Part shown: one piece after another, positions 1 to 56,452 of the stretch
How positions within the stretch are numbered: the stretch's first letter is position 1
How the letters are laid out: each line of letters starts with the position of its first letter
The notes under the pieces: generated by a model
Told to the model about the DNA's origin: nothing
The model's input: only the letters and a program-made list of their open reading frames with translations
Database searches by the model: none
Position numbers and translations under genes: made by a program
Assembly (NCBI GenBank): GCA_947176995.1
Contig: CAMWSY010000001.1
Coordinates: forward strand, 1 to 56,452
DNA length: 56,452 nucleotides
From: an uncultured Porphyromonadaceae bacterium
GTDB taxonomy: Bacteria; Bacteroidota; Bacteroidia; Bacteroidales; Muribaculaceae
Reading direction: 5' to 3'

Positions 1-52
1 GAGCACCTGACTGTTAATCAGGGGGTCGTTGGTTCAAGCCCATCCTGAAGCG
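1..52 (+). tRNA. tRNA-Asn(GTT), 3' portion only (5' part lies outside the window)
   Basis: Anticodon stem cctga/tcagg (6-10/18-22) flanks loop ctGTTaa (anticodon GTT, 13-15). T arm gttgg-ttcaagc-ccatc (28-44) has one T.T mismatch. Acceptor 3' strand ctgaagc plus discriminator g at 45-52. Confidence 0.7.
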
Positions 53-56
53 CCCG

Positions 57-92
57 TAGGCCGCATCATCCGATGCGGCCTATTTCATTTTT
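57..92 (+). terminator. Rho-independent terminator after the tRNA
   Basis: Perfect 11-bp stem taggccgcatc/gatgcggccta (57-67/72-82), loop atcc, then tttcattttt. Confidence 0.65.
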
Positions 93-130
93 ATCACTCC
101 ATGTTGTGCATGATAAATTGGAGTGTGCGC

Positions 131-246
131 CAGCACGCCCGAGCCCGTGAAGCGGGCGAAACAAGTGCCAGCACCCGGTGACCGAAGAGAACCGGGTGTA
201 AGTCGTGCAATTTGTGTGAGCTGCGGAGCTGCGAAACTTACATCCG
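131..246 (+). repeat. Structured repeat motif D, copy 1 (core)
   Basis: Hairpin gcccg-tgaag-cgggc (143-157), linker caagtgccag, hairpin cacccgg-tgaccgaagagaa-ccgggtg (172-198), tandem octamer gagctgcg-gagctgcg-aaac (218-237). The same architecture recurs at 34961 and 45847. Confidence 0.7.
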
Positions 247-697
247 ATACCTCACGCTACAAACATCATATCGCTGACGCGATAATACAGCACGCCCAAG
301 CCCGGGCTAAGACAATGCCTGACAAGGCATTTGAAAAATATGATTGCCGGGTACACCGTCAGGTGTGCCCGGTTGATGATGTGTTGTGTCTGTGTGTCTG
401 CAAAGACACCCTGTTACAAGATGCCTTTCAGGCATGATTCCTTCTGGATCTTTTTCCCCCGGGTGCACCTTTCTGTGCGCCCCGCGCCTGTAGATCGTGA
501 TAAAGGTGCGGAAAAAGGCTTTATCTCTTGGAAAGAGATACTTTTCGGAGATAAACATTCTATGTTTCAATAATATAGAGGTGCTAAAAATAAGGGATAG
601 CTAAACCGCTTAGATTTATGTTTACGGAAATAGAGAGGCTTAAATTTTATATGTGAATTTTTTTTGACTGAAAATGTAGGAAATAAGAAATATTAAT

Positions 698-705
698 TAT
701 TTTTG
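698..705 (+). promoter_or_regulatory. Candidate Bacteroidetes -7 promoter box (TAnnTTTG = tatttttg) for the GH43/SusCD locus
   Basis: Exact match to TAnnTTTG in an AT-rich tract 74 bp upstream of the ATG at 779. Confidence 0.45.
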
Positions 706-778
706 CATTCCGTTTAATCCTCTCTTTCCAAGAGCACATCAAATTCTATAGTCACCATCGCCCTTAAAATCAGAGCAG

Positions 779-1801
779 ATGCCTAAAAAACATAACCAGA
801 ATCCATCACCTGCCCGGCCTTTCTTGAAATCAAAATTTAAGAAACTTTTAATCGGTGCCGTTGGTATCATCGCATTCGTTGCTTGCGGCGCAGGCAGTTC
901 CGATAATCCAGATCTTCCTGATTTCAAACCTGCCGAACAGGGTATTGAATTTGCCGATCCCTTCATACTTCTCGATGGCGATACCTACTATGCATACGGC
1001 ACGGGTGATACGAGCATAGATGTTTATACATCGGACGACCTGAAGCACTGGACACTTGCAGGACGCGCGCTGAACCATACCGACTCCTACGGCGATCACT
1101 GGTTCTGGGCTCCCGAAATCTACCGCGTGGGCGACCGCTATCTCATGTACTACACTTCGGAGGAGCACACCTGTGTCGCCGAAGCATCATCGCCGCTCGG
1201 GCCTTTTGTGCAGAAGGAGAAGAAGCCGCTGTTCGACGGGTTGCGCACGATCGACAACACCCTTTTCATCGACACCGACGGCACGCCCTATATGTTCTAC
1301 GACATTTTTGATGACCGGGGCGGTCATGTGCATGTGGTCGAACTCACCGATGATCTTCTTGCTGTCAGGAACGCCGATCACAAGCCCTGCATCGCGCAGA
1401 GTCAGGCATGGGAAACCGAGGCAGTCAATGAAGGCACATTTGTTGTGAAGCATGGCGACACCTACTACATGACATATTCCGGCAACGGTTACACTAATCC
1501 GGCCTATGGTCTCGGCGTGGCTACTGCGCCGTCGCCGCTCGGCCCGTGGACAAAATATGAGGGCAACCCCATCTTTCAGTTTCCCGCCACAAAAGACTAT
1601 GGCCGGCTCGAAGGAGTTGGACACAGCGCGATGTTCACCGACAAGGAGGGGAAGATGCGCATCGTGTTTCATGCCCACAAAAAGCCCGGAACTGTGCATC
1701 CGCGCGAAATGTATATCTCCACGGTGGAGTTTACCGGCGATCCTGTGCCCCGCATGACCATCTCACAGGACAATATAATAAAAGCCGTGCTTAAGAAATA
1801 G
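779..1801 (+). CDS. Glycoside hydrolase family 43 lipoprotein
   Basis: Lipoprotein-type signal (LLIGAVGIIAFVAC). GH43 five-bladed propeller signatures: DPFILLDGDTYYAYGT, WAPEIYRVGDRYLMYYT, NEGTFVVKHGDTYYMTYSG. Confidence 0.85.
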   Translation: MPKKHNQNPSPARPFLKSKFKKLLIGAVGIIAFVACGAGSSDNPDLPDFKPAEQGIEFADPFILLDGDTYYAYGTGDTSIDVYTSDDLKHWTLAGRALNHTDSYGDHWFWAPEIYRVGDRYLMYYTSEEHTCVAEASSPLGPFVQKEKKPLFDGLRTIDNTLFIDTDGTPYMFYDIFDDRGGHVHVVELTDDLLAVRNADHKPCIAQSQAWETEAVNEGTFVVKHGDTYYMTYSGNGYTNPAYGLGVATAPSPLGPWTKYEGNPIFQFPATKDYGRLEGVGHSAMFTDKEGKMRIVFHAHKKPGTVHPREMYISTVEFTGDPVPRMTISQDNIIKAVLKK

Positions 1802-1882
1802 AGAGGATATACTCAACCGGCTCATTCCGAAATTCCGACTTTTCATAACCTATAATAATTATCACAAAAATCATTCAAGCTA

Positions 1883-4800
1883 ATGAAGCAAGACTCAAAA
1901 GCACTCCGGCGCTTGACCGCACGACGCGGTGCCTGCATGTTTGCAGCGGCAGTGTCGGCTATGTTGCTTTCACCTAACGTGAACGCAGCATCAGAAGCCG
2001 CAGATCGCGCTCCTGTGATGGCCTCTCCTGCCGACAAGGATGCGAAGATCACCGTCACCGGTGTTATTACCGATGCGGCCACAGGCGATCCCCTCATCGG
2101 TGCATCTGTTTATGAGAAAGGCAAACTGGGCGGCACGATTTCCGATGTCGACGGAAAGTTCTCCATTAAAGTCGCTTCCGATGCCACGCTCGAAGTCAGC
2201 TATGTAGGCTACGAGACACAGACCATAAAGGTCGACGGACGCACCACGATCAACATCACCATGTCGGAGGACGTGCAGAAACTCGACGAAGTAGTCGTTG
2301 TGGGTTACGCCTCGCAGAAAAAAGCAAACCTGACCGGTGCTGTCGCATCAGTCGATTTTGAAAAGACCGCAACATCACGTCCGCTCACCACGCTGTCGGC
2401 CGGTCTCGCCGGTGCAGCTGCCGGTCTCAACGTGGTGGAAACCAGCGGTAAGCCCAATAGCGAGGGCTCGCTCACCTCTATCCGAGGCTACGGTACACTC
2501 AACAACTCGTCGCCCCTTATCCTTGTCGACGGCATGGAAGCCAGTCTCAACGATGTGAACCCCAACGATGTGGCAAACATCTCGATCCTGAAGGATGCTG
2601 CATCCTGCGCTATCTATGGTAACCGTGGTGCAAACGGTGTTATTCTCATCACGACCAAGAAGGGCAAGGAAGGTCGCGTCAACGTGACTTACACCGGCAA
2701 GTTCTCGCTCAACACCCCTCAGAAGATCATCCGCACAATCTCCAACTATGCCGACTACATGGAGATCATAAATCAGGCATATCGTGGAGGCGGCATGGCC
2801 GAGCCTTATTCGACTCTCGACATTCAGGAGTGGCGCGAGGCATCGAAGAATCCCAACGCGCTTAACGACGAGGGTATTCCCAACTATGTCACCCACCCCA
2901 ACACCGACTGGTACGACTATCTGTATCAGAAGCGCTTTATGCAGGAGCACACTGTGGGCGTGACAGGTCAGGATTCCCGCACGACATACGCCTTCTCGGG
3001 CACATTCCTCCACAATCCCGGTATCATTCAGGCGTGTGAGCTCAACAAATACTACCTGCGCACCGATATCCGCTCGCAGGTGACCGACTTCCTCGCTCTC
3101 GGTATGCGTGCTTGGGGGTACCACAATGACCAGAATCGCGACGACGTGAGCCAGATCTGGGAGATACAGATGCAGCGCTCGATCCCCGGTATCTATCCTT
3201 ACTACAACGGCCTGTGGGGTGGAAACGAGACTGCCAACGAAACCTCCGATACATCAAATATCGCGATGAATATCGCTCAGGATCACGGCTATTTCAAGCA
3301 GGACAAGATCTACGCCAACCCCTACGTTGAGGTTGATCTCCCGCTCGGCTTCAAGATCTCGTCCAACTTCTACTACGACAAGTATGAGAACCACCACTTC
3401 TGGAAGCCCGACGTGTATCAGCCGCAGGTGTCTTTCCGTCGCGGCATGAAGCTCAACTTCGAGCCCTCCGACGCTCAGATGGCCGAGGCACAGGTTTACG
3501 ACTACCGTGCATACGACCAGTCGTGGAAGACAACCAACATCCTTAACTGGCATGGTACTTTCGGCTCAAACGACGTCAATGCCCTCATCGGTTATGAGGA
3601 AATGCGCAAGTGGGGTGGCTCGACCGACATTTCCAAGAAAGGCATGTCGTCATACGCGCTCACCGATTTCGACGCCGTGACTACTCCCGTCTACATCTCT
3701 GGCAGCAACTGGGAGTGGGCTTCACGTTCGCTCTTCGGCCGCGTGAACTATGCTTATGCAGGCAAGTATCTCGTGGAGGCCAACTTCCGTTACGACGGTT
3801 CTTCGCGTTTCGCCAAGGAGAACCGCTGGGGCTTCTTCCCCTCGGTTTCGGCTGGCTGGCGCATCAGCGAGGAAGCATTCATGGCCGACACACGCAGCTG
3901 GCTCGACAACCTGAAGATACGCGGATCGTGGGGTAAGCTCGGTAACAATGCAATCGGCAACTACGAGTATCAGAACTTCTACTCGTCGACACTCTACGCT
4001 TTCGGCGACGTGCCTAAGGGAGGTCTCTTCCTCACCGGCTTCACCAACGCCAACCTCAAGTGGGAGACAACCACCAGCTCCAACATCGGTATCGACTTCG
4101 GCGCCCTCAACAACCGCCTCACCGGTGTCATCGAGCTCTACGACAAGCACACCGACGGTATTCTCTACCGCCCGTCGCTCAACGCTTCGCTCTACTATCT
4201 CACCGCACCGCTCATGAACCTCGCCGAGGTTGACAACAAGGGTCTTGAGATCACACTCGGCTGGAATGACCGCGTGGATCAGGTAAGCTACTTCGTCAAT
4301 GGCAACGTTTCGTTCAACCGTAACCGCGTCACCAAGTACAAAGGCACTCTCGACAAAGGCTGGAAAACCGACGATAACGGAAACAAGTACTGGTACAACA
4401 ACATCGGCGACGTGTCGAACAACGGTGGTGCCGGCACACAGATCGTCGAGGGTCATCAGATGAATGAATACTACACTCACACCGTGTATCGTGGCGACGG
4501 CACTTACTACAACTCCGACGGCTCAGTCAACGTCAACGGCGGTCCGCGCGACGGCATGATCCGCACCGAGGCCGACATGAAGTGGCTCAAGGACATGGTT
4601 GCTGCCGGCAACTCGTTCTATCCCATGCAGAACATCGGCAAGGGTGGCATCTGGTACGGTGACATGATCTATGCCGACACCAACGGTGACGGCAAGTACG
4701 GTGAGGAGCAGGACCGCCAGTTCAACGGCTACTCCAACATCCCCAAGATCTACTACGGCTTGCAGATGGGTGCAAACTGGAAGGGTATCGACCTGTCGAT

Positions 4801-5245
4801 GAACTGGTCGGGTGCCGCAGGTTTCAAGATCTGGTACTACGACAAGTGTAAGAACTCAACAACTGTGATCCAGTCGGAGCAGATGCCTCTCGACATCGCC
4901 TATGATCACTACTTCTATGATCCCGACAACCTGAACGATCCCTACACCAACACCACAAGTAACACTCCGCGTCTGAGCCCCACCGACGGCAACAACCAGC
5001 AGAAACTCTTTAGCGAGCGTCACCTCCAGAACGGCGACTACATCAAGCTGAAGAACCTCTCTGTGGGCTACACATTCCCCCGCCAGTGGACAACGAAGGC
5101 CTACGTTCAGAATCTGCGCGTCTACGCTTCGTTTGAAAACCTCTGCACGATCACCAAATTCAAAGGTCTCGACCCCGAGATGCGTGCTGGCGACGGATAT
5201 GCTCCCATGCGCACCTATTCACTCGGTCTTAACTTAACCTTCTAA
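1883..5245 (+). CDS. SusC/RagA-family TonB-linked outer membrane transporter
   Basis: 1120 aa with a signal peptide. Carboxypeptidase-regulatory-like domain (ITVTGVITDAATGDPLIGASVYEKG...DGKFSI), plug (VVVGYASQKKANLTGAV), C-terminal barrel ending LGLNLTF. A SusD gene follows after 20 bp. Confidence 0.93.
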   Translation: MKQDSKALRRLTARRGACMFAAAVSAMLLSPNVNAASEAADRAPVMASPADKDAKITVTGVITDAATGDPLIGASVYEKGKLGGTISDVDGKFSIKVASDATLEVSYVGYETQTIKVDGRTTINITMSEDVQKLDEVVVVGYASQKKANLTGAVASVDFEKTATSRPLTTLSAGLAGAAAGLNVVETSGKPNSEGSLTSIRGYGTLNNSSPLILVDGMEASLNDVNPNDVANISILKDAASCAIYGNRGANGVILITTKKGKEGRVNVTYTGKFSLNTPQKIIRTISNYADYMEIINQAYRGGGMAEPYSTLDIQEWREASKNPNALNDEGIPNYVTHPNTDWYDYLYQKRFMQEHTVGVTGQDSRTTYAFSGTFLHNPGIIQACELNKYYLRTDIRSQVTDFLALGMRAWGYHNDQNRDDVSQIWEIQMQRSIPGIYPYYNGLWGGNETANETSDTSNIAMNIAQDHGYFKQDKIYANPYVEVDLPLGFKISSNFYYDKYENHHFWKPDVYQPQVSFRRGMKLNFEPSDAQMAEAQVYDYRAYDQSWKTTNILNWHGTFGSNDVNALIGYEEMRKWGGSTDISKKGMSSYALTDFDAVTTPVYISGSNWEWASRSLFGRVNYAYAGKYLVEANFRYDGSSRFAKENRWGFFPSVSAGWRISEEAFMADTRSWLDNLKIRGSWGKLGNNAIGNYEYQNFYSSTLYAFGDVPKGGLFLTGFTNANLKWETTTSSNIGIDFGALNNRLTGVIELYDKHTDGILYRPSLNASLYYLTAPLMNLAEVDNKGLEITLGWNDRVDQVSYFVNGNVSFNRNRVTKYKGTLDKGWKTDDNGNKYWYNNIGDVSNNGGAGTQIVEGHQMNEYYTHTVYRGDGTYYNSDGSVNVNGGPRDGMIRTEADMKWLKDMVAAGNSFYPMQNIGKGGIWYGDMIYADTNGDGKYGEEQDRQFNGYSNIPKIYYGLQMGANWKGIDLSMNWSGAAGFKIWYYDKCKNSTTVIQSEQMPLDIAYDHYFYDPDNLNDPYTNTTSNTPRLSPTDGNNQQKLFSERHLQNGDYIKLKNLSVGYTFPRQWTTKAYVQNLRVYASFENLCTITKFKGLDPEMRAGDGYAPMRTYSLGLNLTF

Positions 5246-5265
5246 CCCGCACACTCCAATAATCG

Positions 5266-7092
5266 ATGAAATACAATATATCAAATCTGTCGAAAGGCAC
5301 CGTGCGTATTCTTGCCGCCGCAATAGCCGGCGGGGCAATGCTGACCGGGTGCGCCGACATGGATCTGACTCCCACATATCAGCCCACCAGCGAGAGCGTA
5401 TGGCAGGATGTCACAATGGCTTCACAGGCTGCCACGGGACCTTACCGCTGCCTCCGTTACCGCATCGCCGACAACGCGCAGTGGGGTGTCACAACATGGC
5501 AGTGCTTCTCATCGGCACTCGACCGCGACCCCAACTGGCGAGGCTACAAGGCTCTGTTCGGTAACCTCGATTCATCCGACGGTGACTGCGTGCTTCCCGT
5601 GTGGGCATGGCACATGGAGTATGCTGCCAAGGCCAATGCCGTTGTCGCCAACATCATGAACGTTCCGGGTATCGATCAGGACGAGGCTGCACGTATGCGC
5701 GCCGAAAACATCTTCCTCCGCGCCTACTGGTACTATGAGATGAACATTATATGGGGCGGTATTCCCTACATCCGCGAGGAGGTCACCGATCCTGAGCAGA
5801 CCTATATCGCGCGCCTGAGCAAAGAGGAGACGTGGGACGAGCTCATCAAGGACTTCACCGAGGTGATCAACACTCCCTCGCTTCCCGACAAATATGCGCA
5901 GGGCGACGGCAACTGGGGCCACATCACCAAAGGCACAGCCTATGCTTACCGTGGCAAATGCTACATGTGGAAGAAAGAGTGGCAGAAGGCAGCCGACGAC
6001 TTCCAGAAAGTGAAGGATTGCGGCTACAAGCTTCTGACTGCCGGTGACCGCCCCTACATCGACCTGTTCAAGGAAGCACAGGAGCAGTGCGACGAGATGA
6101 TGTTCACAGTCTGCTTCGGTCCGCAGGACACTCAGGGCAATGTGATCTGGCGTAACTGCGCTACCCGTTCGGTCAACGGTAAAGAGGGCTGGAACAACTG
6201 GCACGGCAACCCCGCCATGATTGAATCCTACGAGAACGCCGACGGCTCGAAATTCAGCTGGGATCAGTACATCCCCGACTACAGCTCCAAGTCGAAGAAA
6301 GCGCGTCAGGCCTACTTCCTGCGCGACGACATCAACGACGATGAGATCGCAAAGGCAGTGGAAGGCGGTGCCGACATGTCGCTTTATATTCAGGGTGGCA
6401 ACGAGGCGCGTCTCCGTCCCGCGTTTGAGAACCGTGACCCGCGTCTCGAGCAGACCTTCATCACTCCCTACTCGATCTTCAACGGCGCACGCCGCGGCTT
6501 TGTGGAGCCCATCACTTACCGCTTCCCCTTCCGCACCGACGGTGCCGATGACCGCACCACTCCCTTCCTCGCCGACCTCCTCACCGACACCGGCATGGAA
6601 ACCTATCTGATGCGTAAATTTGTCGCCGAGGGTCAGGAAGTGACCAAGTGGTACTCTTCCATCGACTATCCTATCCTGCGCTACGGTGAGGTTCTCTGCG
6701 ACTGGGCCGAGTGTCTTGCCGAGCTTGGCGATCTCAGCGGTTCTGCCGACAAGATCAACGAGCTCCGTGCCCGCGTGGGTCACGTGCTCCTCAACTCCAA
6801 TGCCAACACCATGGTTGCCGGCAAGGAGGATATGATCGAGCGCGCACGCATGGAGCACTACTATGAGCTCGCCGGTGAGGAAAACCTCTTCTTCGACGAA
6901 CTCCGCTGGGGCACATGGCGCGCCAAGAAGTTCTATCTGGACTCCGAGGGTCAGATGAACGGCCTGAAGAAACCGTGGGGTGTGAACTACTACGAGTATG
7001 TTGATGGCGGCGACAAGATGACCGAGTGGCCTGTACCCGACCGCGAGATGCAGGTTAACCACAACATGAACCAGAGCCCCTACTGGAAGTAA
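5266..7092 (+). CDS. SusD/RagB-family nutrient-binding lipoprotein
   Basis: Lipobox LTGCADM, 608 aa, immediately downstream of SusC. Trp/Tyr-rich TPR-like SusD composition. Confidence 0.9.
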   Translation: MKYNISNLSKGTVRILAAAIAGGAMLTGCADMDLTPTYQPTSESVWQDVTMASQAATGPYRCLRYRIADNAQWGVTTWQCFSSALDRDPNWRGYKALFGNLDSSDGDCVLPVWAWHMEYAAKANAVVANIMNVPGIDQDEAARMRAENIFLRAYWYYEMNIIWGGIPYIREEVTDPEQTYIARLSKEETWDELIKDFTEVINTPSLPDKYAQGDGNWGHITKGTAYAYRGKCYMWKKEWQKAADDFQKVKDCGYKLLTAGDRPYIDLFKEAQEQCDEMMFTVCFGPQDTQGNVIWRNCATRSVNGKEGWNNWHGNPAMIESYENADGSKFSWDQYIPDYSSKSKKARQAYFLRDDINDDEIAKAVEGGADMSLYIQGGNEARLRPAFENRDPRLEQTFITPYSIFNGARRGFVEPITYRFPFRTDGADDRTTPFLADLLTDTGMETYLMRKFVAEGQEVTKWYSSIDYPILRYGEVLCDWAECLAELGDLSGSADKINELRARVGHVLLNSNANTMVAGKEDMIERARMEHYYELAGEENLFFDELRWGTWRAKKFYLDSEGQMNGLKKPWGVNYYEYVDGGDKMTEWPVPDREMQVNHNMNQSPYWK

Positions 7093-7112
7093 GCAATCGA
7101 AATCACGCGACA

Positions 7113-7154
7113 ACAATGTGGAGGGGGGCATCCCGTTCCCCCTCCATTGTTTTA
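7113..7154 (+). terminator. Intra-locus hairpin / partial terminator between SusD and GH43
   Basis: Arms acaatg(t)ggagggg and cccctccattgt form a 12-bp stem with one bulge, followed by tttt. Confidence 0.45.
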
Positions 7155-7175
7155 CTCTATGCAACAAAGTAATCT

Positions 7176-8210
7176 GTGAAAATGAAAAGACTGTTTCCTG
7201 TTGTTCCGTTGACTCTTCTGCTTGCCGCAGGCTGCGCGGGATGCTCCGGCGACGGGGATTCCAAAGAAGATTCCGAAAAAGGCAACGGCGGATTTGTAGA
7301 GAAAACAAAGACCTACATAAATCCCGTCTTTATTCAGGACTCGCCCGACCCCTCGGTGATGCGGGGTGACGACGGATATTTCTATGCATTCACCACCGCC
7401 GGGCTGCGCCGCTCCAAAGATCTTGTGGAGTGGAGTGCGCTTAAAGATCCCTTTGAGTCGCGACCCGCGTGGAGCGATGTTTGCAAGGATGTCTGGGCAA
7501 TGGATGTCAACAAGATAGGCGACAAATATGTGCTCTACTACGCTTTGTCGAAATGGGGTGAGGAGCATGAGAACGGTCTTGGTGTAGCCGTGGCCGACGA
7601 CATTGCCGGTCCGTATAAAGATCATGGCAAGCTGTTCACATCCAACGAAATCGGGGTTCAGAATTCTATCGACCCCCATTACTTCATCGATGACGACGGC
7701 AAGCAGTACCTTTCATGGGGTTCATTCAGCGGTCTCTATGCGATCGAGCTTGCCGCCGACGGGCTCTCGGTGAAGGAAGGCGCTGAGAAGCAGAAACTCG
7801 CCGGAAACGCCTATGAAGGCATAATGATTCACAAGCACGATGGCAAATACTATATGTTTGCCTCGATAGGCTCATGCTGCGAGGGCACAAACTCCACCTA
7901 TACCACAGTGGTGGGTCGTGCCGACAACTATTTCGGGCCATACGTGAATAAGGCCGGAGCGTCGATGCTCGACAACAACCATGAGATTCTCATTGCAGGT
8001 AGCGATGCCGTGAAAGGCCCCGGGCACAATTCCGAGATAATCACCGATGACGAGGGACACGACTGGATACTCTACCACGGCTATCTCACCACCAACCCCT
8101 CGCGCGGCCGTGTGCTGTTTATGGATCCCCTTCATTGGACCGACGGATGGCCGAGCGTGAAAGAAGCCAAGCCTTGCATGATAGGACAGGAAGTTCCTGT
8201 ATTCAAATAA
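7176..8210 (+). CDS. Glycoside hydrolase family 43 lipoprotein (arabinanase/xylosidase-like)
   Basis: Lipobox LLAAGCAGCS. Motifs DSPDPSVMRGDDGYFYAFTT, VWAMDVNKIGDKYVLYYA, EGIMIHKHDGKYYMFAS. Confidence 0.85.
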   Translation: MKMKRLFPVVPLTLLLAAGCAGCSGDGDSKEDSEKGNGGFVEKTKTYINPVFIQDSPDPSVMRGDDGYFYAFTTAGLRRSKDLVEWSALKDPFESRPAWSDVCKDVWAMDVNKIGDKYVLYYALSKWGEEHENGLGVAVADDIAGPYKDHGKLFTSNEIGVQNSIDPHYFIDDDGKQYLSWGSFSGLYAIELAADGLSVKEGAEKQKLAGNAYEGIMIHKHDGKYYMFASIGSCCEGTNSTYTTVVGRADNYFGPYVNKAGASMLDNNHEILIAGSDAVKGPGHNSEIITDDEGHDWILYHGYLTTNPSRGRVLFMDPLHWTDGWPSVKEAKPCMIGQEVPVFK

Positions 8211-8234
8211 AGAAACAGACTATATACTGACGTG

Positions 8235-8315
8235 TGGGTGTGTCATAAAGCTTTTGATGAAATTACAGTAATTGATATGGTTGACTATGTCCGGATTTCA
8301 CTTATGACACACCCA
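8235..8315. repeat. 14-bp inverted repeat (tgggtgtgtcataa / ttatgacacaccca) with a 53-nt spacer
   Basis: Arms at 8235-8248 and 8302-8315 are exact reverse complements, followed by ttttatttat. The left-arm sequence gtgtcataaa recurs at 45674-45683. Confidence 0.6.
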
Positions 8316-8341
8316 TTTTATTTATCGCGAAGATAAAGTAG

Positions 8342-8367
8342 GGACGCACGGTCGTGCGTCCTGTTTT
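8342..8367 (+). terminator. REP family B hairpin acting as a likely terminator of the GH43 gene
   Basis: ggacgcacg-gt-cgtgcgtcc followed by tgtttt. The same hairpin, preceded by gtag, recurs at 35602 and 45705. Confidence 0.55.
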
Positions 8368-8433
8368 ATATGTGCGTGTTCGTGTAGAGGCTTTGCGCCA
8401 GCATGGGTGCTTTATAAATTGGATTAGATGTAT

Positions 8434-8441
8434 TATATTTG
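8434..8441 (+). promoter_or_regulatory. Candidate -7 promoter box (tatatttg) for the GH38 gene
   Basis: Exact TAnnTTTG 59 bp upstream of the ATG at 8500. Confidence 0.45.
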
Positions 8442-8499
8442 CAATAACCTACATGCGGTAGGTCTAATACCTCGATTCATCCAATTGCTTGTAATATAA

Positions 8500-11400
8500 A
8501 TGCGTTTATTAAAGAAAATTGCCATTATACTGACCGGTGCGCTCGTGTGCCCGGCGATCAAGGCTGAAGATAAGACTGTCTATGCGGTCTCCGATTCTCA
8601 TCTCGATACGCAATGGAACTGGGACGTGCGTACATCCATACGCGACTATCTCAGGTACACTTTAGGCCAGAATCTTCTGCTCCTCAGTCAGCACCCCGAC
8701 TATATTTTCAATTTTGAGGGAGGGGTGAAATATGCTTGGATGAAAGAGTATTACCCTGATCAGTATGAGCTGATGAAGCAGTATATCCGTCAGGGACGCT
8801 GGCATGTGGCCGGGTCAAGCTGGGATGCCAACGACGTCAATATCCCTTCCATCGAGTCACAGCTCCGCAACATCATGCTCGGTCAAAATTTCTTCCGTGA
8901 CGAGCTTGGCGTGGAGAGCACCGACATATTTCTTCCCGACTGTTTTGGATTTGGCTGGACTCTCCCCACTGTCGCACGCCACTGCGGTCTGATCGGTTTC
9001 TCCTCGCAGAAGATCGGATGGCGCACACATCCGTTTTTTGAGAATGACAGGAAATATCCGTTTGGTGTGGGGCTTTGGAAAGGTGTCGACGGCGATACCA
9101 TCATGATGGTGCACGGCTACAGCTACACCCACACATGGGACGGCGAGGATATCTCTCACAGCAAGGAGCTTGAAAAACTGGCCGATGAAAACGCCGGCAA
9201 CATAGTCTATCACTACTATGGCGTGGGCGACCGGGGTGGATCACCCACAATCGGCTCTATACGGTCGGTCGAGCGCGGCATCCGCGGCGATGGGCCTCTC
9301 AAGATCATAAGCGCCACGAGCGACCGGCTGTACCTCGACATGCTGCCATACTCGTCTCATCCCGAGTTGCCCGTCTACGACGATGAGATGCTCATGGACG
9401 TCCACGGCAACGGCTGCTACACGGCAATGGCTGTCATGAAGTTCTACAATCGCCAGAACGAGCTTCTTGCCGACGCTGCCGAAAGGGCGGCTTCGGCGGC
9501 CGCTATTCTGGCTCGTAAGCCATATCCGACCGAGGCTTTGACCGACTCTTGGAAACGCTTTATCTGGCATCAGTTCCACGACGACATTACCGGCACAAGC
9601 GAGCCACCTTGCTATGAAATTTCGTTCAACGACGAGTTGCTGTCGCTCAAGCAATTCTCCGACCTCCTGACCGATGCTGCCACCGGCGTTGCCCAGAAGC
9701 TGAATACCAATGTCTCAGGCACGCCGCTCCTGTTGTTCAATCCGCTCGGCTATGAGACGACCGACCTTGTTGAGGTGCAGCTCGATGCGAAACAGCGTCC
9801 GGCCTCAGCAGTCGTCAAAGACCACAACGGCCGTTCTGTCAGGTCGCAGATCACAGGCTACGACAATGGCAAAGCCACTCTGCTCATCGAGGCTACCGTG
9901 CCGGCGATAGGCTTCGCAGTCTACGATGTCGCCCTGAAGGGAAGCGGCACTGATAAGGCTGTCTCGGTCAGCACCGTCCAGAATAGCGTCTACGCGCTCA
10001 CGTTTGACCGTAATGGCGATATCCCGTCGATTGTCGACAAGCGCACCGGCAAGCAGCTTGTGGCCGATGGTAAGGCTGTGCGGCTCGCCATGTTCCCCGA
10101 CAATGTTTCCACCATGTGGCCTGCTTGGGAGATACAGAAAGAAACTATCGACCGTGAACCGGTTTCGATCGGCGATGACGTGGATATCTCGCTCGTGGCC
10201 GATGGCGACCTGCTCAAGCGCGTCAGGATTACGAAGAAACATGGCGATTCAGAGTTCACACAGTACGTCAACCTCTATGAAGGGGCACTTGCTCCACGCA
10301 TCGACATTGTCAACGAGGTCGAGTGGCAGAGTCCCGCTTCGTTGCTCAAGGCAGAGTTCCCGCTCACGGTGTCCAATGAAAAAGCTACCTACGACCTCGG
10401 TGTGGGCGCAATAGAGCGTGGCAACAATGTGACGACAGCCTATGAGGTTCCCGCCCGTGAGTGGGTTGATCTGAGCGATGATGCCTATGGAGTTACGCTG
10501 CTGAGCAATTTCAAGTACGGGTGGGACAAGCCCTCCGACAACACATTGCGGCTGACACTTTTCCACTCGCCCGGAGTGACAAACCGCTACACCCATCAGG
10601 AGCGTCAGGACTTCGGACACCACGAGTTCACCTACTCCATCATCGGACACGATGGTAAGCTTGACCGTGCGTCGGCATCCAAGGCCGGCGAGCAGATGTC
10701 GCAGCGTTTCAAGGCGTTTGTTGTGCCTAAATCCAAGGGGGAGGGGCGCAGTCTGTCGCTCGCGACTACCGATGCCCCCAACGTCGTCATCAAAGCCATG
10801 AAGCGTGCCGACGACGGCGACGGCTACATTGTGCGCGTCTATGAGACGGCCGGAAAGCCCGCCCAAGCCAACATCGTGTTTGCCGACAAGCTCAATTCCG
10901 CCAAAAAAGCCGACGGAACGGAAAAGGTCATTGCCGAGGCTGCAACCGACGGCAATAAGCTGCCTGTTAGTCTTAAAGCCAACGGCATAGCCACCTACCG
11001 CGTCTATTTCGACAACATGGAAACCGAGTCACCGGCTATGGCTACAGTGCTACTTCCCTACAACTATTGCGGTATTACCTACAATAGTTTCCGCCATGAC
11101 GGACGTCTGAACGGAGGTCTTAGCTATCCGGCGGAGATGATGCCTAATGAAATTGTCAAAAACGGTGTGAAGTTTTCAATAGAGAAGCGGCCGGCTGAAA
11201 ACGTTGTCCTCTGCAGCGGCGACACTATCGCGCTCCCCGAAGGAAAGTGGGATAAACTCCATCTGCTCATGGCGGCCGACACCGAGGGACGTGACCTAAA
11301 GGCCGACCTGACCGTAGGCGAGAAGACCACAACAGTCAGCGTGCCCTCCTACACCGGCTATATAGGGCAGTGGGGACACCACCCGCACAACGCTCCCGGC

Positions 11401-12117
11401 GGTTACGACTGGGGACACTGGGGCTTCAGCAAGGGATATCTCAAGGAGCCGCGCGTGGTCTATGCCGGAACACACCGTCACAGCCTGACCCGCGATGAAA
11501 TCTATGAGAACGCCTATCTATGGGATGTGCAGCTCGATATCCCTGCCGGTGCTGACACTCTCATACTTCCCGACAACATCAATCTCATACTTGTTGCTGC
11601 CACTGTGACAGCCGGCGACCCGCAGCCTGCCGTGGCTGCCGCGCCGCTTTTCAAGACGGGCAACCGCGCGTCCGACAGCTATGATCCCACCACAACGCCT
11701 GAACCAGCCAATCTGCTCACACCCGAGATGATCGTTTCCTACACCGGTGGAGCGAAGGAGGCCAACCATCCGAGCAAACTTCTGGATAACAATATCGATA
11801 CGAAATGGTCGGATAAAACTCTTCCTGCAAATGTGGTTTTTGATCTCGGTGCTCCCACCACAGTGACCGGTTGGACAATCCTTTGCAATGAGCGCAAGAG
11901 GGCTGAGCGTCTTCTCTCAGATTGCTTCCTTCTCGGACGCAACAGCCCAGACGAGGAGTGGCACACTCTCGACCAATTTACAGGAAACAGCAGAAGTGAG
12001 ATCAACCGCCGTCTGACCAGTCCTGAGCAGGTGCGCTACATCAAACTGATGGTCACCCATCCGTCGCAAGAGCCCAACAGCAGGAACACCGGTATCGCTG
12101 AGTTCCGTCTCTATTGA
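8500..12117 (+). CDS. Glycoside hydrolase family 38 alpha-mannosidase with C-terminal F5/8 type C (discoidin/CBM32-like) domain
   Basis: Signal peptide. GH38 N-terminal metal-site motif SDSHLDTQWNWD and WHQFHDDITGTS. C-terminal LLDNNIDTKWSD...VVFDLGAPTTVTGW is discoidin-like. Confidence 0.85.
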   Translation: MRLLKKIAIILTGALVCPAIKAEDKTVYAVSDSHLDTQWNWDVRTSIRDYLRYTLGQNLLLLSQHPDYIFNFEGGVKYAWMKEYYPDQYELMKQYIRQGRWHVAGSSWDANDVNIPSIESQLRNIMLGQNFFRDELGVESTDIFLPDCFGFGWTLPTVARHCGLIGFSSQKIGWRTHPFFENDRKYPFGVGLWKGVDGDTIMMVHGYSYTHTWDGEDISHSKELEKLADENAGNIVYHYYGVGDRGGSPTIGSIRSVERGIRGDGPLKIISATSDRLYLDMLPYSSHPELPVYDDEMLMDVHGNGCYTAMAVMKFYNRQNELLADAAERAASAAAILARKPYPTEALTDSWKRFIWHQFHDDITGTSEPPCYEISFNDELLSLKQFSDLLTDAATGVAQKLNTNVSGTPLLLFNPLGYETTDLVEVQLDAKQRPASAVVKDHNGRSVRSQITGYDNGKATLLIEATVPAIGFAVYDVALKGSGTDKAVSVSTVQNSVYALTFDRNGDIPSIVDKRTGKQLVADGKAVRLAMFPDNVSTMWPAWEIQKETIDREPVSIGDDVDISLVADGDLLKRVRITKKHGDSEFTQYVNLYEGALAPRIDIVNEVEWQSPASLLKAEFPLTVSNEKATYDLGVGAIERGNNVTTAYEVPAREWVDLSDDAYGVTLLSNFKYGWDKPSDNTLRLTLFHSPGVTNRYTHQERQDFGHHEFTYSIIGHDGKLDRASASKAGEQMSQRFKAFVVPKSKGEGRSLSLATTDAPNVVIKAMKRADDGDGYIVRVYETAGKPAQANIVFADKLNSAKKADGTEKVIAEAATDGNKLPVSLKANGIATYRVYFDNMETESPAMATVLLPYNYCGITYNSFRHDGRLNGGLSYPAEMMPNEIVKNGVKFSIEKRPAENVVLCSGDTIALPEGKWDKLHLLMAADTEGRDLKADLTVGEKTTTVSVPSYTGYIGQWGHHPHNAPGGYDWGHWGFSKGYLKEPRVVYAGTHRHSLTRDEIYENAYLWDVQLDIPAGADTLILPDNINLILVAATVTAGDPQPAVAAAPLFKTGNRASDSYDPTTTPEPANLLTPEMIVSYTGGAKEANHPSKLLDNNIDTKWSDKTLPANVVFDLGAPTTVTGWTILCNERKRAERLLSDCFLLGRNSPDEEWHTLDQFTGNSRSEINRRLTSPEQVRYIKLMVTHPSQEPNSRNTGIAEFRLY

Positions 12118-12147
12118 CCCCTGCGCTGCGTGTGCCGTTTTTGGAGC

Positions 12148-12639
12148 TTACGCTTCGATTCTGCGCAATGTGCGGTAGCGGTAGGTAATTTCCGTAGTCT
12201 CGTCGGTCAGTGGCTCGCATTCGGCTTCTATTTGCCATTCTCCCGCATCAATGGGCGGGAAAAAAGTGTCGGCATCCGGCCGCCGAACATCTATTTCGGT
12301 CAGCTCGATGCGGTCGGCGACAGGAAGGGCGGCGGCGTATATCTGTGCGCCGCCGATCACAAACACCTCATCATCACCTGCAAGCTGCAAGGCGTCCTCG
12401 ATTGAGGCTGCTACCTCGGCACCGGGCAGTGTCAGGCTCTGCTGACGGCTGACAACGATATTCCGGCGGTTGGGAAGCGCCCCTTTGGGGAGCGCGTCAA
12501 AAGTCTTGCGCCCCATGATTATGGTGTGTCCCGTGGTGAGTTGGCGGAAGCGTCGGAGATCACTTTTGATATAATAAAGCTGGTCACCCGCTTTACCTAT
12601 GGCGAGGTCGGCGGTGACGGCGACGATGATTGTGGTCAT
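12148..12639 (-). CDS. folA: Dihydrofolate reductase
   Basis: 163 aa. IIVAVTADLAIGKAGDQLYY...RRFRQLTTGHTIIMGRKTFDALP...VFVIGGAQIY is the canonical DHFR pattern. Confidence 0.93.
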   Translation of the reverse strand: MTTIIVAVTADLAIGKAGDQLYYIKSDLRRFRQLTTGHTIIMGRKTFDALPKGALPNRRNIVVSRQQSLTLPGAEVAASIEDALQLAGDDEVFVIGGAQIYAAALPVADRIELTEIDVRRPDADTFFPPIDAGEWQIEAECEPLTDETTEITYRYRTLRRIEA

Positions 12640-13628
12640 AGCGATAAAAGTGGAAGCGCGGCTATAGCGGCGTAAATCAGGATGATGACGATATAGGGTA
12701 TGTAGCTCAGGCGGTAACGCCGTGTTGCGAAGAAATGCCCGGTCTGATAGGCTGCCAAGGCGTCGAGCAGCGGGATATAGACGGTGAAATTATCGTGGTC
12801 GGCAGCTATGAGGATGAGTGTGACGATAAAGAGCAGGGTGATGAAGCCGTTGAAAGCGCGTCGGGCGGAGTTATAGCTCACCACCTTCATGAAATTGGCG
12901 AAGGTCAGTATCAGGCCGAGTGCGCCGGTGAAGGCCGTCGAAGCCAGCGTGAGGATGTAGATGGAATGATCGGTCATCGTGGGCATCAGATGCACCGGAG
13001 CGGTGGGAAACCGGAATGACTCTAATGACAGAATCCCCAAGCCGAGCAGAATCCAAAGCGGGGTCACACATCCCATCAACACAGCGAGTATGTTGCGCAT
13101 ATCGGCAGTTTTCATCTGCACCATGCCGAGGATGAACACCGGCAGATAAAACAGTGTATTGTAGAGAAACAGCGATGCGAGCGCGAGGATGAAGAAAATA
13201 AGATAAGTCGAGCGTGTGAGGTCGGGATTGGTGTAGGTGGAAAAAAGCAGTGCGGTGAGCGGCAGCACAATTAATGCCAGAAATGAACCACTGTAGAATT
13301 GAGCCAGCACCCCCGGCTGCGCGAGCTGCATGAAAAAGAACAGTCCCACAAAAAGCCATGTGATCGACTGCATGAGTCTGAACGTGCGGTTGATGACCAG
13401 CAGCATGAACGCGATGACTATATTTGCGGCCACGTTGACCGCAAACGAGGTCGCACCCGGTGTCAGCCAGTCGTCGGGCGAGGCAAAGGAGGTGATGGGG
13501 GAGTCGTGACCGGCCGTGAGAAAATCGTTGCTCCCGACGGTCGACATGAGTGCGGCTGCGCATACGGCGACAATCATGAGCATGATTGCCGCCGCACGCG
13601 AGTGGATATATTTCGTAGGAGTCTTCAC
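12636..13628 (-). CDS. Polytopic inner-membrane protein of unknown function
   Basis: 330 aa with about 9 hydrophobic helices. 4-bp start/stop overlaps with purD upstream and folA downstream. Confidence 0.7.
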   Translation of the reverse strand: MKTPTKYIHSRAAAIMLMIVAVCAAALMSTVGSNDFLTAGHDSPITSFASPDDWLTPGATSFAVNVAANIVIAFMLLVINRTFRLMQSITWLFVGLFFFMQLAQPGVLAQFYSGSFLALIVLPLTALLFSTYTNPDLTRSTYLIFFILALASLFLYNTLFYLPVFILGMVQMKTADMRNILAVLMGCVTPLWILLGLGILSLESFRFPTAPVHLMPTMTDHSIYILTLASTAFTGALGLILTFANFMKVVSYNSARRAFNGFITLLFIVTLILIAADHDNFTVYIPLLDALAAYQTGHFFATRRYRLSYIPYIVIILIYAAIAALPLLSL

Positions 13629-14902
13629 TTGCAGCCGCAGGTGACATCGCGCCCTATGTCACGGCGGAACGCCATGCCGTCGAATGCGATGTGTGAGAGA
13701 GAGGCGTAGCTGCGCTCAAGCGCTTCGGTGAGCGTGGGGGCAAGCGAAGTCACGGCAAGCACGCGGCCTCCCGACGTGATGGTCGAGTCGCCTTCGGTTT
13801 TTGTGCCTGCGTGGAAGATTATCGAGTTTTCGGCAGCCTTTTCAATGCCTGTTATGGTCTTTCCTTTGGCGTATGCTTCGGGATAGCCCCCCGATACTGC
13901 TATAACGGTTGCGGCAGCGAGAGGGGAGTGGGGCAGGGCGAGATCACCCAGATCGCCGCGGGCGGCTGCCTCGAGAAGCGGCACAAGGTCGCAGTCGATA
14001 CGCGGCATCACCACCTCGGTCTCGGGGTCGCCCATGCGCACGTTGTACTCTATCACCATCGGATCGCCCCCTACGTTGATAAGGCCGAGGAAAATAAATC
14101 CGCGGTAAAGGCGTCCTTCATCCATCAGTCCCTTGATTGTGGGCAGCACGATGCGCTCCTCCACCTTTTTCATGAAAGTCCCGTCGGCAAAAGGAACAGG
14201 GCTTACGGCACCCATACCACCGGTGTTGAGGCCGGTGTCGCCTTCGCCCACGCGCTTGTAGTCTTTAGCCACGGGGAGGATGCGGTAGCCGCCGTTACCG
14301 TCGGTGAGCACAAACACCGAGCACTCTATGCCGCTCAGAAACTCCTCGATGACTACTGTCGACGATGATTTCCCAAACATGCCACCGAGCATATCGGCGA
14401 GTGCCTTCTTGGCTTCGTCGAGCGAGTCGATGATCAGCACTCCTTTTCCTGCGGCAAGGCCGTCGGCTTTAAGCACGTAGGGGGGAGTGAGTGTCTCGAG
14501 GAACTTGTATCCTTCCTCTATCGTTTCGGCAGTGAAACTGCGGTAGCGGGCGGTGGGTATGCCGTGGCGCGCCATGAAAGCCTTTGCCACGTCCTTGCTT
14601 CCCTCAAGCTCCGCACCGGCTTTTGCCGGCCCTACGACAAGCACGTTCTTTCCTGAGAAATAGTCGGTGATACCGGCTACGAGCGGATCCTCGTTGCCCA
14701 CGACAATCATGTCGATACCGAGGTCATCCACAGCCTTTTCCACAGCCTCGAAGTCGAGCGGGCTCAGCTTTATGTTCTCGCCGTAGGCTCCGGTGCCTCC
14801 GTTGCCGGGAGCGATATACAGTTTCTCAACTTTAGGACTCTGTGAGATTTTCCATGCGAGAGCCGATTCGCGGCCGCCGCTTCCGAGCAGAAGTATGCGC
14901 AT
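13625..14902 (-). CDS. purD: Phosphoribosylamine--glycine ligase
   Basis: MRILLLGSGGRESALAWKI N-terminus, ATP-grasp core, 425 aa. Confidence 0.95.
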   Translation of the reverse strand: MRILLLGSGGRESALAWKISQSPKVEKLYIAPGNGGTGAYGENIKLSPLDFEAVEKAVDDLGIDMIVVGNEDPLVAGITDYFSGKNVLVVGPAKAGAELEGSKDVAKAFMARHGIPTARYRSFTAETIEEGYKFLETLTPPYVLKADGLAAGKGVLIIDSLDEAKKALADMLGGMFGKSSSTVVIEEFLSGIECSVFVLTDGNGGYRILPVAKDYKRVGEGDTGLNTGGMGAVSPVPFADGTFMKKVEERIVLPTIKGLMDEGRLYRGFIFLGLINVGGDPMVIEYNVRMGDPETEVVMPRIDCDLVPLLEAAARGDLGDLALPHSPLAAATVIAVSGGYPEAYAKGKTITGIEKAAENSIIFHAGTKTEGDSTITSGGRVLAVTSLAPTLTEALERSYASLSHIAFDGMAFRRDIGRDVTCGCK

Positions 14903-14919
14903 AGGTGGAGTATTGTGGA

Positions 14920-16539
14920 TTAGTCGTTGTTGTCGGTATCTTTATCGTTTCTCTTGCTGAAGTCGGGGCGCGTTTTCCATCCCGCGCGACGCTCACGCAT
15001 TATCGGGCCTTCCGATGGTGGCAGCGAGGGTGTTTTTCCCTCGATCTGCAATCCTGTTTTCTCTTTTTTGCGGAAAGGATACGGGCTGTCGGCAAAGCGG
15101 CGTCCTCCCTTGGGCTTCTCACCCTGTTCGCGCTTGCGGTCGAAGTCGCGGCGCGGCTTGCGCTCGTCGGCCCTGTCGAAAGCCTTGCGGAACCGGTCGC
15201 CCGGTGTCTGGCGGCCGTCGCGTCCGCCAAATCCCTTTTTCGCTGCTCCGTTGCCCCACTCGTCGTCGCTCAGGCGGCGGCGTGCGGGCTTGCGGTCCTT
15301 ACCTTGGCTGAAACGGTCGCGGTGCTTGAATTCACCACCTGCGCGGCGGAAATCGTTGCGTTTTCCCTCAAAGATCACATATTCCATGAGCGTGCACTGG
15401 AGTGCGCCGTTGAGCAGTGGTATTTTCTCCGACGGGGCGAGGCCGATCTTTGCGAAATACTCGTCGCGGTAGCCTATCACCCATGCGTGGTAACCTTGGA
15501 ACACATGCTTGAGCTTCGAGCCGAGCATTGCGTACAACCCTTCCATGTCGTCAACGTTGATGCGCTCGCCATAGGGGGGATTGGTGATCATCACGCCTCC
15601 CTCGGGTGCGTCGTTCCATTGGGCAAGGCTTTTTGTCTCGAGGTCGATGTATTTCTGTACCCCTGCGCTGCGTATGTTGCGCTCGGCCACCGCTATAGCT
15701 GCCGGCGATATGTCGGCGCCCATGATGCGGCAGTTCACCTCGCGCTCCTGCGAGTCATCGTTGTAGATGCTGTCAAACAGGTCGGCGTCAAAGTCTTTCC
15801 AGCTCTCGAAGGCAAATTTCGAGCGGAACACGCCGGGATTGATGTTGGCTGCTATCAGAGCCGCTTCTATCAGAAATGTGCCTGAACCGCACATCGGGTC
15901 AACGAGCGGCGATTCGCCGCGCCAGCCCGAGCGGAGGATTATGCCGGCTGCAAGCACCTCGTTGATCGGCGCTTCGGTCTGTGCCACGCGGTAGCCGCGC
16001 TTGTGGAGCGATTCGCCCGAGCTGTCGAGCGACAGCGTGACGCGGTCGCCGTCGATATGCAGGTTTATGAGGATGTCGGCGTCCTGTGTCGACACGCGCG
16101 GACGCTTGTCGCCGTAGTGGTCACGGAACCAGTCGACAATCGCATCTTTCACGCGGTAAGTGGCGTAGCGCGAGTGACTGAACTCCTCGCCGTTGGCAAC
16201 GGTGTCGACAGCAAAAGTCTTGTCAGGCCCGAAGAGCGATGCCCATTCAAATTCCTTTGCCATTTCATAAAGCTCGTCGGGCGACGATGCAAAGAATTTG
16301 TAGAACGGCTTTAGGATCCTCAGAGCCGTGCGGCAGCACATGTTGGCGCGGTAAAGCGTCTCGAGGTTTCCTTCAAATGACACCATGCGGCAGCCCGGCT
16401 GCACATTTTCGGCGCCGATCGCACGCAGTTCTTCCGCCAAAATTTCTTCCAGACCCTGAAAGGTTTTGGCCACCATTTCAAATCGCTCCATTGTATCTGT
16501 TTTCTCCTCCTGAGGTGGGTTGGGGTATTCTGATTGCAA
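14920..16539 (-). CDS. THUMP-domain class I SAM-dependent RNA methyltransferase with long charged C-terminal tail
   Basis: N-terminal THUMP-like region, methyltransferase motif VMITNPPYGERI, then ~150 aa of Arg/Lys/Asp/Gly-rich low complexity. Confidence 0.8.
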   Translation of the reverse strand: MQSEYPNPPQEEKTDTMERFEMVAKTFQGLEEILAEELRAIGAENVQPGCRMVSFEGNLETLYRANMCCRTALRILKPFYKFFASSPDELYEMAKEFEWASLFGPDKTFAVDTVANGEEFSHSRYATYRVKDAIVDWFRDHYGDKRPRVSTQDADILINLHIDGDRVTLSLDSSGESLHKRGYRVAQTEAPINEVLAAGIILRSGWRGESPLVDPMCGSGTFLIEAALIAANINPGVFRSKFAFESWKDFDADLFDSIYNDDSQEREVNCRIMGADISPAAIAVAERNIRSAGVQKYIDLETKSLAQWNDAPEGGVMITNPPYGERINVDDMEGLYAMLGSKLKHVFQGYHAWVIGYRDEYFAKIGLAPSEKIPLLNGALQCTLMEYVIFEGKRNDFRRAGGEFKHRDRFSQGKDRKPARRRLSDDEWGNGAAKKGFGGRDGRQTPGDRFRKAFDRADERKPRRDFDRKREQGEKPKGGRRFADSPYPFRKKEKTGLQIEGKTPSLPPSEGPIMRERRAGWKTRPDFSKRNDKDTDNND

Positions 16540-16545
16540 ATTTAA

Positions 16546-17394
16546 TCAGTTTCTTCGGTTGGTGAAGTCAAAAAAACGCCGTTTTTCATCATCCGACAGC
16601 GATGCGTAGCCCGAGCGCCTTATTTTTTCGATTACATCCTCCATATTGCGCCGTGGCGGGGGCTCCGTCTGCCGGCGTTGCCACGGGTCGTCGCCATGTG
16701 TCGGGCGCAGCAGATTGGCTATGCGGTCGAGCGCACGGTTAAGTGGTGCGGTTATGTCGGTGCCGCGCCGCATCTGTAGGCCGAACGCCACCCCCGCAGC
16801 GATTCCCCCGGCGTGGGTCATTGCTGCCGTGGCGCTCATCCCGCTTCCGGCAAGAAACACCGCCGCCAGTATCAGGGCTATCCATTTTATGCGCACCATG
16901 CCTATGAGAAACACCCTCACTTCGAAGTCGGGAAGGATGATAGCCGTGCCGGTGATGACGGCCAGAACAGCGGCCGACGACCCGATCAGGCCGCTGCCGG
17001 CCACCGAGGGGTCGGTGTAGGCGATCAGCGCGTAGAGAGCCGCACCCCCGAAGCCGCCTAACAGGTAAAGTCCCATTAGTTGCCGCGAAGTGCATGTCAT
17101 TCTGAAAATCGTGGCGAACCCATATAGCCACAGCATATTTAAGGCTGTGTGCCACACATCCTCCTGTGTGAACATGTAAGTCACCGTGGTCCACGGCCGA
17201 TGCATCCACATCTCGGCCGTCGGGGGCATTGCAAGCCACTCGAAGACCACGGTTGCGCTTCCTCCCGTGACTCCGGCGACGATTATGCCCGTTATGCGTC
17301 CTGCCACGAGCACAGCCACGTTGACGATGATGATGCGCACTGCCAGCGAGCGCGTCAGCCACCACGCTTTCAGTCTGTAGAGATTTCTGATCAT
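16546..17394 (-). CDS. Rhomboid-family intramembrane serine protease
   Basis: Multi-pass membrane protein with GxSx (LIGSSAAVLAV) and a downstream His helix (THAGGIAAGVAFG). Cytoplasmic C-terminal tail. Confidence 0.75.
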   Translation of the reverse strand: MIRNLYRLKAWWLTRSLAVRIIIVNVAVLVAGRITGIIVAGVTGGSATVVFEWLAMPPTAEMWMHRPWTTVTYMFTQEDVWHTALNMLWLYGFATIFRMTCTSRQLMGLYLLGGFGGAALYALIAYTDPSVAGSGLIGSSAAVLAVITGTAIILPDFEVRVFLIGMVRIKWIALILAAVFLAGSGMSATAAMTHAGGIAAGVAFGLQMRRGTDITAPLNRALDRIANLLRPTHGDDPWQRRQTEPPPRRNMEDVIEKIRRSGYASLSDDEKRRFFDFTNRRN

Positions 17395-18141
17395 TTACCA
17401 GCGGCGGAAAAGGCCGTTGCGTTTCCAGTAAAGTATCATCACAAGGCCGATGAGCATACCGCCCAGATGCGCGAAGTGAGCCACATTGTCACCCATGCTG
17501 TTCTGGAGTCCCAGCAGCAGTTCGATGCCCGCATATCCCGCAACCATCCATTTTGCCTTGATCGGGACGGGGATAAACATGATGTAGAGCGGCATATCCG
17601 GCCATATCATGCCGAAGGCGAGCAGGATGCCGTAGATCGCACCCGACGCTCCCACTGTGGCGTTGTTGAGCAGTATGTTGAAGTGCCCCAGAGCCGGCTC
17701 GACGTAATTCATGCCTTGGGCAATGATGCCGGCGCCGTTCTTCATCACCTCGTCGATCATCTGCGGTGTGAGGTGGGCTTCCGCGCTGTTTATCATTATG
17801 GCGTAGACACCTTCCTGAATGAGAGCCGCGCCTATGCCGCAGGAGATGTAGTAGAACAGGAATCTCGCCGAACCCAGTGTGCGCTCAAGCAGCCCGCCGA
17901 ACATAAACAGGGCGAACATGTTGAAGAACAAGTGCATGAACGTGGCGTGGATAAACATGTAGGTTATCAGCTGCCCCGGGTTGAAAAGCGGCGACGAGAA
18001 ATAGTGCAGACCTCCGAAGTCCGAGATGTCAATTCCTATTTTGCGTCCGAGCAGCCATGTTGCGAGCCACACGAGCACATTGATGATAAGCAGGTTCTTG
18101 GTGACCGGCGGGAGATTTGAGAAAATCGAGTTGCGGTACAT
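17395..18141 (-). CDS. Rhomboid-family intramembrane serine protease
   Basis: GASGAIYGILLAFG (GxSG) and HFAHLGGMLIG motifs. Its stop abuts the start of the next rhomboid gene. Confidence 0.85.
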   Translation of the reverse strand: MYRNSIFSNLPPVTKNLLIINVLVWLATWLLGRKIGIDISDFGGLHYFSSPLFNPGQLITYMFIHATFMHLFFNMFALFMFGGLLERTLGSARFLFYYISCGIGAALIQEGVYAIMINSAEAHLTPQMIDEVMKNGAGIIAQGMNYVEPALGHFNILLNNATVGASGAIYGILLAFGMIWPDMPLYIMFIPVPIKAKWMVAGYAGIELLLGLQNSMGDNVAHFAHLGGMLIGLVMILYWKRNGLFRRW

Positions 18142-18164
18142 GTGTAATCGTGCTAACTTAAAAT

Positions 18165-19367
18165 TTATGCGGTCTTTTTACCGAAGAAACGGTCGACGAT
18201 AATCGACAGAGCCCCGTCGCCGGTCACATTGCACGCCGTGCCGAAGCTGTCCATGGCTATGTAGAGAGCTATCATCAGGGCGTTGTCGGCCTCGGTGAAA
18301 CCGAGGATCGAGCTGAGCAGACCGAGTGAAGCCATTACCGCACCTCCCGGCACGCCCGGAGCCGCCACGATGGTTATGGCGAGCATGGCGATGAAGTAGG
18401 AGAACATGCCCAGATCGTAGGGCATACCGTTGGTGATCATCAGCGCCAGCGAGCAGGCCACAAGTTTCAGCACGCTGCCCGACATGTGGATTGTTGCGCA
18501 GAGCGGCACGGTGAATCCCGCCACAGGCTCGCTTACCCCCATCGCCACCGTCTGCCGCAGCGTCACCGGGATTGTGGCGGCCGACGACTGTGTGCCGAGA
18601 GCCGTGAAGTAGGCCGGCATCATCGTCCAGAGAAGTTTCAGCGGATTGCGGCCGTGGCGTGAGAAAAACGAAGCGATGGTGTATTGCAGAAGCAGCAGGA
18701 AAATGTGTAGCGCAAAAATCACCGCTATGATCTTCACGAAAGTCGACAGGATTGTTCCCACCTGCCCGCTTGCGGTCATCGACAGGAAAATGCCGAAGAT
18801 GTAGAGCGGCAGCAGCGGCACGATGGCACCGTTGATCACCTTGATCATCACGTCGCGGAAATCGTCAAGCACATTGCGCAGTGCCCCGGTGCCGTTGGCG
18901 AGCATCGCCACACCCAGTCCGAGCACAAACGAGATCACCAGTGCCGAGTTAACAGCCATGAGCGGCGGCATCTCGATCGTGAAGAAAGCCGTGGGAGCAG
19001 CCGAGCCAGCGCTCTCCGTCTCAGCCACATACTGCATCGGCTGGATCATCGACGGGAAAAACGTCGCCCCCGTGAAGTAACTCAGATAGCCCGCGAAAAT
19101 AGTGGCTACGTAGGCAAGGATAGCCGTGAAAACAAGCATCTTTCCCGCGCGGCTTCCGATGTCGGCGATCGCCGGGGCTACGAAGCCGAGAATGATCAGC
19201 GGGATGCAGAACCCGAGGAACTGGCTGAAAATAGCGTTGAACGTTGCGAAACAGCGCGACAGCCATTCCGGGAAAAACATGCCGCAGCCGATACCGCAGC
19301 CTATAGCGATGAAAATCCAGATCAGCAGTCCGGGACGCCGGCTCTTCTTTTGAGTTGATTGTGTCAT
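18165..19367 (-). CDS. Dicarboxylate/amino acid:cation symporter (DAACS family)
   Basis: About 400 aa of polytopic transporter sequence. The ORF extends to 19454, but those first 29 codons run through repeat-derived sequence (SEYSENS), so the start was set at MTQSTQKKSRR (ATG 19367). Confidence 0.8.
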   Translation of the reverse strand: MTQSTQKKSRRPGLLIWIFIAIGCGIGCGMFFPEWLSRCFATFNAIFSQFLGFCIPLIILGFVAPAIADIGSRAGKMLVFTAILAYVATIFAGYLSYFTGATFFPSMIQPMQYVAETESAGSAAPTAFFTIEMPPLMAVNSALVISFVLGLGVAMLANGTGALRNVLDDFRDVMIKVINGAIVPLLPLYIFGIFLSMTASGQVGTILSTFVKIIAVIFALHIFLLLLQYTIASFFSRHGRNPLKLLWTMMPAYFTALGTQSSAATIPVTLRQTVAMGVSEPVAGFTVPLCATIHMSGSVLKLVACSLALMITNGMPYDLGMFSYFIAMLAITIVAAPGVPGGAVMASLGLLSSILGFTEADNALMIALYIAMDSFGTACNVTGDGALSIIVDRFFGKKTA

Positions 19368-19625
19368 AGTGTGTGACGGGGAGTGACATGGTGAATGCAC
19401 AAAGATAATCAATTCCCCCGAGTTCTCCGAGTACTCAGAACCCTCCGAGAACAACTACGACTGGATTGGCGGAGGTGCTATAGCATGGAAATTCAATGAC
19501 GTGGAGATTCCGATACTCTCCACAGAAGTAGTCCATAACGAAGTGAAGCACGTTGTGCCCTACTCTGAGATAACGCTGGTGCGTCACGACGACGGCACTT
19601 ACACGCTTAAACAAAACTGAGAAGA

Positions 19626-20333
19626 TCAGGCGAGGGCGGTCAGGGCGACCGATGCCACGCTCACTTTCACGCCGGGGATGGCGCGGTGTATGTGTCGCGC
19701 ACACGCAAGCATCGTCGCCCCGGTTGTGATCACGTCGTCGACGAGAAGGATGTGCCTGACGTCGTTCCAGTCATCGGGATGCGGCAGATAGTAGGTGCGA
19801 GAGGCGTTGTCAAGTCGCTCCGAGGCGCTTTTGCGTGTCTGGGTCGAGTGGAGGCGTGCGCGCAGACAATCGTCGGTCCATGGCAGCCCGGTAGCATCAG
19901 CTATGCCCTGCGCGATTTCCTCACTCTGGTTATAGCCGCGCCGCAGTTTTTTGAGCACAGGCATCGGCACAGGCACAATAAGATCAATCCCGTCGAAAAA
20001 AACGCTTTTGGCCGCTGTCGTTGCAAGCCGGCGGCCGAGGTGGCGGCACATGCCGGGACGGTGACCATATTTGGCTGTCTGGATCACGCGTGCGAATGGG
20101 CTCTCACGGCGATAGGCCATCAGCGACACAGCGCGGTCGATTTCGGCATCTTTCGCCATGAGGCGGCGGTGAATCTCGTTGTCGGTCATTGACCGCATGG
20201 AGAGCCGTGGTAGCGCGGCATCACAGTGCAGGCACATATATCGTTCGCCCGATACCAAAGTCCGGCCGCACACCACGCATTGTGCCGGAAAAAGCACGTC
20301 GAGCAGTGTTTCCCGCAGATTCCTGAAAGTCAT
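19626..20333 (-). CDS. comF: ComF-family protein (PRTase-like)
   Basis: N-terminal Cys pairs CVVCGR...CLHC and C-terminal PRTase motif ILLVDDVITTGATM. Confidence 0.85.
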   Translation of the reverse strand: MTFRNLRETLLDVLFPAQCVVCGRTLVSGERYMCLHCDAALPRLSMRSMTDNEIHRRLMAKDAEIDRAVSLMAYRRESPFARVIQTAKYGHRPGMCRHLGRRLATTAAKSVFFDGIDLIVPVPMPVLKKLRRGYNQSEEIAQGIADATGLPWTDDCLRARLHSTQTRKSASERLDNASRTYYLPHPDDWNDVRHILLVDDVITTGATMLACARHIHRAIPGVKVSVASVALTALA

Positions 20334-20833
20334 CGTGTGAGCTCCTCCATCATGCTGCGGTCACGCATCATGCTGGCAATCATTTCAGGCTCGAAGCCCC
20401 GTGAAGCCGCGTGACGGAAAATTTTTGTGCGCCCCTCGTATGTCGAGACCTCATCGCTCCCCATCGACAGGATTTTGCCGCGCAGCGTCTGCATCAGCCC
20501 TTGGCGGAAGTCATCGGGATTCACCTCGGCGAGCGCGGCCTCTATGTCGTCGGCCGTTATGCGCTTCTGCATGAGCCCGAGACGTATTTTCCGGCTTCCC
20601 CATGCGTTGAACCGCGCCTTGTCGTTGGCGTAGGCTACAGCGAAACGACGGTCATCGATAAATTTCTCCTGACGCAGACGTGCAACGATGCGTGATGCAT
20701 CGCCGGGTGCTATTCCCCAACGTGACAGTTTGGTCAGCATCTCATGGGTGCAATGCTCGGCGCTGACACACATTGTCATGAGTCGCTCAAGGGCTTTTTC
20801 GGCCGACATCGGTTTCTTTTGTCGCGGAGTCAT
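20330..20833 (-). CDS. recX: Recombination regulator RecX
   Basis: 167-aa helical-repeat protein with RecX-like sequence. 4-bp overlaps with both neighbours. Confidence 0.75.
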   Translation of the reverse strand: MTPRQKKPMSAEKALERLMTMCVSAEHCTHEMLTKLSRWGIAPGDASRIVARLRQEKFIDDRRFAVAYANDKARFNAWGSRKIRLGLMQKRITADDIEAALAEVNPDDFRQGLMQTLRGKILSMGSDEVSTYEGRTKIFRHAASRGFEPEMIASMMRDRSMMEELTR

Positions 20834-21678
20834 AGGCGGGCTATTGCGAAACGCCGGCGACCGCAGAAGTCACGTTGTATCTCCACATCGTGAAATCCCG
20901 CCTGACGGAGCATCGTTTTCAAATCGTCGGCATAATCGGGATTGCTCTCAAAAGCTAAAACACCCCCGTTTTTCAGCGTTAAAGCGGCGTAGCGGGCAGC
21001 GGCGCGGTAAAAGCATAGTGGATTACCCTCGGGCGCGAACAGCGCGATATGGGGCTCGTAATCGAGCACACGCCGCTCCATGTCGGCGGCTTCGGCAGGA
21101 GCTATGTAGGGTGGATTGCTCACGACGATATCCCACGGCCCGCGGGGAAGCGACTCCTCTTTCAGCATATCGGCTTCGGCAAAAGTTATTTTCACGCCGA
21201 GTTCTCCGGCATTTTTCCGGGCGATATCGAGGGCGTCAGTGCTTATGTCGACGGCCGTGACGTTGGGGAAACGCAGTGAGCGGGCGAGTGCCACGGCGAT
21301 CGCTCCCGAGCCGGTGCCGAGATCGATTATATCGAGATCAGGGCGGTCACCGGCTATGTCGGTGAGTATATCGACGAGTTGCGAAGTCTCGGGGCGGGGG
21401 ATAAGCACCCCCGGAGCCACGTGCAGTTTCAGTCCGTGAAACCATGCTTCACCGAGTATGTATTGCACCGGCTCGCCTTTTGCTATCCGTGCGGCAATCC
21501 CGGCGATGCGTGCGGCGGTCGAAGGCATCACCTCCTCGCCGCTGCGGGTCACAAGATCCACTGGTTGCATCCCCGTGACAGCCTCCATGACGTTGCGTGC
21601 TATCGCCGTCGCTTCATGCCCGTCGGTAGTCTGTGCCGCTGTGTCGCGCAGACTTCTGTATATTTTCCCGACCGTCAT
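20830..21678 (-). CDS. prmC: Peptide chain release factor N5-glutamine methyltransferase
   Basis: Motifs DLGTGSGAIAV and VVSNPPYI, 282 aa. Confidence 0.9.
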   Translation of the reverse strand: MTVGKIYRSLRDTAAQTTDGHEATAIARNVMEAVTGMQPVDLVTRSGEEVMPSTAARIAGIAARIAKGEPVQYILGEAWFHGLKLHVAPGVLIPRPETSQLVDILTDIAGDRPDLDIIDLGTGSGAIAVALARSLRFPNVTAVDISTDALDIARKNAGELGVKITFAEADMLKEESLPRGPWDIVVSNPPYIAPAEAADMERRVLDYEPHIALFAPEGNPLCFYRAAARYAALTLKNGGVLAFESNPDYADDLKTMLRQAGFHDVEIQRDFCGRRRFAIARL

Positions 21679-22547
21679 TCCGTCAGGCGCACGATTCTTA
21701 TGCCCTGAAGCGAGCGGTCGCGCCGCAGACGCTCGATAAGCGGCATCTTATCGACCACAACCTTGCCCTGCGCTGACGATGCGTTGAGCAGATAAGGGAT
21801 TCCCTTGTCATCCTTCACGATGAAACCGAGATGCACCACATCGAGTCCCGGCAGTTTGGTCACGATCGCCACAATGTCACCCTCCTTGAGGGCGTCACGC
21901 GTCTCGCGCGAACTCAGACGGTTGGTTTCCACCACAGGATAGCGGTGGTTGCGGTAGCCTATCTCGTAAGATTTCAGTTGCTCGAAGGTGGCGGAGTCGG
22001 CAAGCGCGGCATATTTGTCGCGGTTCTTCGTCATGAAGTTTATCGACTTCACCATGTCCTTGTAGATCGGCATTCGGTTGGTCACCTCCTTGAGATTGCC
22101 GCGGGCGGTGTTGTCAACCACCCAGTCGCTGAAGTAGTGCAGCCTCGATGGATAGCCCTGCATCTCGCCGCCGCGGTAGCGCAACCGCTCGAGCGAAGCC
22201 GTGAAGTCGCGCCATGATGTGCGGTGCTGTCCGGCGGTGTAGGCGAGTGCCGCCACTATGTCGACAAAAGTGGTGCAGTCGAGCTCGTCGAGGTTCACCG
22301 TCAGGTGCTCCTCGCCGTCGTTGCTATCGAGTGTCGACGCCACATAAGGCACCCCCTCAAATTTTCTGGCAAGTGTGATGATGCGCTCGTTGGGATCGCT
22401 AATTTTCTCAGCCTCGATGAGCAGTTGCGTGATGCGCGTGGTGTCGGTAGCCTCATTGTGGAAGTTTATGAGGTTGACAGGCACAATGGCGCGCATGGCG
22501 CACGGCTGAATCATGCACAATAGAGCCAGAAGAGTGATGAGGCGCAT
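21675..22547 (-). CDS. DUF1460 (amidase-like) domain protein, secreted
   Basis: Signal peptide. YVASTLD...LDCTTFVDIVAALAY...RLHYFSDWV pattern typical of Bacteroides DUF1460 proteins (recognised from memory). Confidence 0.65.
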   Translation of the reverse strand: MRLITLLALLCMIQPCAMRAIVPVNLINFHNEATDTTRITQLLIEAEKISDPNERIITLARKFEGVPYVASTLDSNDGEEHLTVNLDELDCTTFVDIVAALAYTAGQHRTSWRDFTASLERLRYRGGEMQGYPSRLHYFSDWVVDNTARGNLKEVTNRMPIYKDMVKSINFMTKNRDKYAALADSATFEQLKSYEIGYRNHRYPVVETNRLSSRETRDALKEGDIVAIVTKLPGLDVVHLGFIVKDDKGIPYLLNASSAQGKVVVDKMPLIERLRRDRSLQGIRIVRLTE

Positions 22548-22571
22548 GGGGTGTGGGTATATTTGTCTGAT

Positions 22572-25271
22572 TTATTTTGCTGAGAGTGCGGCTATCGAGG
22601 CTTGGAGCGAAGCGATCTTCGACTGGGCGTCGGCCTGTTTGCGTCGCTCGGCGTCCACCACAGCCTGCGGTGCCTTGGAGGTGAACCGCTCGTTGGAGAG
22701 CTTCTTCTCGACCGAAGCGAGGAAGCCCTGCTGGTATTCAAGCTCTTTGTTGAGTTTGGCAAGCTCGGCCTCAGTGTCTACAGCACCTTCAAGTGGCACG
22801 TTGAATTCGGTAGTGCCGATGATAAACGATGCGGCAGCCGGATCTTTGGCGGCGTTGAAAGTCACACCCGACAGATTTGCAAGCTTCGTCACCACGCTCA
22901 GCATGGGCACTGCCTCCTCACCTTCACCCACAACAGCAAGACCGAGAGCCTCACGCGGCGAAAGATTCTTGGAAGCGCGCACACCGCGCACAGCCGTGAT
23001 TATCTCCTTGGCGCGCTCCATCGCTTGCAGCAGTGCGCTGCTGTCGGTCACCGATGCGCGCGGTATATCGGCGTACATGATCGACTCACCCTCGCGGCGG
23101 TCGGCGAGATGCTGCCAGAGTTCCTCGGTGATAAACGGCATGAACGGGTGGAGCAGACGCAGCAGGCTGTCGAAGAACTCCATCGTGGCTTTCATTGTGG
23201 CGTGATCGATAGGCTCGCCGTAGGCCGGCTTGACCATCTCGAGATACCATGACGAGAACTCGTCCCAGAATAGTTTGTAGACAGCCATCAGTGCTTCCGA
23301 CAGGCGGAACTTCGAGAACAGATCCTCGATTTCGGCCACCGTAGCGTCAAGACGTGCCCTGAACCACTCTATGGCCTGACGCGACTCCTCGGGCTGCGCG
23401 ATGCTCTCCGACACCGTCCAACCCTGAAGCAGACGAAACGCGTTCCAGATCTTGTTGCAGAAGTTTCTACCGTTTTCGCAGAGCTTTTCATCAAACATGA
23501 TATCATTTCCGGCAGGGGCAGCCATGAGCATACCCATGCGCACGCCGTCGGCACCGAACTGTGCGATCAGTTCCAGCGGATCAGGCGAGTTGCCGAGCAT
23601 TTTCGACATCTTGCGGCCGATCTTGTCGCGCACGATGCCGGTGAAATAAACGTTGTCAAACGGACGCTCACCCACATACTCGTAGCCGGCCATGATCATG
23701 CGTGCCACCCAGAAGAAGATGATATCGGGTCCCGTGACGAGTGTTGCGGTGGGATAATAATATTTAATCTCCTCGTTGCCGGGATTGTTTATGCCGTCAA
23801 AGAGAGTGATCGGCCAGAGCCACGAGCTGAACCATGTGTCAAGAGCATCCTCGTCCTGACGCAGCTCCTCAGCCGTCATGTCGGGGTTGCCGCTGGCTGC
23901 ACGCGCCTTTTCCAGAGCGAGTTCAGGAGTTTCTGCTACAACGAATGTCTGAGCCTCGGGATCGCCGTAGAAATATGCCGGGATGCGGTGTCCCCACCAG
24001 AGCTGACGGCTGATGCACCAGTCCTGTATGTTCTCGAGCCACAGGCGGTAGGTGGTCTTGTACTTCTCGGGTACAAAGCGGATGATGTCGTCCATCACGG
24101 GGCCGAGCGAGATTTCGGCAAAATGCTTCATCTTGATGAACCACTGCAGCGACAGGCGCGGCTCGATAGGCACCTTGGTGCGCTCCGACAGACCGATCTT
24201 GTTCTCATAATCCTCGACCTTCTCCATCAGGCCGGCAGCCTCGAGATCCTTGGCGATCTGCTCGCGCACTGCAAAGCGGTCCATGCCGCGGTAGAGCGGC
24301 GATGCGTCGCTCACGGTGCCATCCTCGTTGAATATGTCGATCGTGTCGAGATTGTGGGTCTTGCCCAGCATATAGTCATTCTTGTCGTGCGCCGGAGTCA
24401 CTTTCAGACAGCCTGTGCCGAAGTCGATCTCCACATAGCGGTCCTCGATTACCGGAATCACGCGTCCCACGAGCGGCACGATCACCTTCTTGCCCTTGAG
24501 CCATGTGTTCTTCGGGTCTTTGGGATTGATGCACATAGCCGTGTCGCCCATGATAGTCTCTGGACGAGTTGTGGCAACCACTGCATAGCGGCGGCCATCC
24601 TTGTCGGTGTGTACTACGCTCTCCTCCGTCACCTCGCCGCTCATGTCATCGTCGGCTATGTAGTAGCGCAGATAATAGAGCTTCGCTTTCTCCTCCACAT
24701 AAAACACCTCGTCGTCCGAGATCGCCGTGCGGTTCTCTGGATCCCAGTTCACCATGCGCAGGCCGCGGTATATCAGCCCCTTGTCATAGAGGTCGCAGAA
24801 CACCTTGATCACCGACTTCGAGCGCGGTTCATCCATCGTGAACGCCGTGCGCTCCCAGTCGCACGATGCGCCCAGCTTGCGCAGCTGCTGGAGGATTATG
24901 CCGCCGTACTTGTTGGTCCAGTCCCATGCGTGACGCAGAAACTCCTCGCGGGTGATATCGGTTTTCTTTATACCCATCTCCTTGAGTTTCCCTATTACCT
25001 TGGTCTCGGTCGAGATCGAAGCGTGGTCGGTGCCCGGCACCCACAGAGCATTCTTACCCTCCATGCGGGCGCGGCGCACGAGTATGTCCTGAATCGTGTT
25101 GTTGAGCATGTGCCCCATGTGGAGCACGCCCGTCACGTTGGGCGGCGGTATCACCACCGTGTACGGCTCGCGGGCATCGGGAGTCGAGTGAAATAATTTG
25201 TGTTTCAGCCAATAGGCATACCATTTGTCCTCAACCTCTCCGGGGACATATTTTGTGGCTAATTCGCTCAT
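22572..25271 (-). CDS. valS: Valine--tRNA ligase
   Basis: 899 aa. HIGH-type motif [14 protein letters not shown] motif KMSKMLGN, C-terminal coiled coil. Confidence 0.97.
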
Positions 25272-25537
25272 GTGGGAGATGGATTGAAGTGAATTAAACT
25301 TATGACATTTTAAGATTTCGGTCGGCTTCGAGGTTAGTTCGGAATCGCGATGAGGGAGTAATGGGGCTCCATTATGACTGAAGAGAGATTTCGAAATAGC
25401 CCGGAGAAGACTAAAAGCTTAAACATCAAGGTTCATTTCACTTCGTGGTTAACATTTTGTTATAAGTTTAAATCACTTCACCTTTCTGGTGCTGGGCTTA
25501 TCTGCCCTAAGATAACTGCAAAGATAATAAGATTTAC

Positions 25538-25545
25538 TAAATTTG
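25538..25545 (+). promoter_or_regulatory. Candidate -7 promoter box (taaatttg) for tsaD
   Basis: Exact TAnnTTTG 51 bp upstream of the ATG at 25596, in the AT-rich divergent valS/tsaD intergenic region. Confidence 0.45.
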
Positions 25546-25595
25546 TATGTCATCTCGCGGGTGATTAACCGAACCCGTGGCTCTCAATTCAGAAG

Positions 25596-26639
25596 ATGGA
25601 AGAAACAAAAAATACTGATAAGAAACCTGTTGTCGTGCTCGGCATAGAGTCGTCGTGCGACGATACATCGGCAGCCGTAGTTGTCGACGGCATACTGCGC
25701 TCCAACATAATAGCATCACAGAGTGTGCATGAGGAGTATGGTGGAGTAGTGCCCGAGCTCGCCTCACGTGCCCATCAGCAGAACATCGTCCCGGTGGTCG
25801 ATGCCGCTTTGCGTCATGCCGGTGTGACTCCTGCCGACCTTTCAGCAATAGCATTCACCCGCGGCCCCGGCCTGCTCGGCTCACTTCTTGTGGGGACGTC
25901 CTTTGCCAAGGGGCTTTCACTTGCCCTGCGTGTTCCGATTGTCGATGTCAACCACCTCCACGGCCATGTTCTGGCGCATTTCATCCGTCAGAACGAGGCC
26001 GACCCCGTCCCTGAGTTCCCATTCCTATGTATGCTTGTCTCTGGCGGAAATTCGCAGCTTATACTTGTCCGTGACTGTTTCGACATGGAAGTCATCGGCC
26101 GCACGATCGACGACGCTGCCGGTGAAGCCTTCGACAAGTGCGCCAAAGTCATGGGGCTTCCTTATCCCGGCGGCCCGCACATCGATCGTCTGGCAGCCGA
26201 GGGTGATGCCACCCGCTTCGATTTCGCCAAGCCACGCATCCCCGGCCTCGACTACAGTTTCAGCGGTCTGAAGACATCGTTTCTCTACACACTGCGCGAC
26301 GAAACAAAGGTTAACCCCGACTTTGTCCGGGAGAATATGCCTGACCTCGCCGCAAGCCTTCAGCGCACTATCATCGAGATACTCATGGGGAAACTGTCAC
26401 GTGCAGTAAAGGAGACCGGGGTGACCACCGTAGCCATCGGAGGCGGTGTTTCGGCCAACTCCGGCGTGCGCAAGGCCGTGGCCGACTTCTGTGCCGACAA
26501 AGGCATCACAGCCTTCATCCCTCCACGCGCCTTCACCACCGACAATGCCGCCATGGTAGCCACTGCCGGATATTTCAAATACCTCAAAGGGGAGTTCTGC
26601 CCCTACAATGCCGTGCCCTACGCCCGTGTAACGATATAA
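25596..26639 (+). CDS. tsaD: tRNA N6-adenosine threonylcarbamoyltransferase
   Basis: GIESSCDDTSAAVV, HLHGHVLA and SGGNSQL motifs, 347 aa. Confidence 0.95.
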   Translation: MEETKNTDKKPVVVLGIESSCDDTSAAVVVDGILRSNIIASQSVHEEYGGVVPELASRAHQQNIVPVVDAALRHAGVTPADLSAIAFTRGPGLLGSLLVGTSFAKGLSLALRVPIVDVNHLHGHVLAHFIRQNEADPVPEFPFLCMLVSGGNSQLILVRDCFDMEVIGRTIDDAAGEAFDKCAKVMGLPYPGGPHIDRLAAEGDATRFDFAKPRIPGLDYSFSGLKTSFLYTLRDETKVNPDFVRENMPDLAASLQRTIIEILMGKLSRAVKETGVTTVAIGGGVSANSGVRKAVADFCADKGITAFIPPRAFTTDNAAMVATAGYFKYLKGEFCPYNAVPYARVTI

Positions 26640-26654
26640 GCTTAAATCACTTCT

Positions 26655-27893
26655 ATGAACGTCTCTATAATTGTCATAGGCGATGAGCTGCTCATAGGGC
26701 AGGTCACCGACACCAATTCCGGCTTCCTTGCCCGCACAATGCGTCCCGCCGGATGGAAAGTGCTTAAAGTCGAAGTTGTCCCCGACGACAACGCCGCCAT
26801 ACGCCGCGCCGTCACAGAAGCCCTTGACCGTGCCGATGTGGTGCTCACGACCGGTGGCCTTGGCCCGACGAAAGACGACATTACCAAGCAGGCGCTCATG
26901 GATGTGTTCGGCGGCGAGCTCTACCGCGACGAAGCGGTTGAAGCCAACGTCCGCGAGGTTGTGGGAAAACGCGGCATACGTCTTAATTCCCTCACTGCCG
27001 ATCAGGCGCTTGTACCCTCTTCATGCCGGGTCATTCAGAACCGCCTCGGCACCGCCCCCATCATGGTGTTTGAGCAGGAGGGCAAGACACTTGTGGCAAT
27101 GCCCGGCGTCCCGTTCGAGACACGAGGGATGTTCACCTCTGAGGTCTTCCCCATGCTTCTGCGCCGCTATACACCCGACGTGGCTCTGCGCAGCGATGTG
27201 ATTCAGGCTGTCGACATCACCGAGAGCGATCTCGCTCTGCGTCTCGCCTCATGGGAAGAGGCGCTTCCGCCTTTCCTTCATCTCGCCTATCTCCCTCAGC
27301 CCGGCCTCATACGTCTGCGGCTCGACGGAAGCCACATCGACCCGGCCGTTCTCGATGCCGAGATGGATCGCAGGCGCGCCGAACTTATAACCCTTGTCGG
27401 TGACAACCTTTTTGCCGACAGCGACATTACCCCTGCCGCGCTTCTCATCAAGCTCCTCGCCTCGCGTGGACTGAAAGTCGCCACTGCCGAGAGCTGCACC
27501 GGCGGAGCCGTTTCCGCTGCAATTACCGCCATACCCGGAGCAAGCGAAGTCATGCAGGGGGCAGTTGTTTCCTACAGCAACGACGTCAAAACCTCGGTTC
27601 TGGCTGTGGATGCTAAGGCTATAGAGGCCGTGGGTGCAGTGAGTGAGCCTGTGGTGCGGCAGATGGCCGCCGGAGTAGCACGGTTGTGCGATGCGGATTG
27701 CGCAATAGCTACCTCCGGGATTGCCGGTCCCGGTGGTGGTACGCCCGAGAAACCCGTGGGAACTGTCTGGATATGCGTGCTTACTCCCGCCGGTTCACAG
27801 GCATGGTGCTTCCATTTCCCCGGCGACCGCGAGCGCGTTGTCGGCCGTGCGGTCATGACTGCGCTCCTGCGACTATGTAAGGCGTTAAAATAA
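26655..27893 (+). CDS. cinA: CinA-family competence/damage-inducible protein (nicotinamide-nucleotide amidohydrolase)
   Basis: MoCF-biosynthesis-like N-terminal domain (IIVIGDELLIGQVTDTNS) and C-terminal CinA domain (ATAESCTGG). Confidence 0.9.
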   Translation: MNVSIIVIGDELLIGQVTDTNSGFLARTMRPAGWKVLKVEVVPDDNAAIRRAVTEALDRADVVLTTGGLGPTKDDITKQALMDVFGGELYRDEAVEANVREVVGKRGIRLNSLTADQALVPSSCRVIQNRLGTAPIMVFEQEGKTLVAMPGVPFETRGMFTSEVFPMLLRRYTPDVALRSDVIQAVDITESDLALRLASWEEALPPFLHLAYLPQPGLIRLRLDGSHIDPAVLDAEMDRRRAELITLVGDNLFADSDITPAALLIKLLASRGLKVATAESCTGGAVSAAITAIPGASEVMQGAVVSYSNDVKTSVLAVDAKAIEAVGAVSEPVVRQMAAGVARLCDADCAIATSGIAGPGGGTPEKPVGTVWICVLTPAGSQAWCFHFPGDRERVVGRAVMTALLRLCKALK

Positions 27894-30800
27894 TGATTAC
27901 AATATATAAAGCCTCCGCAGGGTCGGGTAAGACCTTCACCCTTGCGCTGCGCTACATATCTCTCCTCATCGGTTGGCACGAAAGTGTCACCGGGCGTTGG
28001 CGGCTCAACTCACCGGCCGCACCGCCTCCCGCGCGTCATCGTGCGATTCTGGCGGTGACGTTCACCAACAAGGCCACCGCCGAGATGAAGACCCGCATTG
28101 TCGAGACACTGGCGGCGCTTTCCCACCCCTCATGTCCTCCCGACAATCCCTATATGGAGAAACTCCTCGGGATTATCGCTCCCGCCAAGGTATCCGGGAT
28201 ATCGTTTGCTGCGCGTCGTGCCCTCATGCAGTTGCTTTTTGATTTCGGCTCGTTCAACGTTTCCACGATCGACTCCTTTTTTCAGACAGTGCTCCGCACA
28301 TTCGCCCGCGAGTTGAACCTCCCCGACAACTACCGCATTCAGCTCAATCAGCAGGAAGCCATCGAGAACGCCGTGCGTGATATGCTCGACGTCATCAACA
28401 GCAACTCCCCCTATTTCCCCGATGTGGCCGATGCCGACAGTGTTGGCCGCAAAGAGCGTCTGCGCGAGTGGATACTTGCATTCATGGAGTCGCGCATGTC
28501 CGACGGTAAGGCATTCAACCTTTTCAACCGCTCCACATCCACCTTTGCCGGGATCACAAGGCAGCTTTCACTTCTTTTCAACGAAACCTACAAGCTCCAC
28601 GCCCCCAAGATCGATGCTTGGCTCGATGCCGATTCCGGCACGAGAGTCATAAAGTTGCGCGAGGCCTTGGGCCGGCGCATCGGTCAGCTGCGCCACGACA
28701 TTATAGCCCGCACCGATGCACTCCTCACCTACGTTAGCTCCTTCGGCGACAAAGTCATAAACCGCAATCTCGCTTCAGCCGTAAAGTGCTGGACAAAAGG
28801 AGAGCCGGCGAAGACCGACTCAAAAACAATGATAGCCGTAGCCGCTGGCGACCCCGATGCATGTGTTGCGGCCGCCTACAAAAAAGATACGGCCCTATCA
28901 GGCCGTATCTTGGAAGCATTTACCCGGAATCTCCACGATCAGAAGCAGCTCGCGTCACTCTCCTTCCTTATCCGTCATCTTTATCCCCTCGGGCTTTTCG
29001 GCGAGATGCGCCGTCACCTTGATAAATTCTGTCGCGAGGAAAACATGGTGCTTCAGAGCAATACCAATGATTTTCTGTCGCGCATCATCTCCACCGAGAA
29101 GGAAGCTCCCTTTATCTACGAGCGCCTCGGACTGCGTCTGCAGCACTTTCTTCTCGATGAGTTTCAGGACACATCAGCCATGCAGTGGCGCATCCTGCGT
29201 CCCTTGATTCTCGAGAGTCTGAGTAATGGAAAGGATAACCTCATTATTGGCGACGGGAAGCAGAGCATCTACGGCTTCCGTAATACCGATTACCGGTTGC
29301 TGAACCACATCGTGGCCAAGGAGGTTGGTGAGCGGCATTATCCCATCGACGACCGCGGAAGCGGTCCCGGCGAGAACGTCAACTATCGCTCCTCCCACAC
29401 TATAGTCCGTTTCAACAACGCCCTATTCGACGCCATCCCGGCCGTCTACGACCTCACTCCCGCCGACTCAGGCGTCTCTGTCTACGCCGGCACTGTTCAG
29501 GAGCTTGCCGACAAGACAGCCACCGAGCCCGGCTACGTCGATATTGCGATCCTTGACTTCGACCAATCCGCCGCCGACTCTTCTGGTGAGGATGATGCTC
29601 CCGGATTTAAGGAATTGGGGCTCTCCCGTCTGCTTCAGGGAGTTGTGCGTCAGCTTCGCGCCGGTTACCGCCCCAAGGACATAGCCGTGCTCGTGCGCAA
29701 GCGTTCCGAGGGTGAGGAAGTGGTGAAGCATCTTCTCAGTGCCATGGATACCCCCGGGTGGGAAGGGCTGCCACGCGTTCAGGTCATGTCCTCCGATGCC
29801 ATTCTTGTCGGCGAATCCCCGTTGGTGAAGATGATTGTAGCGCGTATGCGCATGTTGCTCATGCCCGACGCCACGCCCCCTGCCGAGGCTGAGCCATCCA
29901 CCCGTCGTGCCGTGACGCATCGCGATATTACCCGCTTCGTCAGCCGTTTCCACATGCACCTTTTCGTTTCAGGCGAAGATGCCGCAGGTGCGCTTGGCAA
30001 AGCCGTGGGGGAGTGTTCCCCGCGGCTCGCTCAGGAGCTCCCCTATGATGCCGCTTCCGACGACCGCCTGCTATATGCTCCTGCGGCCGGACTCGTCACG
30101 CTGGCCGAGCGCATTGTTCGTGAAGCTGTTGCTGCCGACGCGGGTTCTGCCACAGCCGAGGCCGGGATGCACAGTATCTACATTTCCGCCTTCATGGACA
30201 TGGTCAGCGACTATGCTTCCCACTACGGCAACGACCTGCGCGGATTTCTTGAGTGGTGGGATGCCAACCGTGGTGCCAAGAGCCTTTCAGTACCCGACGA
30301 CGTCGATGCTATCAACGTGCTCACGATTCACAAAGCCAAAGGGCTCGAGTTCCCATGCGTTCATGTCCCGTTCCTCAGTTTCCGCATGACCGAGACCTCC
30401 ACAGCGTTCAAGCCCTCCTACCGTTGGTATCCCGCAGGCGATATTCCCGGCATTGATCCTGAGCTTGTTCCCCCTTACATCCCCCTTGAAAACAAGACCG
30501 ATCTTGAGTTGATGCCTGAAAGCATAGCCCGGGAGTTCCGTGAATTTATCCGCAGCCAGTATCTCGACAATATAAATCTCCTTTATGTAGCCCTTACCCG
30601 TCCCACCCGCGAGTTGGTGGTGACGGCACAGCTTGGCAAGGATGAGAAGACCGAAACCGTCGGCGACGCCCTTCTCAAAGGCATAAAAGCGGCCGTTTCC
30701 GATACCGCTTTGAAACTTCCCCTCGCCTCGTTGCTTACTCCCGGGGCAACACTCATCATAGGCGAACTGACATCACGCGCAGCATCCTCCGCGACATCTA

Positions 30801-31360
30801 AGTCGGCTACGATGCCCGATTATGTTGTACGCGACAACGATAGCCTGCTCAAGATCACCCGCACAGCCGATCGGTATATCCATGACTTCGCCGATCCGGT
30901 TCTTCGCTACCGTTTTCTCAAGCGTGTGTTGGCCGAGACCCGCAGTGCCGCCTCACTCCCTGTAGTGCTCCGTAGGCAGGCCCACAAATCCCGCCTTGAC
31001 TCCGAGAGTGCCGCACGGTTGCTTGATGCCATCCGTAATGCGATTGACCATACTCCCGAAGCGCCCGGCTGGTTCGACGGCTACACCCGCCTTTTGCTCT
31101 CACCCGAGATATTCGTGGGTAATGTCCCCGACATAAAGCGTTGGCGTCCTGACCGCATCGTCTGGCGTGCCGACGGTTATGTCGACGTCGTTGAGTATTG
31201 TACCTCGGCGCTCGATGATCAGCAGATTGCCAATTTGTGCAGCAAAGTGCGCTCGGTCATGCGCCGTCTCGCCGCAATGGGGCACACAGGCATACGCGGC
31301 TTCCTCTGGAACATCGACACCCCCGCCGCCCTCCGCCTCACCCTCCCCTCCAACACGTGA
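27893..31360 (+). CDS. UvrD/AddA-like helicase with C-terminal PD-(D/E)XK-like nuclease region
   Basis: Walker A ASAGSGKTFTL at the N-terminus, LLDEFQDTS motif, 1155 aa. C-terminal RPDRIVW...VDVVEYCTS resembles a RecB-type nuclease motif. Confidence 0.8.
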   Translation: MITIYKASAGSGKTFTLALRYISLLIGWHESVTGRWRLNSPAAPPPARHRAILAVTFTNKATAEMKTRIVETLAALSHPSCPPDNPYMEKLLGIIAPAKVSGISFAARRALMQLLFDFGSFNVSTIDSFFQTVLRTFARELNLPDNYRIQLNQQEAIENAVRDMLDVINSNSPYFPDVADADSVGRKERLREWILAFMESRMSDGKAFNLFNRSTSTFAGITRQLSLLFNETYKLHAPKIDAWLDADSGTRVIKLREALGRRIGQLRHDIIARTDALLTYVSSFGDKVINRNLASAVKCWTKGEPAKTDSKTMIAVAAGDPDACVAAAYKKDTALSGRILEAFTRNLHDQKQLASLSFLIRHLYPLGLFGEMRRHLDKFCREENMVLQSNTNDFLSRIISTEKEAPFIYERLGLRLQHFLLDEFQDTSAMQWRILRPLILESLSNGKDNLIIGDGKQSIYGFRNTDYRLLNHIVAKEVGERHYPIDDRGSGPGENVNYRSSHTIVRFNNALFDAIPAVYDLTPADSGVSVYAGTVQELADKTATEPGYVDIAILDFDQSAADSSGEDDAPGFKELGLSRLLQGVVRQLRAGYRPKDIAVLVRKRSEGEEVVKHLLSAMDTPGWEGLPRVQVMSSDAILVGESPLVKMIVARMRMLLMPDATPPAEAEPSTRRAVTHRDITRFVSRFHMHLFVSGEDAAGALGKAVGECSPRLAQELPYDAASDDRLLYAPAAGLVTLAERIVREAVAADAGSATAEAGMHSIYISAFMDMVSDYASHYGNDLRGFLEWWDANRGAKSLSVPDDVDAINVLTIHKAKGLEFPCVHVPFLSFRMTETSTAFKPSYRWYPAGDIPGIDPELVPPYIPLENKTDLELMPESIAREFREFIRSQYLDNINLLYVALTRPTRELVVTAQLGKDEKTETVGDALLKGIKAAVSDTALKLPLASLLTPGATLIIGELTSRAASSATSKSATMPDYVVRDNDSLLKITRTADRYIHDFADPVLRYRFLKRVLAETRSAASLPVVLRRQAHKSRLDSESAARLLDAIRNAIDHTPEAPGWFDGYTRLLLSPEIFVGNVPDIKRWRPDRIVWRADGYVDVVEYCTSALDDQQIANLCSKVRSVMRRLAAMGHTGIRGFLWNIDTPAALRLTLPSNT

Positions 31361-31397
31361 CACTCTCCACTCTCCGAGTGCTCTGAGTTCTCATGTA

Positions 31398-32810
31398 TCA
31401 CATCCCTTCTATCCTCCTGTCACGTCGTCGCAAAAACGACAGAAACGTGTCCATTAGGTCTCTTATGGCGATTGTAGCGTTCTCCACCTGCGCCGCATAC
31501 CGTTCAGCGCCCGCGCCACCACCGGGGTCTTGCCCCATGAGCACATCGCTTACCCCCGACACATCGCGGAACATCTGCATCTCCAGTTTCAGCAGATCCT
31601 TCGCCCCGATGTCGCCCACCGACGGGTTAAGCTGACGAGGCGGTTCGTCGCCCGGGCGGAACTTATAGGGGATGATACCGTCGGTCGCGCTCCATGCCTT
31701 TGCCACGTGAGTCAGCTCCATCCCCTCGGCGAGGCAGTCAACCGGAAACAGCAGAGCGCCTTTTGCCGAGCTTGCCATGATACGGTCGATCAGATTCACG
31801 AGGCGGTTCACATATTTCTGTTGGTCGATCACATCCTCCACCAGCGAGTGGACTTCGCCATCCACGAGCGGATAGAGCTTCATCACAAACGGGCATTCCT
31901 CGCCGCTCCCTTTCAGCTCCCTTCTCAGCACGGTTCCGTCGCCCAAGAGCCACTCACCGTGCCACCGCCGTTCTGTCACGATGCGGGTTTTCATCACATC
32001 GCGTCCCTCCTTGGTGCGCCGGGCATTTTCCCGGTTTATTGCTGTCATTTCCTCCGGCAGCCGCTCGCTGTAAGTGCCGGTTTCCATGTCATGGCATCTC
32101 ACGATCTCAGTCGGTTCTGCGCCCCACACCTCTATCACCCTCACCTTCCCATCCTCATCCGAGCAATTGAAATCCGGCTCATCCTCTGCGCCGCCGGTCA
32201 TTCTGCCTCCGTTTCCCGTCATCATCCCGCGGCATTTCTCACGCAGTTCCGATCTTCTCAATCGGTTTCCATTGCCAAATTCCATCACCACCTCCTCAGG
32301 TGTCAGGTCATGGAGCATACCCGCAAGCCTTATGTCGCGGCCTCGTGGATCGCGTGGCATCGACAGGAAGAAACGCGACAGCGGCACATTATGGACCGTC
32401 ACACCCTCCTCATCATCTCCCGGCCAGCGGCCTAACCGCTGAATTGCCGCCCCCGATATGAGAAACTCCTCAAGCAGGCGGCAGTCCAGTTCGTCAAGCT
32501 CATTGTCAATGTGCATTCGTGCAAGTTTCTGGCTGATTGTTCCCGGCTTGTCGGCCATCTTCTGGCGGTACACTCTGAACCGCCCCACGACGCATTTTAC
32601 AAGTTGCCGTATCATGTTGTTTGTCAGCGGCGGGCGTCCGTCCCGTGAGAGTATCTCCCTCTCCGTCGTTACTTTCCCTGTGTCAGGATCTCTCACCCGG
32701 TCATCCCATTGCCGTCCGTAGGTGAAACGCTTGTAGCGTTCGCGGCGGCTTCGCAGTTCACCACACGCCATCCACGCATCCGCCCCTCTTTCCATCAGTG
32801 TCCTCATCAC
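31398..32810 (-). CDS. Phage portal-like protein
   Basis: 470 aa. N-terminal RYKRFTYGRQWDD-type motif and overall pattern resemble podovirus-type portal/connector proteins (recognised from memory, no search). Sits in a capsid-gene context. Confidence 0.6.
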   Translation of the reverse strand: MMRTLMERGADAWMACGELRSRRERYKRFTYGRQWDDRVRDPDTGKVTTEREILSRDGRPPLTNNMIRQLVKCVVGRFRVYRQKMADKPGTISQKLARMHIDNELDELDCRLLEEFLISGAAIQRLGRWPGDDEEGVTVHNVPLSRFFLSMPRDPRGRDIRLAGMLHDLTPEEVVMEFGNGNRLRRSELREKCRGMMTGNGGRMTGGAEDEPDFNCSDEDGKVRVIEVWGAEPTEIVRCHDMETGTYSERLPEEMTAINRENARRTKEGRDVMKTRIVTERRWHGEWLLGDGTVLRRELKGSGEECPFVMKLYPLVDGEVHSLVEDVIDQQKYVNRLVNLIDRIMASSAKGALLFPVDCLAEGMELTHVAKAWSATDGIIPYKFRPGDEPPRQLNPSVGDIGAKDLLKLEMQMFRDVSGVSDVLMGQDPGGGAGAERYAAQVENATIAIRDLMDTFLSFLRRRDRRIEGM

Positions 32811-32847
32811 TCCATCTCACTTTATTTAATTCTTATCCACAACATCT

Positions 32848-32941
32848 CCGGCCGGAGGCCGGACATTTCCGTTAACCGCGGGCGTTTACGCCCGTGGACA
32901 GCTAACCATTCCACCCGTAATCGTCCCCGGCGGGGACGCAC
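32848..32941 (+). repeat. REP family A, copy 1 (three-hairpin unit)
   Basis: ccggcc-gga-ggccgg, gcgggcg-ttta-cgcccgt, cgtcccc-ggc-ggggacg. Near-identical units at 35693, 35897 and 53061. Confidence 0.8.
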
Positions 32942-32955
32942 AAAAAAATGTAAAC

Positions 32956-33498
32956 TTATTGCGCCCCTTTCCACCTTCCCATCGTCACCAATAATCCGCT
33001 GTCCATCGTGAAACTCTCCCCGTCACCTTCGGTTATCACCCGCAGGCACTCCACATCTTCACCTGCCGGAAAGCATCTTATCCGGTTCGGCTGAAACACC
33101 ACCGCCACCGGCTCTTCCGTACCCGCCTGCGTGTACTCCCAGCGTTGCAGTTCCGCCTCGCGGCTTTCGGGTGTCACGATCATCCCTTCACGTTTCCAGC
33201 CGCTTAGTCTCACCTCCGTGATTCTCCGGCAGCCGGTTGTCGCAGGCAGTTCCACATCCGTTCCGCCACCCGGTGCCGCTTTTGTCGTGCACCTGATGCT
33301 CACATCTTTGGTCTCGAGCATCCCGGCAGGAGCCGTGGCTACGACGTGATGCCACCAGTCCATCATCTCAGCCTCATCGAGAGCATCAGTGTCCGTTCCA
33401 TCCAGTTCCACCGTCACGTCCCCTCTCATGGGCTCCAGCCCACGGCGCAGTCGCCACTGTGCCATGAGCTGGGCTTTTGTGTAAGTAGTTAGCATCAC
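32956..33498 (-). CDS. Hypothetical protein in the head module (possible head-tail adaptor/head completion protein)
   Basis: 180-aa ORF 5 bp downstream of the capsid-like gene. The functional guess rests on position only. Confidence 0.5.
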   Translation of the reverse strand: MMLTTYTKAQLMAQWRLRRGLEPMRGDVTVELDGTDTDALDEAEMMDWWHHVVATAPAGMLETKDVSIRCTTKAAPGGGTDVELPATTGCRRITEVRLSGWKREGMIVTPESREAELQRWEYTQAGTEEPVAVVFQPNRIRCFPAGEDVECLRVITEGDGESFTMDSGLLVTMGRWKGAQ

Positions 33499-33503
33499 TC
33501 ACC

Positions 33504-34901
33504 TCATTTCTTAATGATGCGCATGTGAGCCGACGGGTATCGGAGCACAAGGCAGCTTGCCTCGGTTATCACCACAGCGTCAGTGTTGCGCTGTCCGCTC
33601 TTGCGCAGATTCAGTCGTTCGGTGCTGAAAGGAATGTGAGCGTACTTTGTGATGTATTCCGGATCGATCACAAGGCCGTCGGCACCGTGACCACACTGGT
33701 CAAACACTTCGCTCATCACCACATAGAGCGTTCCGAACTTTGTGCGTATCTCCGTGAAGTCCAGTCCCCATTTTGTCACGTTGTTCTGACCCGTCACCAC
33801 ATGCTGGTGGTCCATCGAGTTCAGGGCTGCAATCAGTTCGCTTCCTCCCACAAGGATTTTCTTCGACGAGCCGCCGTTGCCGGTGAAAGCCTCGCGGGTG
33901 ATCTCCACAAGAGTCTCGTGATCCATAGTGGAGTATTCCGTTTCCTTACCCGCTTGGTTCCATATACCACCCGTGAGCATCACCTCCTCCTGCTTGTAGG
34001 GATCGGTCAGGCGCATACGGCTGCCGAAAAGAAAACTTTTCTCCATGCCGAGGCGCATATCCACGATTGCCGATTCCTCTTGGTCGCTCAGCGTCCATCC
34101 AACCTCCTTGTCCGAGAGTTTCAGGAGCGTACTTTGCTCAATTTGAGCCTTAAATATTTGGCACAGATTGTAATCCTTGGTCGGAATGGCCTCATATTGT
34201 GCGGTCTGAACATCCAGTTCGGCGGCTGCGCGTCCCATTCTCACTATCTCCGTTCCCGCCGCCAGCGACGGCACGGCAAGCGATCCCCCCAGATAGTGAT
34301 TCACCGACATCACCGAGATATTTGCCGAGTCAGTCCCCGCCACATAGAGCACGAGACTTCCGTTGGGCTTCCCTTTGGCGTCCAAGGCCTTCACACTTGG
34401 CACAAGCACCGTGTCCGAGATAGAGAAACGAGCCGGATTCTCCACTTTCACCGACACCACACCCGTGTCAGCCTCCGATGCGGCAGCCACCTTGTCCGTC
34501 ATCGGCTTGTTGTCCACCGAATAGTAGTCAGCCTTCATGCTTCCGATGACGCGGCAGCCGCCCCAGCGCGAAATCTGATCGATAGGAGTAGCCATCGGAC
34601 GTATCTTCACCACACGGCGGTCTACAGCCGATCTGAGCAGTTCACCCGACGCTTCACGCGTGTTTGTCACCGTCAGCGGAGCGCCGTCAACACCGGCACC
34701 ACCAGCCATACCCGCGAGCACCACAGCCATAGTTACCCCTGTGCCGCCGTCATCGCTACCACCGAGCAGGAAATAGGCCAGCATAGCCACGAAACCAGCC
34801 ACCGTGATCGGCCCGTTATGCTTGCGCATAGCTTCGATCATCTTCACTGCCACCACCTTGAGCACCTTCAGTGCTACCTTCACAATCTTCTTGAAATTCA
34901 T
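33504..34901 (-). CDS. Phage major capsid-like protein (HK97-fold type suspected) with hydrophobic N-terminal extension
   Basis: 465 aa. From about aa 95 the sequence reads like a tailed-phage major capsid protein (from memory). Flanked by scaffold-like and portal-like genes. Confidence 0.6.
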   Translation of the reverse strand: MNFKKIVKVALKVLKVVAVKMIEAMRKHNGPITVAGFVAMLAYFLLGGSDDGGTGVTMAVVLAGMAGGAGVDGAPLTVTNTREASGELLRSAVDRRVVKIRPMATPIDQISRWGGCRVIGSMKADYYSVDNKPMTDKVAAASEADTGVVSVKVENPARFSISDTVLVPSVKALDAKGKPNGSLVLYVAGTDSANISVMSVNHYLGGSLAVPSLAAGTEIVRMGRAAAELDVQTAQYEAIPTKDYNLCQIFKAQIEQSTLLKLSDKEVGWTLSDQEESAIVDMRLGMEKSFLFGSRMRLTDPYKQEEVMLTGGIWNQAGKETEYSTMDHETLVEITREAFTGNGGSSKKILVGGSELIAALNSMDHQHVVTGQNNVTKWGLDFTEIRTKFGTLYVVMSEVFDQCGHGADGLVIDPEYITKYAHIPFSTERLNLRKSGQRNTDAVVITEASCLVLRYPSAHMRIIKK

Positions 34902-34960
34902 AGTATTAATCTGTTATTAAGTTGGTTATTAAATCTGATAATTTGCATCTTGTTTCTTTT

Positions 34961-35066
34961 GCCCGTGAAACGGGCTCAACAATTGCCAGCCCCGGGTGAC
35001 CGAAGGGAACCCGGGGTAAGGAGTTACCTTGGTTGAGCTGCGGAGCTGCGAAACAACTCCGTCTTT
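34961..35066 (+). repeat. Structured repeat motif D, copy 2 (between scaffold-like and capsid-like genes, opposite strand)
   Basis: gcccg-tgaaa-cgggc (34961-34975), ccccggg-tgaccgaagggaa-cccgggg (34990-35016), gagctgcggagctgcgaaac (35035-35054), hairpin cggag/ctccg (35041-45/35057-61) followed by tcttt. Confidence 0.7.
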
Positions 35067-35182
35067 GTACGCCCGGCCGTCTACGTCAGGAACGTACTAC
35101 CCGTAAATTAGGCAATGCCTGAGACTTGTTCGGTACTATCCTCCTTAACGTCCTGTTCCCATTCTCTGCGACTCTCCCTCTC

Positions 35183-35479
35183 TCACTCCCACACGCTTCT
35201 TCGCATCTCCCGTAAAATCATCACCGCGTCCTCCCCGTCATCATCATCCGCGCACTCGGGGCGTTTCCCGTGTCCCGGACGCTCCATCAGCGCATCCACC
35301 GCCTCATTTCGCCCGCGCAGATACCCGCGGTTCTCCGCATCCCTCACCATCTGTTCCACCATCTCAGGAGTCAGCGCCTCCGTCGGTTCTTCCTCAGCCA
35401 CAGCAGTAGCCGGTGTTTCCGCAGTCACCTCCTGCGGCACTTCGGTGCTCTCGGGCACCAGATCCATTTCGTTTTCCAT
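35183..35479 (-). CDS. Small acidic protein, scaffold-like (first gene of the head module)
   Basis: 98 aa. Glu/Thr/Pro-rich acidic N-terminus, a helical AENRGYLRGRNEAVDAL segment and a DDDDGED tract. Position directly upstream of the capsid-like gene. Confidence 0.5.
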   Translation of the reverse strand: MENEMDLVPESTEVPQEVTAETPATAVAEEEPTEALTPEMVEQMVRDAENRGYLRGRNEAVDALMERPGHGKRPECADDDDGEDAVMILREMRRSVWE

Positions 35480-35518
35480 AGTCGATAAAAAAAGTTTACA
35501 GCGTCGTTATTGACACTG

Positions 35519-35526
35519 CAAACTTA
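35519..35526 (-). promoter_or_regulatory. Candidate -7 promoter box (TAAGTTTG on the minus strand) for the head module
   Basis: The + strand reads caaactta, 40 bp upstream of the ATG at 35479. Confidence 0.45.
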
Positions 35527-35595
35527 CAACCATCCACCTCCCCAAAATGTGTTAAATGACCCTTCCGCTCCCTGTGGGTTGATATTCCTCACTGA

Positions 35596-36075
35596 GAGTA
35601 GGGACGCACGGCCCGTGCGTCCTCTTTCCTCCTTCCCCTTCCGCGTTCTCTGAGTCCTCTGAGTTCTCCGCGTCCTCCTCAAGATAGCCCATCCGGCCGG
35701 AGGCCGGATATTTGGTTAACCGCGGGCGTTTACGCCCGTGGACAGCCGAGCACGACTTACCACTTATCGTCCCCGGAGGGGACGCACCCAAGATTAGCAA
35801 CCTTATTTGAACCGCATTGCACGGCCCGTGCGTCCTCTTTCCTCCTTCCCCTCCGCGTTCTCTGAGTTCTCCGCGTCCTCCTCAAGATAGCCCAATCCGG
35901 CCGGAGGCCGGACATTTGGTTAACCGCGGGCGTTTACGCCCGTGGACAGCCGAGCACGACTTACCACTTATCGTCCCCGGAGGGGACGCACCCAAGATTA
36001 GCAACCTTATTTGAACCGCATTGCACGCCCCGTGGGTCCTCTTTCCTCCTTCCCCTCCGCGTTCTCTGCGTTCTC
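35596..36075 (+). repeat. Tandem array (about 2.3 copies, period 213 then 204 bp) of a composite REP unit (B hairpin + CT-rich spacer + family A)
   Basis: The anchor cacggcccgtgcgtcc (cacgccccgtgggtcc in the third unit) starts at 35607, 35820 and 36024. Unit 1 carries an extra 9 bp (cctctgagt). Confidence 0.85.
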
Positions 36076-36170
36076 CTCAAAATAGCGCCGGAGGCGCGTT
36101 ATTGTGATTAACCTCAGGCGACCGATAGGGAGCCTGAGGAGAAATCCTGAGCCTCGGAGAGGCGACGTTA

Positions 36171-37202
36171 TCAAAACCTCACCTGCAAGATCAGCCGCTG
36201 ATAGAAATTGAAATTATCCTTGGCCGCATGAAAGTCAAGCGACGCCTCCAGTTTCACATGGTTGCTCCGTATCACGGCATACCCCACATCCGTGCGGCTG
36301 TACCACGGCGAAGCATAGTAAGGCTCACCCTGATCGAGCACCGACCCGTAGCGGCTGTAGTAGGGAAACAGCCGTCCACCGCCGTACGCCTCCTCTCTGA
36401 AACTGAAACGCCGCCAGTCGATGCACCCCTCTATCCACACACCACCGCGGCTCACCCACTTGTGGTCTGCCCCGCGGTCACGTGTCATTGATGCGAGCAC
36501 GCCGCCCTTCAGCGTCAGCCGCTCGGCCCACGTCGCCTTCTCAGTGAAATCTGCGCCGATATATGGGTTGGCAATAAAATTATCAACCACTTGCTCCTCC
36601 ACCGGGGCGTTCTTCCGTCGTGCGAGGTGATTCATCATAGCCGTGCCGCCGGCGGTCAGCACGCTGTTGCCGCCGCGTCGCCATTCGCCATCCACGATTA
36701 TGTTGAAAGCCTCGCGCTGCTTCTCTGTCTGCATCCCGCGCCAGTCCAGCACCCCTTGGACAAAACCGTGGTTTCCGCGCATCACGATCCCGGCGCCCCT
36801 TATGTTGCGCTGCACGTAGTAGCAAGAGTCGTTCCAGATGTAGTCAGGCAGACGGCGCGCAAGCTGTTCGCGGCCGAACATACCCAGCCATCCCTCCGTG
36901 CCCTCGTGGCGGTAGCGGTAGTAGAGAGTGGGCGAAACCCTGTGCCCATCCCATTCGCAACCGATAGGCTGTGTCCACACAACACCACCCATCACCGTGT
37001 GGCGTCCGTTGTCAAGGCTCAGCCCTATCTCCGGGGCAAGTTGGGTCATGAAAAACGTTTCAGCCTCGGTGTACGTCTCATCCCCCTCGCGGTTGTCAAA
37101 TATCGTCTTGAAATCGACACTCCATTCCACCGTAGGCTTCTGAGCCATGACCGCTGTTGCAGCCATGGCCCAGAAAAATGCTATGATAAACAGTCGTTTC
37201 AT
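36171..37202 (-). CDS. Predicted outer-membrane beta-barrel protein of unknown function
   Basis: Signal peptide [21 protein letters not shown], aromatic/Gly-rich alternating pattern, C-terminal ...LILQVRF. 4-bp overlap with gltX. Confidence 0.6.
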
Positions 37203-38752
37203 TCAGTCACGGCAGGACCGTAGCCCAAGCGGTTTATCGCTGTGCGCAGGCGGCTCAGAGTCTCATCTTTCCCCAAAAGGGCAGTGATGTCAAACATGTG
37301 CGGACCCTTGCATTCACCCACCACGGCAAGTCTAAACGCATTCATCACGTTACCGAGGTGATAACCCTTCTCCTCGATCCACCCGAGCACGCGCGGTTCG
37401 ATCTCTGGCGAAGTGAAGTCACCGTATTCGCTCAGTATCCCTATGAGTTCCTCCATGATACCGCCCATTCCCTCGGTCCAGCGCTTCTTCACCGACTTGG
37501 CCTCGTAGCTCTCCGGGCGTTTGAAGAAGAATTTGGCGTGATCCCAGAGTTCACCCACGAAGTTCACGCGGCTCTTCACCAGCCCGATAGCCTTAGCTAT
37601 ATAGCGCGGGCTGAAATCCTTGGCATTGACACCCTCCTTCTCGAGCACCGGCATGAACAGTTCGGCAAGTTCCTCGTCCGATTTCTCTTGGAGATACATA
37701 TGGTTGAACCATTTACCCTTTTCGTAAGCGAATTTTGCACCCGCACGCGAGCAGTGCTCAAACGAGAACTTCTTTTCAAGCTCCTCCATCGACATGATTT
37801 CCGTGTCGTCACCCGGATTCCAGCCGAGCAGGGCAAGGAAATTCACTACAGCCTCAGGCAGATACCCCTTTTCGCGGTATCCGCTCGAAATGTCGCCGCT
37901 CTTAGGGTCATGCCACTCGAGCGGAAACACCGGGAAGCCGAGGCGGTCACCGTCGCGCTTCGAGAGTTTACCCTTACCGTCAGGTTTCAGCAGAAGCGGC
38001 AGATGCACGAAATTAGGCATCGTGTCCTCCCACCCGAAAGCCTCATAGAGAAGCACATGCAGCGGTGCCGACGGCAGCCACTCCTCGCCTCTGATCACGT
38101 GGCTCACCTCCATCAGGTGATCGTCCACGATATTTGCAAGGTGATACGTGGGCAGATCGTCTGCGCTCTTATATAGCACCTTATCGTCAAGAATGTCACT
38201 CTTTATAGTCACCTCGCCGCGCAGGAGATCGTTCACCTTCACGGCGCGTCCCGGCTCGATCTTGAAGCGCACCACATACTTCGCCCCGTCGGCGATAAGT
38301 TTGTCCACCTCCTCCTTAGGCAGCGACAGCGAGTTGCGCATCTTCATGCGGGTCGACGCGTCATACTGGAAATTGGCCGTGGCATTGCGGGCTGCTTCAA
38401 GCTCCTCAGGAGTGTCAAATGCAATGTAAGCCTTGCCGTTGTCGAGAAGTTCCTGCACATACTTCCGGTAGATGTCGCGGCGTTCGCTCTGGCGGTAAGG
38501 TCCGTGCGGCCCACCTTTCCCCACACCCTCGTCTATCTCGATACCGAGCCAATTCAGCGACTCGATGATGTATTCCTCGGCCCCCGGCACAAAACGCTGG
38601 GAATCCGTGTCCTCGATGCGGAGAAGCATGTCGCCGCCGTTCTGGCGGGCAAACAGATAGTTATAAAGAGCCGTGCGCACCCCTCCGATGTGGAGCGGGC
38701 CGGTAGGCGACGGCGCGAATCTTACTCTTACTTTCCTTTCCATTATGGTCAA
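37199..38752 (-). CDS. gltX: Glutamate--tRNA ligase
   Basis: Motifs [19 protein letters not shown] (HIGH) and KLSKR (KMSKS), 517 aa. Confidence 0.96.
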
Positions 38753-38769
38753 AAAACATATCTTTCCCG

Positions 38770-38777
38770 CAAAAATA
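38770..38777 (-). promoter_or_regulatory. Candidate -7 promoter box (TATTTTTG on the minus strand) for gltX
   Basis: The + strand reads caaaaata, 18 bp upstream of the ATG at 38752. Confidence 0.35.
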
Positions 38778-38806
38778 CCAAATTTCTATAATTAACCCAA
38801 CTTTCC

Positions 38807-38814
38807 TATCTTTG
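38807..38814 (+). promoter_or_regulatory. Candidate -7 promoter box (tatctttg) for the membrane-protein/smpB operon
   Basis: Exact TAnnTTTG 21 bp upstream of the ATG at 38835. Confidence 0.4.
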
Positions 38815-38834
38815 CATACGCTTAATCCTATCTA

Positions 38835-39434
38835 ATGAAACCGTTTGACCTTACAGGCCTGAAAAAAGCCTTCGCGCTCTTTCCCACATTCTTCAAGGAG
38901 CTCCTTCAGGTAGTCATAGCCCCCCGGCAGGGGTGGCACGACGCCGAGAAGGCAGCTGCTCCCGTGCACTATCTTCTCACTCAGGGATATATCCCTTTCA
39001 TTACGATAGTGTCTCTATCGGCCTTCTGTCCTCTGCTCTATAGATCATCGGCCACTGCATCAGCTTGTCTGCTTGATGCCATAGGTGTCTTTGTCCGCTA
39101 CTTCCTCGGCTATTTTGCCGGCATATTCCTCTTGGGGTTCCTTGCCGGCAGGCTCACATCAGCATCCGAGTCACCGTCGGCCGAAAAGACCGACCGCATC
39201 GTTCTCTACACCCTCTCCACGCTTGCGCTGCTCACATTAGTCAGCAACCTCTGTCCCGTCGAGCTGGCGCTTCTGCGCATGTTGCCCCTCTACGTCGTCT
39301 ACGTCATCTGGGAGGCGTCATGGCACATGCTCATCCCGGCCGACCGTCGGCTCATCTTCCTTGGAGTCACCTTCATCTCCTGTGTGACACCTTTGCTTCT
39401 TGTCCATCTGTTCTTTACCTTGCTTAATCAATGA
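38835..39434 (+). CDS. Yip1-like multi-pass membrane protein
   Basis: 199 aa with about 5 hydrophobic helices. 4-bp overlap with smpB. Family call is tentative. Confidence 0.6.
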
Positions 39435-39886
39435 AACTGTCCAAAGATATCAACATCAAGAACCGGCGCGCCACATTCGACTACGCCATATCCGACACCT
39501 ACACCGCAGGAATCGTGCTCACCGGTACCGAGATCAAGTCCATACGCCTCGGCAAAGCATCTCTTGCCGACACCTTCTGCTACGTCTACAACCACGAGGT
39601 GTGGGTTAAGAACATGTATATCGCCCCCTACTTCTACGGCACCTACAACAACCACGCCGACCGCCGGGAGCGCAAGCTTCTCCTTTCCCGCAAGGAGATA
39701 CGCGACATTGAGAAACTCGCCTCCACACCCGGCTACACCATTGTCCCGCTCAGGTTGTTCATCAGTCAGAAAGGCTACGCCAAGCTCGTCATAGGAGTCG
39801 GACGCGGTAAGAAAGAGTACGACAAACGCCAGTCCATAAAAGAACGCGACGATCGGCGCGACATGGCGCGTGCGTTCAGGCGCTGA
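39431..39886 (+). CDS. smpB: SsrA-binding protein
   Basis: NRRATFDY...[13 protein letters not shown]...KLLLSRKEI, 151 aa. Confidence 0.95.
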
Positions 39887-40002
39887 GAAAGTCGGTAAAC
39901 CATATTGCCCCCGCAGTTGTTTTTCTTTTACTAACATTTGATTTTTACCGTGGCGTGCGGCATGCCGCATCCGCATTAAGAACTTTTTAAGAGAAAAACA
40001 TT

Positions 40003-40155
40003 ATGGCAAACAAACGTTCAAAAAAGACACAGACTTGGGTTGCGGTAGGTGCAATCATTCTCATAGCGCTTCTGCTCGTATGGCTCACGATGGCCGACCT
40101 TTGGGGCGACACCGACGTAGCGGCTTGCGTCACCGCCCTTCCGGCCATCCTCTGA
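40003..40155 (+). CDS. Small (50 aa) single-pass membrane protein, hypothetical
   Basis: Hand-translated: MANKRSKKTQTWVAVGAIILIALLLVWLTMADLWGDTDVAACVTALPAIL*. Basic N-terminus plus one TM helix. Below the ORF-track length cut-off. Confidence 0.4.
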   Translation: MANKRSKKTQTWVAVGAIILIALLLVWLTMADLWGDTDVAACVTALPAIL

Positions 40156-40215
40156 TGGTAAGACATTAGGAATTGGGCATCGCAGATGCCATAACCCGGC
40201 GAAGCCGGAGCGAAC

Positions 40216-40247
40216 CCCCATCCTGTGAGCTTCTTCACAGGATGGGG
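40216..40247. other. 13-bp perfect hairpin (ccccatcctgtga / tcacaggatgggg)
   Basis: Exact inverted repeat with loop gcttct. Only a weak U tract (ttg) follows on the + strand. Confidence 0.5.
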
Positions 40248-40398
40248 TTGCTGCGTAATAAGAGAAACAGTCTTGCAAAGACTGAACTTTAATTCATCGC
40301 ATCCACTCATTTTTTACCCCTTTTTTGTTGGATAAAACCTCACCCCTGCGTAACTTTACATCAGCAATCCGATATGCACTTGTGGCAATTTGTAACTG

Positions 40399-41844
40399 AT
40401 GGTTTTCTCTGACCTGTTTTTTCTTTTTGTATTCATTCCGGCACTCATTGTGTGCTATCGCATAGCGGCGTGGTTTGACCGCCTTGCCTCTGGCTCATCA
40501 GGTTCTAAGAAGCTGATATTCCGGAATGCCGTTCTGGTAATATTCTCCCTTGTATTCTACGCATGGGGAGAACCCGTCTACGTCTTCCTCATGATCGGGT
40601 GCGTTATCATGAACTACTTTCTCGGTCTATGGGTCGATTTTTGCCGACGCCGTTCATTTAGGCGATTAGCCCTTACGGTCGGAATCCTCCTTAATGTCGC
40701 CACACTGGGCGTGTTCAAGTATGCCGGATTTGTTTGCGCCGAGCTTGCGCGCTTCGGCATAGACCTGCCCGTGCCGCAGTTGACGCTTCCCATTGGCATC
40801 AGCTTCTATATCTTCCAGTCCATCAGCTATCTTGTCGACGTCTATCGCCTTCATGCGGCTGCACAGCGTAGTTTTGCCGGACTGTTGCTCTACATTTCCA
40901 TGTTCCCGCAGCTTGTTGCCGGTCCTATTGTGCGCTACTCCACCGTGGCGCGCGAGATCTACGACCGCCATGTCACCTCCTCCGATATTGCCGACGGAGT
41001 CTTCCGCTTCCTCATCGGGCTTGGAAAGAAAGTCATTATTGCCAATCAGATGTCAGAGATTGCCGACACATTTCTCACCGACAACCTTGCCACCCTGTCC
41101 ACACTTGGTGCGTGGGTCGGTCTGCTCGCCTTCACGCTTCAGATCTACTTCGACTTCTCCGGTTATTCCGACATGGCCATAGGCATGGGGCGTTGCATGG
41201 GATTCCATTTCCCCGAGAACTTCGACCACCCCTACACCTGCCGCTCCATCACCGACTTCTGGCGTCGTTGGCACATGTCGCTTGGCACATTCTTCCGCGA
41301 CTACATCTACATCCCCCTCGGCGGCAACCGCTCGCATCAGATATTCAACATTATAGTCGTGTGGGCATTGACCGGCTTGTGGCATGGGGCAAGCTGGAAC
41401 TTTGTTCTATGGGGCATGTATTTCGGTGTAATCCTGATAGTTGAGAAAGCCATTATGCGCTTCACCGGTCATCAGCCCGGTCACATTATAGCCATGCTGC
41501 TCGTCATTGTCGGCTGGGGCATATTCTATTACGACGACCTCGGCCACATGGAGCAGTTCTTCCGCGCCTTCTTCGGCTACGGCTCGCAGCTCTACGACTT
41601 CACTGCCGAGAGCGCCATATTCGACAAATTCTGGCTTTGGATTCTCGCCATTGTGCTTTGCCTTCCGGTTAGGCGCTGGATTTCCGAGGCTCACATAAAG
41701 CTGTGGGGCGGAAACCCCTCCCATGCCGGTGTCAGGGTCATTGAGACTTCATGCCGTGTCATCGTTGCAGTGGCGATCCTCGTCACAAGTGTCTGTCTTC
41801 TTGTAGGAGCTACCAACAATGCATTCCTCTATACACGCTTTTAG
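40399..41844 (+). CDS. MBOAT-family membrane O-acyltransferase (AlgI/DltB-like)
   Basis: 481-aa polytopic protein with FWRRWHMSLGTFFRDYIYIPLGG containing the conserved MBOAT His. Confidence 0.9.
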   Translation: MVFSDLFFLFVFIPALIVCYRIAAWFDRLASGSSGSKKLIFRNAVLVIFSLVFYAWGEPVYVFLMIGCVIMNYFLGLWVDFCRRRSFRRLALTVGILLNVATLGVFKYAGFVCAELARFGIDLPVPQLTLPIGISFYIFQSISYLVDVYRLHAAAQRSFAGLLLYISMFPQLVAGPIVRYSTVAREIYDRHVTSSDIADGVFRFLIGLGKKVIIANQMSEIADTFLTDNLATLSTLGAWVGLLAFTLQIYFDFSGYSDMAIGMGRCMGFHFPENFDHPYTCRSITDFWRRWHMSLGTFFRDYIYIPLGGNRSHQIFNIIVVWALTGLWHGASWNFVLWGMYFGVILIVEKAIMRFTGHQPGHIIAMLLVIVGWGIFYYDDLGHMEQFFRAFFGYGSQLYDFTAESAIFDKFWLWILAIVLCLPVRRWISEAHIKLWGGNPSHAGVRVIETSCRVIVAVAILVTSVCLLVGATNNAFLYTRF

Positions 41845-42937
41845 ATATATCCTTCTCCTCGCTTTCATGGCGGTTGCGTCAGGCGTTGTCGCTCAGGACG
41901 ACGTCGAGACCTCACTCACGTTCGACCGCCTGTTTGAGGAGACAACCGGCATGGAAGCCGATGCCGACCAAGGATATGTCTACATCAACAGCATCACCGC
42001 CGACGCCCCTTTCCGCCGCGTGCGCCGTGGTATTCTTGTGGTGGGCGGAGGTGACACAATCCGCGCAATGGAACCCTTCTCGGGTCCCGATGCCAATCTG
42101 GTGCGCTACGCATCCACCGTCAACGCCTATCATCGCGCACTCGGCGACAGTGTCACCGTCTACTGTATGCCCATTCCCACTCAGGCGGCCTTCTATTGTC
42201 CCGAGGACGCCGAGGAGCACACTCAGGATCAGGCGCCCGCTATGCGGCGCATCTTCTCCGAGCTCGACCCCGACGTCATTTCAGTCGATCTTTTCCCCGT
42301 TCTTGGCGAGCACGCCGCCGAGCACATCTACCTCCGCACCGATCATCACTGGGCTCCACTCGGGGCTTATTATGCCGCTCAGGAGTTCGCCATGGCAGCT
42401 ATGGTGCCGTTCCGCACCCTCGACCAGTTCGATGTGCATGAGATTCCCGGTTTTGTAGGCACGATGTTGGGGTTCTCGGGCGACCGGCGTGTGAAAAACG
42501 CCCCCGAAACGTTTGTCTACTTCACCCCGCGCGAAACATCCGTTGAGACCTACTATGTCAACTACAAGCTCGACCGCACCCGCAAGAAAATAGTTTCGGT
42601 CAGTCAGGAGTCCTCCGGCAGCTTCTTCATTCCCGCAAAAGGAGTGGCGACCTACTGCACCTTCATGGGAGGCGACAACAAGCTCACCCGGGTCGAGACC
42701 CGCGTGGGCAATGGCCGTCGCCTTGCCATACTCAAGGACAGCTACGGCAATGCGCTCCCCGCATTCCTCTTCAACTCCTTCGAGGAAATCCATGTCATTG
42801 ACTGCCGTTACTTTCCGCTCAACATCATCGCGTATCTCCGGGGGCACGGCATCACCGATGTCCTGTTCGCCAACAACATGACCCACGCCACAATGTTGCA
42901 TACCTGCGACACCTACGACACCTATCTCTCACAATAA
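41819..42937 (+). CDS. DHHW-family protein (AlgJ/AlgX-like SGNH partner of the MBOAT)
   Basis: Signal peptide. LRTDHHWAPLGAYYAAQEF (DHHW motif) and KDSYGNALP. Confidence 0.85.
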   Translation: MHSSIHAFRYILLLAFMAVASGVVAQDDVETSLTFDRLFEETTGMEADADQGYVYINSITADAPFRRVRRGILVVGGGDTIRAMEPFSGPDANLVRYASTVNAYHRALGDSVTVYCMPIPTQAAFYCPEDAEEHTQDQAPAMRRIFSELDPDVISVDLFPVLGEHAAEHIYLRTDHHWAPLGAYYAAQEFAMAAMVPFRTLDQFDVHEIPGFVGTMLGFSGDRRVKNAPETFVYFTPRETSVETYYVNYKLDRTRKKIVSVSQESSGSFFIPAKGVATYCTFMGGDNKLTRVETRVGNGRRLAILKDSYGNALPAFLFNSFEEIHVIDCRYFPLNIIAYLRGHGITDVLFANNMTHATMLHTCDTYDTYLSQ

Positions 42938-42948
42938 TGAAGTGATCA

Positions 42949-44625
42949 ATGCACCACAGGATATTCATCTTCATCATAGGCGCCCTCTTTGCCGCAATAG
43001 CCGTAGTCTTTTCCTTCTTCCCGAGGCCGGCGTTCTCCGAGCTTGAGCGGCGCGACCTCAGCCGTTTCCCTGAGTTTTCCATTGATGCGCTTATCGACGG
43101 CTCTTTCATGGAGGCTGTATCATCGTGGTTCAGTGATAGTGAGCCGTTCCGCGACGAGCTCATGACAGCAAGTATGCAGGTCAGGCATCTCATGTCCTAT
43201 CATCCCGGCGACGATGAGGACGCTGTTACATTTCATGGCAACGGCACTGTGGCGATGGACGACGACGATACCGATGAGATTGACGACCTTGCGGCTGCTG
43301 CGCCCGTGCAGGTTGCTGTCGCTGTTGATTCCCTTGCGGCTGCCCGGGTAGTGTCGTCCGCCGATTCATCGGCCGTTACCCCCGTTGCTTCCGGTTCCGG
43401 GGAAGGCGTGCCCGTTCCCCCTTCCGGCGTTGCGCCCGGCATACCGCAGCTTGTCGCCGACGACGGTCAGCCCTATGTCCCGGCCGTCGAGGAGAACGCC
43501 AAGCTCGGCAATTCAGGCATAATCATCGTGGGCTCAGGTGATAATGTGCGCGCGCTCATGGCCTACGGTGGATCACCCAAGAGCGGCCGCCGCTACGCCT
43601 CCACCCTCAATCTCTACAAAGAGACCTTCGGCCCGTCGGTCAACATCTACAGCATGGTCGTGCCGCTTGCCACTGAGTATTATTGCCCCGAGAAAGCGCG
43701 CAAGACCACGCGCCCCATCTTCCCCGTTATTAAGGCCATTAACGACTCTTTGAGAGGTGTTGTGCCGGTGGATGCCTACGGCGCTCTCGCCGCCCACGTC
43801 GACGAGCCGATATTCTTCCGCACCGACCATCACTGGGCACCCCTCGGAGCTTACTATGCCGCGCAGGATTTTGCAAAGAAAGCCGGCGTTCCATTCCTCC
43901 CGCTCGAGTCCTACGAAGCCGACACCATCCACCGCTTTGTCGGCACGATGTATGGCTACTCCAAGGACATATCCGTCAAGAAAGCACCCGAGGACTTCAT
44001 ATACTATAAACCCAAAGGTGTCGATTATCAGACGACCTATGTCATCTACCACCTGAACGAGAACTTCCATATCGTTTCCGAGACAAAGCCATTCAAGAGC
44101 AGCTACTTCAAGAAATTCAGCGATGGAGCTTCTGGTGCCTATTGCACCTTCATGGGCGGTGACCAGTGTCTGGTGAAAGTCGAGACCTCCACAAAAAACG
44201 GCCGTAAGCTCGTCATTCTCAAAGACAGCTACGGCAACGCCGTGCCATCGTTCCTTTTCGGATCGTTCGAGGAAGTTCATGTGATTGATTTCCGTTACTT
44301 TACCCGCAATATAGTGGACTATGTGCGCGACAACGGCATCACCGACATGCTGTTTGTGCACAACATCTTCAACGTTTCAGGCAGTGCCGCATCATCAGCC
44401 TACCGTCGCTTCCTCACTCAGAAGTCGGCTCACACCTCATCCCCCTCCCACACATCCGCCTCTCCGGCGAAACCCGCGTCTGCTGTTGCCGACACCGTCC
44501 CGGCAGAGACCAAGCCGGCTTTGTCCGACTCGCTCCCGCCGCTTCCCCCCGTCGAGCCATTTGTTCTCGACACACTTCCGTCGTCGGTGGAGATTCTGCC
44601 CGACACTATCCCTACAGAATTGTAA
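42949..44625 (+). CDS. DHHW-family protein, membrane-anchored paralogue with low-complexity insert and Pro/Ser-rich tail
   Basis: N-terminal TM helix. FRTDHHWAPLGAYYAAQDF and KDSYGNAVP. Acidic/Ala-rich insert (DDDDTDEIDDLAAAAPVQVAVAV...). Confidence 0.85.
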   Translation: MHHRIFIFIIGALFAAIAVVFSFFPRPAFSELERRDLSRFPEFSIDALIDGSFMEAVSSWFSDSEPFRDELMTASMQVRHLMSYHPGDDEDAVTFHGNGTVAMDDDDTDEIDDLAAAAPVQVAVAVDSLAAARVVSSADSSAVTPVASGSGEGVPVPPSGVAPGIPQLVADDGQPYVPAVEENAKLGNSGIIIVGSGDNVRALMAYGGSPKSGRRYASTLNLYKETFGPSVNIYSMVVPLATEYYCPEKARKTTRPIFPVIKAINDSLRGVVPVDAYGALAAHVDEPIFFRTDHHWAPLGAYYAAQDFAKKAGVPFLPLESYEADTIHRFVGTMYGYSKDISVKKAPEDFIYYKPKGVDYQTTYVIYHLNENFHIVSETKPFKSSYFKKFSDGASGAYCTFMGGDQCLVKVETSTKNGRKLVILKDSYGNAVPSFLFGSFEEVHVIDFRYFTRNIVDYVRDNGITDMLFVHNIFNVSGSAASSAYRRFLTQKSAHTSSPSHTSASPAKPASAVADTVPAETKPALSDSLPPLPPVEPFVLDTLPSSVEILPDTIPTEL

Positions 44626-44646
44626 AATAAATCAATACCGCTTGCA

Positions 44647-45639
44647 ATGAAAACAATACTAATTGGCATTCTCATGCTCTTAGGAGCAGCATCGGCTGTT
44701 GCCAAGGACAAAAATGATCTCCGTTTCAATGCCGATGGCGACTTCAAGATCGTTCAGTTCACCGATGTGCATTACCGCTACGGCTGGGAGGCTTCAAAAA
44801 CCGCAATCGAAAACATGACTAAGGTTCTTGAAACCGAGAAACCCGACCTCGTGGTGTTCACAGGCGATGTAATCTGCGACAAGCCGGCCGGAAAGGGACT
44901 TGATGAAGTTCTATCCGTAGTCGACAGCTTCGGCGTGCCCTTTGTGGTCACGCAGGGCAATCACGACGACGAGCAGGACATGGCGCATGAAGAGATCTAC
45001 ACTTATATTCAGAAATATAAGAACAACATCCCCACCTCCACCGGCGACGCAACCATTGAGATCAGCGATGGCAACAAAACCGCAGCCGCTCTCTACATCT
45101 TTGATTCCAACGCCTATGCGCAGATCAAGGGACTCGGCACCTATGGCTGGATTACACTTGACCAGATCAATGCCTACGTTGCCGAGAGCAAACGTCTCAC
45201 CGAGGCCAACGGCGGCACACCCCTTCCCGCACTCGCCTTCTTCCATATTCCGCTCCCTGAGTTCAAGGAGGCTTCGATGACCGACGGCGCACACCTCATC
45301 GGCACACGCCGTGAGAAAGTATGCTCCCCGGTTCTCAACAGCGGGCTCTTCACCGCCATGCGCACAGCCGGCGACGTCATGGGTGTCTTTGTCGGTCACG
45401 ACCACAACAACGACTACACCGTGTACTGGCAAGGCATCCTTCTCGCCTACGGACGTTACTCGGGCGGCAACACCATCTACAACAACCTCCGAGCCGGTGC
45501 CCGCGTCATAGTCATGCACAAAGGTGAGCGCACATTCGACACATGGCTGCGTCTGCGCGACGGCAGCGTCATCGATTCAACCGTCTACCCCGCATCCTAC
45601 ATCAACGACGACTGGAAAGACCGCAAAGAGCCAATCTGA
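44647..45639 (+). CDS. Secreted calcineurin-like metallophosphoesterase
   Basis: Signal peptide. Motifs QFTDVHY, FTGDVICD, QGNHDD, VGHDHNND. Confidence 0.88.
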   Translation: MKTILIGILMLLGAASAVAKDKNDLRFNADGDFKIVQFTDVHYRYGWEASKTAIENMTKVLETEKPDLVVFTGDVICDKPAGKGLDEVLSVVDSFGVPFVVTQGNHDDEQDMAHEEIYTYIQKYKNNIPTSTGDATIEISDGNKTAAALYIFDSNAYAQIKGLGTYGWITLDQINAYVAESKRLTEANGGTPLPALAFFHIPLPEFKEASMTDGAHLIGTRREKVCSPVLNSGLFTAMRTAGDVMGVFVGHDHNNDYTVYWQGILLAYGRYSGGNTIYNNLRAGARVIVMHKGERTFDTWLRLRDGSVIDSTVYPASYINDDWKDRKEPI

Positions 45640-45704
45640 TCTCCCGGCCACACACCATCCGACTTGTGAGGCTGTGTCATAAATGCCTCTTTCGCGGAGA
45701 GTAG

Positions 45705-45725
45705 GGACGCACGGTTCGTGCGTCC
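45705..45725 (+). repeat. REP family B hairpin
   Basis: ggacgcacg-gtt-cgtgcgtcc preceded by gagagta, as at 35602 and 8342. Confidence 0.75.
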
Positions 45726-45821
45726 TCTTGATTATCAGCCCGCAAAGTAACATACCTACTTCCGACCTGTCATCAAAGCTCCGGGCCCTCCACCTCCAAG
45801 TCCGTGCGCTCTGCGCTGTAG

Positions 45822-45955
45822 GGGCGTTGCGCAAGCACGCCCATTAGCCCGTGCAACGGGCGTCACAAGTGCCAGCACCGGGTGACCGCAGGGAACCCGG
45901 TGAAAATATGTGTATTATCATCGAGCTGCGGAGCTGCGACACACCTCCGACTTTT
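45822..45955 (+). repeat. REP family E hairpin plus structured repeat motif D, copy 3
   Basis: E: gggcgt-tgcgcaagc-acgccc (45822-45842). D: gcccg-tgcaa-cgggc (45847-61), caccggg-tgaccgcagggaa-cccggtg (45876-45902), gagctgcggagctgcgacac (45923-42), cggag/ctccg (45929-33/45945-49) then acttttaaaa. Confidence 0.7.
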
Positions 45956-46029
45956 AAAATCGCCACGCACTCTCAGAGTTCTCCGATATCTCCGAGCTCT
46001 CGGATTAATTCCACAAATCGTGATAATCT

Positions 46030-46752
46030 TTATTTCGCTTTGGCGGCCGACTTGGTGGTCACAAGTATCACCCCGGATGCACCCTGCACGCCATAGAGCG
46101 ACGCATCCTTTATCACCTCCACATGATCCACATCGTGGACACTCATAAACTCAAGCGATGGTACCTGCACACCATCGACAAAAAATGCTGGTGGGGCATT
46201 CTTCGTAAAGGAGCCCGGAGTGAGATCCGCTGTTTGAGCATTACGGATGTTTGCAGTCGCTTTCCCACTGATTTGATCGACGCTGATATTTAGTCCAGTC
46301 ACGAGCCCGGCGAGTGCCGCCAATATGTCGTTTTTCCCTGTCCGGCGAAGAGTCTCGCCGCTGATGCCGGAGCTGGAACCTGTAAATTCGCGGCGCTTCA
46401 CATATCCGAAGCCGAAGTTTACAAGTTCATCATCCTGCTGCGCGTCAGCGTTGCCGTCAGCCGCAAGGATTATCCTCATGCTTTGGCGACCGTCGACGGG
46501 AACGCGTATGATCTGCTTCTTGGATATGCGCAGTGTCAGGGTGTCATCGGGAAGTATGTTGGTGAGTCCGAAGCGCCCTTTCTTATCGGTCAGAGAGTAA
46601 TAGTTCGGGTCATTGAGATAGACTCTTATATTCTTGACTGGTTTTAGCTCGCTATTCAGGATCACCCCATTGAAAGGAGTGTCGTCAGCAACGGCCGCAA
46701 CCGGTGTCATCAGCGGCAGTGCCAAAATCAATAATAAATTGTGAATTTTCAT
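46030..46752 (-). CDS. Stand-alone CarboxypepD_reg-like + TonB-receptor plug domain protein (no barrel)
   Basis: Signal peptide. GVILNSELKPVKNIRVYL...DKKGRFGL (regulatory-like domain), then a plug-like region ending VEVIKDASLYGVQGASGVILVTTK. Only 240 aa. Confidence 0.7.
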   Translation of the reverse strand: MKIHNLLLILALPLMTPVAAVADDTPFNGVILNSELKPVKNIRVYLNDPNYYSLTDKKGRFGLTNILPDDTLTLRISKKQIIRVPVDGRQSMRIILAADGNADAQQDDELVNFGFGYVKRREFTGSSSGISGETLRRTGKNDILAALAGLVTGLNISVDQISGKATANIRNAQTADLTPGSFTKNAPPAFFVDGVQVPSLEFMSVHDVDHVEVIKDASLYGVQGASGVILVTTKSAAKAK

Positions 46753-46956
46753 GACCTCATGAATTTAAGTTTTGTGCAAATAAAGCCCTAATTTTAATAA
46801 ACCGCAAACTTTTCGTTGGAAAAAAGTAATAGTCTACGTCCGCAAACCGTCCGACCCGTCTGAATCGTCTGACACGTCCGACTTGTATGGCTGCGTACCA
46901 CGGTGCATCCCGCTCCCTTCCCCTTCGGCGTTCTCCGAGATCTCCGCGTCCTCTTA

Positions 46957-47904
46957 TCAGTACACCAGCTCGATATTGTCAATCCACAGCGTCTGTCCCG
47001 GCGTACCCACGTAGGCCGTGCCGCAAGCTGCCGAAGCCATGATCAGAATATGCGTCGGCTTGGCATCGGGGGAGTCCCACCCCACTTCATGCACAGGCAC
47101 CATCTTACCCTTGCTGTTGATGGCATAGTAGCACTTCTCCTCGGGAATCAGGCCCATCCACGGCTGGTAATAAGGCTGTTTGGTTATATCACCGTAGTTC
47201 ACGTCAAGAGTGTGCCCCTCGACCCAGTCGGTCGTTTTGAAAAACCGCTCGCGTCCTGTGCCCACGCGCTTGGCATAGATTTTCCCGTTCTCCTCCCAGC
47301 GCCGTTGCAGGATGATGAACACCTCCGAGCTGTCGCGCCCCGCGATCTCCTTCTTCTTGCTGAAACCGGTGCAGATGATACGGTGATTCACGTTTGGGCA
47401 GTTGACCTTGTAGTCGAACTTCAGTGCCTTCGGGCGTCCTGTGAACGGCACTCCCATCTCCATCTTGCTGTAAGGGTCGGAACTCGACTTCACAGGCTCC
47501 ATCATCTGCCCGAGAAACATCGAGCCACCCACAAGCACCTCTATATTCACCAGTCCCAGTGCTTTTATAGAGTCCAGTTTGGTGGTAAGTTTCACGCAAC
47601 GCCCTGCGCCATGCTTGTCAGGATAAACGGCCACGCTCCCTTTGTTCACCCCCACTACACGGGCATAAACGTTTGATGTAGCCCACGGTGAACTTGTCGA
47701 CGAGTAAGCCTTCGCACCTTTTATCGTGTCGTTCGGCCCTATCTCATAGAGCGTTTTCGTCTTGCCTCCGATGATGCCTGATTCCGGTATCTCGCGCACC
47801 ACCCACTGGTCGAAGTTGCTGTATTTGAGTTGCTGCTGGGCGTCTGCGGTACTCAGCCCGGCGATTATCGAGAGTATGATGAAAGCAATTTTCCGTGTAA
47901 TCAT
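46957..47904 (-). CDS. PCMD (putative carbohydrate metabolism domain) protein, secreted
   Basis: Signal peptide, 315 aa, C-terminal ...TLWIDNIELVY typical of PCMD-domain proteins (from memory). Confidence 0.5.
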   Translation of the reverse strand: MITRKIAFIILSIIAGLSTADAQQQLKYSNFDQWVVREIPESGIIGGKTKTLYEIGPNDTIKGAKAYSSTSSPWATSNVYARVVGVNKGSVAVYPDKHGAGRCVKLTTKLDSIKALGLVNIEVLVGGSMFLGQMMEPVKSSSDPYSKMEMGVPFTGRPKALKFDYKVNCPNVNHRIICTGFSKKKEIAGRDSSEVFIILQRRWEENGKIYAKRVGTGRERFFKTTDWVEGHTLDVNYGDITKQPYYQPWMGLIPEEKCYYAINSKGKMVPVHEVGWDSPDAKPTHILIMASAACGTAYVGTPGQTLWIDNIELVY

Positions 47905-47925
47905 TCTTAGAGTAGAGGATTAGGA

Positions 47926-48555
47926 TTAGAAACCTATTGCATCGGCGTCAGCCTCGGCTATCGAAGTGATGGCGATGTCGCATAGCGGTGCGACCTTTTC
48001 AATCGGGTTTGTTGTTGTCAGCCCCACAACGCGTGCGCCCGAGCGGCGTCCTGCTTCAAGCCCCTGAAGCGAATCCTCGAAAACCACACACAGTTCCGGT
48101 GCCACACCGAGCCTCTCGGCAGCTAAAAGATAGCCCTGAGGATCGGGTTTCGACCGCTGCACGTCATCGGCTATCACCACCGTGTCCATCCTTGCGGCGA
48201 GAGTGGGGTTCTGTAGTGCGAGGGCATCCATCTTCTTCCGGTCGCTCGATGTGACTATGGCGCACTTCACACCCCGGCGTCTCAGCTCCGTCAGAAACTC
48301 GCTTGCGCCCGGAAAGAGAGCGTAGACCATCGTGTCCTCGAAATCATGAATCATCTTCTCGATTTCAGCGCGGGTCTCAGGCTCGGGGAAGTGCGTCGAC
48401 AGGATATCATCGAGAGTCGTGCCCTTAATGTCGTTGGCGAATGTAGGCACTTTATCATAGTGCTTTCCCACCTTGTTCCAAAAACTTGTGTAGATGCCTT
48501 CTGTGTCGATCAGAACGCCGTCAAGATCAAAAAGAGCCGCTTTATACTTTCCCAT
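47926..48555 (-). CDS. HAD-IA family hydrolase (beta-phosphoglucomutase-like)
   Basis: Motifs AALFDLDGVLIDTE, VTSS, and FEDSLQGLEAGRRSGARVVGL. Confidence 0.88.
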   Translation of the reverse strand: MGKYKAALFDLDGVLIDTEGIYTSFWNKVGKHYDKVPTFANDIKGTTLDDILSTHFPEPETRAEIEKMIHDFEDTMVYALFPGASEFLTELRRRGVKCAIVTSSDRKKMDALALQNPTLAARMDTVVIADDVQRSKPDPQGYLLAAERLGVAPELCVVFEDSLQGLEAGRRSGARVVGLTTTNPIEKVAPLCDIAITSIAEADADAIGF

Positions 48556-48644
48556 TTTGCAGTAATTTTATGCAAAAATACTGCTTTTTGAAGTTTTTAA
48601 CAGTGCACAACTTCCACAGAATTGGTCAGAGGGGCTTAAAAGTA

Positions 48645-48652
48645 TATATTTG
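48645..48652 (+). promoter_or_regulatory. Candidate -7 promoter box (tatatttg) for the polyferredoxin/AKR pair
   Basis: Exact TAnnTTTG 51 bp upstream of the ATG at 48703. Confidence 0.45.
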
Positions 48653-48702
48653 CACATGTGATGTAATTAGTAATTAATCGTTCGTTCCATAACCGTTTTG
48701 CA

Positions 48703-50274
48703 ATGTTGAAAAAGTTAAGAGTCGTGCTTGCGGTAATTTTCATCGTCTGTCTGACGGCTCTGTTTGTGGATTTCACGGGATCGGCAATTGATCCCTTGGG
48801 ATGGATGGCAAAGGCACAGTTTTGGCCTGCTGTCCTGAGTTTCAATATTATCTCTCTCGTGCTGCTGATCCTCCTCACCTTTGTGGCGGGTCGCATCTAT
48901 TGTTCTGTCATCTGCCCTCTTGGAGTGATGCAGGACGCCTTCAACCGTTTCGGAGCACTCCGTGTCCGCAAGGCCGCCCGCAAGTTCCGTTTCGCCTATC
49001 AGCCTGAGAAAAAGCTCGTGAGATATATAGTGTTCGTAATTTTCGCCATAGGCATGATTGCGGGTGCCTTCTGGGCGGGTGCACGCGTGTGGATGGCGCT
49101 CATCGAGCCCTATTCGATGTATGGCCGCATTGCCGCCGATGTAGTGAAGCCCGTCTATGACGCAGGCAACAATGTCCTTGCCGGGATTGCCGAGATCAAC
49201 GACAGCACATTGTTCTACCGTGTGACGAGTGTTGTCGGCAGCGGCCCCGCCATGTGGGTGGCTTTGATCTCCCTCTTCATTGTCGGAGCTACGGCATTTG
49301 TGGCCGGCCGTGCGTGGTGCAACACCATCTGCCCCGTCGGGACGCTTCTCGGTGTCATTTCCCGCTTCTCCATCTTCGGCGTGCGTTTCGACGAGAGCAA
49401 GTGCACCGGTTGCCGTAAGTGCGAGCGCAACTGTAAGGCCAAGTGTATCGATGTGAAGAACCGCAAGGTCGATTACTCCCGCTGCGTGACCTGCTTCAAC
49501 TGCACGGAGTCATGCTCCTTCGGTGCCATGACCTACGGCATCCGCCGCAACATTCAGGCAACCGAACCGGCCGAACCGGCCAAGGCTTCATGCGACGACG
49601 CTTCGCGACGCGGTTTCATGACCGGGCTCGCTGCAATTGCCACCGCATCGGTAGCCAAAGCAGCCGACGCGCTCACCGACTCCATCAAGCCCCGTGAGGA
49701 GAAGACCACCGACGGTGGTTTTGCCGACATTACCCCAAAGCACAACCCCGAGCCCGAGCAGCCGATTGTGCCACCCGGTGCAATAAGCTGGCGAAACTTC
49801 GCCACGCACTGCACCGCGTGTCAGCTGTGTGTGTCGGCGTGCCCCAACGAGGTTCTCAAACCCTCGACCTCGCTCGATACATTCATGATGCCGCAGATGG
49901 ACTTTGACCTCGGTTACTGCCGCCCCGAGTGCGTGCGTTGCTCCGAAGTCTGCCCTGCCGGTGCTATCCGCCCGATCACGGTTGCCGATAAATCCGATAT
50001 CTCGGTGGGTATGGCCCGCGTCTACATGCACTCCTGTCTTGCCGCGCAGGGCGAGGCTGCTTGCGGTATATGCGCCCGTCATTGCCCCTCCCATGCCATC
50101 ACCATGATGCCCTTCGGCGGAGATCGCGTCGGCAACGACGGACTCCCGTTGCGTCGTCCCGTAGTCGACGAAAGCCGCTGTCTCGGATGCGGTGCCTGTG
50201 AAAACCTTTGTCCTGTCTCTCCCGTGAGTGCAATCCGCGTCGACGGGCGTGACGCTCACACCACTATCGGCTGA
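48703..50274 (+). CDS. Membrane-bound polyferredoxin (NapH-like N-terminal half fused to NapG-like multi-[4Fe-4S] half)
   Basis: TM helices with CxxCP motifs (YCSVICPLG, WCNTICPVG). Cluster motifs CTGCRKCERNC, CVTCFNCTESC, CTACQLCVSACP, CVRCSEVCP, CGICARHCP, CLGCGACENLCP. Internal SRRGFMTGLAAIATASVAKA. Confidence 0.8.
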   Translation: MLKKLRVVLAVIFIVCLTALFVDFTGSAIDPLGWMAKAQFWPAVLSFNIISLVLLILLTFVAGRIYCSVICPLGVMQDAFNRFGALRVRKAARKFRFAYQPEKKLVRYIVFVIFAIGMIAGAFWAGARVWMALIEPYSMYGRIAADVVKPVYDAGNNVLAGIAEINDSTLFYRVTSVVGSGPAMWVALISLFIVGATAFVAGRAWCNTICPVGTLLGVISRFSIFGVRFDESKCTGCRKCERNCKAKCIDVKNRKVDYSRCVTCFNCTESCSFGAMTYGIRRNIQATEPAEPAKASCDDASRRGFMTGLAAIATASVAKAADALTDSIKPREEKTTDGGFADITPKHNPEPEQPIVPPGAISWRNFATHCTACQLCVSACPNEVLKPSTSLDTFMMPQMDFDLGYCRPECVRCSEVCPAGAIRPITVADKSDISVGMARVYMHSCLAAQGEAACGICARHCPSHAITMMPFGGDRVGNDGLPLRRPVVDESRCLGCGACENLCPVSPVSAIRVDGRDAHTTIG

Positions 50275-50281
50275 TAATCTC

Positions 50282-51694
50282 ATGAAAAATAATAAATTTC
50301 AATACGATCCCGGTCGCCGCACGGCTCTCAAAGGCATTGCCCTCGGCGGTGCCGCAACCATGGCCGGCGGTGTCGGCTCAATAATCTCCTCCTGCACCTC
50401 ACGCAAGGAGCCCGACCGCTCCAAAGCTGCCGTCGGCACAGGTGAGATGACCTATCGCGTCAATCCCAATACCGATGACAAAGTGTCGATACTCGGCTAC
50501 GGCTGTATGCGATGGCCGTCAGTACCCGGCTCCGACGGAGTGCTTGATCAGGAAGCTGTGAATGAGCTGGTCGACTATGCGCTTGCCCACGGTGTCAATT
50601 ACTTCGACACGTCGCCCGCCTATTGCCGCGGACAGAGCGAGCAGGTCACCGGCAACGCTCTTGCCCGTCATCCGCGCGACTCCTACTTCATTGCCACGAA
50701 GTTATCCAACTTCGCGCCCCAGACATGGTCACGCGAGAAGTCGATGGAGATGTACAACAACTCATTCAAGTATCTCCAGACCGACTACATCGACTATCTC
50801 CTCCTTCACGCCATCGGGCAGGGAGGCATGGAAAACTTCAACAGCCGTTACATCGACAACGGTATGCTCGACTTCCTTGTCGACGAGCGTGAGGCCGGAC
50901 GCATACGCAACCTCGGTTTCTCCTACCACGGCGACATAGAGGTGTTCGACACCATGCTCAAGTGGCACGACGAAGGGCGCATCCACTGGGATTTCGTGCA
51001 GATACAGATGAACTACGTCGACTGGCTCCATGCCAAGGAGATCAACGAGCGCAACACCAACGGCGAGTATCTCTACAACGAGCTTGCCAAGCGTGGTATT
51101 CCCGCCGTGATCATGGAGCCCCTGCTCGGCGGACGCCTTGCATCGATGCCCGAAAACCTGACCTCGATGCTCAAGAATGCGAGACCCGACGATAGCATCG
51201 CTTCATGGGCATTCCGCTATGCCGGTACTCCCGAGGGCATACTCACGGTGCTTTCAGGCATGACCTACAAAGATCACCTCCGCGACAATCTTGCCACCTA
51301 CTCGCCCCTTGCCCCGATATCGGCCGACGAGGACGCGCTCTTGCAGAAAGTGGCCACGATGATGCTCTCCTATCCCATCGTTCAGTGCAACGACTGCAAG
51401 TATTGTATGCCATGCCCCCACGGGCTTGACATACCCGGCATACTTCTGCACTACAACAAGATGGTCAATCAGGGCGACATTGTCACATCGGTTGACGATC
51501 CCAACTATGCCCATGCGCGCCGCGAGTTCCTTGTCGGCATGGACCGCAAGGTGCCCAAGTTGCGTCAGGCTGCACATTGCACCGACTGTAAGGAATGTAA
51601 CAAGCACTGCCCGCAGTCAATCGACATTCCGGCCGAGCTCATGCGCATCGACGCCTATGCCGAGGCATTGCGGCGTGGGGAGGTTTCGGTATGA
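50282..51694 (+). CDS. TAT-exported aldo/keto reductase with C-terminal 4Fe-4S ferredoxin-type domain
   Basis: Start chosen at MKNNKFQYDPGRRTALKGIALGGAATMAGG (twin-Arg signal). AKR core (GVNYFDTSPAYCRG). C-terminal CNDCKYCMPCP...CTDCKECNKHCP. Confidence 0.82.
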   Translation: MKNNKFQYDPGRRTALKGIALGGAATMAGGVGSIISSCTSRKEPDRSKAAVGTGEMTYRVNPNTDDKVSILGYGCMRWPSVPGSDGVLDQEAVNELVDYALAHGVNYFDTSPAYCRGQSEQVTGNALARHPRDSYFIATKLSNFAPQTWSREKSMEMYNNSFKYLQTDYIDYLLLHAIGQGGMENFNSRYIDNGMLDFLVDEREAGRIRNLGFSYHGDIEVFDTMLKWHDEGRIHWDFVQIQMNYVDWLHAKEINERNTNGEYLYNELAKRGIPAVIMEPLLGGRLASMPENLTSMLKNARPDDSIASWAFRYAGTPEGILTVLSGMTYKDHLRDNLATYSPLAPISADEDALLQKVATMMLSYPIVQCNDCKYCMPCPHGLDIPGILLHYNKMVNQGDIVTSVDDPNYAHARREFLVGMDRKVPKLRQAAHCTDCKECNKHCPQSIDIPAELMRIDAYAEALRRGEVSV

Positions 51695-51727
51695 TGCCCA
51701 CCTCCCGTTGGACTAAAATGATAAATA

Positions 51728-53005
51728 ATGCGATTTGAAGATCTTGACTTCAGCGACGAGGTGCTTGATGCCCTCGACGCGATGAACTTTGGCGAATGCA
51801 CACCTGTTCAGGAAAAAGCCATCCCGGAAATTCTCGACGGCAATGACCTCATTGCCGTCGCTCAGACCGGAACCGGAAAAACGGCCGCATTCCTTCTCCC
51901 CGTCATACAGCGTATGCAGGATGACGGCACAGCCGGAACACCCGGCATAAAATGTCTGGTGCTCACACCCACGCGTGAGCTTGCCATGCAGATCGATCAT
52001 CAGCTCGAAGGATTCTCATATTATCTTAATGTCAGCAATATTGCGATTTATGGGAGTACCGACGGTCCCGCCTATGCCCGTCAGCAGCGCGGTCTGAAAG
52101 AGGGGGCCGACATTGTTGTGGCCACCCCCGGCCGGCTCATGTCGCACATCAACATGGGCTACGTCGATATGTCGAAACTCGGATACCTTATCCTCGACGA
52201 GGCCGACCGTATGCTCGACATGGGCTTCTACGATGATATCATGCACATCGCGACCCGACTCCCCTCCGAGCGTCAGACACTCCTTTTCTCTGCCACGATG
52301 CCCGACCGCATCGTCAAGCTCTCGCGGTCGATTCTCCGCAACCCGGTGCAGGTGAAGATTGCCGTTTCACGCCCCGCCGACAAGATCGATCAGCGCGCCA
52401 TGTTCTGCGGTGTCGGCGAGAAAGCCGGAATACTTGTCGATCTTCTCAAGGAAGAAGGTGGCCGCAAGCGTGTCATTGTTTTTGTCGGGTCGAAACTCGG
52501 AGTAAAAGATCTCCGCAAGATTTTGGCTAAAGAGGGAATCAGCGTCGACGAGATGCACAGCGACCTTGAGCAGAACAGGCGCGAGGAGGTCATACGCGCG
52601 TTCAAGGCCGGACATACCGACGTCCTCGTGGCCACCGACATCATGGCGCGCGGCATCGACATCGACGACATTTCGATGGTCGTCAACTACGACGTTCCTG
52701 CCGAGCCCGAGGACTATGTGCACCGCATCGGCCGCACAGCCCGTGCCGGTGAAGAAGGTATCGCAGTAACCTTTGTTAGTGAGCGTGACCGTCGCCGCTT
52801 TGCGCGCATCGAGAAATTCCTGCGCAAGCGTGTCACCCGCATCACAGCCCATAACGATGTTCAGGAGAGAGCGGGGGAGTGCGCCGACAGCGCGCCCGTC
52901 CAAGAAGAAGCCCCGGCAGCTACGTCTTGCGATGCTGCTGCAAAAAAGAAGCGCCGTCGCCCCTACTGGAAACGCCGCCGCAAACCCACCCCTCCCACCA
53001 ATTGA
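51728..53005 (+). CDS. DEAD-box ATP-dependent RNA helicase
   Basis: Motifs AQTGTGKT, PTRELA, LDEADRMLDMGF, SAT, HRIGRTARAG. Basic C-terminal tail. Confidence 0.95.
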   Translation: MRFEDLDFSDEVLDALDAMNFGECTPVQEKAIPEILDGNDLIAVAQTGTGKTAAFLLPVIQRMQDDGTAGTPGIKCLVLTPTRELAMQIDHQLEGFSYYLNVSNIAIYGSTDGPAYARQQRGLKEGADIVVATPGRLMSHINMGYVDMSKLGYLILDEADRMLDMGFYDDIMHIATRLPSERQTLLFSATMPDRIVKLSRSILRNPVQVKIAVSRPADKIDQRAMFCGVGEKAGILVDLLKEEGGRKRVIVFVGSKLGVKDLRKILAKEGISVDEMHSDLEQNRREEVIRAFKAGHTDVLVATDIMARGIDIDDISMVVNYDVPAEPEDYVHRIGRTARAGEEGIAVTFVSERDRRRFARIEKFLRKRVTRITAHNDVQERAGECADSAPVQEEAPAATSCDAAAKKKRRRPYWKRRRKPTPPTN

Positions 53006-53033
53006 CAAAATGCAGAGCGGGCACAACCTGTTT

Positions 53034-53201
53034 GTAGGGGTGTTGCGGCAGCACGCCCATCCGGCCGGAGGCCGGACATTTGGTTAACCGCGGGCGTTTA
53101 CGCCCGTGGACAGCCGAGTACGACTTATCACTTCGTCCCCGGCGGGGACGCACCAAAATTGGCAAACGTTATTTGAACCGTATTGCACGGTTCGTGCGTC
53201 C
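53034..53201 (+). repeat. REP mosaic: family E hairpin (53038-53058), family A unit (53061-53153), partial family B hairpin (53185-53197)
   Basis: gtaggggtgttgcggcagcacgccca parallels 45819-45843. The A unit is near-identical to 35693-35787. The B fragment is gcacg-gtt-cgtgc. Confidence 0.8.
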
Positions 53202-53297
53202 TGCTTTATCTCAAATCGTTACATCCATGTACTACACCCGTGCATTCCAGAAAACACAATTTTGCCCCACCACACACACATATCGCTAAAAAATAAA

Positions 53298-53322
53298 TCA
53301 GCCGCATTCATCGTGCGGCTGA
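53298..53322. terminator. Bidirectional terminator hairpin between the DEAD-box helicase and skp/ompH genes
   Basis: tcagccgca-ttcatcg-tgcggctga flanked by aaaaaataaa upstream and cttatttta downstream (T tracts on both strands). Confidence 0.6.
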
Positions 53323-53352
53323 CTTATTTTATGATTTATATTCTTTTTCTAT

Positions 53353-53952
53353 TTACTTCACGATATTGTAGCGTGAGTTGAGACCCTCGATTACCTCCTT
53401 GGTGATGTCGAGAGCGGGATTGAAGTAAACACCGGCAGCCCTGAAGAGAATGGCATCGTAGTGCTTGCCCTTGTTGTAGTCGTTGATAAAGCTCTGTATT
53501 GAGTCATTAAGTGTCTGGTTCTGTGTGCCGAGATCCTGCTGAGCCTTGCGCTCCATGGCAGCGAGAGCGTTCTGGGCATCTGCCTGCATCTTGTTGAGCT
53601 TCTGCACGTCGGCATTGTAGCTTGCCTCGGTCAGATAACCGTTGCTGCGGGCTTTGTCCTCGATCGACTGACCGAACTTCTGTATCTTGTTGGCCTCCGT
53701 GCGCTGAGCCTGTTCAAGATCGCTGTAGGTGCGTATTGTGAACTCCTGAACGTCCTTGGCCAGATGGTAATATTCCATGATGGTGTCAAGGTCGATGTAG
53801 CGTATGTTGGTTGACGAGGCAAAAGACTCTCCGGCTGTTGCGGTAGTGGCGGCGGGAGCCTCAGGTGTAGTGGTTGTCTTGGCGTTGTCTGAGCAGGATG
53901 CGACCGCGCAGAGCATCAGAAGGCCGGCGGCGCCGAGTGCTGTTTTCTTCAT
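53353..53952 (-). CDS. OmpH/Skp-family periplasmic chaperone
   Basis: Lipoprotein-like signal (LMLCAVASCS). Coiled-coil Gln/Lys/Ala-rich 199-aa protein typical of OmpH. Confidence 0.8.
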   Translation of the reverse strand: MKKTALGAAGLLMLCAVASCSDNAKTTTTPEAPAATTATAGESFASSTNIRYIDLDTIMEYYHLAKDVQEFTIRTYSDLEQAQRTEANKIQKFGQSIEDKARSNGYLTEASYNADVQKLNKMQADAQNALAAMERKAQQDLGTQNQTLNDSIQSFINDYNKGKHYDAILFRAAGVYFNPALDITKEVIEGLNSRYNIVK

Positions 53953-53993
53953 GTATGAGTTCAGTGGTTGAATTTGTTATTCTTTGATTGGGT

Positions 53994-54125
53994 TTATTGG
54001 CGTCGGCCGTCGTGATGATGACCGTGGTGGCCCGGAAAACGACCTCCTTTCACAAAAAGCACCTTCACACCGAGCATAACCAAGGCGAAAATTAGCAGAA
54101 TTATTGTGAAAAGCAGGGTTTTCAT
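53994..54125 (-). CDS. Small (43 aa) membrane protein with His-rich tail, hypothetical
   Basis: Hand-translated: MKTLLFTIILLIFALVMLGVKVLFVKGGRFPGHHGHHHDGRRQ*, directly upstream of skp on the same strand. Confidence 0.35.
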   Translation of the reverse strand: MKTLLFTIILLIFALVMLGVKVLFVKGGRFPGHHGHHHDGRRQ

Positions 54126-54286
54126 GGCACTGCGCCGATTTTTGTGCTGCAAATATAAGAAAGATACCTATAATTTTTGCAGTGATGCCTTTTTATTTTG
54201 TAACTTAGTGTGCGTGAACCGACAGGTTTTAACTTAATATAACACTGCTCAAACAAAATTAACCGGAAATATATAAATTCCCAGTC

Positions 54287-55747
54287 ATGGAAGTAAAAGA
54301 CCTTCAGCCGCAGGCAGTCTTCAGTATCTTCGATGAGATCACTAAGGTGCCGCGTCCCTCAAAGAAAGAGGAGAAAATTCGTCAGTATCTCGTCGACTTT
54401 GCAAAGAAACACAATCTGGAGTGCAAGGTTGATGAAATCGGAAATGTTGTCATCAAGAAACCCGCCACACCGGGTCATGAGGATGCCCCCACAGTTATCA
54501 TGCAGGGACACATGGACATGGTGTGCGAGAGCAACGACAAAGGTTTTGACTTTGAGAATACCCCCATCCGCACGATTGTCGATGGTGACTGGGTGAAAGC
54601 CGACGGAACAACACTCGGTGCCGACAACGGCATAGGCGTGGCTGCTTCTCTGGCTGCGATGATCGATCCCGATCTCGTCCACGGTCCCCTCGAGGTGCTC
54701 GTGACAGTCGACGAGGAGACCGGCATGACCGGAGCGTTCAACCTCGACAAGAGCATGATTTCAGGCTCGATCCTCCTCAACCTCGACTCTGAGGACGATG
54801 CCGAGATTTTTGTAGGATGCGCCGGCGGTATCGACACGGTCTGCACATTCAACTACAACCGTTCGGTAGCCCCTGCCGATTTCCATTACTTCAAGGTTGA
54901 GGTTTCCGGCGGCCTTGGCGGACACTCGGGCGGCGACATCCACCTCGGCCATGCCAACGCCAACAAGGTGCTTGCCCGCTTCCTCTGGAATCTTCAGCAG
55001 ACCCACGAGCTTGCTCTCGCTGATATCGACGGCGGAAACCTCCGCAATGCCATCCCACGTGCCGCACACGCTGTGTTCGGTGTCCACACCTCCCGCAAAG
55101 AGGACATTCGCATCGCTTTCAACAACTACGTTGCCGACATCGAGAACGAGTACAAGGGTCTCGAGACGACCATGAAGCTCGACCTCACATCGGTCGACGC
55201 GCCCGACTTCTGCGTGGATTCGACCACATCCACCAACGCCATAAGCGCCATTTACTCCGCTCCTCACGGAGTCATCTCCATGAGCCGCGATCTCGAGGGA
55301 CTCGTTGAGACCTCCACCAACCTCGCTTCTGTCAAGATGCGTCCCGACAACCAGATTGTTGTCACCACATCGCAGCGTAGCTCGGTTGAGTCGCGCAAGT
55401 ACGACATTGCCAATCAGGTCGAGGCTCACTTCCGCCTTGCCGGTGCAGTTGTCGAGCATGGCGAAGGTTATCCCGGATGGCAGCCCAACCTCGAGTCGCC
55501 CATCATGAAGATCACGTCCGACGCCTACGAGCAGCTCTTTGGCATCAAGCCCGCTATCAAGGCCATCCACGCCGGTCTGGAGTGCGGACTCTTCAAGAGC
55601 GTCATGCCGCATCTCGACATGGTTTCGTTTGGTCCCACCCTGCGTGGTGTCCACTCACCGAGCGAGCGCATGTATATTCCCGCTGTTGAGCGCTTCTGGA
55701 AACACCTCTGCAAGGTGCTTGAGATGGTAGCCGATATGAAGAAATAA
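54287..55747 (+). CDS. pepD: Aminoacyl-histidine dipeptidase (M20 family)
   Basis: Motifs IMQGHMDMV, GADNGIGVA, VDEETGMTGA, and the C-terminal IHAGLECG pattern of PepD. Confidence 0.92.
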   Translation: MEVKDLQPQAVFSIFDEITKVPRPSKKEEKIRQYLVDFAKKHNLECKVDEIGNVVIKKPATPGHEDAPTVIMQGHMDMVCESNDKGFDFENTPIRTIVDGDWVKADGTTLGADNGIGVAASLAAMIDPDLVHGPLEVLVTVDEETGMTGAFNLDKSMISGSILLNLDSEDDAEIFVGCAGGIDTVCTFNYNRSVAPADFHYFKVEVSGGLGGHSGGDIHLGHANANKVLARFLWNLQQTHELALADIDGGNLRNAIPRAAHAVFGVHTSRKEDIRIAFNNYVADIENEYKGLETTMKLDLTSVDAPDFCVDSTTSTNAISAIYSAPHGVISMSRDLEGLVETSTNLASVKMRPDNQIVVTTSQRSSVESRKYDIANQVEAHFRLAGAVVEHGEGYPGWQPNLESPIMKITSDAYEQLFGIKPAIKAIHAGLECGLFKSVMPHLDMVSFGPTLRGVHSPSERMYIPAVERFWKHLCKVLEMVADMKK

Positions 55748-55818
55748 ATCCAATCATAATAAACAATAGCCCATGCAGTGCTCCAACCGGGGCACTGCAT
55801 ACCCAAGAACCATCATCC

Positions 55819-56452
55819 ATGTTCAAAAATCACATTTCGCTTCCTGCTGTAGCTATTCTGACGCTGCTCGCAGCCACAGGATGTAGCAAGAAGCTCGGCC
55901 AGTTCAACGCCGACTACTTCTCTGTAAACCCCAATCCTCTGGAGCTGGTGGGTCAGAAAGTGCCCGGAACTGTCACCGCCAACATTCCTGCCAAGTTCTT
56001 CGTGAAGAACGCTCAGGTGACCGTCACCCCCTATCTCGTCTACAACGGTGAGGAGTCGGCTTCGCAGCCCTACTCATTCCAAGGCGAGAAAGTGCGTGGC
56101 AACAGCCCCGTCATCTACTACGACCGTGGCGGCACAGTAACCATCCCCGTCAACTTCTCATGGAAGCCCGCCATGGCGCAGAGCGAGCTCGAGCTTGCCT
56201 TCACCGTCAATCAGGGTTCCAAGCAGTATGTGCTTCCCCGCGTCAAGGTTGCCAAGGGCGTAGTTGCCACAGCCGCTTTCGCTTCGGCTGAGGATGCCTC
56301 CGCTGCACTCGCTGCCGACCGTTTCCAGCGCATCATCAAGGAGAAATACGCTGCCGACATCAAGTTCCTTGTCAATCAGGCCAACATCCGCAACAGCGAG
56401 CTCGCCAAGGGTGACCTGAAGCGTCTCCACGAGAACATTGCCAACGCCAACA
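55819..56452 (+). CDS. Lipoprotein, N-terminal part of an OmpA-family-like protein (runs off the window end)
   Basis: ATG at 55819. MFKNHISLPAVAILTLLAATGCSKK lipobox. FSVNPNPLELVGQKVPGTVTANIPAKFF... resembles the N-terminal domain of Bacteroides OmpA-family proteins. No stop before 56452. Confidence 0.55.
   Translation, partial: MFKNHISLPAVAILTLLAATGCSKKLGQFNADYFSVNPNPLELVGQKVPGTVTANIPAKFFVKNAQVTVTPYLVYNGEESASQPYSFQGEKVRGNSPVIYYDRGGTVTIPVNFSWKPAMAQSELELAFTVNQGSKQYVLPRVKVAKGVVATAAFASAEDASAALAADRFQRIIKEKYAADIKFLVNQANIRNSELAKGDLKRLHENIANAN

Follow-up and report, generated by a model that had tools for sequence, protein, structure and literature searches.

Introduction

The phage satellites known as cf-PICIs make their own capsids and encode a capsid protein, a portal, a connector/adaptor and packaging proteins, with no tails. 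They carry an integrase, att sites, AlpA-type regulators and a replication module, and are horizontally mobile. The packaging module of these capsid-forming PICIs was reportedly described by Alqurainy et al. in 2023. The gene cassette analyzed here resembles them in its small gene set and in having its own capsid, portal, adaptor and packaging proteins without tails. It differs in that integrase, att, AlpA and replication features are missing, and in being syntenic and having diverged together with host genes. Neither of two cf-PICI criteria is met, namely an integrase with attachment sites and a replication module with AlpA regulation.

GTAs and viriforms (the RcGTA type, BaGTA, VSH-1 and the recently reported Faecalibacterium FpGTA; PMC12946183) consist of phage-derived structural and packaging genes fixed in the chromosome. 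Like the cassette, they lack integrase and replication genes, are inherited vertically under purifying selection, have parts at several loci and use a host-type promoter. The cassette is unlike them in its independent origin from an SU10/P22/BF1-TP2-like podophage lineage. Only eight recurrent genes have been recognized, with no tail fibers, lysis genes or regulators identified; it has yet to be shown that host DNA is packaged or that genes are transferred; and the window (the whole stretch of DNA that was analyzed, 56,452 nt) holds only four head genes. No described GTA in Bacteroidota and no published description of the cassette were found in the literature. Virus-like-particle fractions contain abundant chromosomal DNA from Muribaculaceae (Duncaniella); its coverage is uniform, and no mechanism is known (bioRxiv 10.64898/2026.07.08.737213). 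For a GTA-like reading of the cassette this DNA is circumstantial support only.

The temperate Bacteroides phages BF1-TP2, BS-TP4 and BKO1-TP3 are ~65–68 kb in length (PMC12694917). They and their IMG/VR relatives carry homologues of the cassette's capsid, adaptor and portal and of four associated genes, TerL, c9, c10 and c20. Only the related IMG/VR phages, and not BF1-TP2, have a counterpart of the first cassette gene, ORF1. Unlike the cassette, these phages are complete viruses with an integrase, a repressor, an endolysin and large tail-like genes. Their scaffold is full-length (~270 aa), their portal is ~650 aa, and their c9-TerL genes are divergent from scaffold-MCP-gp55-adaptor. Cryptic or defective prophages are similar to the cassette as partial phage gene sets inside a chromosome, whereas the cassette is intact in hundreds of species, is constrained at a housekeeping level and has a derived, compact order. 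The four genes of the cassette are very probably a domesticated head module maintained by selection.

Results and discussion

A head cassette among housekeeping genes

The window derives from an uncultured Porphyromonadaceae bacterium (GCA_947176995.1 CAMWSY010000001.1), and the source organism of the cassette is a gut Muribaculaceae bacterium. As the initial annotation had proposed, four intact, co-oriented minus-strand ORFs lie between an addA-like helicase gene and an outer-membrane protein gene with gltX. All four were present at the positions given there:

27893-31360: UvrD/AddA-like helicase, flanking the cassette on one side
31398..32810, minus strand: portal protein (ORF4), P22-like, 470 aa
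32956..33498, minus strand: ORF3, predicted podovirus-type head-to-tail adaptor, 180 aa (179 aa with the start at ATG 33495)
33504..34901, minus strand: major capsid protein (ORF2), 465 aa, HK97 fold, SU10_MCP/DUF5309 family
35183..35479, minus strand: ORF1, acidic, short scaffold-like protein, 98 aa

On the other flank, the L001 orthologue of the outer-membrane protein carries the Lipid_A_deac family. The other large ORFs of the window are, by Pfam, only housekeeping and polysaccharide-utilization genes, and the remaining ~52 kb is ordinary chromosome. The GC content of the module (0.55–0.59) is the same as that of its neighbors (0.54–0.60), in agreement with the shared composition noted previously. 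Profile searches of all stop-to-stop frames detected no terminase, c9, c10 or c20 in the 56-kb window, and no tRNA gene was found in it. With integrase, lysis and tail genes also absent beside the cassette, the statement that this is not a recognizable prophage was borne out. Its description as an orphan holds within this window but not beyond it, as relatives carry the partners TerL, c9, c10 and c20 beside the cassette or elsewhere in the chromosome.

Identity of the four proteins

ORF2, previously termed capsid-like, is an HK97-fold major capsid protein (MCP). It matched Pfam SU10_MCP (PF17236, formerly DUF5309) at 1.9e-47, with 162.7 bits against a gathering cutoff of 24.1, over model positions 12–289 of 292, and phrog_26635 at 1.5e-81. 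A sequence-profile search of the PDB led to the phage VP1 capsid (9in6; 2e-10). The AF2 model has a moderate pLDDT of 61.5, and its 18 best Foldseek matches in the PDB were all phage capsid proteins, with VP1 (8e-15) followed by crAss001, P1 and SU10; the TM-scores of this comparison were only 0.22–0.30.

ORF4 is a P22-like portal, which upholds its earlier portal-like label. Matches were obtained to Pfam P22_portal (PF16510; 4.3e-21, 75.5 bits compared to a cutoff of 26.1) and to phrog_156 (portal; 1.4e-39). The P22_portal match spans model positions 3–432 of 594, with the C-terminal part absent. The portal profile also matched BF1-TP2 gp61 at 2.6e-130 (residues 23–524 of 644), and the cassette portal is without ~120 C-terminal residues present in the portals of related phages.

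ORF3 had been left as an unknown for which a gp6-like adaptor fold was to be sought, and such a fold was found. For its AF2 model (pLDDT 88.9, pTM 0.78), the nine best Foldseek matches in the PDB were all chains from podovirus tail or portal-tail complex entries, including crAss001 7qoj_D (2.6e-4, probability 1.0), GP4, Carin-1, SU10 and LME-1. TM-scores were 0.35–0.44 in the PDB and at best 0.58 in BFVD, where the matches were podovirus proteins of ~220 aa with entries named 'Head to tail adaptor' and 'Tail tubular protein A'. Because these scores are moderate, ORF3 can be placed in a fold class while close homology is not shown. In addition, the adaptor profile matched BF1-TP2 gp54 (1.4e-13), which occupies the equivalent position after the capsid gene. 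As judged from the predicted structure, ORF3 is a podovirus head-to-tail adaptor of the T7 gp11 / 'tail tubular protein A' type; an adaptor of this type would form a dodecameric ring on the portal clip. Podovirus portal-tail complexes are the kind of assembly that contains an adaptor.

ORF1 has 27 D+E compared to 10 K+R residues and was found directly upstream of the capsid gene in 63 loci. Its profile aligned with residues 145–260 of a 269-aa protein whose gene immediately precedes that of the capsid in related phages (E ~2e-9). By this alignment, ORF1 is homologous to the C-terminal part of the scaffold-position protein of these phages. The match and the gene's placement both agree with the scaffold-like role suggested for it in the initial annotation. 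The ORF1 family has a conserved motif, RGYLRGRNE...RRSVW, and its L003 homologue weakly matched phrog_8865 (head scaffolding protein; E 0.0012).

Source lineage of the cassette

BF1-TP2-type temperate Bacteroides phages are the evident source lineage. Besides the portal and adaptor, BF1-TP2 matches were obtained for TerL (gp60, 3e-177), MCP (gp56, 1e-116), c9 (gp58, 9e-14), c10 (gp34, 2.8e-6) and c20 (gp33; hhalign 88%, 3e-6). Since the genes of related phages are ordered differently, the cassette gene order is derived. The likeness to a phi29-type order that had been pointed out proved superficial, the proteins being SU10/P22/BF1-TP2-like.

The cassette capsids form one clade with 100% bootstrap support, and BF1-TP2-type capsids, 36–44% identical, lie next to it and outside it. 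Cassettes and lone scaffold-capsid pairs group together at 94%, and both are split from the sampled true phage capsids at 100%. As nearest outgroup the tree has real (pro)phages, which carry tail-like genes, an integrase homologue and a scaffold of full length. The inference of a single origin depends on a neighbor-joining tree of one protein only.

Promoter and leader

Two features were located upstream of ORF1:

35519..35526, minus strand: -7 promoter box TAAGTTTG, Bacteroidetes-type (consensus TAnnTTTG), read directly, 40 nt upstream of the ORF1 ATG
35492..35525, minus strand: 14-bp inverted repeat followed by a T-run in the ORF1 leader, from a terminator-like scan, overlapping the -7 box

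The module had been credited with its own -7 box at 35526..35519, and this box is present and conserved: GTAAGTTTGCAG is unchanged in relatives whose synonymous sites are saturated. TAnnTTTG was found within -200..+60 of the first cassette gene at 60 of 63 loci, as compared to ~10% of random windows. The inverted repeat is retained in L009, L001 and L012 through wobble-compatible changes and is a candidate operator or attenuator, its function being unknown.

Recurrence and purifying selection

An o1-MCP-adaptor-portal cassette in the same order was present in ~60 of 80 sampled Bacteroidales genome loci, nearly all of the cassette loci being from metagenome-assembled genomes, and a related capsid gene was found in 540 species-level genomes. 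The loci are at different chromosomal sites, among housekeeping genes; synteny of the window cassette is conserved with L009, L001 and L012. The genes were uninterrupted in 212 of 213 cases (MCP, 83/83 loci; adaptor, 66/66; portal, 63/64).

Selection was assessed by comparison of the window with L009, L010, L012 and L001. dN/dS was 0.04–0.06 for the MCP, 0.08–0.11 for the portal and 0.11–0.16 for the adaptor, all far below 1, and 0.20–0.26 for ORF1. The flanking genes gave 0.03 (tsaD), 0.036 (gltX) and 0.04–0.07 (cinA), and all eight genes of the full clusters gave 0.08–0.33. Cassette dS was 0.56–0.94 against L009 and 1.6–2.4 against L001 and L012, comparable to the flanks. The constraint on the cassette looks as strict as that on essential genes, as though the kit were retained for bacterial use. 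In Muribaculaceae and related Bacteroidales the cassette has become fixed in the chromosome and is inherited vertically; it is neither strain-specific nor a decaying prophage. Two features expected of a GTA are present: structural genes of phage origin sit in the chromosome with no integration or replication functions, and inheritance is vertical under purifying selection (dN/dS 0.04–0.16, synteny and monophyly).

Partner genes and their dispersal

Fuller versions of the cassette add TerL, c9, c10 and c20, either beside it or scattered among host genes. c9 sits at the small-terminase position of phages; no function was assigned to c9, c10 or c20. The eight-gene element of L023 is bordered by lpxA at one end and by a HipBA toxin-antitoxin pair with a sulfate permease at the other, and it lacks integrase, lysis and tail genes. 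In L176, head genes and TerL are on one contig, with four host polysaccharide genes between them. Other rearrangements are a displaced TerL (L055 and L056), displaced c9/c10 (L010) and a split cassette (L013, L014 and L061). An intact lone TerL is found directly after ftsZ in L089–L091 and L179, with a dN/dS of 0.06 and a dS equal to that of the flanks.

The four-gene architecture recurs in several subclades, without partner genes or their remnants within 4–8 kb. In L002, intact head genes lie beside a decayed TerL, which suggests that the head genes may not need their cognate TerL. Regarding the particle gene set in one genome, the window has only head genes, L176 and the eight-gene loci have TerL with head genes, and no tail-fiber or lysis genes were recognized. 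No terminase could be linked to the window genome or to its closest relatives.

Function of the cassette

The best reading, held with modest confidence, is that the cassette forms the head part of a GTA-like particle system that has been domesticated and is spread over several loci; particles and packaged DNA have not been shown. The domesticated GTA-like option is favored by dN/dS far below 1, by divergence that tracks the flanks and by occurrence in hundreds of species. The cassette descends from temperate phages of the BF1-TP2 type; their integrase, repressor, replication, lysis and recognizable tail genes have been lost, and what is left is compacted in an order of its own behind a conserved Bacteroidetes-type promoter box. 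Expression of scaffold, capsid and portal proteins by the host would give procapsids, into which a terminase encoded elsewhere in the genome may move DNA, and the adaptor would close the portal and offer a docking site for a short tail. The outcome would be a GTA-like 'viriform', of which the window holds only the head sub-cluster.

That the cassette specifically belongs to a GTA-like particle that packages DNA is tentative; there are no particle, expression or packaging data, and tail-fiber, receptor-binding, lysis and regulator genes were not recognized. A little more speculative is the proposal that an independently domesticated podophage-derived GTA, with its genes (o1, MCP, adaptor, portal, c9, c10, c20 and TerL) scattered, is the source of the unexplained Muribaculaceae DNA in virus-like particles; neither packaging nor transfer has been shown. 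If true, the phylum Bacteroidota would gain its first GTA-type viriform, which might also be a major pathway for gene flow in the gut.

The cassette could instead be an immobilized capsid-forming satellite, making its own heads, taking terminase, tails and lysis from an infecting or resident BF1-TP2-like phage and hijacking part of the burst as cf-PICIs do, without an integrase or replication of its own. In gene content it is similar to a cf-PICI packaging module, having scaffold, capsid, adaptor and portal genes, a terminase in some cases only and no tails, and the adaptor implies docking of a tail supplied by something else. Related temperate phages, with capsids 36–44% identical to those of the cassette, are common in gut Bacteroidales, and both the four-gene type without a nearby terminase and the decayed TerL of L002 fit such dependence. 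However, no integrase was found in the window or in the ~60 cassette loci within 10 kb on each side, these loci also gave no att-like repeats, replication genes or regulators, no flanking direct repeats were found at the cassette, and no recurrent gene family beside it corresponds to a replication module or AlpA-type regulators. Conserved position, divergence that follows the flanks over saturated dS, and a housekeeping-level dN/dS that would be unusual for a parasitic element also weaken this explanation, and since capsid and portal share only ~36–44% identity with their phage counterparts, it is uncertain whether they could assemble together with phage parts. A satellite is therefore unlikely, but it is still not excluded.

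Less likely again is anti-phage interference, in which head proteins made by the host would co-assemble with phage parts or compete against them (decoy procapsids, poisoned assembly) and so protect the population. Head genes kept without a nearby terminase, the abundance of related phages in the same habitat and the HipBA pair adjoining the L023 element are compatible with it. No PADLOC defense model was matched except for a weak AbiEi match of ORF1 (21.6 bits, E 2.7e-5), attributed to compositional bias of this acidic protein. An MCP dN/dS of 0.04 indicates very strong purifying selection, not the diversifying pattern of an arms race, and interference leaves unexplained the conserved, intact terminase, c9, c10 and c20, including the lone TerL at ftsZ.

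A last piece of prophage decaying neutrally would account for a partial phage gene set with no terminase, tail or lysis genes in the window and for REP-like repeats inserted in two cassette spacers, but this is refuted by tests set beforehand: dN/dS is 0.04–0.16 for the three structural genes, at dS values that reach or exceed 2, the same four genes are intact and in the same order in dozens of species, the cassette clade is monophyletic and the promoter is conserved, so that relaxed selection, pseudogenes and strain-specific presence, the marks of such a remnant, are not met. An encapsulin-like nanocompartment built from an HK97-fold shell protein is hardly credible either: tail genes are absent nearby and encapsulins turn up among the capsid model's weak structural matches (ranks 44 and 47), but the closest matches are phage capsids, the portal and adaptor are conserved along with the shell protein, a terminase is associated in relatives and no cargo-type gene was recognized. 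The encapsulin criterion, an HK97 shell without a portal together with a cargo protein with a targeting peptide, is not met.

Repeats in and beside the cassette

REP mosaics had been reported to bracket and interrupt the module, and copies were located on its promoter side and within it, along with a hairpin:

35600..36120, no strand assigned: REP-like tandem mosaic with units of ~204 nt, separating the cassette promoter from the outer-membrane protein gene upstream
34990..35016, minus strand: G+C-rich hairpin (CCCCGGGT...ACCCGGGG) in the 281-nt ORF1-capsid spacer
32851..32941, no strand assigned: partial REP-like repeat copy in the adaptor-portal spacer

The mosaic at 35600..36120 is a genome-wide repeat and provides context only, and the copy at 32851..32941 is an inserted passenger outside the machinery. 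The hairpin has a second, variant copy at 45876. Its spacer is 281 nt in the window as compared to only ~15–75 nt in L009, L001 and L012, and the hairpin, a copy of a genome-dispersed repeat, is probably an insertion. The window has four copies of a 32-nt repeat core, against an expectation of zero.

Protein identities of the cassette

Four intact, co-oriented ORFs are present on the minus strand where the initial annotation had placed them, and its capsid-like and portal-like assignments are borne out by Pfam and PHROG matches.

35479..35183, minus strand: ORF1 (o1), scaffold-like
34901..33504, minus strand: ORF2, capsid (MCP); Pfam SU10_MCP 1.9e-47, phrog_26635 1.5e-81
33498..32956, minus strand: ORF3, predicted adaptor
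32810..31398, minus strand: ORF4, portal; Pfam P22_portal 4.3e-21, phrog_156 (portal) 1.4e-39

Neither ORF1 nor ORF3 had a direct family match in Pfam or PHROG, and NCBIfam returned zero matches for all eight proteins considered here (o1, MCP, adaptor, portal and the partners c9, c10, c20 and TerL, the large terminase, found in relatives). Although the predicted capsid structure reaches only a moderate pLDDT of 61.5, its top 18 PDB matches are without exception phage capsid proteins. The Pfam match does not extend to the N-terminal ~90 residues of the capsid (window 34632-34901). Of these, the first ~45 are predicted to form two helices with hydrophobic stretches (pLDDT ~60-70) and residues 50-90 are poorly modelled (pLDDT <50). 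Phage homologues carry a similar extension. It might be a delta-like domain. No protease gene is present.

Sequence-profile searches of PDB with ORF3, c20, c9 and c10 gave nothing usable. An alignment of 37 ORF3 orthologues has five invariant columns, and an AlphaFold2 model built with 26 homologues is confident (pLDDT 88.9, pTM 0.78). By Foldseek, every one of this model's nine best PDB matches is a chain from an entry for a podovirus tail or portal-tail complex (crAss001, GP4, Carin-1, SU10 and LME-1; best E 2.6e-4, probability 1.0). Its BFVD matches are podovirus proteins of ~220 aa, some of them annotated as 'Head to tail adaptor' or 'Tail tubular protein A'. The ORF3 profile also matches gp54 of BF1-TP2, a related temperate Bacteroides phage (1.4e-13), whose gene occupies the corresponding site downstream of the capsid gene. 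Because of these structural matches and the match and position of gp54, ORF3 is identified, from a predicted structure and profile similarity, as the head-to-tail adaptor; a check for a gp6-like adaptor among the four proteins had been proposed. The ORF1 profile aligns with the C-terminal ~115 residues of a 269-aa related-phage protein (E ~2e-9) encoded immediately upstream of the capsid gene, the scaffold position. The two have the motif RGYLRGRNE...RRSVW in common, and an ORF1 homologue weakly matches a PHROG scaffolding family. The best reading of ORF1 is a putative scaffold-like protein that has been shortened and whose N-terminus is acidic. The four products are thereby identified as scaffold-like protein, capsid, adaptor and portal. 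A role as an encapsulin is effectively excluded.

The other sizeable annotated ORFs of the window are ordinary chromosomal genes by Pfam: valS, tsaD, cinA, a UvrD/AddA-like helicase gene, gltX, recX, prmC, purD and rlmL, together with genes for SusC/SusD, GH43 and GH38 enzymes, MBOAT/DHHW and Fe-S proteins. No tRNA gene was found in the window, and Rfam found nothing in 31000-36500. The GC content of the module matches that of its neighbours; by eye, a shared GC-rich codon style had been noted.

Distribution and architecture

The protein collection contains more than 2,600 relatives of the capsid protein, and many of these lie on contigs of 100-500 kb. When one genome per species was scanned, 540 genomes had a capsid relative; they belong to Muribaculaceae, Barnesiella and other Bacteroidales. 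The order o1-MCP-adaptor-portal is kept in about 60 of the 80 best loci, which occupy varied chromosomal positions surrounded by housekeeping genes. All-against-all clustering of ORFs within 10 kb on either side of the cassette yielded only four further recurrent partner families. These conserved partners, a terminase among them, are present in many genomes.

Recurrent partner families of the cassette
c9 and c10: two small proteins after the portal gene; 44 loci
Large terminase: 1-3 kb upstream of the capsid gene; 12 loci; phrog_2, 1.3e-16
c20: ~880 aa; 10 loci by clustering, 14 by a later profile search

An ECF sigma factor near some loci (L001/L012, L060/L062) was not recurrent and was dropped as coincidence.

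The fullest form, c20-TerL-o1-MCP-adaptor-portal-c9-c10, spans ~10.5 kb. At locus L023 this 8-gene element lies between lpxA and, at its opposite end, a HipBA pair with a sulfate permease gene, and no integrase, lysis or recognisable tail genes were found in it. Immediately upstream (L023:2289-3957) lie an HTH protein and a HipA-N/HipA-C toxin-antitoxin pair. The series continues with 7-gene (TerL displaced), 6-gene and 4-gene forms and a lone scaffold-capsid pair. The 4-gene form is the window type and occurs in several subclades; no c9 or c10 remnants were found within 4-8 kb of such loci. The lone pair occurs among host genes at 12 loci (L060, L062, L068, L076, L079, L080, L081, L084-L088), and reading L060-type loci as full prophages was rejected.

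One MAG (JAFXHY01) carries two cassettes of different subclades (L043 and L066), and the only interrupted portal gene seen belongs to one of these. The bin may be contaminated, or the genome may have a genuine second copy that is decaying. At L007 (IMGVR_UViG_3300011002_000616, 10001-10657) a 217-aa ORF is all that is present of a cassette-type capsid gene. It covers the C-terminal half (residues 251-465) and may be a truncated copy. L099 (IMGVR_UViG_3300035327_000422, 298-9809) has an inverted duplication of MCP-adaptor-portal-c9-c10 in which both copies give the same profile scores, probably an assembly artefact.

Selection and inheritance

The window was compared with four close relatives (L009, L010, L012 and L001) whose capsids are 88-95% identical to its own.

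dN/dS of cassette and flanking genes
MCP: 0.04-0.06
Portal: 0.08-0.11
Adaptor: 0.11-0.16
ORF1: 0.2-0.26 (0.78 against L009, where only 52 codons are alignable)
tsaD (flank): 0.03
gltX (flank): 0.036
cinA (flank): 0.04-0.07
UvrD-like helicase (flank): 0.12

The cassette is under strong purifying selection. Its dS is comparable to that of the flanks, both against L009 (0.56-0.94 and 0.75-0.84, respectively) and against L001 and L012 (~1.6-2.4 and 1.5-2.3); therefore the module has co-diverged with its neighbours since before the species split. In L009, L001 and L012 the cassette, which is fixed in the chromosome, is still at the gltX...UvrD location and is itself untouched, with host-gene indels around it. 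Across species-level genomes the genes are uninterrupted at 83 of 83 loci (capsid), 66 of 66 (adaptor) and 63 of 64 (portal). In full clusters all eight genes are constrained (dN/dS 0.08-0.33), c20 evolving fastest. The initial annotation had held that a strain-specific copy evolving neutrally, where relatives carry a complete prophage, would mean plain prophage decay. The dN/dS values, co-divergence and gene integrity effectively exclude neutral decay.

Relationship to temperate phages

The capsid proteins of BF1-TP2, BS-TP4 and BKO1-TP3, cultured temperate Bacteroides phages of 64-68 kb (PMC12694917), are ~39% identical to the window capsid. Besides the adaptor, six of the proteins have BF1-TP2 counterparts.

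BF1-TP2 counterparts of cassette and partner proteins
TerL: gp60, 3e-177
MCP: gp56, 1e-116
Portal: gp61, 2.6e-130
c9: gp58, 9e-14
c10: gp34, 2.8e-6
c20: gp33, hhalign 88%, 3e-6

The phage portal has a C-terminus ~120 residues longer than that of the cassette portal, and the phage homologues are scattered along the genome in another order, which is uniform among the phages. Since gp58 is encoded just upstream of TerL, c9 is by position a candidate small terminase. A correspondence of c20 to gp53, the gene after the phage adaptor and a possible nozzle, was ruled out; the match of c20 is gp33.

A single-protein capsid search of IMG/VR gave only one truncated match and a profile search was needed. 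Its identities to the window capsid are bimodal. One group of ~70 contigs lies at 36-42% and includes many of 30-83 kb that have the uniform phage gene order; the other, of ten contigs, lies at 48-58%, and some of these are cassette fragments. In a neighbour-joining tree (69 taxa, 200 bootstrap replicates) all cassette-type capsids fall in one clade with 100% support. The lone scaffold-capsid pairs are its sister (94%), and both are split from true phages at 100%. Closest outside this grouping are genuine (pro)phages, which carry a scaffold of full length, gp55-like and tail-like genes, a divergent c9-TerL and an integrase homologue. The cassettes thus share an origin beside temperate phages. 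The pattern fits a single ancient capture from a temperate phage lineage, after which the gene set was reduced, compacted and inherited vertically, although the inference rests on a distance tree of one protein.

Dispersed cassette genes

Intact TerL genes also occur alone. In four assemblies a single copy directly follows ftsA-ftsZ in the cell-division (dcw) cluster, and in a fifth it lies 2.3 kb from ftsZ.

L089:10001-11992, lone intact TerL
L090:10001-12019, lone intact TerL
L091:10001-12019, lone intact TerL
L179:10001-11962, lone intact TerL
L178:10001-11986, lone intact TerL (fifth assembly)

The lone TerL has a dN/dS of 0.06 and a dS equal to that of ftsZ, ftsA, murC and ugd. Locus tags and accession numbers revealed no genome shared by terminase and capsid. 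At L176 (GCA_948503965.1, CAOPKZ010000001.1, 10001-21926) the head genes, c9, c10 and c20 share a contig with TerL, but four host genes for polysaccharide synthesis (Bac_transf, Ugd, WecG, WecB) lie in between. TerL is inverted and 7-9 kb away at L055 and L056, and c9 and c10 are inverted and 5 kb away at L010. At L013 (1-11386), L014 and L061, c20-adaptor-portal-c9-c10 is parted from the scaffold-capsid pair by a ~4 kb insert encoding an endonuclease (phrog_13076), a phrog_19793 protein and small ORFs. Multi-locus gene transfer agents (GTAs) are known to have their intact genes scattered between host genes in this way.

Decay of TerL in place was found at one locus only, L002 (8514-9527 and 13370-13810). 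The TerL remnant there has a 338-aa open frame, covers only profile positions 197-433 and 568-619, and stands beside intact head genes. A DUF5675 protein replaces c9 after the portal gene at this locus.

Proposed function and significance

The best-supported mechanism is a GTA-like viriform, a domesticated virus-derived particle, whose assembly, packaging and docking steps are inferred in the absence of expression data. In P22-type assembly scaffold, coat and portal suffice for procapsids, and the cassette proteins would on this basis assemble portal-bearing procapsids. A terminase encoded elsewhere would fill these with DNA, after which the adaptor would close the head and a tail could dock. 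Against the GTA-like reading, there is no terminase in the window or in the flanks of other 4-gene loci, no tail-fibre or lysis genes were recognised, and L002 suggests that head genes can persist after a terminase beside them has decayed. A satellite-like reliance on related phages is still possible, as is a role in interference; PADLOC gave no real defence match.

Domesticated, phage-derived particle systems are a kind already known, to which the cassette is assigned as a candidate. Full-text literature searches found no description of this cassette, nor a described example of a domesticated virus-like particle system in Bacteroidota. The head and packaging set is a strong candidate for a new one because it is conserved, selected and present in hundreds of species without integrase or lysis genes. 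Muribaculaceae and their relatives are dominant gut bacteria whose gene exchange is poorly understood. Muribaculaceae chromosomal DNA is reported to be abundant in virus-like-particle fractions by no known mechanism (bioRxiv 10.64898/2026.07.08.737213), which is only suggestive support for a role of the cassette. Such a system would make the carriage of Bacteroidales chromosomal DNA by virus-like particles, so far uncharacterised, accessible to genetics. The 8-, 6-, 4- and 2-gene versions and scattered parts form a natural series for the dismantling of a virus and its absorption into a host genome. The hypothesis is directly testable in cultured carriers, namely Muribaculaceae Isolate-002 and Isolate-013 and the isolates C34_57_MI_BP, with the 8-gene form, and C36_59_MI_BP. 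This adds to the interest of an element widespread in a dominant gut family.

Leader and repeat sequences

The TAAGTTTG box and the REP-like mosaics described in the initial annotation were found, as was a spacer hairpin.

35526..35519, minus strand: -7 box, TAAGTTTG
35548-35558 (approximate): invariant CATTTAACACA block, ~21 nt upstream of the -7 box
35492-35525, minus strand: 14-bp inverted repeat and T-run in the ORF1 leader, overlapping the -7 box
35600-36120, 32851-32941 and 53083-53114: REP-like mosaic repeats, tandem units of ~204 nt
34990-35016 and 45876-45902: two copies of a G+C-rich hairpin element (CCCCGGGTTCCCTTCGGTCACCCGGGG)

A sigma-70 consensus scan is uninformative for Bacteroidetes promoters. 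At 60 of 63 loci the first cassette gene is closely preceded by the Bacteroidetes -7 box TAnnTTTG, compared to ~10% of random windows. In the window lineage the box, the CATTTAACACA block and the inverted repeat are all kept despite saturated synonymous divergence, and the latter two may be an operator or attenuator.

The 32-mer core of the REP-like repeats, GTTAACCGCGGGCGTTTACGCCCGTGGACAGC, has four copies in the window. A partial REP-like copy lies between the adaptor and portal genes and disrupts neither. One hairpin copy is inside the ORF1-capsid spacer, which is unusually long (281 nt) compared to that of close relatives (~15-75 nt). A 240-aa ORF at window 46030-46752, probably a truncated SusC-like gene, has no domains of a TonB-dependent receptor other than CarboxypepD_reg and Plug.

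Follow-up and report, generated by a model that had tools for sequence, protein, structure and literature searches.

The locus studied here raises the question of whether a structured, repeated DNA motif lying between a capsid gene and its upstream neighbor serves the capsid cassette or is a dispersed repeat that came to lie there by insertion. The window, that is, the whole stretch of DNA that was analyzed, is the entire 56,452-nt contig of a Muribaculaceae MAG. The genome is represented by this one 56-kb contig, to which all copy counts and orientations refer. Its content is that of an ordinary chromosome, including a tRNA, a GH43/SusC/SusD locus, ValS, TsaD, UvrD, GltX, SmpB, and others, and no transposase, integrase, or RAYT gene was found within it.

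Three copies of the motif, termed motif D, were located, all on the + strand, and every string quoted for them in the initial annotation was recovered in place. Their cores span 143-251 (copy 1; covariance-model match of 114.7 bits, also delimited by alignment), 34961-35066 (copy 2; 129.6 bits), and 45847-45954 (copy 3; 119.8 bits). Copy 2 lies between a 98-aa ORF and an SU10 capsid gene and is antisense to both. The conserved blocks of the motif occur three times each in the window versus about 0-0.3 times expected from shuffles. The proposed order of a hairpin P1, a linker, a second hairpin P2, and then a tandem octamer was confirmed in all three copies. Between-copy similarity is limited to two blocks, with a spacer of 18-20 nt between them. 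Block 1 consists of P1, the linker, and P2 (about 60 nt, 85-87% identity among copies), and block 2 (17-32 nt) of the octamer GAGCTGCG in two tandem units plus a few bases.

P1 reads GCCCG-TG[A/C]A[A/G]-CGGGC, and the linker, present in every copy, reads ACAA[G/T]TGCCAG (ACAAKTGCCAG). The P2 stems are CACCCGG/CCGGGTG, CCCCGGG/CCCGGGG, and CACCGGG/CCCGGTG, enclosing the loop TGACCG[A/C]AG[A/G]GAA, and the tandem octamer is GAGCTGCGGAGCTGCGA[A/C]AC. In copy 2, P1 (34961-34975) forms a 6-bp GC-rich stem with a GAA (G-N-A) triloop and is followed by the conserved unpaired linker, ..ACAATTGCCAG, delimited at 34976-34989 by alignments. P2 of this copy (34989-35017) has a G.U closing pair, a 7-bp stem containing two compensated pairs, and a 13-nt "loop." The spacer (35017-35034) is conserved among copies in length but not in sequence. 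The two octamers follow at 35035-35050, and a weak candidate hairpin, CGGAG...CTCCG, is predicted at 35041-35061, all on the + strand. Beyond the three copies, the single octamer has only two matches in the window, both within genes. T-rich runs lie 3' of copies 2 and 3.

We then considered whether these hairpins are maintained. The paired substitutions reported for P2 proved genuine, with two base pairs compensated on both sides. In an alignment of six sequences, 4 of 500 shuffles reached the observed covariation score, a weak but positive support drawn from three paralogue types and close orthologues only. Sliding the P2 partners out of register abolished pairing. Both the T.G wobble at the P1 closing pair of copy 1 and the G.T closing pair of P2 can pair only on the + strand, and block 1 folded slightly better on this strand than on the - strand. 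These results indicate that the P1 and P2 hairpins are robust and that their stems are maintained. Judged from its sequence, the 13-nt P2 "loop" can extend the helix by a U-A pair, tandem G.A pairs, and two C-G pairs, ending, as P1 does, in a G-N-A triloop. The variable base of this loop is A in copies 1 and 2, C in copy 3, and G in the orthologous loci L270 and L139, and we read it as the putative N of the triloop.

The remaining structural proposals of the initial annotation fared less well. The CGGAG/CTCCG hairpin is indeed predicted by folding; it shows zero covariation, and one or two of its pairs are broken in copy-1-type sequences. The terminator/antiterminator-type switch, in which the 3' arm of this hairpin would pair upstream, was not borne out: the pairing strings are present, but not above chance. 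The longest complementary runs gave shuffle p values of 0.03, 0.09, and 0.43, and the duplex energies of cognate pairs were no better than those of non-cognate pairs. Pairing between linker and spacer was likewise rejected, showing no gain over shuffles or non-cognate pairs. A promoter-like TAATTTG had been pointed out at 34939-34945. The string is present, but it is non-canonical and not conserved, reading AAATTTG in the conspecific locus L270. No Bacteroidota-type promoter box is shared upstream of the copies, copy 3 having no AT-rich box, and a consensus promoter/terminator scan returned nothing associated with motif D; a canonical terminator is absent.

The conserved blocks also differ from their surroundings in how fast they change. 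Counted over orthologous copies between strains and a recent paralogue, substitutions were found at 5 of 283 block positions (1.8%), compared with 9 of 77 in the spacer (11.7%) and 11-15% in the flanks. When only independent comparisons were retained, the counts were 4/216 for the blocks and 7/57 for the spacer. The linker had a substitution at 1 of 56 positions compared among orthologues and the recent paralogue. The substitution rate of the blocks is thus about one-sixth of that in the spacer and flanks, which indicates that the blocks are constrained and were kept after insertion, and copies that are purely selfish and decaying are therefore unlikely. This pattern points to retained function or to homogenization between copies.

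A coding origin was also weighed, in which the P1-P2 block would be a remnant or the N-terminus of a small protein-coding sequence. The six variable P2 sites are spaced 3 nt apart and are synonymous in one + strand frame, reading VPAPGDRREPG, and this frame is open across the block in all copies. The same sites are equally well accounted for as two base pairs and the triloop N, and one frame of the opposite strand likewise leaves the changes synonymous, which shows the weakness of the frame test. No start or stop codon is common to the copies, and the frame of the octamer block differs in each of them. A six-frame chimeric query against 5.8 billion proteins found no called protein and returned one unrelated weak match. 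On the grounds of the missing shared start or stop, the shifting octamer frame, and the lack of a protein match, the coding reading of the period-3 sites was rejected, and we regard it as very improbable.

We next turn to the capsid region. The SU10 capsid gene (Pfam SU10_MCP) occupies 33504-34901 and the 98-aa ORF upstream of it 35183-35479, both on the minus strand, and the 281-nt gap reported between them was confirmed. The label "scaffold-like" given to the 98-aa ORF is unsupported, as the ORF has no Pfam or PHROG match. The two genes belong to a four-gene island comprising the 98-aa ORF, the SU10-type major capsid protein, a 180-aa ORF that also lacks Pfam and PHROG matches, and a P22-like portal. 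Housekeeping genes lie around the island, and no terminase or tail genes were found beside it. Neither a prophage nor a phage genome, the "capsid module" is here a cassette. Homologues of the capsid protein number 2601 at E<1e-20, and the island gives the impression of a capsid-plus-portal unit that is inherited vertically and may have been domesticated. Synteny of the island (31398-35479 in the window, minus strand) is kept at the related loci L136 (9609-13355), L137 (6837-10610), L266 (1-1370), and L279 (786-4532), and its small ORFs measure 98-105 aa and 176-180 aa among Muribaculaceae lineages.

If motif D worked for the capsid/portal cassette as a dedicated antisense or packaging-type RNA, as speculated in the initial annotation, it should accompany this cassette elsewhere. 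Whereas 281 nt separate the small ORF from the capsid gene in the window, the corresponding gap measures 74 nt in L136 and L279-L281, 66 nt in L137/L138, and 35 nt in L266/L267, and motif D is absent from all of these orthologous cassettes of other lineages (n = 8; nhmmer and covariance model). Thus, the suggested check for co-occurrence with capsid genes came out negative: sister and more distant Muribaculaceae carry the cassette without the motif, and copies 1 and 3 and a further copy at locus L283 lack capsid neighbors. Copy 1 adjoins a tRNA/GH43 gene and copy 3 a phosphoesterase gene, and the upstream gene of the L283 copy is a co-oriented GH43 gene. In 2.9 million IMG/VR contigs, scans with both blocks gave only chance matches inside coding sequences, and no phage or plasmid record was matched by copy 2 in BLAST searches. 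The one point in favor of the dedicated RNA is the position of copy 2 between the 98-aa ORF and the capsid gene. Because the cassettes of relatives are free of the motif, the other copies are distant from capsid genes, and viral and plasmid matches are lacking, the reading is unsupported; it is further contradicted by the insertion of copy 2 described below, and we consider it extremely improbable. Motif D recalls the phi29 prohead RNA (pRNA) as a proposed structured RNA of about 100-170 nt beside head genes but differs in having no capsid or portal association across relatives or viral collections. These results indicate that motif D has no specific relation to the capsid cassette.

Database searches agreed with the earlier impression that the motif belongs to no named RNA family, since motif D has no Rfam match at or near the gathering score, the families covered including FopS, riboswitches, omega RNA/HEARO, and group II intron domains. 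In the window, only a tRNA fragment at 1-52 reached the gathering score. Around the copies, nothing was found at E<=1, and at E<=10 two weak matches (9-11 bits, E 8-9) appeared around copy 2. A 17-base pattern searched in metagenome contigs gave chance matches only among the matches listed (at least 120). In ~200 kb of related Muribaculaceae loci, neither nhmmer nor the covariance model detected copies of motif D; the restriction of the motif to one species is stated for these related loci.

How copy 2 came to lie within the cassette is seen from comparison with the sister lineage. Copy 2 occupies less than half of a ~246-nt segment (34934-35179, + strand, ends within 3 nt) that is absent from this lineage, and alignment with L266/L267 (85-90% DNA identity) shows the empty site as ...GGTTATTAAA|CTCTCACTCC... 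No terminal inverted repeats were found at the insertion, whose ends read TCTGATAATTTG... and ...GCGACTCTCCCT, and the junctions hold at most a 3-nt TCT repeat, as judged against a comparison lineage that is ~10% diverged. Orthologues of copy 2 are present at the conspecific loci L270 and L139 (strains about 98% identical) and those of copy 3 at the conspecific loci L285 and L286. Copy 1 is contained in a ~350-nt composite repeat (126-476, + strand) that is 89% identical to positions 8245-8592 of L283, a different locus in the conspecific MAG GCA_029061905.1. This composite is missing from its own locus in the 98% identical strain represented by L284. At all three loci, motif D is absent from sister lineages. 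Short-read contigs terminate inside motif D at L139, L286, and the start of L283, as is expected of a repeat.

An element on the + strand at 36085-36169 is weakly related to motif D (covariance-model match of 18.1 bits, E about 0.01-0.04). It follows the same plan, with a hairpin, a 14-nt linker, and a 7-bp stem, CCTCAGG/CCTGAGG, that differs from the P2 stems and encloses the loop CGACCGATAGGGAG (GACCGA.AGGGA), which resembles that of motif D. The conspecific loci L270 and L271 lack it, unlike the window. Its 5' part is common to a 185-nt element described below. At the site of copy 3, the window holds 380 nt of repeats (45643-46022), compared with 1.2 kb in relatives, where a 156/157-aa gene lies 3' of the metallophosphoesterase gene (L266, 11000-12210; L277, 1486-2876). 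A block at 8342-12137 carrying a GH38 alpha-mannosidase gene, with GTAG hairpins at its left edge, is absent from the sister lineage L264. In GCA_029061905.1, the junction of this block instead carries the 350-nt motif D composite and a different downstream gene. Since the junction differs between strains, the repeats mark a rearrangement hotspot.

Motif D is accompanied by at least four other intergenic repeat families in the window, including a 185-204-nt element, 9-nt arrays, and two kinds of GTAG hairpin. Every copy of these families, like every copy of motif D, lies on the + strand irrespective of how the flanking genes are directed. The + strand has a negative GC skew, which suggests only that it is the C-rich strand over most of the window. 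A GTAG-tagged GC-rich hairpin module (family D20; 45817-45846, + strand) stands directly 5' of copy 3, and the same module is found 5' of a different repeat at 53033. GTAG palindromes of the first kind lie at 8338, 35598, and 45701 (GTAGGGACGCACGGnnCGTGCGTCC) and those of the second kind at 45818 and 53034 (GTAGGGGyGTTGCG..AGCACGCCC), all on the + strand. The 185-204-nt repeat is a chain of four hairpins, found at 32843-32955, 35687-35872, 35891-36076, and 53055-53202. Two of its copies stand in tandem upstream of the 98-aa ORF, and it recurs between the portal gene and the 180-aa ORF; the repeat is absent in the sister lineage, and the tandem pair is absent in the conspecific L270. The 9-nt periodic arrays (TCTCCGAGT-like) are intergenic, have a single orientation, and often flank other repeat families (19415-19448, 31370-31392, 35638-35691, 35849-35894, 36046-36089, 45967-46015, and 46924-46967).

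Taken together, motif D is a genuine repeat that is non-coding and built of hairpins, the stems of which are preserved through paired substitutions, and among the readings offered in the initial annotation, that of a REP-like single-stranded DNA element fits the evidence best. The reading that we favor, with moderate confidence, is that motif D is a ~106-nt module of a group of lineage-restricted, small dispersed intergenic repeats in one Muribaculaceae species, either REP/BIME-like or another mosaic hairpin repeat, which would be recognized by a protein when its + strand is folded as a single strand. Such a repeat would spread into intergenic DNA by insertion or recombination, alone or within larger composites such as the ~246-nt segment at copy 2 and the ~350-nt repeat at copy 1. 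The putative working form is the folded + strand, whose hairpins may be recognized together with the unpaired linker and the octamers. Mobilization in trans as single-stranded DNA by an HUH/Y1 enzyme (RAYT or IS200/IS605-like) appears the most likely route, a proposal made because of the common orientation, the adjoining GTAG hairpins, the G-N-A mini-hairpins, and the absence of terminal inverted repeats or of a convincing target duplication. After insertion, the copies may act like REPs, as protein-binding or transcript-end elements, which would explain the conservation of the blocks between strains. Against this stand the absence of a transposase or RAYT gene from the 56-kb contig, the absence of a GTAG or CGTC tag from motif D itself, and the lack of terminal inverted repeats or a convincing target duplication at the one clean junction. 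In addition, the covariation statistics come from only three paralogue types, and purifying selection on the blocks of orthologous copies would be unexpected for purely selfish decay and also fits a functional RNA.

The latter property, the six-fold slower change of the blocks, is shared ground with two further readings. Motif D could be a multicopy structured small RNA, expressed from its own gene or from the 3' end of upstream transcripts, with the hairpins as a scaffold and the unpaired linker or the octamers as a protein-binding or seed region. The compensated pairs of P2 and the wobbles that are valid on the + strand only are compatible with this, as are the T-rich runs after copies 2 and 3 and the co-orientation with the upstream gene at three of four loci (the tRNA, the phosphoesterase gene, and GH43 in L283), and multicopy small RNA families, with FopS of Bacteroides as a precedent, are known in Bacteroidota (PMC11697453). 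However, the copies have no shared promoter, the heptamer of copy 2 being mutated in L270, no canonical terminator, and no Rfam match, and the last hairpin is broken in copy-1-type sequences. The motif is also embedded in strain-variable composites and insertions, is missing from the sister lineages at three loci, and in copy 2 runs antisense inside an operon. We therefore hold the small RNA to be possible but doubtful. A related reading, which we judge unlikely, is that of a functional structured RNA or single-stranded nucleic-acid element of Muribaculaceae that would be under selection in each copy, kept after the repeat machinery had spread it. It could be, for instance, a regulatory or protein-sponging RNA present in several copies, with the G-N-A hairpins as a scaffold and the tandem GAGCUGCG octamers as a binding site. 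Selection of this kind would account for a substitution rate six-fold lower in the blocks.

The dispersed repeat reading can be compared with known systems. REP/BIME sequences and their RAYT (Y1 HUH) transposases have been described in E. coli and Pseudomonas (PMC3333891, PMC3479197, and PMC3733652), and GTAG plus a palindrome is the REP signature (PMC3733652 and PMC3479197). A 2013 survey found GTAG REPs in Proteobacteria, Cyanobacteria, Chloroflexi, and PVC and reported none in Bacteroidetes (PMC3733652). Motif D resembles these elements in its intergenic GC-rich hairpins, mosaic clusters of modules, conserved linker motifs, variability between strains, GTAG palindromes beside its copies, paired stem changes, and blocks kept after insertion. 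A REP is a short, imperfect palindrome of 20-40 nt repeated between genes; P1 (15 nt) and P2 (27-29 nt) are intergenic hairpins of such a kind, but the unit that is conserved is the 106-nt composite. By contrast, motif D as a whole is not a single 20-40-nt palindrome but a ~106-nt unit with two different hairpins, a free spacer of fixed length, and a tandem octamer. Furthermore, a GTAG/CGTC tag does not adjoin P1 or P2 in all copies, separate GTAG hairpins lying nearby instead, the contig has no RAYT gene, and the copies share one orientation, whereas REPs alternate in BIMEs.

Non-autonomous elements derived from IS200/IS605 move by single-stranded "peel and paste" transposition (PMC6006769). 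They resemble motif D in having hairpins as recognition features, in strand-specific orientation, as seen for motif D and all repeats on the + strand of the window, and in lacking terminal inverted repeats and a target duplication, of which the copy 2 junctions show at most the 3-nt TCT repeat. Motif D differs in having no conserved target tetranucleotide 5' of its copies and no TnpA gene in the contig. Small dispersed repeats and MITEs, such as ERIC/RU, BOX, Correia, and the Porphyromonas MITEs (PMC3184786 and PMC4596501), are similar in size (100-350 nt), intergenic location, occasional presence in operons, modularity, and insertion polymorphism between strains. MITEs, however, are defined by terminal inverted repeats and target duplications, and the copy 2 junction shows none of the former and at most the 3-nt TCT repeat as a candidate for the latter. 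The RNA FopS measures 65-70 nt; it has a canonical promoter as well as a Rho-independent terminator, is listed in Rfam, and is shared by a family of species (PMC11697453). Motif D is like FopS/GibS in being a multicopy conserved non-coding sequence in Bacteroidota with a conserved unpaired stretch beside hairpins, but it has neither the size, the promoter, the terminator, the broad conservation, nor the Rfam match of FopS. On size, architecture, and the missing Rfam match, identity with FopS and other Bacteroides small RNA families was rejected.

These results remove a tempting link between a structured motif and a capsid cassette. They also show that at least one species of Muribaculaceae, an abundant mouse-gut family, carries dense, strand-polarized, strain-variable hairpin repeats, including GTAG palindromes. 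These repeats break short-read assemblies, insert inside operons, and mark sites of gene gain and loss, as at the GH38 block and the lost 157-aa gene, so that they bear on MAG quality, strain typing, and local gene regulation. That the blocks change slowly is compatible with a possible host function. A further hairpin-rich stretch at 40195-40289, 5' of an MBOAT gene, gave a weak covariance-model match (16 bits, E about 0.03-0.1) and has a conserved counterpart in a conspecific strain (L270, 7310-7404); it probably consists of unrelated hairpins.
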